Positions 1 to 64,000 of a stretch of DNA of 64,000 nt are shown here, one piece after another. The notes beneath the pieces were generated by a model. That model was not told where the DNA came from. It worked only from the letters and a program-made list of their open reading frames with translations, and did no database searches. The stretch is from Lepidodermella squamata (lineage: Eukaryota; Animalia; Gastrotricha). The first letter of the stretch is position 1. The number at the start of each line of letters is the position of its first letter. Both the position numbers and the translations under genes were made by a program. Location of the stretch: assembly GCA_047495785.1 (NCBI GenBank), contig JBLDXI010000013.1, forward strand, positions 868,001-932,000. The letters run 5' to 3'.

Positions 1-1281
1 GACGATCATGAGGGGCAGAATGATGAAGCCGATGGTAAGATCGCTCATCAACTGCTTCTCAGGCTTAACCAATATATCATTCACGATCGTATCGTTGCCA
101 ACAGTCGTTATGTTTCGCTTAATCAGCGCGAAAGGTGGTATGTCGAAATTCATCATGCCAGGTTTGATATAGCCGACCAAGCTCGCGCCAATGTTGCCGT
201 CATTTGCCTTATAAAGGCCATAAGCGATACCGGTTGACAAAATGAAAAGAAAAACGTTTTTGCCTGTGAAATGAATGCTTGAAAAATTGCCGATAGGATG
301 AAGATGGCCAACTTACAAGCACACATGAATCGCATGATATTGATGACCTTGGCAAACTTGGCCTTCTTCTCCTCGGTTTCGAGCTTTATGCATTTGTGGC
401 CGATAAGTTCTGCTATTCTTGGTAAATTCTGCATTAGCATCAGAAAGCCAATCGATGCGAAACCAAAGGCAATGTCACTTTTGCTATAAGGGATGAAAAT
501 TTGTCATTTGATGATCTTTAACCTGAAAAATCGCTTACTTCACTTTTGGCCCATAATCTACAACATTTTTTATGTGTTTGACAAAAACACCTGGAATGGA
601 GGCCGGGTTCTTTTTCAATCCGAAGATGCTCTAAAAAAACTTTATTACTATTTAGGCCGAATAAATTGAAGCAGACAAACCTTCAATTGACTGGCTGTAT
701 AGCAAATATTAAAAAAAAACCTTTAATTTTGGTAAAAAAAAATGTGTAAATCACTTGCCTGTGATTGTGATACCAGCGGCTGTCATGAAACCTGAAACAA
801 CAGGAATCGAGAAGAGATTGACGATGAACCCGAGTTTGAAAATAGCCATTAGCAACAAAGCAACGCCTGTGATCAGTGCCAAGATAGTCGCACATGTTGG
901 ATCGCCGTCATCGTCGTCGTAATTAGGGTTAGCCCCTGACGCTATTTGACCCGTAATCATGCAAATGACAGCATCGGGACCAATAGATGCGTCTTTGGAT
1001 GTTCCCATTAGAATGTAGATAAACTGGCCGATGATTGACGAGTGAAGACCGACTTCGGGGCGGAGGTTGGCAAGGGAGCCATACGCCAAACACTGCGGCA
1101 CCATGGTGATGCCGACAGTCAGACCGGCTACGATGTCATAATAGAAGTCCTCGCGGGTGTATTTCGGCAGCCAAACTAAAATCGGAAACAGGCGCCGTAA
1201 TTCGACGAGAACTTTTTCGCGTGTGAACGAATTTTTGATATCAGTCTTGGCCTGATCGAATCGCTCGTACAAGCGATGCAT
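1..1281 (-). CDS. SLC26A11-like sodium-independent sulfate/anion transporter, copy 1 (5' part; runs off the left edge)
   Basis: SLC26 N-terminal motifs DIVAGLTVGITMVPQCLAYG, GTSKDASIGP, PVVSGFMTAAG. Further spliced exons at 694-681, about 630-540 and 482-1. Confidence 0.9.
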
Positions 1282-2381
1282 TCACCGAGCTGAAATACTG
1301 AGGAATAGCTTGCCAAGAATCAGTTAAAAATATCTAAAAAATGCCGGATCAAACAAAATAATCAATGAACCATATAGATAACGTCATAACATCTTCCTTA
1401 TTGTTCTCAGCATTTCAGCGTGACCAATACCTGAGCACTGATAAATAGATTACCTCTACTATAAATGCAACGGTTGATGAGTCATCATTGATGATGCTCA
1501 TCTCGCCAAAATCAGAAAATGTCGAACTCTTGATCATCCGCCAAAAACCATGGAAACTATCTGGAACTGATGTGATATACGTGTTCCGCGGTAATGACCA
1601 GTTTATCTGCAGTGTCAGGTGATTGGCGTGACCAGATAATTTCCCCAGGTGCATTCTACCCACCAACTATGTCAATTTAGTGGCGCGACTGTTGCGGGCC
1701 GCCTCTCGCGCATTCGAGGAGCTCGCAAAAATGCTAATTTTTTGTCGCTCGCCGTTTTCCCGGTATCCATTTATAAACCACCATCAGTACTGTAATGCTT
1801 CATATGAGTGTGAAACTATATATTATGGCCTGATAAACCAAGTCATGTAACCTTATTTAATTTTGCTGCACACCTTGATGTAAAACCACGGTAAAATTAT
1901 ACGTGCCTGCATTTTACTTGAGATATTTTTAGGTGACCTTCTTGATCGATTGAACACGATTGGAGCACACAGCTACGCTATAAACTTGGCAGCTGAATTC
2001 AGTCTGAGAAAACCAGTTCATTCAGCTGTGCGTGTGTGAGTAAAGTTTTGGCCCAATTTTAAAAGCTTCCAGAATATTCTCACGATTAAAAATTCCGTTT
2101 ATAAATTCATAAAAAAAGAAAGTTTAGAAATGAAAGCAAAACGAAATATTTTTTATAAACCCTCCATTTTATTTTAATTACACAGCTGATTCAAGAATGT
2201 AGGCTCAATTTTATTGATATAATAATGATGGCATTACGGACGAAAAATTACGAATAATTTCCAATAAAATTAAAAATCATACAACGCAACTAGTCAACTA
2301 ATGGAAATGAATCAGAGAAACCAAAATTTCCGAAAAAGTTAATGCTCAAAGTAATGACTATGAAAGTCAGCACAGTCCGAA

Positions 2382-5178
2382 TTAAACTTCTTGCTCCCGA
2401 CTAAATCTTCTCAGAAATTTCACGACAGCAACAGGAGTCGGAGGACGTGAGGGTGGCCGGCTATTATTACTGGTGGCACCCCGCGAAGACGACCCTCGTC
2501 TACTATTAGCTGCTGAGGAGCCAGGCAGATTAGCCTCAGCCACGGCATTTGCCACGAATTGAAAAGTCGCAACGGATGCATTGTCGTCATCATCGCTACT
2601 ACTGCCAGCACCCGGGCTGCTGTCTCGCTCAATCGCTGTTTTATCAGTCGTTTCACGAGGTTTCGCACGTCGGTTCTTCGATCGCGGCTTCTGCCTCGTC
2701 TCATCCGGCTCGTCAACATCGTCGCCGTAGTCATCGCCACCGTGACCAACGCCCATCGGAATATCCTCGTAAAATTGCGGCTGGCGGCTGAGTCGGCGGT
2801 GAATCACCCGATCAGCGTGCATCTCTTCCAAATTCAGCACATCGGCCTTGCGCCGCTCTTCGTCCGTTACTGGCTGGCGAGTCACCTGGTCTTGCAACTT
2901 CCCAGCAACAGTCTCTTGCTGATTCATCAACCATTGAATCTTATTATACTCTGTAATTGCCTCCTCAACAGAAGGTGCGCATCTGAAGTTTTCCAACCCG
3001 ATATCTTCCAACTTCCGGCGCATCGACTCGTTCAAATTCGAGAAAACAAGATTCCTTTTCTGCTTTATCGCCAAGCATAGCATGCGTCGGAAGCACTGGA
3101 TGCCAGTGTAATCGGTACCCGTTACCAGCTTGCAGTCGACAACAATATGTGTAGCATCGTTATTGCGAGCAAGAGCTCTTTCGAAACGGTCACTTAACTT
3201 GTCAGAAGATGGGTATTTCAACCCGACTGGTAGACGTATAATTAGTGAAACATTACCAGGCGCTTCCCCACCTAGAGGAACGCGTCTCACCCTTAAATGC
3301 ATTTTAATCGATGGCGTTAAATAGATGCAAAGTTGGAACAGGAAGGCTGTTAGCAGGCCGTAGGTCATGTCGTATAGGAAGCAAGTCAAGAAGGTGTAGA
3401 CAAAGACTATAACGTCCTTAGGGTACTCCTTCCACATGAGCTTCACCACTGAAAAATCGATGAAATTCAGCCCAGCGCCGATGATAACAGCGGCAATTGG
3501 TGGCCGAGGCGAGTAGACGAAAAACTCGCTGCCGACAGCGATGAAAATCAGCGCAGTTGAACCGGCGATGAAAGAAGCCAGTGGTGTTTTAGCTTTTAGC
3601 TGACTCATCAGAGCCATTCGTGGAGCGGCATTCGTCGTCGGGATACCGCCTATGAAGCTGTGTGCAAAGTTGGCAACACCTGGTGACAAAATCTTAAAGA
3701 TTTTAAAGATTTAGATCGAAATAATTTACCGACAGCACACATTTCTTGCATAGGATCTACTTTGTAGCCATTAGTTCGAGACAGTGACTTCAAGGTGTTA
3801 ATCATCTCAAGCGCAACAACCCATGGCAGAACAAGGAAACCTATCGTGAGCGCTTCGAAAATAGCCCCCGGGCCTCGAATTAAATTAGGCCCTTCGGCCG
3901 GCAGGCTTTCGTTGTAAACTTGGTAGAATTTCGGGGGTTGAATCTGAGGCAGGCCAAGGTTGAAATTTCGATCGACAATCGTATAGTGAAATGTCCCTTT
4001 CGGGTAAGATCGTTGCAAGTACATCGAAACGCCAGTAGTCACCATAAATACAACAGCATTGCGAGCTATTTAAATAGCGAATTTTTCCAAGGTATAAAAT
4101 TTAAAATTTAAAACCTACTAGCTGCGATCAGAATAATTCCCCGTTGAACTTTTGGGTGCTTCAAAAACTTTGCAATCGGTCCTTGATTCTTCAAACATTT
4201 AGAGGCTATCATATCGACAAAAGGCGGGAGGCGTTGGATTAGGATAATGTAAACCAATGATGGTATGCCGAAAGCCAGATCCAAGGGTCTGAAAATAATC
4301 GAAATAGGGATTTTTATATTTAAAGAAGAACTTGAAATACTTGATGTAATTCCAATTGTCGAACACGTTCTTAATTTGCTTAACGAGCACTCCGGGTGGA
4401 ACCATAGGATTCCGAGGTAGCCCGAAAAAATTGCGAAGCTGTGAGCATGGAACAGCAAAGCCGGCGGCAGCCATGAACCCTGAGACGACAGGTATTGAGA
4501 ATAAATTGTAGAGGTAGCTGAGTTGTAGCGCTCCCCAGACTGTCAGCACAATGCCGATAATAAATGATAGCAGCGTTGTGTAGGTCGAATCGGCAATGGC
4601 ATACAGCGGATTGTGCTGGGCGTTAAATTCGCCAGTGATCACGGCAATAATGGGAGACGGTCCGATAGACGCGTCTACCGAGCATGTTCACGTGTTTAAA
4701 AATTAAAATATTGTAAATTGAATATTACCCTTCGAAGTTCCCATTGCAACATAAATTAGCTGTCCCAGAAAAGTTGCAGCGAGACCATTCTAAAATTTGG
4801 CATTTCATATCAGGCAATTATTCCACGGTTAATTTTCTCGTTACGTGTGGTTTAACACCGGTCATCGAGCCCGCTGCGAGGCATTGAGGCAAAACTGTTA
4901 TTCCTATTTTGTTAAAATTTAAAGAGCATGTTTGACAAATCGAGTCGCTAATGTAAACTAACCAACGATAATACCAGCGATAAGATCGAACCGTAGATAT
5001 TGAAGTCTATTATAGGGGCGATGTGAATAAGACATTCAAATCTTTCAACAAGGTGTTACTTGTATTTCGTTATCCAAGTCGCAATAGGAAAAAGGCGTAG
5101 CAGTTGAGCACGAAGTTTCGAATCCTTTTGATTAGACGTAGGGCGTGGCTTTTGTTCACCAGCCGCAGGAGCCGACAT
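2382..5178 (-). CDS. SLC26A11-like anion transporter, copy 2 (multi-exon; STAS domain and long low-complexity C-tail)
   Basis: ATG at 5178 (MSAPAAGE..LRLFPIATW); DLIAGIIV|GITVLPQCL; GTSK|DASIGP; PVVSGFMAAAG; GYKVDPMQE; STAS-like IVVDCKLVTGTDYTGIQ; stop at 2382. Confidence 0.88.
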
Positions 5179-5531
5179 TTGAGTGGAAATATGCCAGAGT
5201 AAATTTATTAGGATTTTCTCGTAATTTAAAAGCTTTGCAATGCAGGGTAGCCCTGGCGGCTGCGAGCAGCAAAATGAACCAGTAGTGATTGTAATTCATG
5301 CGCGCAATCTCGCCGTAAAGCTGGCCATTGGTTTGTCGAGCATTGCAAAATGCAATCATCACACGCATGAAATAGTGTTTAGTTTATTTTAGACTTCGAG
5401 TCGAGACATTACCTGTAGATAACTCACCACATTATCTTTATTATTGCGTTTCAAGTATGCAAAAAATTAAGTTTTTTATTGCGTAGTCTTGGATATCAGT
5501 AAAATGGGATGTTAAACGATTTATGGACAAG

Positions 5532-8500
5532 TTATGAGGATCCTTTAGTAGTCGTTGATCGACGTCTGCTGGTTCCAGCATTCGTCAATGGTTTTGTGGT
5601 AGAGGTGGCGGCAGCTATTTTCCGAGTAGCGCCTTGCACAGGCTTCGTCGTTGCGGCAGCATTTGCCTTTCTCGTGGTGCCTGGCTTTTTCGTCGAAACT
5701 TTGCTGTAGCGATTGTAGCGCCTAGACTTGGTCGGATCGGCTATTGTTTCCATTATCCAGCTCAAGAATTTACAGGGCCTGAACAAACAATTTTAAAAGC
5801 TGACGATTTTTACATGGAATATTGCATTACTTCGTGTAGACTCCTATGAAAAACAAAAATTAATGAAAATTAGTTGAATTGATTGAAACTCGCTTTACCG
5901 TAGAGATTTTTCTGCGCACAACCATAGCCATACGAGGTCTGAAATGACAATAAACTAGTATAAGCTAGTTATCTTTTGAGTTGAGTCATCCTTACAGCTC
6001 CATGGAGGTAATACGGAGCGTTTTCATTGGTGACATCCTCGTGTTTGCGGCAAGCTAAGGGTCCTCCGGAGTCACCCTGGCAAGCATCGGTACCTAGTAA
6101 TAAAATACACTATAAAGTTGTGACAATCAATGGCGCAGAAACAGAAATTACCGCCCTCGGCATAACCAGCACATGCCTGAATATTCAGTAAAAATTGTAT
6201 GATTATAAATTGATTCGACTGAATGTCATACCATTGAATCTACGATGATATCGGGCTTCCCTTCTTCCGTATAGCCAGCCTGGCATGTTTCCTTTGAAAC
6301 ATACGGCACGATAGCCTTTTGGAGAATTTCCGCGGCTTGACCGTTCTGAACCGTTGTACCCCAGCCTTGAAGATTGTCATTAGGAATCGACGATAAAAAA
6401 AAGATTAAATTTATCACCTGAAATCAGGCAAGGATCTCCGGCGTTAGCTTCACTGGAGCATTCAGAATCCAGCATACAGATGGGTCGAATTTTCTCGCTG
6501 AAGGTGACCGGAACTAGAAATATACATTTTCAGCTGCAATAAATAACCTTAAAAGACAAAGTTACGTTTCAATTTGACGAGAGCAATATCGTTGTTATGG
6601 TTAGCCTCGTTATATTGAGGATGTGCCAGCCACATTTCAGCGTCAATGTAGAGCTCATCCTCTATTTGTTTACTTTGGTATTGCGAACCCACGGCAACTT
6701 TAATACTTTGAAAGAAAAAAATCTTTGAATTTTAGTATTAATTGATAAGTACATACCCATTAGCCGTCGCCTCAGGATCCATGCAATGCGCAGCAGTTAC
6801 AACCCATTCTTTGTTTATAAGGGATCTTTCAAGTGTTCGAAGCCAATTATCATCCTCAGTCGCATTAAAAAAAACTTACCCGCCACATAAAGATGGTCCT
6901 ATATCGAGTCGAACTGTAAGAAAATCATGAAGTGCCGAGTTTTATATGCTGGCAATCAATTTGATCTCACCTTGCCATGGCAATTCATTAGGATCAGCGT
7001 CCTTGCCGTTCACGATGGACTGCATGTTCCGATTGCGGGAAGATGTAGAATTCCGCTTAGATGTAATCAAGTTTCGAAGTAGTGTTCGAAGACCCTGTTG
7101 TTGCTTGACGTTCGCCAACCCACATTCTGTTGAAAAATCATGGCATAAGTATAAAATTATTCCAACTAAAGCAATAATGCATACGCGGGTCATTTTCCCA
7201 AGCAGTCGGTATAGGTGAGGGATCAGTTGCTGGGGTATCAGCGGTTGTTTCAGTGGTTTCCGATGGCGGTGTGTCAGTTGGTGTCTCAGAGGTTGTTGTT
7301 GTAGTAGTAACAGGTGTTGTGCGTTTGTTGAGCCCGGTGATCGAATCGATCCAAGTTCGAACCGCACACGGTCTCGTGTAAATCGAGTAGAACCCGTTGG
7401 CCCCACATTTGTCTACGACAGATTTCACTCCTGATAGATAGTACCTATCATCCGTAACGCTTGGTGGTATACAGGCCAGCGGACCACCGTCATCTCCTTT
7501 ACAGGTATCGATAGCCGTAGTAGTATCGCCAGCACAAACCATGTTATCGGTCAAAGGCCGCCGAATGCCATACTTTCGGAGTCCGCTTTTGCATGTTTCT
7601 TCAGAAACAATTTGAACTTCGGCTCTTTGAAGCTTTGTTTGGATTTTAGAAGATTCGATTGACGCAGTACCCCAACCGCTGATAATTGCTATTTAATGAT
7701 GGATCATTAGATCTTATCCTACAGCTTTTCGAAAACAAACCGGTTTTTCCCTCGTCGCAGTCGCTTGAGCAGGATTTTGGTAAACAAATAGGCTGCACGT
7801 CATCGCAAAATACCAAGGGCTCTGAAGAAATCGATGTGAAAAATCAATGGATAGAAGTGACGGATTACGAACTTCGCAGCTCTATCAAAGCTATGTCGTA
7901 ATCGTAGGTCGTATCATTGTATCTTGGATGTTTGGAGAATCCAGCCGTTTCTGCACGTTGAGCTTTGTTGGTATCCGCTGACATTTCACTTCCGGCGTAG
8001 TAAACATTAATTGAAGCACCTTTAAAACATGGATAATAATTGAACCAAAGCAAAATCTGTAACTTACCAGTTTCCAGGCAGTGAGCAGCTAGCGCGAAAA
8101 AATTGTATAGAGAACCTTGAATAACACGTTTTCAAAGATTCATACCCGTTATGACCCACTTTGCATCAATAATTGATCCACCACATAGTTTTATTCTTCC
8201 TGTTTGACCGCTCTTAACTTCGACTCTGGCCATCCATCTATAAGAACAAATCTACGATGCCAACATAGAGATAACTAGTCGAATAAATTACGGAACGTCC
8301 GTCGCTTCGGCTGAAGTGCCTCCAAGCAAGCTGTTGGTATTCTGAACACCGGCCACTGCGCTAGCGGTCAATCCACACGATCCAGCGGGAATAGTTTGTT
8401 GTTCACATTTTGACCTCGGAGGAGGAGGCGGCGGAGGTGGATCAATTATCACTGTGGGTTCTGTCGCTTTTTTAACCTCGGGTGGAGAGGTTGGAGGAGT

Positions 8501-8618
8501 CGAAATGCACCCCAAGCTTCTCTCTATAATCGTTCATTAAATACAATCAGTTATCGATTTGAGATCTAGCTAAATTACCGATCAACAAAGCTGTTGCGTA
8601 AAGTATGACGAGATTCAT
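5532..8618 (-). CDS. Secreted two-domain trypsin-family protein A: inactive domain 1, active domain 2
   Basis: Signal peptide MNLVILYATALLI. Domain 1: [24 protein letters not shown]. Domain 2: [27 protein letters not shown]. Basic Thr-rich tail. Short GT-AG introns. Confidence 0.88.
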
Positions 8619-8948
8619 GACAGAAATGCGAAGTGAAGCTCATACAGGATGTTAACAGGCTACAACAGCTTTATAACGCCTCATTTTGTAAAAGCGGACG
8701 CTCGCGAAAATCGTGTATGCAGCAAAGGACTAATACGTGCCGGCTTACAGCATGTAAGCTCAAAGAAAACTGTACACACACGTTCTTTTTTCAACTGCTC
8801 GCCCCAACTCACAGAGGATCTATCCGGAAAGTAGAAAATAGCTCGTTGATGTTCTGCCAGTGTTTTATTCAACTCCAAGAATGAAAACACCACATGAAAA
8901 ATGTTTAGCTATCACTTGAATATAAAGCATCAATCAATAAAGCTTCCG

Positions 8949-11900
8949 CTACGGCGCGTTTGTTGCTGTTCGGCGCCTAGAAGTCGCTTGTTTGTTGATA
9001 GTCGTTGTAGGTTTGTTTGTTCTCGGTGATGTTGATGGCCGCTTCGGGGTTGAATTGGCAGGCCTCACACTGCTTGCTGCACGCCCAGAAGGCTTTCCAG
9101 TTACAATGAACCTGTGGCCGTTTCGAAGTGAGTTGCCTCCACTCGATTGAATGGTTTGCGTTATCCAGTCCATGAATAGACACGGTCTGACAGTACGCGT
9201 TCAATAAAATGCGCAAAACGCGAAACCAAATTTTACCTGGTGTAGATGCCTTGAAAAACATATATCAATAACCGTCTTGTTAAATTTGAAAAAATCTGAA
9301 GCACCTACCGTATAAGTTACTCGTAGCGCCGCAGGTGTGGCCTGTCGTTGTCTGTATTAGAAACAATAAAAGCCTGATTCCGTGATACGTGAATGTAGCA
9401 GCTTACGATTCCACTCAAATAAAATTTTCCAGCTTCCGAATCCTTGTTACACAGCAATGGTCCGCCAATGTCACCTTGGCATGCATGGATTCCTGTACCA
9501 AAATAAGGAATATTCTTGCTAAAGGAAAACCGAGATGGTGAACTATTTTACCTCCGCTGTCATAGCCCGCACAAATTTGGGTTTCTTGTATGTCGAAATC
9601 GAATACTGTTCTTGTCTGCAATCCGTCTTGGCAGGATTCTTTCGAAACCAAAGGCACCGGGGCTTTCTGCAGCTTGTTTGACGGGGCTCCTCCATCTTCG
9701 CTAGATCCCCATCCGGCTATGTAGCACAGATCTCCTGGCGTAGCTTGACCGCTACATTCCTTATCATATAGGCAAATTGGCTTGATTTTATCGCCAAACG
9801 TCACAGCCTCTGTATGGAAATGAAATTTATCCAAGTTTCAGACTCTCCCATTGTCCTAACTTGGACGAACACTAACGTTTCAGTTTGATGAGTCCTATGT
9901 CGTTGAAGAGATTTACGCGGTCGTAGTCAGGATGAGCGAACCATGTAGTCACTTGCTGCGAGATTTCACCGTCAGCTGTCGAATCTCTCGCAACAGATCC
10001 CATATAAACAGTGACTCTGATCAAAAAGTTGGAAAGATTTAAGATGGCAGCAGAGAATTTCAAGCGAAATTTACCCTGCTGATGTGCGGTCAGCGTCCAG
10101 ACAGTAAGCAGCTGGCAAAGAATTCGGATTGTATTTGTATGGCGCAAGTTTTTAAAACTTACAAGTGATTATCCAATTCTCGGAAATCAAAGATCTGCGA
10201 CATGATAGTTAACTATAAAATCACTCTTCATCTTTAAAAGAACTCACCCTCCGCAAACATTGTCACCCGACTCGATGCGCACTGATTAGTGAATGGAACA
10301 GTTAAAAGCGACAGAGGATTAATCCAAGTTTAGTTACCCAGCCATGGATATTCATTATTAATCGCCTCCTCGCCATTGCCGATACGATTATTTCCTCTCC
10401 TCTGCCCAGCTCTTTTCACCGTTGTTGATGTTGGTCTTTTTGTTGTAGACGCAACACGTTGGTTCTTCGCTACGGAGTTTGCAGAGTTAGGAACTCCACA
10501 TGCTGAAACAGCGAAATAATGGAATTTAGTTCTCTCATTATCGGAAAGGTGGAATGGACGATTTATGTCATACTAATTTCGATTACTAACTAGCAATATT
10601 CTGCCACTGAAGAGGCGTCGTTGGAGAGTTGGTGGAGTCTCCGCCTCCAGGCGTCGTCGCTGTTTGCTCTGTTACTGCATCGGTTGGCGGTGCCGAATCG
10701 GGTGTTGTGCCTTGAGAGTCGTTTGGATCGTACGTGATAACATCAGAAGGCGTCGTTTTTGTCTGACTTGTCCCACCGGTAGGTAATCGAGGTGTCGACG
10801 CGCCGGCTTTCAGCTCCGGAGCAACGGATTCAATCCATGCCATGACTTCGCAGGGTCGGGTGTAGGTCGAATAGAAACCAGGCGAACCACAGCGATCGAC
10901 AACCGATTTCACTCCACTTAGGTAATAATTGTCGGTTGAGACGCTAGGAGGGATGCACGCCAGCGGGCCCCCGTCATCACCCTTACAAGTGTCAGCTCCA
11001 TTTGCTACATCACCGGCACATACCATTCTGTCGGTGATGTTCCTCTTGATGTTATACTTCTTGTAACCGCCTGCACAAGTGTCTTCGGAAACGATTTGGA
11101 CATTTGCCATTTGCAAGGTTGCTTGAGTCTTCGTTGAATCGGCTGATTTAGTTCCCCAGCCACTGATGATTGCTAGAAGAATAAATGAGATCGGGTTGGC
11201 ACTTTAAAATTAGCCTTCGACGCCTCACCTGTCGATCCGGCGTCACAGTCCGACGAGCATGATCTTGCCAAGCATATCGGTTGAACGTTATCCGTAAAAA
11301 CCAATGGCTCTACGTAAGTAAGAGATAACCAAATGTTTGCTATATGCAATCTTCAATTCCTACTTCGGAGTTCTATCAATGCGACGTTATAGTCTCTTGT
11401 TATGGCGTTGTAGCGGGGATTTCTCTGAATAGAGCTAACGTCGGCTTTGTAAGCTGCATTGCTCTCCGCAGAGATTGTTGACCCACCGTAGAAAACAGTT
11501 ACACTGGCATCTTTAAGATCGTTTTTTGAAATTCTGAATCCATAGTATTATTTCACTTGGCTTTCTTACCACTAGTGACGCAGTGTGCAGCTTTATAAGG
11601 CAAAAAAATGAACATGGGAATTTATTGAAAAATTTGCCAAGTCATTTACCGGTAATAATCCATCTTGAACTGATGATCGAGCCACCACACAGGGTTACTT
11701 TCCCTGATGTTGAACTTTTCACCTCCAACCTAACTTGCCACCTGTAAACAAAATCCTCATTAGATCAAGGATCGATGCGATGTAAGGAGATTAACGGAAC
11801 GTCAGCTATATCAGCAGCGGAACCTGCCAAGATGGCCTGAGCTGGAGCTGCGCCAGAAGCTGCAGCCGCTGTTAGGCCACACGAGCCCGCAGGTATTACA

Positions 11901-12139
11901 GTTGATTCAGCGACGGCTGGGGCAACTTTCCCAGGAGCTGACGGCTCCACGGTAACAGCGGGAGCTGGTGCTTCTCGCGGAGCTTGAGTAGGAGGAGTTT
12001 TAGCCGGTTGGCAGGATTCCAATCCTATGTAGAATAATCATTGTCTTAATCAAAGCCTGTTAGAGTTCGATTTCAATTCACCAGTTGGAAGTGACAGAAA
12101 CACCAAGACGATGCAAGGAAACAAGCTACTGGTAGACAT
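8949..12139 (-). CDS. Secreted two-domain serine protease homolog B: both domains inactive
   Basis: Signal peptide MSTSSLFPCIVLVFLSLPT. Domain 1: [21 protein letters not shown]. Domain 2: TSAYC, NDIGLIKL, HACQGDIGGP. Confidence 0.86.
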
Positions 12140-12449
12140 CCCTTTGTCAATCCAGTTGCTGTTTTTCAGTTAATACATATGCTCGCCTTGTTAGCGAAGT
12201 ACTTAAAGTATTAAATTCTTGACAGAATCACGCTTTCCCCCGCCGTAATATGAACGTGTAGTAGTTTTCGTGACGTGCGGCATGAGTATGGACCGTTACA
12301 ACAACATCTAACATCCGTTCTAGCAAGGTTGGCTATGGTACAGGGTTCCGCTCTTTTATTTTCAAAGTCAAGCCCTCTATAATTTGTAATGTAATTAAAA
12401 GCATGACGATAAAACACGTCATTCCAATTAGCGTTAGTTTTCGATTTTT

Positions 12450-15445
12450 TCAGTTCGGATACGCATTTATCGTTTGCAAAACCCATGACATAAAGCTGCA
12501 CGGCCGAGAGTAGATCTGAAATTTAAAATTTTTGAAATTGCAAGCTAAAAGGTGGATCCAACTTACGCCGTAAAGGCCTTTACGTGCACAACCGTAGCCA
12601 TAGGATGTCTGAAATTCGCGAATTTGAGTCACTTTCACTTTCTCTTGGTTATCAAAACTTACCACACCATGAAGGTAAAATTGGTTCGTGAATGTATCGA
12701 TCTTACAAACCATGGGACCACCCGAATCCCCTTGACACGTATCGACCCCTGAAATAAATTAGACATTTATTGAAGATAAATGATATAAACAGGTGCTAGC
12801 GCACCGCCATCGATGGAGCCACCGCAAATCTACGTAAATAATAATGCTTAATGCATAGAATACTAGGGTAATGCTTCCGTATGCTACCTGTCTTGAGTTC
12901 AATTCAACGTAGTAGCCGCTTTCTGTAGTTTTTGCCTGACACGTTGGCTGATAGACCAAAGGAACGTTGGCCTTCCGAAGTTGATCCGAAGCTGTCGTTC
13001 CACCCTCACTGGTTGTGCCCCAGCCACTGATGGCGCAAGAGGTTCCCTCGTCAGCCTCCCCGCTACAAGAAGCCGGTAGCAGACATACAGGTCTTATCTA
13101 ACTTGGAAACTCGGTATTAATCTGAATTTTACATAAGAAATTTTTTACATTATCGCCGAAAGTAACAGGGTCTAGGGTAATAAAATAGAAATGTAACTCA
13201 ATTATTCAAATAAGATGCTGCAAAATCTTACCGCTAAGCTTCATTAACGCGAGATCATAGTCATGTGTCTATAATTGAGGTGGGAAGTAACATTATCATT
13301 TCAACATTCGGAACAAGCTTTACAGTGTCGTCGTAATTAGGGTGCGCAATTTCGTACTTGGCATCAATCACCAACTCGCCGCTCAACTTGGTGCTGATTG
13401 ATTGACTGCCCAAGTAAATAGTTGATTGCGGGCTGGATTCGAACGAATTCGTTTCACATGGTTAGTCGTCATTATTATTATCTTACTTAGACATTCCACG
13501 AGAAGCAATACAGTGAGCCGCTTTTAATATTTTCTGACATTAAAGAGCTTCGCTGATTTTAAAACTCTTACCAGTCATGACCCATTGCTCATTTATAAGG
13601 GATCTGTAATCTCAAATAGTTTTCAGTCTTTCAGAGATGTAGACGTCGCTTACCCTCCGCATATGGAAGTTGAACCACTTGCAACTTTGGTCTGAATCCT
13701 GACTGAATTCAAAAATGGCAAATTAGGTCTATCAAAGTGCCTTGAGAATATTGATGAATCACCTTGCCAAGGAAATTCATTCGTTTTTGTCACCCTTTAG
13801 CAGAAAAAACAGTAAGGGAACGCTTCTCGATGAATCAGCACTACTTACTGGCCGCCAACGATTCTCCCAGCATTCGATCCAGCATCGGAATACTTACTTT
13901 TACCGCAATCTGAAAAAGAAGCATGGTTTTTGTAGATTGTTACTTATAGCAAAATTTGGTTCACTTTGGTCGTTGACCCATCTCGTTAGTGTTGGTGGAG
14001 CCGGTGGGACAGGAGCGGGTGGCGCTGGCGCTGGTGTGACGGGGCCCGCCGCGGCTGGGGTTCGGCGCCTGGTTGGTCTGGTCGCCGGAGTTGCTTCATC
14101 AGTGACGACAGGCACCGGTTCTGGCGTTGGTGCCGGTGTCGTGGTAGTTACGTCGTCCAAAGCTGTTCCAGTCGTTGTTTTTATCCACTTGATTACAACA
14201 CATGGCCTGATGTAGGTTGAATAAACCCCAGCAACGCCGCATCTATCGACGATGGCTTTCACCCCGCTCAAGAAGTACTGGTTATCTGAACCGGCTGGTT
14301 TACACACCAAAGGACTGCCGTCATCACCTTTACAGGTATCAGCTGCTCCAGACGGTACCCCGGCGCAGGCCATACGTGACGTGACTTGGCGATCGATACC
14401 GTTGTTCGTGAAACCTTGCTGGCAGGCCGAGTTGGTCTGAATTTGAACTTTCGCCTTCTGCAACACGTCAGATGGCCGAGAGCTAGTTGCAGAAGTCGTA
14501 CCCCAACCCGAGATAAACGCGTCATCCCCAGCCTTACAATCGGCGGTGCATGTTTGAGGAACGCAAATAGGTTGAACTCGGTTGTTGAACGTAATACTGC
14601 CTAGATATTATTCGATTTGTTAAAAATCGAGTCTATAGCTAAAGATATACTTTCTATTTGAAGAAGCGCTATATCAAAGTCGCCAGTATCAGCGTTGTAG
14701 CTGGGGTGCTGGTAGACCTTTGATACTTTGTATGAAGCTCCATCTGACAGAGTGTGTGCGCCAACTATCGCCGTGATGTCGGAGTCTGATTTTAATTTAG
14801 TTTATTTAAGAGAACCTTTATGCCTGTAAGACCTTACCGTCAACGTAACAATGCGCAGCGGTGATGATCCATTGCTGGCTAACAATGGCTCCTCCACACA
14901 AGTAAACTCTACTGGTGGATCTGGATTTTACATTCAATCGAACATTCCACCTAGAAACCGAAGGTTCATAACTTGTCGAGTTTATATTGAATTAAACTAA
15001 CGGGTATTCATTTTGCTGAGCGGCGCTTCCGCCAAGAACCCTGCTGCTACTTGACCTGGCAGGCAAGTTTCTATTGTAGAAAGCGCTGTCGTCGCCTTCT
15101 CCTGCTGGTGGCTCATACATATTGTAGCCACAAGTTCCCGATGGAATATTGTAAGTATTAGGCGGGGGCGGTGGAGGGGGTGTCATGGGAACGGGGACTT
15201 GATTGGGACTTGGAGCCGGGGTTGACGGGGCTGGAGAAAGAGTTATCTCAAGTTTGTTCGCTATCGTTGTAGTCGGCGCAGATTGGGGTGAAGGCGCTGA
15301 AGGAGAAGGTGGAGAACCCAGGCAAGCATTCACAGAGTCAAGATGAACTGCTAATCAAATTTGAAAATTATACATTTGTGCTTTGATTGGGCTCATCAAA
15401 CAAACCAGTGCAAAGAAGAAGGTAAAAAATGGATGTCACCGCCAT
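12450..15445 (-). CDS. Secreted two-domain trypsin-family protein C: inactive domain 1, active domain 2
   Basis: Signal peptide [13 protein letters not shown]. Domain 1: [27 protein letters not shown]. Domain 2: [28 protein letters not shown]. Confidence 0.87.
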
Positions 15446-15966
15446 GATGACACCAGCTAAAATGAAGTGTTAAAATCACACTTGGTATATAGTGAAACAG
15501 TTCACTTAAAAGTTATTTGTTATTTGTTTGTTGCTATTAAAACAACACGTTTTGTTGAAAAAATTACGCTTAAAAGGCAACAAGAGAGCCTGGTATGTGT
15601 AGTTATGTCATGCCTTCAAGTTACACGCGGACTACACGGGCGATCGCCAGTTGTAGCGAACTTTAACAACACACGAACACGACCTATACCGCCCCCTATC
15701 ACGAGCCTCACTTTAACTATTACTATACAATCTTGCATCCACCTAGGCTCGTGACAACATTTGAATGTACACTTTTTACCGTGTAGTCTTCGTATCAGCT
15801 TTCCTCCAGTAATCGGCTTTCGCGGCCGCCGAAGCACAGACATAAATAATGTTTGAAAATAAAAAAGATAAGAAGCATTTATTTGATACACGAATAATTC
15901 AGAATGAAATAGCTGTAGTTTTGAAATTAAATTCCTTTATGTTGATTAATTTTGAATTGTCCGCCA

Positions 15967-18900
15967 TCAATTGCTCTCCCTAAAAGAGAACACAGCAATA
16001 AGGTGGTATTCGAAAGGACTTGAGCGTCACTTACATTGTGCCAACGATCCAATCCATGAATTCTCGATGACATGGACGCGTGTATACCTAGGCGGAACAG
16101 TGATTACAACTATTGTAGAAAAGTGTTACTCTTACCCCATAATGTCCTTTCTGTCCGCAGCCATAGCCAAAAGATGTCTTTGCGAAATCATAAAAAATTA
16201 TTACATTACGGCTTTAAGCGTTAGCATGAACTCACCACTCCCTGTAAATAATATCTTTCCTTTGAGCCTTCTTTCTTGGGACAGGCCAGTGGACCTCCGG
16301 AGTCGCCCTGGCATGTATCTATGCCTGTTTGTCAACTTTTATTACAGTTGCTATGATGCTCATGATAAACTGACCTCCTTCTTCATAACCAGCACATATC
16401 TGTAGGAAGACAATGTACTTAACAAATAATCTAAACATTTTTAGCGTAAAGTAACCTTGCCCATCGTTGACACCGATCCTCCTGAAAGACTATCTAGCAT
16501 TTGGGTGCAAATTTCGTCTGAAACAATGGGCACAGTGGCCTTTTGCAGCGCATCGGAAAACGACTTCGGAGAGTCGGGGTCCGTTTTGCCCCAACCAGTA
16601 ATCACGCATTCCGTGCCAGGAGGAAATTCGTTCGTGCATCCTGACTCTAACATGCATATTGGCCGAATCTTTAGGAGGGAATTCATAAATTATTGAAAAT
16701 ATTTTAAAATGCCAATTGCCGATCTTACGCTATTCGTGTAATTCACTGGTCCTGTAAAAATAAAATATTTAGTTAGATAAATGTTTACCATATGATGAAC
16801 TCACTGTCTAATTTGAGTAGAGCAATATCGTAGTCCTTTTCAAGTGAAACACAATAATCAGAACGGGCTGTTCAGCAATATTTTTTCAAACCTTCGATCC
16901 TTCTCGGTACAGGAAATGAGGTATTTGCAGAACAGCATCTCGTATTACCTGAATATTCACCAACATTGTTGACAGAGTGTGGCTGCCAAGGTGGATTTTG
17001 AAAGTTGACCTAGCAAAGACTTTAATAATATATCAGGAAGTCATCGAAGTAAAATTGCCATACTTTGGATTGACTTTTCTTCCGACGATACAATGGGCAG
17101 CTGAAATTTTTATTTTGGCTTTATGTGTGATGGCCTTTATTTGTGAAAGAACTCACCCGTCAGCACCCATTTCATACCAATAAGCGAGCTGTGTAGATGG
17201 GAGTACTAATTATTAGACTACTTTTTACTAAATAAAGCGCTCCCTACCCGCCGCAGATAGACCGCTTTTCAGTCCCCGGTGTAATGGTAACGACCCGAGC
17301 TAATAGGAAAAAGGATACTGATTTACAGCTGTAATAAAACAAGAAGGTTGTTAACCTTGCCATGGGAATTCATTCATGTCGGCATTCCTGTGTCGCAAAT
17401 TCTTTAGTTTCAATTTCTTGTGAAAGGATGTAAACCTACTCTCCAAAAAGGATCCTAGAATTACCATCATTCCTGATGCCACATAACGGATTATTCCGCC
17501 AGGTGCGCAAGTAGCTAGTTTTAGTTGTTGCCTCAGTTTCTAGCTCGGCTGTTGTAGTTTGCTTCGTAGTCGCTGCTTCGGTCACGATCGGCTCCTCTGT
17601 TGCTGTATCTTGTATTGGGGTCGTAGCTGGTGTTTTAGCTGTACTGGTTGAGGCGATAGTTGTAGAGAAACTTATCCCCGTTTTGCTTTTGATCCAATCG
17701 ATGAAGTAACAGGGGCGGGTGTACACTGTATAGACCCCAGGTGTTCCACATTTCTCAACGAAAGACTTGATGCCACTCAGGAAATACTGGTTATTTTCGC
17801 GCTTGCATGACAAAGGATCGCCATGATCATCTTTTGTGAGGACAAGATAAATGAGAATATGAGCATCCTGAAAAACATGGTAAATTCATACGCTTGCAGG
17901 TATCTGCCGATCCGGATGGAAGACCTGCGCAAAGCATATGAGGGCGAACTTTCTTATCAATGCCATTTTGTTTGAAGCCCCTGTTGCAGGTCGTGTTTGA
18001 GACAAGCGGAACTTCAACAGGATCAGCGTCCCAGCCGGAAGCAATCAAGCTATCAGACCCGATACAGTCTAGGGAGCAATCCGCCGGAAGGCATACTGGT
18101 TGCACAAGATCCGAGAAAACAAGCGGACCTGAAATGGTTCAACTGGTTGGAAGCAAAATCGGAGCAAAATAATATGCTAAAACTTGAAAGATGAAGCAGA
18201 GCAATGTCGAAATCGTTGTTGCCAGTGCCTTTAAAGTGAGTGTGCTTGTATGATTTCAGCACTTTGATGTGAGCGATTGGACGGTTTGAGGATCTCTTTA
18301 ACACAGCCGAGCCACCAACAGTCACCATTATATCGGCATTATCTGCAAAAGTAATACCATAGGTAACTATAAAGCTGAATCTTTCGCAATCAATACCGTC
18401 GCTTATTAGGCAATGTGCCGCAGTGATCACCCACTCCTTATCGATGATTGCGCCGCCGCATACATGTGTCCTTCCTGATCCTAGGTCTTTAATTGTAATT
18501 CCAGCCTGCCATCTTGAAAAACGATTGGTGTTATTAGAAAGTCACGAGGGAAATGAATTAATTAACGGAAAATCCAATTTTTGATTGGTGACAACGCGAG
18601 CAACATCCCGAGAAGGATCTTCCGATAGGTTCGCGGCTGTTAGCCCGCAAGTTCCTGCTGGAATCGTAGTTTTCGGAAAACCATCCGGTGTTTCAGATGA
18701 AATCCCCGTTTTCGTCGGAGAATTCAAGTCGTCATTTCCAGACCGATCATTCAGGTTCAATATTTGGGGCGGGGGTGGAGGCGGCGTTGGTGCTGGTGCC
18801 GGAGCTTGCACAGGAGCTGGAGGTGATGGTGGGCTGGCGTTGAAACACGATTGGACCTCGTTTAATTCTGAAAATATTCTGCGTAAACGTAGAGTCGCGA

Positions 18901-19001
18901 ATGATAGAAAAAGCCACACCAGAGAGCAATAATATTGAGGTCCAGATGAAATTTAAAATTCCGAATTTACTCGGCCTTCTCTTGCCTGGTGTGGGAACCA
19001 T
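15967..19001 (-). CDS. Secreted two-domain trypsin-family protein D: inactive domain 1, active domain 2
   Basis: Leader [27 protein letters not shown]. Domain 1: TAAHC, DFDIALL, DTCKHDHGDP (spliced). Domain 2: [28 protein letters not shown]. The 3' end is 16031 if unspliced, or 15967 via a last short intron. Confidence 0.84.
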
Positions 19002-19562
19002 TTTACATGCACACTCGCCGAAATGAGTAAAAAAAAAAAATTTTTGTAGTATGTGAGACTATTTTTCTGAAACTGCCTGCAGTCTATTGTCTCTCAAAAA
19101 GTGTTTGTCCCTTCGCATTTTATAGTCATCCTTTTATCTTAGTTGCAATGTCTCATTTTTCATGGCTTGATGTCAAAGAAAGGCTCCATCAAAGGAATGA
19201 ATTCATTTTTGAAGCCGTCCATTATGAAGTGGCTAAACAGCGTAACAATTATTTTTTACTCTTGTAACAGCGTAAAAAAGCGATTCGCCCGCGAATGCGT
19301 ACGAAGCATTTTTTGAAAGGTGCATGGCTTGCTAGCGCCTTTGTTTTTTTGTAATCACAGAACTGTGTTCACACGCGTAATAAAGTATCGCAACATATCG
19401 CAGAATAAAGACGAAGTTTAGTGCAAACTCTGCATTTTAGGGGCGACAGGTTCCATTTCTGAGCACTATCTGTTAAAAACCACAAAAAGTCCAAGTAAGA
19501 TTTTCGTATTCAAGCCTGACTCCTGACTTATTCACTCTTAGGTATTTTTTAGCCCTTGAAAT

Positions 19563-19978
19563 ATGAGCAACTGCTTCATCGCCATCAGCTGTTGTCTCTT
19601 GATCTTAGCGAGCAATTGCAGAGCTATGTCGGATATTTTAGACTCACCTTATTTCGGTAATCTTGCCAGGACTAATATTGGCTGCCAAATCAATTTGAAA
19701 TTCAGGAAATATCATAATTACATGCATGTGTCGAAGCGACTCGGATTGCTTTTCGTGCGGTGACGCAGGAACGCCTTTGACTTGTGTTGATAGGTAAAGT
19801 TTTAGTTGATCTAATGGTACAAGACACGCTCTTCGTATGACTTGTGAGCAGGACTTGTCAATGCCCAAGTACTCACCATCCGGTTTATGACCCTAACAAC
19901 TTTCGCGGCTGGCGATGCAGGCCAAGTTGGAACAGCATTCAATGGCTGGTAATGGATGGTAACAGAAGAAGATACTAA
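19563..19978 (+). CDS. Small secreted 8-cysteine peptide 1 (3 exons)
   Basis: Two GT-AG introns removed gives MSNCFIAISCCLLILASNCRA-MSDILDSPYFGNIIITCMCRSDSDCFSCGDAGTPLTCVDRTCQCPSTHHPVYDPNNFRGWRCRPSWNSIQWLVMDGNRRRY*. Same intron positions as its neighbour. Confidence 0.85.
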
Positions 19979-20156
19979 TCTCTTTATCATGATTCTCAGC
20001 ATTCTCCCGATTAATACTGCCTCCGAGTGTCTAGTTGTTTTGCATGTTATTTTTCTACGATGAGTGTCTAATTACTTTAATGCGGATCAATTAAAATTGC
20101 TAGCTGCAAACAATATACCCATGCCTCTAACTCAACAATAGGGCATATTTTGAAAG

Positions 20157-20583
20157 ATGAATAACGCTTACTTGGCTGCTCTGTTTCTCGCCGTCATATG
20201 TGTTACTGGCTGTTATTCAATGTCCGACATCCTGGACTCGCCAACTTTCGGTATAACTTCTTCCAGCCTCATACTGTTGTTAAACCGATTTTTCGTATTT
20301 TTCAAGGGAACTACGTCTTCACCTGCTACTGCTCCAGGGACTCTGACTGTGATCTATGTGGAGACGGCATCCGGTTAACCTGCGTCGATAGGTTTTAATT
20401 ATTTTTCTCAATCCTTTTCTCTTTAAAATGCCCATCTTCGGTAAAAGGAAATGTCAGTGCAAGCCTGGTTATCGTCCAGTTTACAATGACGGGGCCTTCA
20501 AGGGCTGGTCCTGCACTCCCAACTGGAACGACATTGTCTGGGCTACTGCCCCTACCGTTGTGCCGCCAGTACCTGGCAAGTAG
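20157..20583 (+). CDS. Small secreted 8-cysteine peptide 2 (3 exons), paralog of peptide 1
   Basis: Spliced: MNNAYLAALFLAVICVTGCYS-MSDILDSPTFGNYVFTCYCSRDSDCDLCGDGIRLTCVDRKCQCKPGYRPVYNDGAFKGWSCTPNWNDIVWATAPTVVPPVPGK*. AATAAA near 20658. Confidence 0.87.
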
Positions 20584-20691
20584 TGTTAACTAAGACAAGT
20601 CCATTTATGTCAATCTTGCAAATATTTTCGGATTTTATTTTGGTTTAAGAATTCTAGAATAAAAGAATATCAGTTTTCTCATAGTTAAATT

Positions 20692-23600
20692 TCAATCGTC
20701 CTCTTCTCCGTCGGCAACTAAGCGATTTCTCCGCGTGGTCGTAGTCGCCAACCTTCGTTGGTTGCCGGCAGGAGTTGAAACTTTTCTTGTCGTTGCTCGG
20801 CTAGGTGTCGTTTTGGCTCGGGTAGCTGCAGCTCGTGGTGTACTCCTAGCGCTGTTCACTCCTCGCCTGGCACCACCGTCCTCCGCTAGAACCGAGTTGA
20901 TCCAATCGAGATAAGCACAGGGCCTCGCGTACACTCCTAAAAGAATTATTTCTCAAGTTATCCTAGAATTATTCAGCGATCAACTTACCGACATATCCAG
21001 CTAAGGCACAGCCCTCTCCGAATGATGTCTAATGAGTATTCTTGAATTATTAAGTATTACTTGAACCATCATTCAACTAACCACTCCATTTAAATAATAT
21101 TTTCCATTTTTTGTGCAGACCAAGGGACCACCTGAGTCACCCTATTTTAAGGACAACCAGACATAAATTTCGTCAACCTTTAAATTAGACAGATTTTACC
21201 TGGCAAGTATCAATACCACCTGCTGTATCTCCAGCGCAAATCTGTGGAAAACTTTTGATTAAGCAGCAATCCTAAATTTGGTTAAAGATGTACCATTCCC
21301 TCCGTAATAACCCTTTTCTTTGGCGAATTGATGTAAATATCTGCACATTGATCACGCGGAGCAATAGGGACACTCGCTTTTTGTAGTTCATCCCCAGCCT
21401 GGCCATTACTCAAATCAACCAGACCCCATCCTAAAAAATTCAGTATTATTTATTTAAAACCCTGATTCGATCCTTACCTGAAATAAAACAACTAGTGCCT
21501 GCTGGCTCCTCCTCTGCACAGTTCTGCAGTAAGCAAACTGGTTTGACAGTATCGCTGTACTCAAACGCAGCTATTAAAATTTAATGTATGTTATCTACTA
21601 TGAATGTGAAATTCTGGCAAAAAAAATTCACCGTCAAGCTTCAGCAAGGCTATATCGTTGAAATTAGTAGCTTCGTCGTATTGTGGATGGCACACCTCTT
21701 TCGCGATTGTGTAAGTTCGAGTTTCAGGTTTATCACGGTCATCGTATTGGTTTTGGATGCCGATAAATGCCGATACTACGTAACTAATCACAGTTGTGAA
21801 TGAGCTTATTACCTTGGCGAAAATTAACGAGTGTTACTTCTTATTATGAGTTTGACAGACACAATGAGCAGCTGTAAACGCAAGAGATTAAAGTGCATAT
21901 TGATTTAGGATCGGTAATTTGTTATACCTGTTAAAACCCATTGATGGTTGATAATAGAACTAGTGTGAATAGGAAGAGTGGTATAAGTACTTGGTGAGAA
22001 GAAAGCGCAATACCCTCCACAAAGTTCGGAAGTTCCCATGTCCGGATCTTTAGATATAAGCAGAACCTGCCAAGGGAATTCATTTTGCTTTGACGAGATT
22101 CCTGGAAATATATTAGTTCAAGTTGATGACAGACTGATTTTCGCGATATTGGCAGAACCAACCCCCAATTATTCTCGACAGATTCCCCATTTTCCTTGCT
22201 GAATTGATAGCTTTGAAGGTGAAAGCTCGAATCGCTTGCGGATATTTGTTTGTGCCGCATTCTAAAACAAATATGATGGGTACTTATAATAATTTGCTAT
22301 TTGAAATTGTATTACGATCGTCATTAGCCCAAGACGTGGTTGGACTGGGTGCTGGGTTGGTGGCTGCTGTTGAATCTGTGCTCGGAGCATCAGTAGGAGG
22401 GTCCGTAGGCCTTGCTGTTGTTGCTGTTGCTGAAGGTTTAGTTGACGGGCTTCTATTCGGCACGGGCCTGGCTGTAGAGGCGACAGAAGCCGCCTGGGTA
22501 GTCTTTAGGCCATTCTGAGTGACGCGATCGATCCAGTCTATCACAGCACTGAATCTGACTTAAGAGCAATCGAGAAATTCGGGTATGAAATTAACTTACC
22601 ACGGCTTAGTGTAGGTTGAGTAGAAGCCACTAACACTGCACTTATCAACCACGGACTTCACCCCACTGAGTAAGTAAGCATTGCCACCGCTACCTGTCGG
22701 CTTACATGACAAAGGACCACCGTCGTCGCCCTTGCAAGTGTCAGTTATCAAGGTTTTTGAAACCGTATCCCCAGCACACACCATCCGATCAGTTACCCGA
22801 CGTTTCACGCCGTTGTCATTAAACCCCTTTTGGCAGGCCTCTTTCGTAACAATTTGAACTGTACCCTTTTGCAGAACCTGCGTTGGTAGTTGTGTTTGGT
22901 CGATGGTTGACGTTCCCCAGCCAGATATCATGGCATTGTCACCTGGCACGCAGTCATCATCGCAAGTACGAGGGACACAAATCGGCTGGATCTTTTCATT
23001 GTATTCAAGCGGGGCTGAATCGGGAAAGGTTTCATCGAAATCAAATGTTTTCAATGATTTAATTACTTTCAAGCTCCAGCAAAGCGATGTCGTAGTCGTA
23101 GGAAGTCGAGTTGTACTTAGGATGGCGTGAGGCCCTTTTCACTTTTACTGACGTTGCTTCGGCAGACTCTCGACCGAGACAATGGCCACCTGCGTATACT
23201 GTGATCGTCACGCGGTAGTTATCTATTTAAAGTGTAAAGACTCTTAGGACATAAGTCTAGGTTTAATCCGACCATCAAAGAAGACGCAATGAGCTGCTGT
23301 GATAACGTAGTCTGACAGGATGATGGATCCGCCACACATCTGATATTTCCCACTTGATGGATTCAAAGACACAATTCGCACCTGCCACCTGAATAAAAAA
23401 CTGAGTATAACTTGCTTATCAGGAATTCAGAGATTGCATACGGAATTTCGTTTTGTTTTGAATTCACGCCCATAAGGGCGTTCATCGGATTCACCATGTA
23501 CGCATTTACACCGCAAGATCCGGTCGGAATGGCATTTTCAAAGGTCGGCGCATCGCCAGCTGGGCAGGGTCGCTGAGGATCAGGCGTTGCGATTGGATCA

Positions 23601-23820
23601 ACTACGAATGTGTTCGGTGCAGGTTGATCCCTTATGGTATTGCCGGAACTGTCAGGAGGTGTGGTCGAAGCTGCAGCAGGTTGCTTGGATGTGCAGCAAT
23701 ATCCCTTTTGCACAACTTGATACAAGAATTTTCATATTTCTATCGGCTAAGCCAACGGCGTTTCTCCTTACCTTGAAAGAAAACGGCTAGCACCAAAATC
23801 AGCAATCGACAGCAAATCAT
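20692..23820 (-). CDS. Secreted two-domain trypsin-family protein E: inactive domain 1, active domain 2
   Basis: Signal peptide MICCRLLILVLAVFFQ. Domain 1: [22 protein letters not shown]. Domain 2: [22 protein letters not shown]|GDSGGP. Arg/Thr-rich tail. Confidence 0.87.
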
Positions 23821-24190
23821 TGATGCGAAACCGATGGAACGGATGTGATTACAGGTGAAATAAGTATTTAAACTGGAGGTGTGTGCTGTGTTCTTTATTC
23901 ACAGAGCGGCATCTTTTTACTATGTCAGCTTTCACGTGTTCGGTGTTATATGCAGCATCTTTCGTGTACAATTACTTTCCGCTTTCAGTGGCGTCTTACA
24001 TCACGACATCATTTAACATGAAGAACTTTAAAGCAATTATTTCATAAAATGGACTTTTTACTATGCATTCACTATCCGCTCGTCGTGAGTGCCAAATGAA
24101 GTCAGAAATATGAATGATTTCAACAACTGAATCACACGCGAATTCGATACAATAGGTTTTATTGAAAATAATACTTCAATGAAATTTAAA

Positions 24191-25929
24191 TTAGGAGGTT
24201 TCAGTGGTCTGCTCGCCGTCATTTTGATCCACAGAGCCTGCCAGCAGATCAAGTAAGCTCCTACCCGAGGCTTTTGCAAGGGCGCTCGCATGGCCCGCCG
24301 TTGTAGGAGATGATTTTGTTGTAGTAGTCTTTGCCGTCGTTGTAGTTGTCGTCGTCGGTGGTTTTGTGGTTGTTGTTGTCGTTGTTTTCGTTGTCGTCGG
24401 TTTCGGGGTAGTTGTCGTCGTTGTTCTTGTTGTGGTCGTCTTCGTAGTTGTCGTCGTTGTCGGCTTTGTCGTTGTGGTTTTTGTTGTAGTTGTCTTAGTT
24501 GTCGTAGTTTTAAGAGTCGTAGTCTTAGGAGTAGTCGTAGTAGTCGTAGTTGGCTTCTTTGTCATCGGCAAGGCCTTTGGGGTGTTGGCAGCAATCGTCG
24601 ATTGAATCCATGATATGTAATTGCATGGTCTAGCGTAAACACCCAGCATGCCTATAGCATAGAGTACATAAAAAAGTTTGAGACGACAAATTTACGAACC
24701 TGGTTCAGCACATCCGATGCCAAATGAAGTCTAATTTTAAAATATTAGTTTAAATTAAGGCGAGTCGGGCAAAACTTACCACACCATTAAGATAATGCTT
24801 GCCATCAGACCCAATGCAGGTTAAGGGGCCGCCAGAGTCTCCCTAAAAACGTAGCTAGAGATAAGTCATAATTGAAGCTATAAATCCCGCACTTGGCAAG
24901 TGTCGATGCCTCCTTGAAGCTGACCAGCGCAAACCTGTAATAACATCAACCTATTGATTGGAATTTCCAATGTCTATAGTCTTCTAATTACCATTCCATT
25001 CGTAATGTTGTATTTAGGCACCGTTTTGTCATAAATATGTTGACAATCTGTTCGATCCCCCATTTCGACAGGTGCCTTTTGCAACTCGTTGGGAACCGTG
25101 AATGGATCCAATTTTGAAATGCCCCAACCTAAAAATTCGAGCCGTCTTTATTACATTTCGTCCGAACGTTTCAAAGCAAACCTGCAACAGTACAGCTGCT
25201 GTGAGCGGGAGCTTCTCCTGTCGCACAGTTCTCGAAAAGACACACAGGGCGAATTGTATCAGTGAAATTAATCGCTCGTTCCAACTTCAGAAGGGCGACA
25301 TCATTATCAGAAGTGTCTGCGTTGTATTCAGGATGGTAAATTTCAGTTTCGGTTCCGAGCGTGATCTGGCCAGGAACTGTTCCAGAGAAATGATAATGGC
25401 CTCCGAGTAGTATCGATGTTCGGCCACTGTTCCATGTGAAAATCACTAAAGTTTCAGACTCGAGGTTATCAAATAACTAACCCTTCGGAAATGCAGTGAG
25501 CAGCTGCAAAATGGGAGCAAAATTTAGATTATAATCTAAGCAAGAGACGAATTGTTCACTGACCTGTTAATACCCATTGGCTGTTTATCAGAGACCTGAA
25601 ATGAAAATTGCCATGATAATTATTGATTAGCCAGGAAACGCGATTCAGTATACCCGCCGCATTGAGAACCTCCGCCTGCATCAGCTCTGAACGTGAGCAG
25701 CGCAATCCACGGAAATTCATTTATTTGAGCGGTTACTCCGCCAATAACCCTACTGGCAGCCATAGTTTTCGGTTGACCGCAAACTAAATGTATTAAAATT
25801 CATGCAGATCTTGTTTCTTCTATTTTCGCGAGTCTTACCATCTGCGTTAATCCAAGTTGAATCCGCTATGACGACAGGATGGACGACTATTGCCATCAAG
25901 GCAGCAAATAAAGTGTAGAATTTTTTCAT
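24191..25929 (-). CDS. Secreted single-domain trypsin-like protease F with Thr/Lys-rich mucin-like tail
   Basis: Signal peptide MKKFYTLFAALMAIVV; R-VIGG, AAHC, DNDVALLKL, DTCQ|GDSGGP; (K/R)TTTT repeats at about 24300-24560. Confidence 0.88.
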
Positions 25930-26399
25930 TTTAGCTATCAAATTCCTTTATTCACTTAATTTTCACCTGCTTTTATCCATTATTGTACTCTTGATACTTA
26001 GTAGAAACGTGGCTGCGCGACGCTGGCACTTGATATACGTGCTTAGTTTTCATGACGTCTTCAATAAATTACATCAAATAATCAAAAAATGTAGGTTAAA
26101 GCTCAGACAAATATTCAAAATTCCCCTGTTATTTTGGAACCAATGAGCTGCCTTAACTGCAATACGGAATTCTGTTCAATAATGATTGCCAAGCAATCGT
26201 ACTGAAGTTTTAACGACGGCGAGAGCGAGAAGTCAAGTAGATTCTGTTCCCAGCGACCTGTAGGCTAATATTTGACGAATGAAGGCCCTCCTTTTCGTCC
26301 TGTGTTCGGCCGTTTTTTCAATTTTCCCAATTTAGGCATTTTTCGTTGTAAATACTTGCAAATTAAAAAAAATGCAAATGTTTAGCTCGTAATAGACGT

Positions 26400-26945
26400 T
26401 GCAGTAGTCCCACCCTAGTTTAAACCTGGGCACTCCTTTGCCATATTGCTTGTCTGGCATGCAGTGTCCGCTGGTATACCAGTTTACCAGTTTTACCAGT
26501 TTATCGTTCTCCATTCTTATAATACGGCTTAGAAATCTAAGGTGACAATTTTCGACTTTCCCCTCGCACGTCTTTCTAATTTCCTCATTTCTTACTTTAT
26601 CCAAGATTGAAAGGTTTGCTATTGGCCTAAGCCATCTCATTTGCGTTACATCTAGCCTGAATTGGAGCGCTACAGTTGTGTTCCAGCTTTCGCATGCATA
26701 GATAAGGGCTCACTTCACGGCTCGTTTCCCCTTCCTTTTAGCGGGTATATATACTTACTTTCGATTTGTTGCTGATAAATCTATTTAGTGCTCTGAAGCA
26801 AGATCCTGCCCTCTGCATTCTATCTTCGATTTTTTTGTGAGCATAGGTATGTGCCATATTACCTCGTCACATATTACGCTACCTAGATATTTAAATGTCG
26901 TTAAGGTTTCCAATTGCTCACCATTCATGGTCAACGGGACAACGG
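26400..26945 (-). mobile_element. Degenerate RTE-clade non-LTR retrotransposon fragment (RT C-terminal region)
   Basis: Broken frames read PLTMNGEQLETLTTFKYLGSVI, LIYACESWNTT..RLDVTQMRWLR and DKVRNEEIR, typical of the RTE RT thumb region. Confidence 0.8.
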
Positions 26946-26949
26946 GCTG

Positions 26950-27204
26950 GAAAAGGCCGCTGAGGATCAGGCGATGCGATTGGATCAGCTTCGATTGTGT
27001 TCGGTGCAGCTTGATCCCTCATGCTAATGCCGGAACTGTCAGGAGGCGCGGTCGAAGCTGCAGTAGGTTGTTTGGATGTGCAGCAAGATCCCTTTTGCAC
27101 AACTTGAGGTAACATGAGTTGAGGAATCTCGGTAGATATTCAAAAAATGTTGTTGGGATCAAGCTAGTGTCTCTAGGACAACCTGAATCAATAACAATTT
27201 TCAT
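26950..27204 (-). pseudogene. Truncated duplicate of the 5' end of protease gene E
   Basis: 26950-27107 aligns by eye to 23560-23720 (QVVQKGSCCTSKQP..DPIASPDPQRP versus QVVQKGYCCTSKQP..DPIATPDPQRP) and ends at the LINE fragment. Confidence 0.85.
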
Positions 27205-27246
27205 GGCCCCTCTGAGGTTTTTCGTGTGTGGAGGAGTCTGAAATTA

Positions 27247-28123
27247 CACAGTAAAAAAAAACTCGGTGCTTACCGTGCCAAATAAGCTATCCAGTAATAA
27301 CCAGTTTACATGTTAATCAAAAAGGGAAAAAACCTTGTGCACATACAGTCATTACCGGGTTTTGGAGTTTTACCGGGTTCCATCGAACACGGTTAAACCG
27401 GGTTGGAACTAACCGAGCTTCGAAAAACACGGTAATAACCCGTTCAGCGTTCGGATAGGTATTTACCGATATAGCTGTGAGCTCGGTATTTACCGAGTAT
27501 CGACACCTCGATTATTAAAAATCATCGATAATAAATGAAAAATTGATTTTTCTAATCGATATTGGCATCTGTAACCCAGATTACGCCTAATATCGATTAG
27601 AAACAATATTTGAAAGAATATTAAACAAATTAAATGATAAGTTAACTTACGTCACCAGCGAGGCTCGAACTTGGGACCTTGGCATCATACAGCGCGCGCG
27701 TTACCACTAGACCACGGCTCCTACTTCTACACATGACCTTAATAACGACTCTTAAGTTTTTCATGAATTTTTCCAATTTTTTCAAATTAGCGCTTGCGAA
27801 CTGTATGCCAGCTGTATGAAGTTGCCCACTGCATACCCTACCTAATTTTCGAGGGGGAGTGCAATTCATCATGCGATCCAATAGGAATGGGGACTTAGAA
27901 ATATTTTCTGTAAAAATGCGGCAAAGTCGGTACAAAGTCGGTACAAACCAGGTTCATAACCGATATTTTGTAGATGCATGGTTCTTAGTGGGTTGCACTA
28001 GGTCGGTTACTGCGAAAAGTAGCAAAAACTCGGTTGTCATCTGGTATTTACCGGGTTCCGTAAACGCTGCACGGTAAATTCCGTTTTTCCAACTGGGTGA
28101 AAACCGAGTTATTTTTTACTGTG
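27247..28123. mobile_element. Non-autonomous TIR element (CAC-terminal, CACTA/CMC-like MITE), about 877 bp
   Basis: Termini CACAGTAAAAAAAAACTCGGT and ACCGAGTTATTTTTTACTGTG, TA on both flanks, many subterminal ACCGAG/ACCGGG repeats, no transposase ORF. Superfamily assignment is inference. Confidence 0.8.
27651..27721 (-). other. Degenerate tRNA-like segment (Pol III A and B boxes) inside the TIR element
   Basis: Minus strand GGAGCCG-TGGTCTAGTGG..AGGTCCCAAGTTCGAGCC. tRNA length and box spacing, but stems do not pair properly. Confidence 0.6.
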
Positions 28124-28524
28124 TAGAACATTTAAAATCATCAAGAAAACTGAGTAATAACATCTCGGATTTCAAGAATTCAAGTGAACACACTTGTATC
28201 GATTTGTTTGAAAATACAGACAATTCGCCTAACCCCCACTTTTCAAGTGTTACCGGTCATGTGAAGCATCTTTCGTGCACTGTTACTTTCCGCTTTAGTT
28301 GCATCTTACATCACGTCATACATGAAGAATACCTATGCATACCTACCTCCATACCTGCATCCATACCTACTTCGTTCGAGTTTTTCCTATGCATTTTTTT
28401 CCATCCGTTAATCGGGCATCCCAAATGAGGATTCAAACATGACGCATGACGTATACCTCTGATCATACAGCAATTCGTATTATTGAAAAAATAATTGCAA
28501 GAAATCAGTCAAAGAAGGAAAAGC

Positions 28525-30223
28525 TTATGGGGCCTCAACAGTATCTCCTCCGTCTCCGGAACCCTCCGGCATAAGTACAAGCAAGCTCCTCGCCCCGCCT
28601 TTCGCAAGGGCATTTGCGTCGCCGCGAGGTGATTTCGTTGTAGTCGTTCTTGTTGTCGTTGTTTTCGGCGTCGTGGTCGCTTTTGTCGTCGTAGGTTTCG
28701 GCGTAGTTGTCGTCGTTGTTCTTGTTGTCGTTGTTTTTGTCGTAGTTGTTCTTGTCGTAGTCGTCTTTGTCGTTGTGGTTCTTGTTGTAGCCGTTCTGGG
28801 CGTTTTGACAGTAGTCGTAGTTGGCTTCTTCGTCATTGGCAAGGCCTTTGGGGTATTGGCAGCAATCGTCGATTGAATCCATGATATGTAATTGCATGGT
28901 CTGGAGTAAACACCCAGTATGCCTAAGATATCACATAAATCAAAACATTTCCCTTGAAATTTCAAGATCCGAAATTTACGAACCTGGTTCAGCACATCCG
29001 ATGCCAAATGAAGTCTAATTATACAATATTAATTTAAAATAAGGCAAGTCGGGCAAAACTTACCACACCATTAAGATAATGCTTGCCATCAGACCCAATG
29101 CAGGTTAAGGGGCCACCAGAATCTCCCTAAAAATATAGGTAATGGATACGTAATTATTGAAGCGTTAAAAAATCCCGCACTTGGCAAGTGTCGATGCCGC
29201 CTTGGAGTTGACCAGCGCAAACCTGTAATAACATTGGCGTATTAATTGGAATTTCGAAAACCTAATAATTTCTCTTATTACCATTCCATTCGTGATAGTG
29301 TATGTAGGCACTGTTTTGCTGTAAATGTCTTGACATACTGTTCGACTCCCGATATCGACAGGAGCTTTTTGCAGTTCGTCGGGAACCGTGATGACGCCGT
29401 TGGCCTCGATCTTTGAAATGCCCCAACCTGAAAATGCGAGCCGCCTTCATTATAATATTTGGCCCTCATCAGACGTTTCAAACAAACCTGCAACAGTACA
29501 GGTGCTGTTGACAGGAGCTTCTCCTGTAGCACAGTTGTCGAAAAGACACACAGGGCGAATCGTATCAGTGAAATTAATCGCTCGTTCCAACTTCAGAAGG
29601 GCTATATCATTGTCAGAAGTTATTGGGTTGTAATCCGGATGGTAAATTTCCGTTTCTGTTCCGAGCGTGATTTGACCAGAAATTGATTCGGAGAAATGAA
29701 AATGGGCTCCAAGGACCACCGTCGTTCGGCCACTGTTCCAATTGAAAATCACTGAAATGTTTGGACTATCTTTTAGATGATTAAATAACTAACCCTTCAG
29801 AAATGCAGTGAGCAGCTGCAAAATAGAAGCGACATCTTTTATAGATCAAGGTACGAATTGTTCACTGACCTGTTAATACCCATTGGTTGTTGATCAGAGA
29901 TCTGAAAATAGATATGCCACGATTTGCGATTCAGTAACCGTGATTTAGCATACCCGCCGCATTGAGAAGTACCGCCTACATCGGCTTTGAACAGGAGCAG
30001 CGCAATCCACGGAAATTCATTTCTTTGAGCGGTTATTCCGCCAATAACCCTAGTGGCAGCCATAGTTTTCTTTTGCCCGCAAACTGAATCAATCAAAAGT
30101 GTGGGGCTCAGCGTTACTTCTATATTTTTGGCAAGTCTTACCATCCGCGTTAATCCAAGTTGAATCCGCTATGACGGCATCTAATGCCATCAAGGCAAGG
30201 AATAAAGTGTAGCAAGGTTTCAT
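28525..30223 (-). CDS. Secreted single-domain trypsin-like protease G, close paralog of F
   Basis: Signal peptide MKPCYTLFLALMALDAVIA; [22 protein letters not shown]|GDSGGP; Thr-rich tail; introns alignable with F. Confidence 0.88.
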
Positions 30224-30978
30224 TTTAGTTTAGAATTCCTTCATTCCCTCAATTCTCAACTGCTTTTATTCTTTGTTCTCCTCTTTGTACTTTTTATACA
30301 CTTTTCAGAAACGTGGCTACGCGACGCCAACCATTAGATACGTGTTACTTTTCAAGACATTTTCAATAAATTCAATAAAGTTGAAGTTGAAGCTCAGAAA
30401 CTTGATAAAAAAAAATCCGAAGTTATTTTAGCCCCTAATAAGAGCTGCTAAAGGAGACATTCTGAGTTCTGGTAGTCAGATAGCCAATCTTAGTAACATT
30501 TTCCAGAGGAGGCGATTAGGAATAGTTATAGGAATCTCCGGGGGCCCGTTGAGCTTTCATTTATAATTCTGCCATAAATTAGCCACTTCCTTGCAGGATA
30601 GAATCTTATAAGATCAAGCATCTTCTTAAATTTTAGGAAATAAAATGAAAATATTGAACTTTTTATTTGTAATCATCGGCCAACAATCTTCATCAACAAT
30701 CCGAAGATGATTTCAGTATTTCAACAAAGAAACATAGATTTGATTATACATTCATATTATTCATCAATTAGGTAAGTTATATATATAAGTCAACGAAGAC
30801 ATCGCCATGCGAGGGTATCGAGACAAGAAAAAAAACCAAACAAATTGTTTACGGATGACATATTTAAGCAGCTGAAACAATTAAGGTCTTGTATAGACTG
30901 TGCATTTTTTTAATTGAATGAAGAAGAAAGAAAACAAAAATGTATTACGCACATTTTCAAGGCGCGTTTATGACATGA

Positions 30979-32911
30979 TCACTTGATCTCCAAGGTGATG
31001 GTCGAGGAGGGTTGCGCCGGCAGCTGGACGCTCGAACGCGCAGCTGATGGTTGCGCAACACTAACGCGCGACACCGGCGAAGCGGGTCCAGTGGGGCCTG
31101 AATTCGCTGCAGAATCATCGATAAGATTGCTGAGCCGCCCGGAAACCAGAGGTTGCATAGCTGCCGCTGAGGCTTCCTTGTCAAACAACATCGAATCACT
31201 CTTCTCGCGGTCGAACTCGTTCTGCTCCTGTTCCTCCTGGCGCTTACGGCGCCGCTTCAACCACCTGCCAATGCAAGAGCACTTGCCCTTCTCAACGCAC
31301 AGGTAAATCGCGTAAGACAGCTCGGCGATCCAAAGAGGAATGGGGGTTAGCTGTGAAAGAGAAATTTAACAGATCTTCTCATGAACAAAAGTAATTAAAG
31401 CAAACCATTGTAGTCACAATGGGTCCAACAACTGCGATATCGGCATCGGGTGCTTGTAAGGAAATCATCAAGGTAGCCATGGCAACACCAGCAGACTGTT
31501 TTTGGCACATTTTCAAATAAAAAATATCCATGATTAAATGGCTATTTTACCTGTATGCCAGTTTCGATGGCGATTGTAATGGCTTTGGAATAGCCTTGAC
31601 GAAGCAAATAGGCTATCACGAAACCTAGGGTGAAGCCAGAGTATGGCAAAATAACAGCAGCCAGAAGAATTCGAGGTTCAACCAAACGGAATACGTAAAG
31701 ATTTGTCAACAATCCAGCTCTATAAATCGAATTTAAATTGAATTAATTACGACGGCAAATAATCTTACGTGATTAGGTAAAGGAAAATGACGACAAGCAT
31801 AGGACGGACGCCATATTTGAACATTTTGTCCGCAAGCTGCGGCTTGCGCCAACGAACCAAGATGCCGACGCCGAAAGGAAAGACTGTGGAGGCGAGCGAG
31901 GCGCCGATGCCCTTGAAGTCGATTGACAGGTCGCTACCTGCAGTGGCACCGGCCGCAACTTGTGGGCCTAGGGTGTAAATCCAAAACGGCATCATGCCGA
32001 GAGCTGCGATCGTCGAGATTATTGTCATTGTGACAGAAAGAGGCAGATTTCCGCCGAGGAAATACGTGTGATAATTCGACCCTCCGCCGCCTTAATAAAA
32101 GTACATTCGATATTTGATAAAACTGAATCTTTAAGGGGCTAACCTGGGGAGCAGCCGACGATAAAAATACCCAGAGCGATACTAGGGTCAAGTTCTATCG
32201 CCTTAACCACCCAAAATGCTGTCTGTCAAACAAAAATAAAATGGGTAATAATTTGAAAATTCCTTGAAATTTAGTGGAAAATACCAAGGGCATGATTATG
32301 TATTGACAGCAAAATCCAATGGCTGGGCCAATCGGGCGTTTCAGCACTTCAAGAATTTCCTCCCAGTTGACATTCAGACCGATACCGGCATTGCCAAAGA
32401 TGATGAGGCAGAAAATGATAGCCTGGAAAATGGCATCACGAGGCTTGCGGCGGCGCAGAACCGCCACCCGGATTTCTTTGAACGTTACAAACTCCTTGAC
32501 ATTCGTGCCATTTTGAGCCTGCAAAAGCAACCGGGCGTGTCCGATCAGCACGCCCTTCACCAGCAGCGTCTTGTTTTCGAATAACGACACGGCAATGTTC
32601 TCGAGCGGTGACTCACCGGGGCCGTCATACAGTTCGTCGATAACAGAACAACGCGGCCAGTCGTCGTCGGTTTTAATTATTCGAAACACAGCCTTAGTAC
32701 AGCCGGCATCTTCAGTCGACGCGTTCATCCGTATCGTAATGTTGTAGAATTCCTTTTCGTAAACTTCAACGCGCTGCGTTTCATTCGTTGCCAGGTCGAC
32801 TTCGACATATTGGAAGCACGGGTCTAGTTCGGGTTTGGACGTTGTTTCCGTTGCCCCACTCAGCAAAACTACAGCTGAGAGGATAATTAAGGAGGATGCT
32901 CTAATTATCAT
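30979..32911 (-). CDS. SLC10 sodium/bile acid cotransporter-like protein, copy 1 (signal peptide and N-terminal ectodomain)
   Basis: KRPIGPAIGFCCQYIIMPL, GCSPG|GGGSN, NLPLSVTMT, TIAIETGIQ motifs across short introns. Confidence 0.9.
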
Positions 32912-33867
32912 TTTGCCATTCGTAAAAATTCAAATCATTCCTGATTTTTAAAATTCTCACGATAACTATGGGAATAAATAAATATATAAAAGTAGAGATA
33001 ATTAATCATGAAGGCAGTGTAAAATGGCAGGTTTTTGTTCCAAAATACGGCCATATTTTCAGCGTTATTTATTATAGCTGTTGTGCTTTGATTTTTGGCA
33101 TGATGTGTGGGCCGGTTTTTCGTGATGTTAAGCAAGCTATAGCTCTTTACTGACCAGGTCAGTTATTATTATTAGATGCGGAAAGGCGGTATAAATATCT
33201 GCTGATGGTCTCCCTATTAGGTGGATGGAGGCCACTGTGTAATAGGCCATTTCAAGCTATACTTTTCATTGGGCAAATAACATTGCACTCGAAGCGGCGG
33301 ATGAAATGTGCAACGGAAATATATAAGGCCTCTGTATTGTTATTGCATGTGGAAAGAAAGAATATACGGGCCAGCAGCAGAGGAAAAAAAATAGCGCGCA
33401 CTGTTGAAGATCGAAGACAGATAAACCGCCACGTTGCTGCAACGCCTCGTTTTTCGGGCGCGAGCAGCAAAATGGAGCCAGCCACAGCACGTCCGACCGA
33501 ATTCGTAGCCTTATCGCGTTGATGTAATGAACGTTAACAATAAATCGAGCGCTGTAGTAATACTCCACAACTAGATCAGCCTGCTCAAGCTCTCATCGAC
33601 CATTTCTCTCTATATCGATTATTTTTTACACGAGCAAATAATAATGAAAAAACGCGGTCGACTTGAAAAAATAGACAATTGCAGTTTTTATTGTTTACAA
33701 CCATGGCGATGTTTCATCGTTCAACTCAGCTATAAAAAATTTGACAACATGCGCTCTGTGTTTTTACTGAATAATAGACAACTCGTGTAGGTATTTATAT
33801 ATAAAGTAGAATTGCGCGTGAAGTAATTAGCAGGTAAACATAACATAAACACGTCGCTTTACAACCA

Positions 33868-36001
33868 CTACTCAGCGTCATGGTAGATAGACTCGAGCGA
33901 TCTAGGGTCCTGAGGCCTCGAATCTGGACTTTCGTTCACATTTTCGTAACCACCCGATGAAGTTGAAGAGCGGCGAGCAGGTTCAGCCTCCTGCTGCTTT
34001 TCACCTAAAGGTATTACAGTGGAGGCTTCAGATTCAACGGTCATTGTCGAATCTCGAATCGACTGTTCTTCGCTAGTTGGTGATTCGACGCCTAGAAGTG
34101 GTTGCAGGGCTGAATCTCGGACGGGAGCAGCGTGTTGCTTCGGAGGTTCGCGAGGTTTTTCTTCGATGCTTAACATCTTAATCTCCCCTTCGTCGATTTT
34201 TCTCGTCGCGTAATCCTCAATATCATCGCGGCCATCAATAACCTTGTCTTCTTCTTCGATCTCTTTTCGGCAGAGGTCAGCCGCCACACAGCGCTTCGCC
34301 TTTACTGAGAGGTAAATCAACCGGCAGATTTCAGCAATCCAAAGCGGGACCGGCGTAAACATAGCAACGGCAATCGGCCCGACGACCGCAATATCTGCAT
34401 CAGGTTGCGGGAGCGAATAAGTCAACGTATTAATTGCAATAGCTATCGATTGAATTCCGGTCTCTATAGCTATGGTTACCCCGATTGAAAGACCTTGACG
34501 TAGCACCAAGGCGATGATGAAACCGAGAAAGAAGCCGACGTAGGGCAGGCAGGTTCCAGCCAATAGCACTCTAGGTTTCATCAAACGGAAGATGTAAGCA
34601 TTCGTGAACATGCCCATCGTTATCATGTAGATGAAAATGAAGAGAAGAAGCGGCCTCACGAGCGTTTTGAAAATTCGCTTGGCCAATAACGGCCGGCGCC
34701 AATTAATCAGGATGCCAATCAGGAAGGGTACAATACTAGACACCAACGAGATCAGGATTCCTGTGAATTCCAGTTTAATGCCGCTTTTGGCCTCGTCGAT
34801 GACGAGTCTCCCGAGTGTGAACACCCAAAATGGCATCATGAAAAGCGCCGCAATAGAAGATACGAACGTCATGGTGACCGAAAGTGGCAAGCTGCCACCT
34901 AAAAAGTAGGTGTGGTAATTGGAACCTCCACCACCTAAACAAAATTGAAAATTGAAATAAACTAAAATAATTGGTAGTTTTCTTATCAACCTGGAGCACA
35001 GCCAATCAAAAACATTCCTACGCCTACATTAGCTGGCAAATCGATCAGCTTCACAAGTGTAAATCCGGCCTTTAGTAAATTAATTGTAGGTAATTTTTGT
35101 GAAATAATGATTCGTAAACCAACCAGTGGCATGACGATGTATTGGGAGAAGAAACCAATAGCCGGGCCGATCGGACGTTTCATAACATCACGAATCTGCG
35201 TCCAGTTAACTTCAAGGCCGATACCGATGTTTCCGAAAACCATCAAGCAGATAATGATGATTTGAAATATGACGTCGATCACGCGATGTTTGCGTAGAGT
35301 CGCCACTTTACCACTTCGGAAGGTTACCCAGCTCGAATCGGGCAACGTTGAAGCGTTGAAATCTTTCGCTTTCGTATCGACAATGCTCAGGTTCAGAGCT
35401 TGAAAATTAAGACCAGCGTATCCCAGAAACACACCGCGAGCGTAATTTCTTGTGGGGAATCGATCGCCATACCTCACAGCAACAACTCGCGATTGGACAA
35501 CATCCTATAAAAATTAATTAGCTATCAAGTTCTCATTGTTTTCAATTTTATTACTTCGCTCAGAGGATTCGAGTCACTGTTAACCAATTCCGCAGTTTTA
35601 ATTTCGTTGAAATCCTCAACTAAAATTCTGACCCAGACAACAGAACAATCAGAGATAGATTCCTGGGAGAAAACCGGGCTTTCTTTGTTGAGACTCATGC
35701 TGAACTGAGCAGTTTCGCCTTCGGTCACGTTTATTCGACCATTGTGGTTGTCTAGAACGTGGAAATTGATCGCATCGTAGCATGGCGATAGACCCAGCTT
35801 TTTCACAGCGCTTTCGTGCCATGTCTGCGCCTCTGCTATAGCTACAGGTACCGTAGTTGTTTCGAAAGAAATCTCCGATGTTGCGTTTTCGCTGTATTGG
35901 AACACGTCGGCTCCAGTGGTGCTTTGCGATAGAACTTGTTCGAAATTCCACAGCGCCACCAAGGTTATAACCAACATCAGCGGGAAAGGGCTATTTGCCA
36001 T
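33868..36001 (-). CDS. SLC10 sodium/bile acid cotransporter-like protein, copy 2
   Basis: Signal peptide MANSPFPLMLVITLVALW; KRPIGPAIGFFSQYIVMPL, GCAPG|GGGSN, TIAIETGIQS. Confidence 0.9.
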
Positions 36002-36694
36002 TTTTCCACCTCGCAAAAAACAACTGATTTATCGGTTGCTTAAAACTTGGTTGAGATGTAGTGCGGGGTATTATGATACTGGTCCTTATTTTGGCGTTGA
36101 TGTGATAGCCGTGGAAAATGATAAAATGTTACTACACAACTCCACGTTGAGGCATGTAGGATTGCCGGCTAATGAGAAATGAGACCAAAATATACGGCGG
36201 CGATAAGGACGTATCGCGCGACAAAACACGAGAGAGGTGCCGCGCGTAGCAACCGATAAAATTTCCGTGGTACTTTTACTTCTCGGCGGTATTTTTTTCT
36301 GAATGTGGAATGCGAGTTCGACGCGTTCGAGAACCAGATAAGGCGGCTTTTTACTTCTCCATTGATGTTGCTATACCTAATTGACTAACTGCAGTATCGT
36401 GTAACCACGTGGTTGCACTCAAAATCGGCTGTAGCAGCAAAGAAACTGCGAAAACGTAAACAAAAAACCGCAATCGGCGAAAATACGATTACATTTATTT
36501 TACACATGCCTTTATATCTATCGTATCGCATTTTTGCACATGGAATATCTCCTGCCATCTCCTCACATCGCCCCCTGTCACACCGTCATTCATAAAGCAA
36601 CAACAACAACAATAATAAGCTTATGTTCTAGTCACGATTTAACACCGATTCTTCTACATATTTTCTAGTTTATTTTCGTCCGTTTTTTATCAGC

Positions 36695-39600
36695 TTAGTG
36701 CGCCATTTTTTCGGCATGACACGCCACCTGTTTAGTGTAGGTTTCGATAAGGCCCGCCAGCTTCGGTTCTTCAGGGCAAGCTTTGCGAAGATCCGTGAGA
36801 ATAGTGCCGAGGAGGGCGCGGCACTCGTCGCCATACACGTCAGGTTCATCATCGGGACCGTTCGGGTGGCAGCCGCATGATTCTTCGAATTCGAGCAGGT
36901 TTTCATTGACGATTTGTTCGAGGGCGTTCACCAGCGGGTTGACCCAGGCACCACCGTGGATGGGCAAGCCGGCGGTTGATGACGCGGACATCAGCCACGA
37001 GAAGAAAGAGAAGGCGGCGCGGTTCTCGCGCGGGTCGCCGCGGAAAGGCATGTACGAAGCAAGTTTGCCTGCGAACTGGGCGACGCGCGGCGATTTGTAG
37101 CTGCCGGGCGGGCCTCGCATCGAAACGCGCGCCATGGTTGCGAGAATGTTGTCGCGGACCGACGGCTCGGTCTCGTTGTTCAGCATACGCTCACAAGCGA
37201 CAAATACCTAAAACACAAATGTTATTAGATATCGATAAATTTAGAAATCGGGGCAAAGTTACATCATCAAGACGGTTTGAAAGGGACAAGTAGCCGTAGT
37301 TGCATAGACTTCCGATGGCGTAGACAGCATTCTGGCGGACCTCGTCGTCCTTATCAGTCAGGCCCTTCATCAACGACGCGTACAGCTTGTTCGCGTAGTT
37401 GCCAGCGCCAGACTGAAGGGCATCGATGATATCGGCCATGCCGCCGTAAGCCATCGACTTATCACCCGAGGTTGCGTTCTTCGAAATCGCAGCCTTGGCC
37501 AGCCAGTCGAGAATCTTGTTCAGCAGACTCTGCGCTTCGTCGATCAGGCCGAACGTGCGAAGAGTGGCGGAAGCGACCTCGCAGGCCTGCTCGAACAGAA
37601 CACGGCGGCGCTCGCTTTCACCACCTTCCTCGTCATCCTCCTCCTCATCGGCGCCCATCTCGTCCTCGTCGATCTGCTGGCAACGCAACTTCTTGTTGCA
37701 AGTGTCGTAGACCAGGCCGAGCAGAAGCGGGACGAACTGCTTGTATGGAGCGAGGAGGGGACGTGAGCGGCGCAGCAACTCCTCGATACCGGCCATGACC
37801 TGCGAAGCCGCGTCCATGTCCAGCAGTTTGTAGCTCTGGTCGAGCCAAGCGGAGAGAACGTCGTTGACGCGACTCGAGACAAACGAAGGTCCCTCAGCGC
37901 CGTAGTGAGCCAGAACAGCTTGTTGGTGCTTGGTAATGAAGGAAAACAGATCACAGGTCGCAGCAATCACGCCATCACGGATAGTTCTGTAATTTGCAAA
38001 AATCATGTCAATAATTCGAATTTTGGCTAGTTTGAAAACTCACTGAGATGGGAAATCAGACAGCAGCCAAACAGTTTCGAAGGTGTTGTTGAAGTAAGGC
38101 AAAAACGGGGTTCCAACAGCAGTAGCCAGGCTGCCAAGGCAGGTCAGAGCAGAGGCAACTTCATCGACAACATCGCTGTTCAAATCCATATCATCCTCGT
38201 CTTCTTCATCTCCGGCGGAAGCGCCATCCATTTTTTCGTGGCCATTCGAGCAGCATCCGTTCTTGTGGGTATGTCCGTTGGAGCCATTCGCCGCAGCGTG
38301 TTCTTCGGTCTCTTTCATCGGACTAGTCTTAGCCGATTCAGTCAAAAACCGAACGAGATTAGGCAACTCCGGAATCAGACGGTCAGTGACAAATGGAGCC
38401 AACTCCGAAATTAAATAGTACACTTTCGACTTGTACTCGTGGGGAATCTCAGGCTGCTGCAAGAAAAGCGCGCACACTTGAAGGCACTGTTCGAACAAGG
38501 CAGGGCGTTCAGTGATCAGTTGCTTGTGCATCTTTTTGCCCAACCCTTCGACGAGAGCAGTCAACGTATGAATAGCGTCAAGGCGAATCTCCTCCTTCTG
38601 CAACGGAGTCACGTTAGTCATCTGAGGACCAAGGGTAGCGCCGTTCATGATCTGACCCGAAAGAAAATCGGCGAGCTGAGTAGCTTTTGGTGCGGTCAAA
38701 TCGCCGTATTTTTCACAGATTCGGTGAAGAACAGTATAAGCGATCTGACGAGTCAAGAATGACGGCGATTGGGTCGCCAGTTCGACAATTTTCATCAGCA
38801 ATGCATCGAAACTAGCAGAAACGTGCTCACTCGGCAGGCTGTCGAACAGCTCGTCCAAGCAGTTCAGGACGCAAACATCTACCAACTCATTCTCCTCGCT
38901 GTATGGAGCAGTAACTGAAATGTTTCCAAGGCATGTGCTGACAGCCTTGAGGATCGGCTCGATATGTCCCTTAAGCAGAACCGGCATCGGTAAAAATTGG
39001 CAAGCTTCAGTCAGGGCGAAGAAAGCGCTAATACGAATAAGAGGTTCCGTGCTAGCAACGCCCATCAAAATAGCTTGGATGGCTGCTTGAAGACAGTTTT
39101 CAGTTATGAATTCTGTGCAATCTTCGATAATAGAACCCAACACAATCAAAGCAACAGGTGTTGGAGCAGTCACTCCAGATGCACGAGACAGCTCAAACAC
39201 AGAGGTTACAAGCTTGGCAGCAGGTAGGCTACCGGAGAGCGCCTGGAAAGCCTGAATAACTGCAACCAGCATTTTCTCAGGCACGACTTTTCCCAACTGC
39301 CACAAACAGAACTCTTTGATCGACTCGCGATTGGTAGGCGCGGCCAGTTCGGCCTCGACCATCGCCCAGAGACCCTTGATAAGGATTTCGGTGATATTTT
39401 GCTTAGTGAAAAGCTTGCGCTTCAATGAGACAACTGCCGTGAGCGTATGGATGGCATGAAGCCGCAAGTTGTCGTCTTTGGTCATGTCTTTCGAGATGTT
39501 CAGCAAGAATTCGGTAACTGGTAGAGGATGCAATCCCAAGATCGACAGCTCGGATTCGGCGAAAGCTTCGAAGACTTCCAGGCAACCACTGGCTTCATCC

Positions 39601-40604
39601 TTAAAACATAAAAGAAAATTCAAAATCACCATAACATCAAAGGAGAATTAAACCTACAGAGTGCTCATTAATAAGAGCTTCGATTGCAGCGAGGCATTTG
39701 GGAACGAGCAAGCGGAACTCGCCAAGGGCTTCCTGGGAGCAAATAGGAGCAATATTTCCAATTGACTTGATCAATAGCTGGGTATTTTCGACGTTGGAAG
39801 CGTTGGCCGTCATCAAGCTAGAAAACATCTTGCACAGAGCGCCAATGTGCATAGCAAACAACTCGGGTGCCTCTTCAGTAGCAGCTGCAGCGAGGCGAAT
39901 ACCTTTGTCGACGGTCGCTGGCGAGGACAACAGCTTAGACACAGTCGGCATCAATTCAGGCCAGCACTTTTCCAAGTCCCGCTGAGAGCAATCAGGATCG
40001 AGTTCACTCAAGAGCTTTGCCGCGACACTTGCAGTGAGATCACACAATGATCGAACAACGGTTAAGCTGGTAAAGGCACATGCTCAGTTAATCACTCATA
40101 ACTACAACCGCGATTACGGCCAACTTACTCAGATTCCGTTACAATTTGATCTAACACTGTCTTCTTGATTCTGAAAATAAAAACAATAAACCCGATTCCG
40201 ATGTGACCGAATGGTATAAACTAACGCATTGACAGCAGCCTTAGACAACGTATCTTTCTGACATTTGCGCCGTAGCAGGACACCACAAAATTGACGAACC
40301 TAAACATAGAAGTAAAGATAATGTAAGGATGCTGATTAAAAATTAAAAACCAAATGCAGTACTATGCAAAACATAAAATTGGCCTTTTCTGAGAACTACG
40401 AAAATAAGACCTACTTCACTCTTCTGCGATGATTTCATCAGCTCAACAGCCGCCAATTGGGGGGCGTCTCCGTCCAGCGTCTTCATCAGCTCAATCTAAT
40501 CATACAAATAATGAAGAAACGGAACATTGGCTAGGTATATTACGGACCTGGTTAACTCCCTTAGAGCCAGAGAGAACATTGGAGATGGCACTTTCAAGTT
40601 CCAT
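36695..40604 (-). CDS. IPO4: Importin-4-like karyopherin-beta (HEAT repeats)
   Basis: N-terminal VRQFCGVLLRRK; acidic loops; DKDDEVRQNAVYAIG; EPSVRDNILATMARV; MPFRGDPREN. Divergent, so the ortholog call is moderate. Confidence 0.78.
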
Positions 40605-41344
40605 GTCGGTTTGCGATAGACAGATTAATGTAATCAACTGACCTAGCAACGATATCGCAAATAAGTAAAATTGAGAAAATCACGCGACCAAGCAAATAAA
40701 AAAGGGGTACATTTCAATCGGCACACGACAGATTATGAATGCGAGTTGTAAGTTACAAGTCTGGCCAAAATAGCAGGGGTATTAGGGCGTCCAAAAAAAC
40801 CGACGAGTGTCTTACTTGTCGTCACCGTGGGCGCCTGATGGAACCCACGTGCTATAAAAATTTTATTCACCAAAATTTTATCATACCACATAAATAATGC
40901 TCAACATTTATTATTAACTCTTAGCTATTGCAAATTGTTTGACTTTCAAATATTTTCCCGCGTTCCGGCGGGAATCAATCTTGGCAACGCGTCGTAGCTT
41001 TTAGTCGATTCCTCTCGCTTGCCTTTTGGAAAATTGCCTTCGACACTAGGCTTTTCCTCTGCCCAACGAGGCTCCTTTAGAGTTCTGAGGTCCCCAAGGA
41101 ATACCCCATACCTTTGTCGGGAATTCGTTAATTCTCTACAAAAAGCTCCATCTTCGCGTGGTCTTCATAAAGCTCGCCATTCCGAGCGGCGCAAAATGAA
41201 ATGAAATGCGAAATAAACAAGCAGCTTACTAGCTGAATTAAGACCAGAATCAGTGAATGCATTTTCATCGTTAAATGAATTTCTTTGTTGATTTCGTTTC
41301 TCGCACTCGCAGGCAATGTTTGCCGGGATTTGCAGGTTGCAGAT

Positions 41345-41842
41345 GGGTTTTCTTTTATTCGCAACAAAAATACAGCTACAGCTACAGTTTGTTGCATTAG
41401 AAAATTCGCTACAGAAAAACTGTATTTCTCCTGTATTTTCTAAGAATTCGAATAAAAAATACAGAAAATACAGCCCTATTTTTCCTACAAAAAACACAGC
41501 CAGAAAAAGTGTGCAAAGTGTAGAAATGGGGCTGCTTGTGCGCATAAAAAGTGCCGGGGCATAAAAAACAAAAAAATGGCTTGACCCCACGAGAAGTCGA
41601 ACCCTCCACATCAATTTCGCCTAATAAACAAAGTCACATTTGCGAATGGTTTACAATTTCTGTATTTTGTACAGATTCAAAAATCAAGTGCTGGAAAAAT
41701 ATACTTAATACTTACTGTATAAAATATAGCGAATTTACGAACCCGTAGAAAGTTTTTGGATTTTTTGTAGAGAGGGCTATTTTCGAACAACAATACCTAC
41801 ACAAAATAAAGTATATAAAGTGTTGCGAATAAAAAAAAACCC
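41345..41842. mobile_element. Foldback/MITE-like inverted-repeat element, about 500 bp
   Basis: GGGTTTTCTTTTATTCGCAACA (41345-41366) versus TGTTGCGAATAAAAAAAAACCC (41821-41842); further internal inverted segments and TACAG/CTGTA repeats; no clear TSD. Confidence 0.6.
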
Positions 41843-42075
41843 TCAGGTTCGCCACACTTCCAACGCCATGTGTATCCACATCGAATGCCAGAATTGAGCC
41901 GAAATTGATGAACAGGTCAAACATAGACATGCTCCACTCCTGATCACGCCAGCGAAACTCTTTGGAGTGTAAAGCCGTTCATCATCATCCTCATGAACAA
42001 CGCATCCCATTCAGGCCGCTTGTACACTATGTTCCAGCTTGAATTTACCTCGGCAACAAGGAATATAGTTTGGAA

Positions 42076-42239
42076 TACTACTACTACTAATTACACCAAG
42101 CATCCACCGAGGGCAATCTCGACCGCCTATGTACCTCTTGTAACGCGCTACACGAGTGTTCGAAAAGTGTCGTACCCGGGGATTGAACCCGGGCTGCCTT
42201 TCTGAGAAGACACGGCTCTAACCTTTGAGCCAGCATGGC
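42076..42239 (-). mobile_element. tRNA-derived SINE-like element (or tRNA pseudogene with tail)
   Basis: Head at 42239-42169 with A box TGGCTCAAAGG, D stem GCTC/GAGC and perfect T arm CCGGG-TTCAATC-CCCGG, but broken acceptor and anticodon stems; about 80-nt body; (TAG)n tail. Confidence 0.62.
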
Positions 42240-42655
42240 CGACACACACTCCATGTTCGCTTACGCGGTTGTAAGGGGACCGGGAGGGAAGATGGAAGGT
42301 GGACTCGCTCCCTATACCTCTCCCCAACCGAGCATTTCGTGTCATCCGCGGTTTATGTCCCATGTGGCAGCCCTTCGGCTTGACTTAAAGCAACTACTAG
42401 GTTCTCGAGGAACGCGGATCTCGATCTTCTTCGAGAAACTGCTATGAAAACGCAAAATGTCCCCGCGTGTCGAAATTGGGCTCTAACGACCGGACGCCGA
42501 AAAATTGTGAGGCGCGTTTTATTATTCCGCGTCACTAATTTGGTGAAATACAGATTGTACACTCAGATTTTTCACATTTCAAATCATTTATTCTTTTCCA
42601 AATTTAGTGATAAAAAGAGAACAGATACGAAGGCTAACACAGAGCGGTTGATTAA

Positions 42656-43342
42656 TTAATGAGTTTTAAACAATTTCCGAATGATTGCCATGCGCTGCTT
42701 GTGGGCATCGGTTGGTGCTGGGCGCTTATACGCCTGCTTCGTATCAGAGACGCCGCCAAAGCCAGGTGTCCACATGTTGTATTGGGTATCTGAGAAAATA
42801 TCGAAATTAATCATAAAATCAGCCACATGTCATTTCTTACCCAAAACGTATTGCACATCTTTTACTTCGAGGAATGGAGATTTTCGGTGTTTCGCCACCT
42901 GACAAGCAGCAACCAGAACACTGTCAATAAAATCGTCAGCTATGTCGAGGAGGCACTGCAACAGCAAGATCTGTAAATGACAGCCCTAGCAGTTTTACTT
43001 TCCTATCTCACCGATTCAGCTTCTTCGTCAACTTGTTGGTACGGGTCAACTGAATGATAAAAATCAACAGTCGAACTCATCGTCTGAATGTATAGCTATT
43101 TTTCTACCTTCGTGAATGAGATTGTGAAGTCGACGCTTGTCAACGGCATGCTGAGAAGATTGGCCTTGCGCGTTGCCGGCGGCGCCACCCTGCGCGGGAT
43201 AGGCCTGAGGATGGCTAGAAGCGGCGTTTTGAGCCATTCCTCCGTAATCGGATGAGGTAGGATCTGGGGTCGAGCTCACCGGCCACTGGTTGCCGATGGG
43301 CGATGGGACTGACATGGCCTCGTTCTTAATAAAATGTTCCAT
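42656..43342 (-). CDS. TAF12: TFIID subunit 12 (4 exons)
   Basis: Spliced [88 protein letters not shown] matches the TAF12 histone fold. Confidence 0.95.
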
Positions 43343-43802
43343 TTAAATTTGATTATTCTCAATTTAATCGGACAACCTTGACGGCAGCAAGACCCGATGA
43401 CATGCCGCTGTTATTTCGCATCATTCCTCCATTATTCGCCATGTAAAAGAGGTCCGTCTAATGCAAATAAGGCAACAAGGTGAAAAGAAATATTTTTACT
43501 CTGGGAAGTGCTTTTCGTTCTCTCAAACATCATAAAAAAAAATGCGATGAAAATGTATAATTACAGACACGAGTACAGACAAACTTGAGATGACATCCAA
43601 GAGGAAAAAATTTCGTGGTCTACTTTCGGTGAACCATCGAAACTGACGATGACAAGTGCAGCGTTCTGAAACCATCAACAAAACAATATCAATCGTTTGA
43701 AATGATCGCGTATGAAAGCACAATCGCTATATACGATGAATTCTACAGCTCCTTGCACAGCGGAAACATGGAAAATTAGAATGCCATTAATGAAACTTGA
43801 TG

Positions 43803-44980
43803 TCACTCAGGAACATCTAGGACTAAGCTCCTTATTCCAGCGATAGAGCTTGACTCTGTGTTGGAAGGATTGAGAAGATTGCGAGAGTATATTGACGAGA
43901 TTGGAGGACCGAAAGGCGGGTTGTATCCGATGGTTCTCATGTCTTCATTATCAACTGCGTCAGGTAGCATACAATCTTGGAGTTTCCAACTTATATTGAG
44001 ATATTCTTGCAAAGGCGTGGCATTCGCTAGTACGCAACTGAGAAAGTCACGTTTAATACCGCACCACCAAATGTTAAAGCCTCGTCCACTGAAACTCATT
44101 AGCATGAGGATGAAGAATGAAAACAAGAGTGGAAGAACAGTTGCCGTGTAAGTTATTGGCATGCGACCATCCAACTTGAGCGCTAGGCACACCTCAAAAG
44201 CAAGTAGCGGAGGCAAGACGATCAGGTGGCCTACTGCGACACAAAGTTGATGACGATAGCGACGAGGGGGTGTGTCCAGGGATCTCGACAGAATACAGAT
44301 TAGCAACAATAAATAAATTATCGCAATGCCGAAAATACACATGGTTGAAAACAGAGGGATGAATACGATAATCCAGCTCCAATCGACAAAATTATCCAAC
44401 TTCAGAGCAACGAAAATAAACTCTAAGATATTAACGCTACAGAAAATTTCGAAATCGAAAGAACGGCCGTGCCGAATAGACCATACTCCAATCCCGATCG
44501 ATGTTATAGAAAGAAGAACCAGGGGAGAGACGACTATTATCCACAATAGTTGATTAGATTCATTTGATTCCAAATTGTAGCACATCAACACCTCGAATGC
44601 TAAAATTAAAATGGCATTGAAATGGCAATGTTCTTAAACGAATACAAACCTAGTAACAAAACATTTAACGCGGTTGAAAACAACATTGCGCGAAATTGAA
44701 TGACGATCTCTCGGCTGAGCCCGTGATGATGTTGGTGACTGGACGATGCATGATTTGCAGCCGACAGAGCTGAAAGAGCTCGGACCCATGCTACACAGCC
44801 CATTATGCAGCCAACAATACTGATGATTTTCCACAGCCATAGGGGAGCAAAAACTGCCCAATAAGATGAAGTTATCACATTATCCAACTTGAGAGCAAAC
44901 AACAGGGTAAACAGTAACAGCGAGGCGTAAACCAAGAATTTGCTCGGATTGAAATCTTGAAATAAGGAATACAAGTTCAT
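43803..44980 (-). CDS. TMEM185: Transmembrane protein 185-like (2 exons)
   Basis: MNLYSLFQDFNPSKFLVYASLLLF..WAVFAPLWLWK; CSVNILEFIFVALKLD; WWCGIKRDF. An in-frame upstream ATG exists at 45025. Confidence 0.93.
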
Positions 44981-46243
44981 CGATTCAATCGTATCATTAA
45001 TTTCTATAAAATTGAAGTTTGACATTTTATATTTGAATATACGTATACGGTATACGTAACCAGTGCACCCCCACTCAGGTATTCAAAGCTTCTTTAGCTT
45101 TAGGATCATGTCGAATTAGGGAGAGCCAATTAGCTATTTCCCAATAGATCGACTGTCGACTGTCGACCCCGTTGTAGACTAGTCGATATTCTACGAAAGA
45201 AATAAAAACAGAACGGATACTTATTTTGCTTCATAATGTATTTATGGTTCATAGGAAGCAATTACGGTCCAAATGCTATTAACAAGCTGGATTGTCCAAG
45301 CCAAAAAGCGAGCTTCATCCTGAACACGCTAGCTGCTAGGATACACAAGCTACGAGCTTTCTTGCAAGCATGCCATTTAGGAGTAACGTCAAATCGTCAT
45401 CTTTTATAACGATCCAATCAGCTAATAGGCCAGCCAGACCATAACCAGGGTATGCTAAAGCAGCACGCAGCTCACACTATATCAACTAAGATACGTCATG
45501 AGAGGCGCTGCAGATAAAAGCAACAAACGTCACTTCATGCTTCAGAAATTCCGAATAAATAATCAAGAAGCATTCGAGGGTGTTCGACTTCAAACGAGTT
45601 AACAAATAGCTGTTTTGCCTCGCACTTATTGGTACACTGGTTTTGGCTGATGAGACTGGGATAGTTAATATTTCTAGGTTATAGGTGTAGGTCAAAACTG
45701 ACGTAATGGCGACTGCCAACTGCTGAGTCCTGAAAGCTGAAAGCTGTCGGCCAGTTGTCCCCTGTCCCCTGTCCCCTCAAGCAACAGGCAACTCAGACAG
45801 ACGACAAAATCTCTTGCCTCACGGCCTTTGAAAAGCCACGAAAAATTTACCATGCGGCAATTTTCTTTTAATTCTTGCTGGACTTTTTAAATCCCACGAA
45901 TAAAATGAGCGTTAGTGCCAAATTTATAATAATGTGATAAATTTAAATGCCGAATTGCGCGCGCAAATCGCTGCTGTTTTTCGCTTATTCTTGCGCGTCG
46001 CAGCTCTCTTTGCTTTCTAGCTTAGAAGGACAGCGCTTGAAGCTTGAAGTAGCCTGCGAGGTCGCCAAAGCGAAGCACGCCTAACCCATTGATCGCCTTT
46101 GTTAAAAACAGGAGAGCCACTCCTAATTTCAGAATTTTAGGGCCGGGGAAGAATCGTAAAGAATGTGCGACAACGAAATGTTCGCCGATGAGACACTTGT
46201 CACCGGACGTTATTCATGGCCGGAGGAATGATTCACTCAGCTA

Positions 46244-46290
46244 CATGGAGGAATATAATATAATATAATATAATATAATATTCCTCCATG
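46244..46290. repeat. Short palindrome with (TAATA)n spacer
   Basis: CATGGAGGAATAT-(AATAT)n-ATATTCCTCCATG; 13-bp perfect arms. Confidence 0.85.
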
Positions 46291-46890
46291 CTCAGTTAGC
46301 TTTATCGGCTCATTACTACGTGGATATGAACATCTTTTGTTATTAAAACCTCCAGACTTCAACAACTTCAGTATAATGATTTGAGGTAGTACTCTAGTAA
46401 AATAGGTACTTATTTTCTTTTATCGTTATCAACATCGTCAAACAAACTTGAGGTTCTTTCAGCCGGTATGGCGTCACTTTTCAGCTTAGGCTTCATGCTT
46501 AGGCTTCATCCAACGCCGGCGCTAATGTTGTGATGACGAAGCCAGCCAAGTTTGTGTTCGACTTTGGCCGCGTTCTTCTCTCCATTTTTGAATTTCTCTG
46601 TTCAGGGCGTTTAGCTCGACGGCTTGGAAGCTCTGTACCTCGTTTAGATTAGTCATGGCTTCATTTCGGCCGTTTTTCACACATTCGCCGGCTCTCATCG
46701 AATCAACCTAGATTAGTAGTTGGTAAGGCAGGTAGGCTCAATACAGTCACCTTGTTTTTTTTCGGCCTGCGTCGCTTATTTCAGCCTAGCAGCTTTTGGC
46801 TTTTTCATCGAGTTTGGCACTAATCATGCCGTCGACGGTTGCGGTGAGTCGATCCAGGTTACTTCCCGGAGATCACCTTCAGGCGTTGAC

Positions 46891-47084
46891 ATATCGTTAG
46901 CGTCGTTGAATAACTCGGATTTAGGCTTGTTTACATCGGTTTCGTGGTCACGGGTGATAAGTAAAAAGCGGCTTTTTAACGTGAATGAAAAGGCAAAGGC
47001 GAAAGACTTTTTACTTGTCACCTATCACCTTGAAATGGATGTAAACAAGCCTAAATCGGAGTTATTCAACAATGCTAACGATAT
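46891..47084 (+). repeat. Long imperfect inverted repeat / 194-nt hairpin
   Basis: 53-bp arms (46891-46943 and 47032-47084, 5 non-Watson-Crick positions) plus inner stem GGTGATAAGTAAAAAG/CTTTTTACTTGTCACC. Confidence 0.9.
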
Positions 47085-47186
47085 ACTCTCATTACTACAA
47101 CTCCTTGGGATTGAACCACTATAATTTCTGACGAGTTGCTCTTAATGTTGGCTTTGTCTATCAATTCGTAGGGTTATTGCATTGTC

Positions 47187-47816
47187 ATGGCAGATAATAG
47201 CGCACGAGAAACGTCGAAAATGGGTGATGATGTTGTTGATTTCATCCAAACCGCTTACGGTTGCAAGACCCTGCCTCGAACGGGCTGGCTTCGAAGCGGC
47301 ATTACTGGGACTGACGTTGAACATGTTGGGGATCACATGTGGGGAATGACTCTTCTTTCGACGCTTTTACTGTCAGATAACGATGGAATTAACGTCAATC
47401 ACGTCATGAAGTTGTGCATGGTGCATGACCTCGCCGAATCCATTGTAGGAGATATTACTCCTCATTGCGGCGTATCAAAGGAAGAAAAGGCGAAACTTGA
47501 AGCCGAGGCAATGGCGAAGATGACATCGAAACTACCTGCCGAAGTTGGCAATCGCTTGGTTGCCCTGTTCGAAGAATTCGAAGCTAAAATTACCCCAGAA
47601 GCTGTTGTTGCCCATGATTTGGACAAACTTGATATGGTTTTGCAAGCCAACTATTACGAGAAAAAACTGCCCGTTAATCTATCTGATTTTTTCCCTGCCA
47701 CTGCATATCTGACTGCGGGTAACTCTAGTTTAACTGCGGCGCAACAAAAATTGGCTGTTGTAGCAGATGCTATAATAAGCCGGCGTAAGGCACAGTCGAA
47801 CGGAAAATCGGACTAA
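47187..47816 (+). CDS. HDDC2: HD domain-containing 5'-deoxynucleotidase (intronless)
   Basis: KTLPRTGW, EHVGDHM, HDLAESIVGDITP, EEKAKLE, DLDKLDM. Confidence 0.93.
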   Translation: MADNSARETSKMGDDVVDFIQTAYGCKTLPRTGWLRSGITGTDVEHVGDHMWGMTLLSTLLLSDNDGINVNHVMKLCMVHDLAESIVGDITPHCGVSKEEKAKLEAEAMAKMTSKLPAEVGNRLVALFEEFEAKITPEAVVAHDLDKLDMVLQANYYEKKLPVNLSDFFPATAYLTAGNSSLTAAQQKLAVVADAIISRRKAQSNGKSD

Positions 47817-47868
47817 AATAGATATTTTGCTTGATATTATCTGCTTTTATCTAGAAATTTTAGTTGAT

Positions 47869-48939
47869 ATGGAGGAAACTGAGGTGAAAAAACCCAGCAA
47901 GAATTTCCGACGCAGACGTCGAGATTCCTCTGACGAAGGCGAGAAGTCAGACGAGGACCCGACTCTTCAGCAAGTCGAGGAAGCTCGCTTACTTCGCGAG
48001 ATGAAGAAGCGAAAACATGGTATCGATATAACTGCAATGATGCCATCTGGCAGTGATATGGGCGACTCAGAGCACATATCATCTGACGATCCTTTGCGCC
48101 TGAAATCGGGAGGCGGTTTGGCTAATATGAACGCTCTTCGTCAAATGGCCGCCGATGCTGCTGCAGCGACGACTTCGTCAATCGGTACGGCGTTTGCTGC
48201 TGAAACCAAACGTCGAGATGAGGATCTCGAACTGTAAGTTTTCAATATGAAATTGATGATATGGTAATTTCTCAATTCATTTTAGGTTGCGGTATGTCGA
48301 GGAGGAAATGAATCGGCGCCGCGGGGCCGGAGATGACAAAGATAGATCTGCTAGGCTGGCAGCGGCACGCGCTGCGAACCCGAAAGCTCAGTTGTTCGAA
48401 TTGCCCGACTACCTTAAAACTCGTTCAAAGCATAGCAAAAAAGAGGAGAATATGTCATCCCAAATGCTCACTGGCATTCCTGAAGTCGGTAAGAAATTTG
48501 CATCACGTTTTCATAAGAGCAGTATTACCAATTTCGCCTTTCAGATCTCGGAATTGATGCTAAAATGAAGAACATAGAAGAAACAGAGGCTGCGAAACAA
48601 AAGTTGTGGGAAGAGATGCGAAGCAAAAACGACGAGACTAGCGATTTTATCCCCACAAATTACGCAGTCAACTTCGTTCAACACAATCGATGGGCGAGTT
48701 CTACGACCAAAGTTGCGCCAAACGTTCAGGCTGCGTTCGTGCAAGCTCACGCGCGCAAGCAGGCGAACGAGGCGGAAAAAGCAGCCGAAGCTGCGGCTGC
48801 AGCTGCCAAAGTTGTTGTACAAATTTCAGAGCCTGGCAGCGAGGGCGTCGGGTTCATTCCTCCGCGACCGCCTGAGGAGCCGAAAGCGCACCTCCATAAA
48901 AAGCACCACAAAAAGCATCACAAGAAACGCGATGAGTAA
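47869..48939 (+). CDS. C9orf78: Splicing factor C9orf78/Tls1 homolog (3 exons)
   Basis: KNFRRRRRDSS, DDPLRLKSGG, FAAETKRRDED, SSQMLTGIPEV|DLGIDAKMKNIEETE, PTNYAVNFVQHNR; introns 48234-48285 and 48489-48544. Confidence 0.93.
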
Positions 48940-49401
48940 TAATTCACTAATTGTTTCTAGTATTTTTATCTGTTGAATAAAAAATGACGGCTTTCACGCA
49001 ACCATTGACGTTTATTTTTTTCAACAATTTTCGGAGGTCATGTTACAGAAATGTTCATGTGTACGACAAGAACAATGTTTTGAAGCGAGGTCTGTGCGAA
49101 TGGGAAGAGTTATTTTTGAAACTATGACGTTATATCTGTGACGAGAATGTACAAGGACGTGAATAGACAAGAGCAGAAAATGAAGAAGCACTTTAATCGG
49201 AAAATTGCTAGTGATCTTATACGTTGCATCAAAAGGACGAAATTTGCATCTGATCCAACTGAAAATATAACGAAGAATCAACTAGAATAAGGGTAGACAA
49301 AGCGATCATAAATATAATCATTAACAATATAAAGCAAGACGAGTCTGTAAAATTTACATCCAGGTTTTTATTATTGGTAGTGTTAGCTCGGCAGTTGTAC
49401 C

Positions 49402-50898
49402 TTATTTCTTCTCGCAATTCAAGTTCGAGAATTGAAGCAAAACGACCGTCAGCTCGTCGCGCTGTAAATTGCCATCTTTGTTGGTGTCACACGCATCCAT
49501 AACGGTTTTTTTGAAGGTCGCCAAGTCGGTGATGTGGTAAGACTGGTGCGTAAGCTCGAATAAATCCTGGCAAGAAAATAGCTGCATTTCACCACAATAT
49601 GACAATGTTCCAATACAATACCTTAAGGAAGCCCTCGAGCTCGAGCCCATCAATGGAACCGTTACCGTCGCGGTCGTAAGTTTTGAAAATTTCATCGAGA
49701 TCTTTCATGGTTATCTTATGGTTCAGCTTAAGATTCTTCGCTTCGAGGAGGTTCTCTTTCACCGGCAACAATCTAAAAGAATTTTTGAAATTCCTCTCTC
49801 AGAAACGAACGATTCAACTTACTTGGCCAGCTCACTGATCTGGAGTTGACCATCACCATTGACATCGAAAAGCTTCATCTGAAAATCGAAACTTTTATGC
49901 GAAATTAGTTTTGGTAGATGAAATAATTTACGATAACGTCAGCATATTCAGAAATCGATTCCTTGGGGACTTCTCGCTTGTGGGCCTTGAAGAGTTGGAA
50001 AATGAAATCTTCAAGCTCGTCCTTCTCGATGTAGCCGTTGCCGTTCTGGTCGTATTTGCGCCAGACCTTCATGAACTCCATCGAGTTGTCCAGCATGTTG
50101 TCGCGACGGAACAAGAGCAGGAAGTTTTCCTCCATCGGTAGAAGATGGGACAGCTCGCGAATTTCGATCTTTTCGTCCTTGTTCAAGTCGTACTTCTCCA
50201 TGAATTCCTTGCGAACCTTGACGAGCACCTCCTTTGTGATCTCCTTATCGCCCAGACCCGTGCTTTGAACCAGCTGCAAAATAAAATGCTCGAGTTCCGT
50301 GCCTTCGATCATACCATTACCTAAACATTAATTTAGTTAGGGATGAATGATTAAAGGTTTTAGGATGTTAACCAACCATCTTTGTCGTAGTTTTGCCAGA
50401 CCTGAAGAAACTGCGTAGCAGTCAGCTTCATGAAGGCCTTCGAGTGGTCGTCACGAAACTTTTTCAGCAAGTTCTCAGCCTCGGCCATTTTCTTTTTATC
50501 TTGACTGGATGCCTATTGAATTGGAAAAATCTTGATTTAGTTCACGCGAACAAATTTCTACCCAACGGCATTGCAACATGAAATAATGCAACATACATCA
50601 TTGAAGCCTTAGAAAGCAAGCCTTACTCAAACAAGCTCTTGACAATTATATTGATGGCAATAAAAGAAAAAAGCGGTCATAGTATCGATGCGATACTGCG
50701 TGAAGCAGATCATTTGCAACATGTACCATCAGCTGGTATTTGCGCGGTAGCTGAAGGTCGCGGTTAACACCGTGGTTATGCGGCGCGGCGAAGACAATAG
50801 ATAAAGCAAAAAATGCGGCATCATCACAGCGTTGAAGTATATGCATGCATTGATAAATAAACAAGCTAAATTACCTTTTGAAGCCCCTTTGACGCCAT
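49402..50898 (-). CDS. Hexa-EF-hand calbindin/calretinin-like protein (Cbp53E-like)
   Basis: LTATQFLQVWQNYDKDGNGMIEGTEL, LLPMEENFLLLFR, and six EF-hand loops. Short in-frame first exon MASKGLQK at 50898-50875; alternative ATG at 50488. Confidence 0.9.
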
Positions 50899-53800
50899 TT
50901 TAGCAGCAAAATTTCGGGTGAAGTTCAAAATTTGCGTGATATATTAAACTACCGCCTATACCCGTTTCCAGCGGACTGCAAAAATATGGGAATGGCAAAT
51001 GGCTATAGCCGACGAATCGAGTTTCGCGCAATCAGCGCGCGAATCGTCACTTTTCGCTATTAAAATCGACAAAATTTCATTAATGTCGAGCTGCAATAAC
51101 TGCGTGAGGCCAAGGCGTTGCCACAAATAAGCCGTCGAGTAGGCGATGAGCAAGAAAAGGCGATAGATTTTTGCGCGGGAGGATGTGGCATTTTTACGCC
51201 GAATCGAATTAAAATCGGCCGTGGCAATCAAAATAAAATGGCACCCAGAAATGACAACTTACAATGGTCCCACAGCACCCGCAAGACAGCGGGTTTTTTG
51301 AAGCTTAATTTTGCGCTATATTTTGGTGAGTAATAAAACCGCAAATGAAGATTTCTCTACATTTTCTGTCGTCGCCGCAAATTCTGAACACTTGGAATAT
51401 TTTAATAAATTTATTGATTGAAGTTGATGGATGATGGAGGGTGTTAGTATATTGCTTATATTAACACATTTATTTAGGGCGTGGCCGCAAAATTGCAGAT
51501 ATGATTTGCCCTGTTACGGCACCATCTCGGAATCAAGGATTCACCTAGCATACTATATTATTTAGCTTAACAGGCTAGGCTGGTGCAAAAAAGCGGGCAA
51601 AAGATGATCAAAGAAGCACTATTTGTTGTTCTTATCGGAAAAATCTGTAAAAAATGTAATACACCGGCGTCTAAACAAATCATCGACTGAACATCACTTT
51701 TAGCACCGAGAGTACATAGCATGGCGTTCATCGGCCTTCCGCGCCTTGAGGCAACGGATCCTGAAGCACGAAAAAACCAGGCCACGAAACTTTTTTGGGA
51801 AGCAATATCAACTCCCGATGATGCAATAAATAATTTTTACAGCATTGCAAATTTAAAATGACAGGTTTGTTCGAATATATTTTCAAGGACTATTTTTCTA
51901 TAAATTTTGCGAAATTTAATTCTGCGTTATCTGCGATACAACAACAAAATAAGTATCTAAGAAAAGTAAGAAAGTGTACGAAGAAAACCAGTAAATTTGA
52001 TTGTCCTTCCCAATCCTATTTCGCGCATCCTATTTTTTGTAATGCATGTGCTGAAAAATCAGGCGCGCAGATAGTGGCAGAAGCTTATTTCAGCAACAGC
52101 AATCGCACCGTGAAGTCAACTTTCACGCAAAAAAACCCACAAAAATACCGACACAATTATACAGGTGGTAACACTGACAAAGACAGGTACCATGGGTTAT
52201 TTTGAAGCCAGATACGAGCAAAGAAACAGCTGCTAGGATATGCATAGCAAAAAATCTTCGAAGCATGGCAAAGCTAAATCAATTATGGCCCGCAAGATGA
52301 TCAGAACAGCGAAATAATATTAAGGAATAAAAACCACTTACCATTATGTTTTTGTAGCGGCGTGGATTATTTCTACTGCTCTTGACGATAAAAATATGAT
52401 TAAAAAATGCGTGCACCTAGCGATATAGGAATATGAAATGAAAGTCAATTATTACATAAATAATTACAACATTATTGCGGCAGATATTAAGCTTATTCGA
52501 ACCTGAAAATCGCGTTGTGCTGGCGGAACGGATGTCTGGCGATCTGAGAAACACGCTGCGTTCGAGCTCGAAGCGTGTTGAGCCTAATAATTGCCATGTA
52601 ACGGCGCTGCGAAGGTGATGGCGCGCTGGTAGGTGGGTTTGGCCGCGGTAAAAATATGGATATAGCACATCTATCTGCGTAGCGGCTGGTACCAGAAAAC
52701 GATAATAATTACAATCTCACACGCGGGCTACACGATAATAGCACATGCGAAACGCTAACAATAACATGCCGCTCAGTGGGCTTCAAAGCAGTGGAACAGC
52801 TTCGCCGAGGCCGTTTCCACACAAGTACAAGGCGCGCACATGCTTTGATTAGCGCGTTCTGCTTAGCCGTGCTAATATCGATTTGCTTATAACTGTGTTA
52901 CATGGCCCGGGCTTGGCGAATTTAATGGCGCATCAACGCTGATATCTATATATTGTACCAAAATTTAGCAGCGACGAAGCAAAGGTTTATTAAACAAATC
53001 CTCCGATTTTTTCTCTATAGCTGATAAACTGAATCTATCATTCTTTGGCAGAGAACGAATGCGAATAAAACTGCGCCAAAAATAAAAAAGGGAACAGTCA
53101 AATCTGACAAGGGATTTGTATGAAAATTTATCACCTCCAAGGATTATGACCGGGTAAGAAATTCATACATATTTCCAACTTAGGAATGCTTGAGCTGGTT
53201 TCTATTCTTTAAAAACAAGAACTCTTCGGGGACATATATTATGATAGCCAAGTGCGCGGTGTATCATTCGGATTTTCAAGCGACGTCTCTTTATTATTAT
53301 AACTTATTATCGTCTTGTGGCGCGTGATGGCGCCAAGAGTAAATACTAGACAGGCATAAAAAATCGTATTCGTATCGCGTTGAACCGGCAACTAGTCGCA
53401 AAAAAAGTGATCAAGTGCTTCTTGGCGGAGGAAGTAATGTAAATCGTCTCGTTTTTTTCCTCACTCAAAGAGCGTCTGAACGCTGATTGTTCAACGCGGA
53501 TATAAAAATAATGCACGCTGCTCCACTTTTGTCACCGGCAACCGGCAGGTATATCTTGGCAAACTTGAGCTATATCGTTCTATTTTCATCATTGTTACAT
53601 ACGCGGTTGCTTTCACGGAATATAAGTGCTATGACTTCCTTTTTTCATCACGTCGGGAAGATGACGCCACCACGATGTAAGTTGAGAAAACTAGAATATC
53701 ATCATCGATGACTTTTTATTGATCAATTGATGCCGAACTTTCATTTCAAAATTAGTTAACGTTTCTATGTTTTGTACAGTCATAAGATAATCCATAGAAA

Positions 53801-54566
53801 TTTTAATAATTTATATTATATCAGTATCTAATTACGTCGCCATTGCACATGAAAAATTACGGAGATAAAGGTGTGATCCAACAATTTTTTTAACCATACA
53901 TCATGACGACTGAAAATGAATTGAAATTGAAAATATCGTCATGAAACTGCCATCTATAAAATATTTCAAGTTGTATATAATGTCTAACAAGAATAGAGCT
54001 GCGAGGAAATTAGAAGATCTACAAAATTAGTAACCATATTAGGCAGGTATAGTTTGTCGAAAACAATTATAATATAAAAATCACAAACATCATTTTTCTG
54101 CACTTTACCTCTTGAACGAACAAGATATAATATAATGTAATATAATATATAAATTACGCATTATTTTTGTTAATCACATGAAACAGTAGCGTATATTCCA
54201 TCAACGGGATTGTAAGAATCTACAATATTGATCATAATCATCAAAATTAAACTGTGCGTATTTCTAGCTTGAGTTGAAAAGAAATTTGGCTAAGTACTTG
54301 AAACAAATATTTGCTTCGAAAAACAATCGAACCGGCTTATAAATTACTCACTAGCCAGATCTGCTGGCCGAGGACGATCGATTTGCGGATGAGAACAGCC
54401 GGTTTGATTACTCACGGCCAAACAATTCGCAAATCATCATGGTTCAAAGGTTATTGCCGAGTTTTTGGATGTAAGAGATCATTGATTCGCGTTATCACAT
54501 ATTCAATCGAGACGATAGGACAATTATGATAAATCTAAAAGGTGCGCCTTGCTTGAAAACACGCTA

Positions 54567-57500
54567 TCATACTCTTAACCAATGTTTTAAGGTGAATCTC
54601 GTTATTGGTTGGCCATTCCTAATTCCTTCATGCTCCCATTCCGGAGATATCAACAAGGCAAGTCTCTGAATAGGAAAAAATAAGAATAAAAATCATCGGA
54701 GGACTTGACTGTATGTCTGACCTGTTTAGCTGAACCGCCATATGTAACGAACTTGTAAATGACAACGATGATGCAAATGGTCATCGGAATGATTGCGAAC
54801 GACCACCCAACGAGCATCGCCCACCACGGATAGGTGTAAACGCCGAACACGTCGCTGGCGTATTCGAGAGGTGAAACATCCATGAAACTGAACACAATTG
54901 TCAACTGAAACCGAGAAAGTAATGCGAGAACCACAAAAATATGGACCGTTTCTTACCAAGAGTAGACCGGGGCTGATGAATTTCCAACAAATTCGCCAGA
55001 AAATGCCCGGCTTGAATCCTAGCATGTAATTCATGTCTTTTTCCATTTGTTCGATTCCTATAAAATGAATTTAGCTGAATGATGATTTTATAGTAGTTTT
55101 GTTAGATTTTACCGTAGAACCACCCAACTGCAACAGCCTCGCCGAAAGTGGCGAATAGCAGATTCAGGCTTGCGCAATACCGATCCATCAGCGAGAAGAT
55201 GTAAATGCCACCATGCGTTACGTTGACTATAGATATGATGAAGGACGATCCAATGACTAGGAGAGTGAATATTTCGCGGCCATAGGCATGGCGCGTGATA
55301 AATGGCATTTCATCCTTGAGCCCTGTTAATACCGACTCCATTCCACCCATCTGTAAAAATGTTAAACTTGCACTTTGAAAACGCAGTTAACTTTGGAAAC
55401 TTACGGAACTGTCAATCCCCAAGGTGAAAAGCATGACGAAGAAGATGACGGCCCAGATGAAGGAACCCGGCAGGGTGCCTAGGGCTTCCGGGTAGACGAT
55501 AAACACAAGGCCAGGGCCGTCTTTGGCAACTTCCTGAATGCTGACATTGAGCGCCTGTGCCATGAATCCGAGGTAGGCAAATACGACAACGCCGGAGAAG
55601 ACGCTTGTTAAGCAGTTAACCACGATCGTGATCATGCAGTCACGATAACAATCGTGATGGAACCTATTGTACGACGAGAAGGCCAAGTGAACACCGAAGC
55701 CGGCGCCGACGGAGAAGAACACCTGAACGGCGGCTTCGATCCAAACCTCGGCCGTGAACAGCCGGTGCCACGTTGGCACGATGAAGTACTTGATGCCTTC
55801 ACCGGCGCCCTCCAGAAACAGCCCGCGAATAAGCAAGATGAAGAGAATAACGTAGGGCGCAATCGCGGTGAACCACACAACCTTACCAGACGACTTGACA
55901 CCCTGCCACAGGGAGAAGTAGAGAATCAAGAAGATGGACATCGTGCTGACTAGCAGGTCCCACTTTGGCGGACCGATGTGTTCGAAGTTGTAGCCTTGAA
56001 TCTCGAGAACTTTCAACTCGAAAAATTCGTACGCTGCCAGGGTGTTGTTGCCTGGCGTGTATGTGGTGTTCGTCTCGCTTGTGGAGAAGCACAGTGGGGT
56101 GTTCCACGCGTTTTGACAACTGGTCCACGGCAGTTTCATCGTCAGCGATGACCAAATGTAGAAGACGGACCAGCCGAGGATGACGTTGTAGTAGAACGAG
56201 ACGGCGTAGGCGATGAAGCATACGCAATAGCCGATGCCTTTGAATAGGGGTACGATTTTCCAGATAGCGGCCGGGCCGGCGCGGTGAAACTGGCCGAGTA
56301 CGACTTCCATGAAGAAAAGTGGCAGGCCGCCGAAAAGCAGCATAACGAAATAGGGAATGAGGAAGGCGCCGCCGCCGTTTTTGTAGCACAGGTATGGGAA
56401 GCGCCAGACGGTGGCGAGGTCAACAGCGAAGCCGATAGTCGCGATAAGGTAGTCGAGGCCCTTCGTCCAAGTCTCTCGACCGTCGGCATCAGCTGTGCCC
56501 TCTAGCTCGAGCTCTTTAAGGCCGACGCCCCAAGCCGGGTGCACGTCGTCGTCGCCATAGCCGCCAGTTCCGGCGCCGTTCGGACCGAAGGGTATTAGGG
56601 CTGTCGCGCTGGGCACGCTCGCATCTTCGAACGACTCAAGGTTCGGTTTGAGGTGCACCCGAGGTGCTTCCAGCGGAGACACTTGCATTTCGAATTCGTT
56701 GCTGGGTACGTCATTGGACGCTGAGGTGCGGCCGCCGGCGCCATTGCGCAATCGGGTGGTGTCAAACAGAATTACATCTTCGTTGACGACATTCACCAGG
56801 TTTGCATCGCCGTCATGGGATACGTGCTGCGGCCGTGCTGCGCCATAGGCCCGCCGGATCGTTTGCGCTTCGTTAGGATCCAGCTCAGGAATGGAGCCAT
56901 TCTGCTTATGCAAAACAATTGATAATTAGCACCTGATCTGCCTTATTCCTGTAAGTTACTTGTATTTGATCTCTAAAACGTACCCCATTTCCTATCCTTA
57001 TACCGAATAGAAGCCTATACCTGTATAGATTCCTGAGAGGTGCCTCGTATGTAGTAGCGACTAACTTAGCGCGCAACAGTAAGTTATACTATCGAAGAGC
57101 GATTTAATATTCTACCCTATTTAAATATCTGCTAACCACAAAACAAAGGAGCGGCATTTATAGATTCGACATAATGCAGTATTCATAATTTATAACTAAC
57201 ATGGAACAATGATTGGCGTAATTCAATTCGGAGAAATCCACTTGGTAGGTAAGTATCACCATTCCGAAAGGCAATTGACCTTATTTTCAGCCAGAATGGC
57301 ATTTTTGTCGGTGGGACAAACTGCCGGTTTTTCCCGAAAACGACAAGATCGTTAAAGTCAGTGATCAAGCTAAGGATGTATGCTTGAAAAATAAATTACA
57401 CCCATTATGGAAGACGTCCAACACCGAGGTCATTTAACGCGCTATGTCAACCCATCGAGCAAGAACAACTCCACCATCCTGTGACGGCATCACGTTAGGC

Positions 57501-60500
57501 TTCCGGTGCTGTTTATTCAGAAGGATAACGTGATGTTTTTTCAGCGTTTGAGCATGGAACCTCGCAGCGTTTTACTACGCGCGTTCACATATTAGCGAGA
57601 AATTTTACATCCTCGGTGAGAAGACATTATTAATCGCTTTTCATTATACGAAGCCTCCTACGTCTGAAATGCGTTCATGAATTTCTGCCGCTTGTTCAAG
57701 TTTTTAGTGAAGTTCATATTAAGCCGGAAAAAACATGAAATTATTAATAATAATAATTAATAATTGATATTATTATTATTATTAAAAATTTCACTTTTGG
57801 TCCTACTGTTAGGTTAGCCCAGTTGTGACTATAAGAGTTGTTGTGTCGGACTAAACCTAAAATGTTCGAAATACCAAGTAATGCACTCATCTTACTTCGT
57901 TTGAACCACTTGCGGTCGCACAAAGGCCGAATTTAGGAAGAAGCGAAATTTTGATTCGAACTACGTCGCCACATATAAGCAGTCCCTTGGATCTTTGACA
58001 GATGCCAACGCAAGTAGCTTGCTAAATGGTATCTCGCATTAGAAAGACTTATGATTTATTTAATAAACTGGATTTCTCTTAAACAGTTTTTTTCGCATAT
58101 TTAATTACTACGATTTCATTAATTATATAGGGTTGGCTTGATGCTTGATTGCGAAGGCTATTAACCTTGATTAATTTCATGCCCAGGAGAGCCTATGCCT
58201 AATCAATACAACTACATGGCTGATTTCGCAGAAAAATAAGTCTAAAATACAAGCTCTTCGGAGAGATGAGAAAACAAGGTATTAGAACGCAATGACGCAA
58301 TCAAAAGGTGGTAATAACCTCGCTCAACAAGGGCGTGTCCGATTTGACTGGTTGCATCGTGCGGCTATCCTCGATCCATCCGAAAATGCGTAATACACCG
58401 CTCATAAAGCTAGACGGTTGAATTATTTCTCGCCGCTTGTTAATAGTGACGAGCGAAGACGGCCGAAGAAGTAATGACGATTTTTTCATGATTGAGCAGC
58501 GGCCCGTAGAAATGGTGGCGAGAGACCAATTATTTATAATCGAGGCGAGAAGCGGTGCTACAATGTAGTTGTTGGGGACAAAAGTCGTGGGGAACTTTTT
58601 CTTATTTCCTACCCACTTCTTAATTTAAAAATGAGGTGCTGATTCAGGTTAGCAATATTACGGCAGAAAAAGGTCACCTACGCGCTAAATCGATTTAACG
58701 TGGTCGCCGCGGAGTGATAGGTTTCGGGAGTAAGTCTTACAAGCTCACCTACAATACTCGAGTTCGTTTATTTTTAAAGCGCACGGACAGGGCGAGTGGT
58801 GACTTAAAAACGGCTTAACTTAATAGCCTTTAATCCGCCATATTTTTTTGCTGAATCTAGAACCTGAGCTATATCAACTTTACCTGATCGGTGTTTGCTG
58901 CCAAAGCGTCGTACATAAGCAACGATGCATAGCTGCTAACTGAGTTGCGAATAGAAGACCGTTTGTTTAACGTTTTTGTCTGCACGCCGGCTGCTATAGG
59001 TCGCGGTGATGAGTTAACTACGACAACTGAAGGTACGGCTGGGTCGGAACCTTGTGGTGGGGGTGCCGCAACCACCTTTCTTGGCGAGGGCGAAGGTGGC
59101 GCATTTCTACTGGATCCTCGTGCTGCCATGAGCGCTCGGGCGGTAGGAGAGGGCTGCGATGATATCAAAAAGTTTCGCCTCTGCTGCGACAGTGTCAGAC
59201 CGGCAGTGTGTTCGGTCGAACCTGTGAAAGAATGAAAAAGTAAAATAAGGTTAATTTTGATACACGGACATGGTAGAAATAAAAAAAGATAGTAATTAGT
59301 ACTGTTGTGTTGGAAATCAGCTGGTAACTTCGCCGATCACTGGCCTCTTCTTCAAAACGCGCGTTTGAGGGGGCGTTCGAACAGCAAAATTAATGGCATT
59401 AAATGAGTCGAAAAATTTGAAGAGCGCGGGATTTATACTACTAATCCTCAAGTTATAATGAGGCAATAAAACAAGAAATTTTCTTGTCGTTTGTATCGGT
59501 AGCTCGTTCGCCTATATCGGTATAGGTGTCCTCTCCACGCTCATAATGTGTAGGCTGGCCGATAATAGCAATAGTATAGGTTTGAAGCGAAACTTCTTCC
59601 TTTTCAGTCCAAGCGTGAACGGCGAAATTCGTATAATATACTTTGTTTTACTACTTATCACGATCGGCGCTATAAGTCAACAGTTAGGCGCGACTCGGGG
59701 TGAATAGAAAAAACGTAAGGTATTATTGTTATGGCGATATTATTACTTTGTTGTTGATGACGTTGATGATCCTGATTGGCGCTGATTGCTGGCGTATTAA
59801 TTTTACTGCTACTGCTATGCTGCGGTTCCGTAGAAAGCGAATCGCGGCTATTTATGGCCGCATTATTATTAGCACACAAGCTACCCCTAATATTAAAAGC
59901 AGTATAGACATCGTTGTCGGTATAGATCGGCAGTGTCGAACGCGAGTGCAAGTCGTCGTCACGAGACGCCTGCTTGGCCGAGCGAATCGTCGACATTTTT
60001 TTGTTCTCGAGAGCCGCGCACACACAGGTGAAGAAAGCGCGCGGCTACGGCGGCGGTGGTTTTTGCGTAAACCCTAAACTAATAGCGGCTGCAGGCGACT
60101 ACGGGCGTCGTCGACAACGGCGGCAACGGAGCGCGAACTTGGATAGGCCGGAAATTCAATCTTGCTCCCAATCTCCGTTTTCATCGCTTACGATGCTGCG
60201 GCATTTCGTCTTTTTTCACTTCTCATTTCTTGGCGATGCAGCGCAGGTATATCGGCAAAGCGCCCAGGTGACGATGATGACGTCGACGAAACAATATAAA
60301 TCGCAGTGCAAGTAATGTATTATTATTACATAACATAAATAGAAACAATAGTAGAATAATGTTAAAATAGGAGGTCGATAGAAGTTGAGCTGGATTATTT
60401 AATGCGAACACTCGTTGGAAAACGAGAGGAAAAAAGGAGGGTGAACACAACATATACCTTGTAGTAGTACCGAGGTGTTGCGATTGCCGTTCATTTATAA

Positions 60501-61208
60501 AACAAATCCTGCGAATTGATCGGCGGCGCGATTATTTCGTCGCCGGCGCTCAAACTTTCATCCGTAAAGCTGCGGCACAGTTATACACGCGCGAGTTGAA
60601 AAACACATGTGCGCTTCCTAGCACGGTCGCGCGTTCGCACTTACGTCTTATATGCCGAAGTAACTTGCTAATTATTATTACTATTTTACTTTCCGATAAC
60701 TCAACTCCACTTTTTCGTCTTCTTCTTCTTCGCCGCTGCCTTTCAATTTCATCAAATCGAAGTGGGCTTCGCGCGCGCATGAAGAGTCGTTGCTTTGTTC
60801 CGCAGCTCGAGGTCAAGAGGCGCAACGCGAAAGCATGCGCGGCTGAAATACCTCGCTGCAGCCTTTTAGCAGAAATTGCTGTTTGTTTTACACTACTTAC
60901 GCTGATTAAAAAACGTGAAACGTCAATCAGACAAATTGGCACTGCTTACCTATCGAGTTGTAGTAGCTGACACTTCTTTGCTGGTGCAGCAGCAGGGGCG
61001 CGGCGGCGGCTGAGAAATCGGGAAGAATCGACGCTGTCTCGCTCTTGTCGATGAAAGATATGTCGTCCAGGTTGTCCATGAGAAAGTTATTTCCAACGCC
61101 ATTAACGTCATCGTGATTTATAGGCGTTTTCCCAGACGGTGGTGACAGAAGCGATAAAATTTTACGTGTTATACGCGCCGACATGTGTTCCAGTAATTTT
61201 CCTGCCAT
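54567..61208 (-). CDS. SLC6 sodium-dependent monoamine transporter, probably octopamine/noradrenaline type
   Basis: [25 protein letters not shown] with the TM1 Asp; [11 protein letters not shown]; [11 protein letters not shown], recalled as invertebrate OAT-like. Core 54567-56907 is secure; upstream exons 59222-58884 and 61208-60950 are inferred from compatible splice phases. Confidence 0.85.
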
Positions 61209-62326
61209 TTGGTCAAAATAAAAAATGAGCACCAACTTCGGCTGTCATTGCAGCCAGTGCCAAAAATCATATTGATTGAAATTCGATAGCATATAAGTAT
61301 AGACAGAAATGAATCGCCTCTGCAGCGTGGCCCGATTCAGTTACTCTGCGCGCTGCTCTGTGTTTTTGGGCCGAGAAGTTTGTGACTTGTTTTGCAGGAA
61401 CTGCGCTTGGCTGTTTCATCGCTAATAAACACTTTCACGCGTCGACGGCCCCCGCGATCAATGCGCCCAGGTGCTGGGCCGAATTTGTCGTCGTCGTCTG
61501 TTCACGCCGGAAGTCAAAATAATAACAAGGTGATAATTATTACTTTTTATTATTTCAATATAAGCATTTCCGCCGTTCTTCACCATCATCATAGATGCTT
61601 TTATATAAAATTTCAAAGGACCATCATCGTCATCTAATCGCAGCACGCTAAATCATTCATCAATCTTCGATATCAACGCGACAAACAAAACACAGATTTT
61701 TTCATCTTTTTCCAGCGTTGAGAAAGTCGTGTATAACCAAAAAAACTAGAGATAGTAGAGACAGACAGCGAGCGAGAGAAAAAAGAATGGAGATAATTGA
61801 TTGCGAAAAGCACAATCAACTTGAAGCATCAGTATCGTTGCAGAAAGGTAGTCGTTTGTTTTCATTACAAATCATGATCATGGCATCGCATCATTCGCTC
61901 AACATTTATTTACAAAAAAAGTAATTCAAATTCTAAATATCGGCGGCGGAGGGGTCGAAAAAATTGTCTTAATTTTCGTTTCGTTGAGAATTTGCTAGCG
62001 GCGGTGAACAACATCAACAAAACGACGCGCTATGAAAGAACCACAGGCAGAGAAAAAAAACCAATAATATATATTTATATCTCGAAGCTCATCGAATCTC
62101 TCGAAGAAGCGTGTCAACTACTAGAGCAGCTAACGAAAAATATGACAATTTTTTATTTACAATATAAAGAGGCTCGATTCGTTTTGTTTTTTTCGTTAAT
62201 TACAGGGGGAGACGATGAAGAGAACAACACGTGTGAAAAAAGAACGGAAAGAAAAGAAAGATCTCTAGATTGAATAAATGCTCAGGGTTTTTTTTCTAAC
62301 AATGGTTTCTATGGTACAACAAGGCA

Positions 62327-64000
62327 TCAGGTAAGCAGCGCCGGCGAGGGCGAGTGGTGGTTGTTGAGGTGGTTCGGCGTCGTCGCTTGCATCAGATTCA
62401 GCTCGGCATTCACCGACTCCGACTCGGACGACGATGAGTACTTGCCGTTGATGTTAGGCGGCAGCGGCGCCGTTGCGTCCTGCTCGTCCGATGAATCAGC
62501 CCCGCCCAGCTTCGTCTTCAGCGCATCGACGTGAACCTTCGAGATCAGGTGATCGACCAGAGACGGCCCGACCGCTTCCAGGCAGTCAGGGCACGAACCA
62601 CCGGCTACGAGTTGCTGCATGGACCCGGCCGCGTTCAGGCCAGTCACAAAACCCAACTTGGCCTTCTTCTCCTTGGCACGCGCGTTTTGAAACCACACTT
62701 GCACGACCGATTTTTGCAAACCAAGCTCAGAACCTAGGAAAAAAATTAGGTAAAAACCTAAATTTTATGGCTAATTTTTCAATAAATACCTAGTTGAATG
62801 CATTCAGCTTGAGTCGGCGTTTTGTAGTATTCGAAAATCGCCCTCATAATTCTGACTTGAAGCGGCGATAGCTGGGTTCGAAAGCGCCGCCGGCTGTTCG
62901 AAGAACTGACAACGCCGTTGTTGTTAGCAAACGGCAGGCTGTTGCTGTTCTCCCGAATTTCGTCATCGTTTTCTTCCATGTTTGAATCGAGCGACGAAAT
63001 GATCGAGTCTTCATTCATCGGCTGGTTGCTCTGCGAGCCGCCGTTGCGCGAATTTTCAAAGGCAAGAAGCGAGGCAAGATCCGGCCGGTTCGCCAAGTTG
63101 TTGCTTTTACGCTCGCGAGACCGCTGGTTCTGGAACCAGACTTGAACCGTCCGCCGCGTGAGCCCCGTCTCAGCGCACAGAAACTCCAACTGATCACGGG
63201 TCGGATTTTGGCATCGTTGAAAGCTCTCGTACATGATGTTGTGTTGAGCAGCTGTTATCGTCGTGCGGCTGCGTTTCGCGCCGTTCGACGTCGTACCAAC
63301 AGCCATCGAAACCTGGTTATCTTCCGCCTCATCGCCGCCTTCGTTGTCCTCAGGCATGTTCTCCTCAACTTCATCCTCGTTATCGCCGATGTTCGAAAAC
63401 TGGTCGTTTTCAATGGTCGTCTCAGCGGGCAGCAAATGCGTGACGCTGGTCGCAGATTGCTCGCCAGCGATCGGCCGTTCGTGGGCTGATGACGCGGCTG
63501 ACGCAACTGACAGCACACTGCCCTGGCTTGACCGCCTCGTTTTCTGCCGCTGGTTTTGAAACCAGACAATGATAACCCGCTGACTGAGGCCAAGCTGCTG
63601 CGACAGTCGTTTTTGGTCTTCTTCACGTGGATACGCGTTCTTTTCGAAGGCTTCCATCAACGACTGAAGCTGGTGGTCGGAGAATTTCGTCCGACTCGCC
63701 CGCCGCCACGACCGGCCAGCCGGCGACCCGGACCGAGACCCGAACTGGTCATCGGGGCTCATGCGATCGCGCGGCTGTTCGATTTCGTCCTCGTAATCGT
63801 CGTTTTGATCGTAGTAATCGTTATTGCCAATCAACTGGTCATCGATTTGTTGCTGCTGCTGTTGTTCCTTCAAATCTTCAACATCCATAGGATTGCTAGG
63901 TTCGACCTTCATCTCCGGCGCAGGCGTCACGTCTAACCGCTCGTCATTCACCGGCGAGGTTGATAGTGGCGGTGGAATGTTGAGATTGTACGGCGAATTC
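62327..64000 (-). CDS. zfh2: Zinc finger homeobox protein (zfh2/ZFHX3-4 family), 3' part
   Basis: Three homeodomains (RASRTKFSDHQL..WFQNQRQKTR; KRSRTTIT..WFQNQRSRERK; RRFRTQLS..WFQNARAKEKK, split by a short intron near 62733-62789) and a terminal CPDC..HLISKVH finger. Confidence 0.9.

What the first reader, a model, noticed from the sequence alone, without database searches (positions are those of the whole stretch)
5532..23820. Five-gene family that fuses a dead protease domain in front of a second trypsin domain
Seen: in genes A-E domain 1 keeps His57 but has lost Ser195 (GDDGGP in A, B, E; GDDGSP in C; HDHGDP in D). It also replaces the S-W/F-G pocket segment with a conserved K(S/A)(V/I/F)V(D/E)(K/R)C, and only C keeps a normal R-VLGG activation site. 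Domain 2 has a full triad and Asp189 in A, C, D and E. Established: serine protease homologs act as cofactors or recognition modules (haptoglobin, arthropod clip-SPHs), and polyproteases exist (ovochymase, polyserase, Nudel). Inference: the same inactivation kept across divergent paralogs points to a selected in-cis cofactor, exosite or auto-inhibitor module. I do not recognise this architecture, which has no clip, CUB or LDLa domain, as a named family. Best candidate for a new system here.
Basis: partly seen in the sequence, partly recalled or inferred. Interest (0 to 1): 0.78.

Follow-up and report, generated by a model that had tools for sequence, protein, structure and literature searches.

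The report
Dead-plus-live tandem trypsin gene family
Five neighbouring genes of an unidentified small invertebrate each encode one secreted protein in which a trypsin-like domain that can no longer cut is tethered in front of a working trypsin domain. This is a new, lineage-restricted branch of the already known "polyserase" type of multi-protease protein, and what it does is untested.

Summary
On the minus strand at 5532-23820 lie five intact genes (A-E) of 17-19 exons. All introns are GT-AG and 42-88 nt long, and the products are 664-746 aa. Each gene has one signal peptide, a trypsin-fold domain 1 (D1), a Thr/Pro-rich linker and a second trypsin domain (D2).

- **D1:** keeps His57 but has Asp at position 195 (His in D), and Val-Val replaces Trp215-Gly216.
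- **D2:** has a full triad and Asp189 in A, C, D and E. It is dead in B.
- **One protein:** in every gene a single exon carries the end of D1, the linker and the start of the D2 propeptide. In gene D that exon runs into the D2 activation site.
- **Selection on D1:** D1 is as conserved as D2 while synonymous sites are saturated. In B, D1 is the slowest-evolving part.
- **Relatives:** the only ones found are three metagenome fragments. Two of them come from near-identical contigs that show the same layout with Glu195.
- **Known class:** tandem active and inactive S1A domains in one chain are already known (polyserases, insect polypeptidases, Nudel). This is therefore a new variant, not a new system.

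The mechanism, a tethered non-catalytic binding module, is inferred. The scan had not noted this family before on other DNA.

The parts
5532..8618 (-). Gene A: 18 exons, 722 aa. It encodes a signal peptide, D1 (His57, Asp102, Asp195), a Thr-rich linker, D2 (full triad, Asp189; Ser instead of Arg at P1 of the activation site) and a basic/Thr-rich tail.
   Evidence: Hand model checked and reproduced by my spliced aligner. All 17 introns are GT-AG and 48-58 nt long. Pfam Trypsin match.
7185..7688 (-). Gene A exon 7. One exon carries the C-terminal half of D1 (GDDGGP, KSVVDKC), the linker and the W-x-N-D start of the D2 propeptide. The next exon starts at 7126 after a 58-nt phase-1 intron.
8949..12139 (-). 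Gene B: 18 exons, 732 aa. D1 has His57, Asn102 and Asp195. D2 is also dead (H57Y, S195I, D189H), yet the ORF is intact.
12450..15445 (-). Gene C: about 19 exons, 676 aa. D1 has an R|VLGG site and GDDGSP. D2 has R|IVGG and a full triad. There is no C-terminal tail.
16031..19001 (-). Gene D: about 19 exons, 664 aa. It has the most divergent D1 (K-H-D-H-G-D-P: G193H, S195H, G197D, and a deletion in the 148 loop). D2 is intact.
   Evidence: D1 of gene D has the longest branch in the tree.
17440..17830 (-). Gene D joining exon. One uninterrupted ORF encodes the D1 C-terminus (DHGDP ... KSFVEKC ... RPC), the linker, the W-R-N-N-P-L-C-G motif and the D2 activation site SR|ILFG.
   Evidence: Stop-to-stop ORF 17885..17439. 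Exon limits.
20692..23820 (-). Gene E: 17 exons, 746 aa. D1 has His57, Asp102 and Asp195. D2 has SR|IIGG and a full triad.
24191..25929 (-). Neighbour F: a single-domain active trypsin with a Thr-rich tail. Its exon 1 (signal peptide plus S-T-W-I-N-A-D) ends at the same phase-1 intron, before V-C-G, that joins the linker to D2 in A-C and E.
   Evidence: It groups with D2 of gene E in the tree.
28525..30223 (-). Neighbour G: a near-copy of F.

Best explanation
A-E are five old tandem paralogs. Each is transcribed and translated as one secreted pro-protein with this layout:
- a signal peptide and a short Pro-rich segment;
- D1, a trypsin-fold pseudoprotease;
- a 60-130 aa Thr/Pro-rich linker, probably O-glycosylated and extended;
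- a propeptide starting W-x-N-x-x-x-C-G;
- an R|I/V activation site;
- D2, a trypsin-specificity protease.

Shown here: the single ORF, the intact gene models, the residue states, and purifying selection on D1.

Inferred:
- A trypsin-like enzyme cuts at R|I(V/I)GG and activates D2.
- The heavy chain (D1 plus linker) stays attached through the conserved propeptide Cys, which would pair with Cys122 of D2 as in chymotrypsin.
- D1 cannot hydrolyse peptides. It uses its remodelled former active-site cleft (Asp/Glu195 next to His57; Val215-Val216 and Ser226 narrowing S1) as a binding surface.
- That surface captures or positions a ligand (substrate, partner or inhibitor) for the tethered D2.
- In B, where D2 is dead too, D1 would act on its own as a serine-protease-homolog-type cofactor.

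The repeated unit (C-G propeptide, protease, Thr-rich tail) suggests the family arose by in-frame fusion of two tandem trypsin genes.
For: One ORF:
- Complete ATG-to-stop models for all five genes, with all introns GT-AG and 42-88 nt long.
- One hydrophobic signal-peptide exon per gene.
- The exon holding the D1 C-terminus runs without a stop through the linker into the W-x-N motif in every gene. In D it runs on into C-G and SR|ILFG of D2.
- The same phase-1 intron splits W-x-N-x-x|x-C-G in A, B, C, E and in the metagenome genes L001/L002.

Conserved architecture elsewhere: L001 and L002, two near-identical ENA contigs, carry the same two-domain gene with Glu195, Asn102, KSVVDAC and an intact D2. 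Their D1 hits this cluster best in the window's own genome.

Selection:
- D1 pN is 0.27-0.47 against pS of about 0.8 (saturated), and the linker is less constrained.
- For L001 against L002, D1 dN/dS is 0.30.
- Mean column conservation is 0.62 in both D1 and D2. D1 segments 189-198 and 209-228 score 0.89 and 0.79, against 0.92 and 0.79 in D2.
- In B, D1 has the shortest branch (0.24) and the dead D2 a long one (1.22).

Whole-gene duplication: all D1 form one clade at 100/100. The A+B and C+D pairings appear in both domain trees.

Residue mapping: the alignment to the enteropeptidase light chain gives S195 to D, F215 to V, G216 to V and G226 to S, with S214 kept.
Against: - There is no transcript, protein or activity data, so splicing, secretion, cleavage and disulfide tethering are all inferred.
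- The signal peptides were judged by eye.
- I could not fold or search the joined models, so no D1-D2 interface or pocket geometry was examined.
- Synonymous saturation makes dN/dS between paralogs only semi-quantitative. The one unsaturated pair (L001/L002) differs at few sites.
- Several in-frame 'introns' that my aligner proposed in linkers are probably not real. These are B intron 7, C intron 2, D intron 6 and a 180-nt one in L001.
- A's D2 has no Arg at P1, and three D1 have non-basic pseudo-activation sites, so processing may differ between copies.
- Nothing identifies the ligand.
- A long flexible linker fits a capture module, an inhibitor decoy or an auto-inhibitor equally well.
Confidence: 0.6

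Rival explanations
1. D1 is an inhibitor decoy or sink. Its inactive cleft still binds canonical protease inhibitors, for example dietary or microbial ones, and so protects the tethered D2.
For: The most conserved D1 surface is the former active-site region. The oxyanion-hole glycines, Asp194 and Asp189 are kept in A, B, C and E. That Ser195 is not needed for tight binding of canonical inhibitors is my own knowledge (anhydrotrypsin, S195A trypsin), not tested here.
Against: Val216 and Ser226 should narrow the S1 pocket, so inhibitors with Lys or Arg at P1 may not fit (mapping; inference). An acidic residue at 195 could repel the scissile carbonyl. There are no data on diet or inhibitors.
Confidence: 0.12
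2. D1 is an intramolecular chaperone or auto-inhibitor. It masks or folds D2 until activation and is then shed.
For: D1 lies N-terminal to the D2 activation site, like a very large propeptide. The linker is long enough to let D1 reach the D2 cleft.
Against: In B, D1 is the most constrained part although D2 is catalytically dead, so D1 has value apart from controlling a cis active site. The conserved propeptide Cys suggests that D1 stays attached after cleavage (inference).
Confidence: 0.12
3. The Asp/Glu195-His57 pair is a new functional centre in a trypsin fold, either a metal or cation site or a non-serine hydrolytic chemistry. On this view D1 is not dead.
For: An acidic residue sits at 195 in A, B, C, E and in the metagenome relatives L001/L002 (Glu) and P0007 (Asp). 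His57 is kept in every D1 whose N-terminal half could be read (A-E, L001/L002; P0007 is a fragment that lacks it). Other unrelated trypsin homologs in this genome also have D or E at 195, and at least two of them have TAAHC. In Tenebrio serine protease homologs, D or E at 195 is rare and His57 is kept in only 42 of 125 (PMC11172050).
Against: Asp102 is Asn in B and in L001/L002, and position 195 is His in D. No precedent is known to me for a carboxylate nucleophile in this fold. TAAHC is also held by the Cys42-Cys58 disulfide.
Confidence: 0.08
4. D1 and D2 are separate genes or transcripts joined by my models, or D1 is a decaying relic.
For: There are no RNA data. In gene A, reading through intron 7 yields an ATG followed by a hydrophobic stretch in front of D2.
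Against: That ATG and hydrophobic stretch are absent from B-E. The linker exon is one open frame from D1 into the D2 propeptide in all five genes and in L001/L002, and in D it reaches the D2 activation site. D1 pN is far below saturation and equal to that of D2. All 17-19 exons per gene are intact.
Confidence: 0.04

Closest known systems
Human polyserase-2 (PRSS36) and polyserase-3 (PMC1435904)
   Same: They are secreted proteins with tandem S1A domains that stay in one polypeptide and have no transmembrane or LDLa module. In polyserase-2 only one domain is active and the others lack triad residues. Cysteines flanking the activation sites are predicted to keep the domains linked.
   Different: In polyserase-2 the active domain comes first. 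Here the inactive one comes first. Polyserase spacers are short, whereas this family has a 60-130 aa Thr/Pro-rich linker. There is no specific sequence kinship: beyond the three metagenome fragments, the best database hits to D1 are generic TMPRSS-like proteins at about 100 bits and 30-39% identity.
Insect 'polypeptidases' (Tenebrio SP-SPH with Sushi domains, Anopheles SP(H)-SPH-clipE-SPH) and Nudel (PMC11172050)
   Same: Two or three active or inactive S1A domains are translated from one ORF, and each domain is preceded by its own pro-region and activation site. The inactive domains are proposed to act as binding or modulating units.
   Different: Those proteins carry Sushi, clip or LDLa modules and are mostly ordered active-then-inactive. 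This family has no accessory Pfam domain and is ordered inactive-then-active.
Arthropod clip-domain serine protease homologs (e.g. PPAF-II, masquerade-like SPHs; PMC4372372)
   Same: They have a trypsin fold with the nucleophile replaced and act as non-catalytic cofactor or recognition proteins for active proteases. This is what D1 most likely 'works like'.
   Different: They are separate polypeptides with an N-terminal clip domain, usually with Gly at 195. D1 has no clip domain, has Asp or Glu at 195 and is fused in cis to its protease.
Xenopus ovochymase/oviductin polyproteases (cited in PMC1435904; details from my own knowledge)
   Same: Several trypsin-like domains are translated as one polyprotein.
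   Different: They contain CUB domains, and their domains are released by processing. No sequence kinship was shown here.

Membership tests
Peptidase S1A / Pfam PF00089 Trypsin fold | Significant match to the Trypsin profile in both domains | tested here: met
   D1 exons match at E 1e-19 to 1e-22 and D2 exons at 1e-8 to 1e-13. The D2 exon of L001 matches at 7.6e-56. PDB hits are enteropeptidase and prostasin.
Active S1A protease | His57, Asp102 and Ser195 all present | tested here: met
   Met for D2 of A, C, D, E and L001/L002. Not met for any D1, nor for D2 of B (Tyr57, Ile195).
Serine protease homolog / pseudoprotease | S1A fold with at least one catalytic-triad substitution | tested here: met
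   D1 position 195 is Asp in A, B, C and E, His in D, and Glu in L001/L002. Position 102 is Asn in B and L001/L002.
Polyserase / polypeptidase class | [quoted passage not shown] | tested here: met
   Met at the genomic level. One exon spans the D1 C-terminus, the linker and the D2 propeptide in all genes, and in D it includes the D2 activation site. There is one signal peptide per gene. Transcript-level proof is not available with these tools.
Orthologs of human polyserases, Nudel or ovochymase | Specific sequence kinship and their accessory modules (TM/LDLa, CUB) | tested here: not met
   After P0009 and P0007 (236-238 bits), the next hits drop to 100 bits or less and are generic TMPRSS-like proteins. 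No LDLa, CUB or Sushi domain was found.
Clip-domain SPH | N-terminal clip domain | tested here: not met
   Pfam finds nothing in the N-terminal exons of A-E or L001 at E <= 0.1.

The most novel reading that the evidence does not exclude
The acidic residue at the nucleophile position, kept together with His57 across old paralogs and in another organism, and recurring in unrelated trypsin homologs of this genome, marks a previously unrecognised functional centre in the trypsin fold. It could be a metal, cation or amine-binding site, or a non-serine chemistry. A built-in pseudoprotease would use it to control or aim the protease tethered behind it.
Probability: 0.1. Interest if true: 0.8.

Novelty: new variant of a known kind. 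Interest (0 to 1): 0.42.

Why it matters
Pseudoenzyme domains fused to their active relatives are a recurring but poorly understood design. The role of the dead domains in human polyserases and insect polypeptidases is still only guessed at.

This family offers a clean natural experiment:
- it has no accessory domains;
- five old paralogs sit side by side;
- one copy (B) has lost catalysis in both domains but keeps the pseudoprotease under the tightest constraint;
- another copy (D) has a diverging pseudoprotease;
- two neighbours (F, G) consist of the active domain alone.

Comparing these by expression and biochemistry could show what a tethered dead trypsin domain does, and whether an acidic residue at the nucleophile position has a role of its own.

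Tried and rejected
- **JGI metagenome scan.** I scanned with the D1 profile. 323 pattern matches were found and none was confirmed.
- **ESM Atlas.** The look-up with the D1 exon returned only generic trypsin clusters.
- **Identifying the organism.** The assembly is 121 Mb in 151 contigs. A neighbour gene of L001 has no match in the window's genome.
- **Is D/E195 unique to this cluster?** It is not. Other trypsin homologs in the genome also have it, though they are not of the D1 clade and have normal 214-216 segments.
- **A separate start for D2.** The ATG plus hydrophobic reading through intron 7 of gene A is not conserved in B-E, so I rejected it.
- **Aligner artefacts.** My spliced aligner proposed in-frame 'introns' in low-complexity linkers. 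I removed the 180-nt one in L001. Eleven more were flagged among the A-E models. Those in linker or pro-region sequence (B intron 7, C intron 2, D intron 6) are probably not real. The others sit at intron positions shared between paralogs.
- **Literature.** Searches for this exact architecture or for rotifer trypsin families found nothing specific.
- **Left out by the operators' rule.** The joined (spliced) protein models were used only in my own scripts for alignment, substitution counts and trees. They were not sent to any search, family or structure-prediction tool, so no full-domain fold or D1-D2 interface model was made.
Full report
**What is there**

The window is eukaryotic DNA from a 121-Mb assembly with many very short introns. 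A six-frame motif scan and the stop-to-stop ORFs of the minus strand show five repeats of the same order of trypsin motifs between 5.5 and 23.8 kb. The order is TAAHC, a G-D-D-G-G/S-P motif, a K-S/A-V/I/F-V-D/E-K/R-C motif, then a second TAAHC and G-D-S-G-G-P. Pfam assigns the D1-bearing exons to Trypsin (PF00089) at E 1e-19 to 1e-22.

**Gene models**

I modelled gene A by hand from the sequence and checked it. It has 18 exons and 722 aa, and all 17 introns are GT-AG and 48-58 nt long. I then wrote a protein-to-genome aligner that handles GT-AG introns in all three phases. It reproduced gene A exactly.

With A as template it gave models for B-E. I completed these with the signal-peptide exons and extended them to their stop codons:

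| Gene | Coordinates | Product |
|---|---|---|
| A | 8618-5532 | 722 aa |
| B | 12139-8949 | 732 aa |
| C | 15445-12450 | 676 aa |
| D | 19001-16031 | 664 aa |
| E | 23820-20692 | 746 aa |

None has an internal stop. All introns are GT-AG and 42-88 nt long.

A few 'introns' whose length is a multiple of three lie in open frame in low-complexity linkers and are probably aligner artefacts. They are flagged and do not affect the domains. The spliced proteins were used only inside my scripts.

**One protein or two genes?**

Each gene has exactly one N-terminal exon encoding Met plus a hydrophobic core.

In every gene, the exon that encodes the C-terminal half of D1 continues without a stop through the Thr/Pro-rich linker. 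It ends in a conserved W-x-N-x-x motif. A phase-1 intron follows, and the next exon begins x-C-G.

In gene D that intron is absent. One ORF (17885..17439) encodes, in order:
- the D1 end (DHGDP, KSFVEKC, RPC);
- the linker;
- W-R-N-N-P-L-C-G;
- the D2 activation site SR|ILFG.

This links the two domains physically without any splicing inference. The only hint of a separate start is an ATG plus hydrophobic reading through intron 7 of gene A, and it is not conserved in B-E.

**Residue states**

D1:
- It keeps TAAHC (His57) in all five genes.
- Position 102 is Asp in A, C, D and E, and Asn in B.
- Position 195 is Asp in A, B, C and E, and His in D, whose motif reads K-H-D-H-G-D-P.
- Alignment to the enteropeptidase light chain shows that Ser214 is kept, residues 215-216 become Val-Val (or Ile/Phe-Val), and Gly226 becomes Ser (Thr in D). 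Asp189, Gly193 and Asp194 stay in A, B, C and E.
- The pocket is therefore remodelled, not merely broken.
- Only C has a canonical R|VLGG in front of D1. D has R|VVTN. A, B and E have S|LLGG, A|ILAG and A|LMGV.

D2:
- It has the full triad and Asp189 in A, C, D and E.
- B's D2 is dead (Tyr57, Ile195, His189).
- The D2 activation site is R|I-x-x-G in B-E, but Ser replaces the Arg in A.

A Cys in the C-G propeptide motif and the Cys of R/K-P-I/V-C in D2 are present in all copies. This is consistent with the Cys1-Cys122 type of tether; that pairing is my inference from chymotrypsin.

No Pfam domain other than Trypsin was found in the N-terminal exons or tails.

**Selection**

Between paralogs, synonymous sites are saturated (pS 0.75-0.87). 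Non-synonymous differences are:
- 0.27-0.47 in D1;
- 0.35-0.45 in D2;
- 0.42-0.58 in the linker.

D1 is therefore as constrained as the active domain and is not decaying.

Mean column conservation is 0.62 in both D1 and D2. The D1 segments equivalent to residues 189-198 and 209-228 score 0.89 and 0.79, the same as in D2. The former cleft is thus the best-kept part of D1.

In the tree, B's D1 has the shortest terminal branch (0.24) while its dead D2 has a long one (1.22). This argues that D1 has a function that does not depend on a live D2 in cis.

All D1 form one clade (100/100), and all D2 plus the neighbours F and G form the other. The A+B and C+D pairings appear in both halves. This is consistent with duplication of whole two-domain genes.

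**Relatives**

An exhaustive profile search of 1.84 billion representative proteins returned only generic multi-domain trypsins, apart from two metagenome fragments:
- P0007, with C-R-G-D-D-G-G-P and K-S-F-V-D-K-C;
- P0009, with G-D-E-G-G-P and K-S-V-V-D-A-C.

A word-indexed search of 5.8 billion proteins confirmed the gap. These two score 236-238 bits and the next hit scores 100 bits.

The contigs behind P0009 and P0151 (L001 and L002, from ENA) carry a complete gene with the same layout:
- a C-G pro-region and R|VVG;
- D1 with His57, Asn102 and Glu195;
- a Pro-rich linker ending K-W-L-N-H-P, then a phase-1 intron and C-G;
- R|VVRG and an intact D2;
- a basic tail.

L001 and L002 are near-identical, and D1 dN/dS between them is 0.30. 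The D1 of L001 hits genes C, E, A and B best in the window's genome, at 108-146 bits against 78 bits for the next hit.

The architecture, and an acidic residue at 195, are therefore conserved in at least one other organism. A scan of JGI metagenomes found nothing.

In the window's own genome, the D1 clade is confined to this cluster.

**Origin**

F (25929-24191) and G (30223-28525) are single-domain active trypsins with Thr-rich tails. Their exon 1 encodes a signal peptide plus S-T-W-I-N-A-D. It ends at a phase-1 intron before V-C-G, the same motif, position and phase as the linker-to-D2 junction of the two-domain genes.

The repeated unit is therefore C-G propeptide, protease, Thr-rich tail. 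The two-domain genes look like an in-frame fusion of two such units, with the upstream tail serving as linker. This is inference.

The direction for F and G is unresolved. They group with D2 of gene E (97/91). A 75%-identical remnant of E's exon 2 lies at 27139-26921, just upstream of F. F and G may therefore be D2-only derivatives of an E-like copy rather than survivors of the ancestor.

**Comparison with what is known**

Tandem S1A domains in one chain, with some domains inactive, are a described class:
- Human polyserase-1, -2 and -3. In polyserase-2 only the first of three domains is active and the domains stay in one chain (PMC1435904).
- Insect polypeptidases such as the Tenebrio SP-SPH proteins with Sushi domains, the Anopheles SP(H)-SPH-clipE-SPH proteins, and Nudel. 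Their SPH domains are proposed to modulate the active one (PMC11172050).

In Tenebrio SPHs, Ser195 is mostly replaced by G, T, N, L, V or I, with D and E each seen only 1-4 times. His57 is kept in 42 of 125 (PMC11172050).

So neither the architecture class nor Asp195 is unprecedented. The following points are particular to this family:
- the inactive-then-active order;
- the absence of any accessory module;
- the mucin-like tether;
- the conserved trio of His57, acidic 195 and Val215-Val216;
- the lack of any close relative among the annotated proteins searched (records of this genome or near relatives may have been withheld from those searches).

I file it as a new variant of a known kind.

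**Mechanism and limits**

The best-supported reading is a secreted two-chain zymogen in which a non-catalytic trypsin-fold module stays tethered to a trypsin-specificity protease and binds something through its remodelled cleft. Inhibitor decoy, auto-inhibitor and a new acid-His functional centre remain possible.

Every step beyond the ORF structure, the residue states and the selection signal is inference. I had no RNA, protein or structural data, and the organism remains unidentified.

Noticed in passing
window 24191-25929 and 28525-30223 (minus strand): Two near-identical single-domain active trypsin genes (F, G) carry long Thr-rich, mucin-like C-terminal tails. Their propeptide motif and phase-1 intron match the linker-to-D2 junction of the two-domain genes. 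They group with D2 of gene E.
   Followed up: partly
window 26921-27139 (minus strand), with retroelement-like ORF fragments at about 26335-27018: A remnant lies between G and F that is 75% identical at protein level to exon 2 (the N-terminal region) of gene E. It suggests a partial duplicate of an E-like gene whose D1 part was lost. Pfam gave no hit on the adjacent ORF fragments.
   Followed up: partly
G000 C25:2369994, C26:655005, C33:1504773, C19:3480934, C25:741561, C1:2439157, C7:3448372, C81:929 and 7353 (loci L009-L015): Other trypsin-like genes elsewhere in this genome, not of the D1 clade, also have Asp or Glu at the nucleophile position (C-x-G-D-D/E-G-x-P). Several have normal S-W/F/Y-G segments, and at least two have TAAHC. 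The pattern gave 24 matches against 1 for the reversed control. Acidic replacement of Ser195 seems to recur in this animal.
   Followed up: partly
window 8949-12139 (gene B): Gene B has lost catalytic residues in both domains (D1: Asn102, Asp195; D2: Tyr57, Ile195, His189). Even so, all 18 exons are intact and its D1 is the slowest-evolving member of the family.
   Followed up: yes
window 7003-7026 (gene A, D2 activation site): Gene A has Q-S|I-V-N-G where its paralogs have Arg at P1. Its D2 may therefore be activated by a protease that is not trypsin-like, or not by cleavage at all.
   Followed up: no
L001:4240-4610 (ENA metagenome contig): The linker of the metagenome homolog carries an extra Trp/Tyr/Asp-rich segment. 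It contains a second copy of the W-x-x-N-D-like motif (T-W-P-S-N-D) before the terminal K-W-L-N-H-P.
   Followed up: no
window 55387-56913, 38040-39632 and 47187-47816: The rest of the window holds ordinary-looking genes with large exons. From reading the ORFs only, these look like an SLC6-type transporter, an importin/HEAT-like protein and an HD-domain protein. I did not examine them.
   Followed up: no
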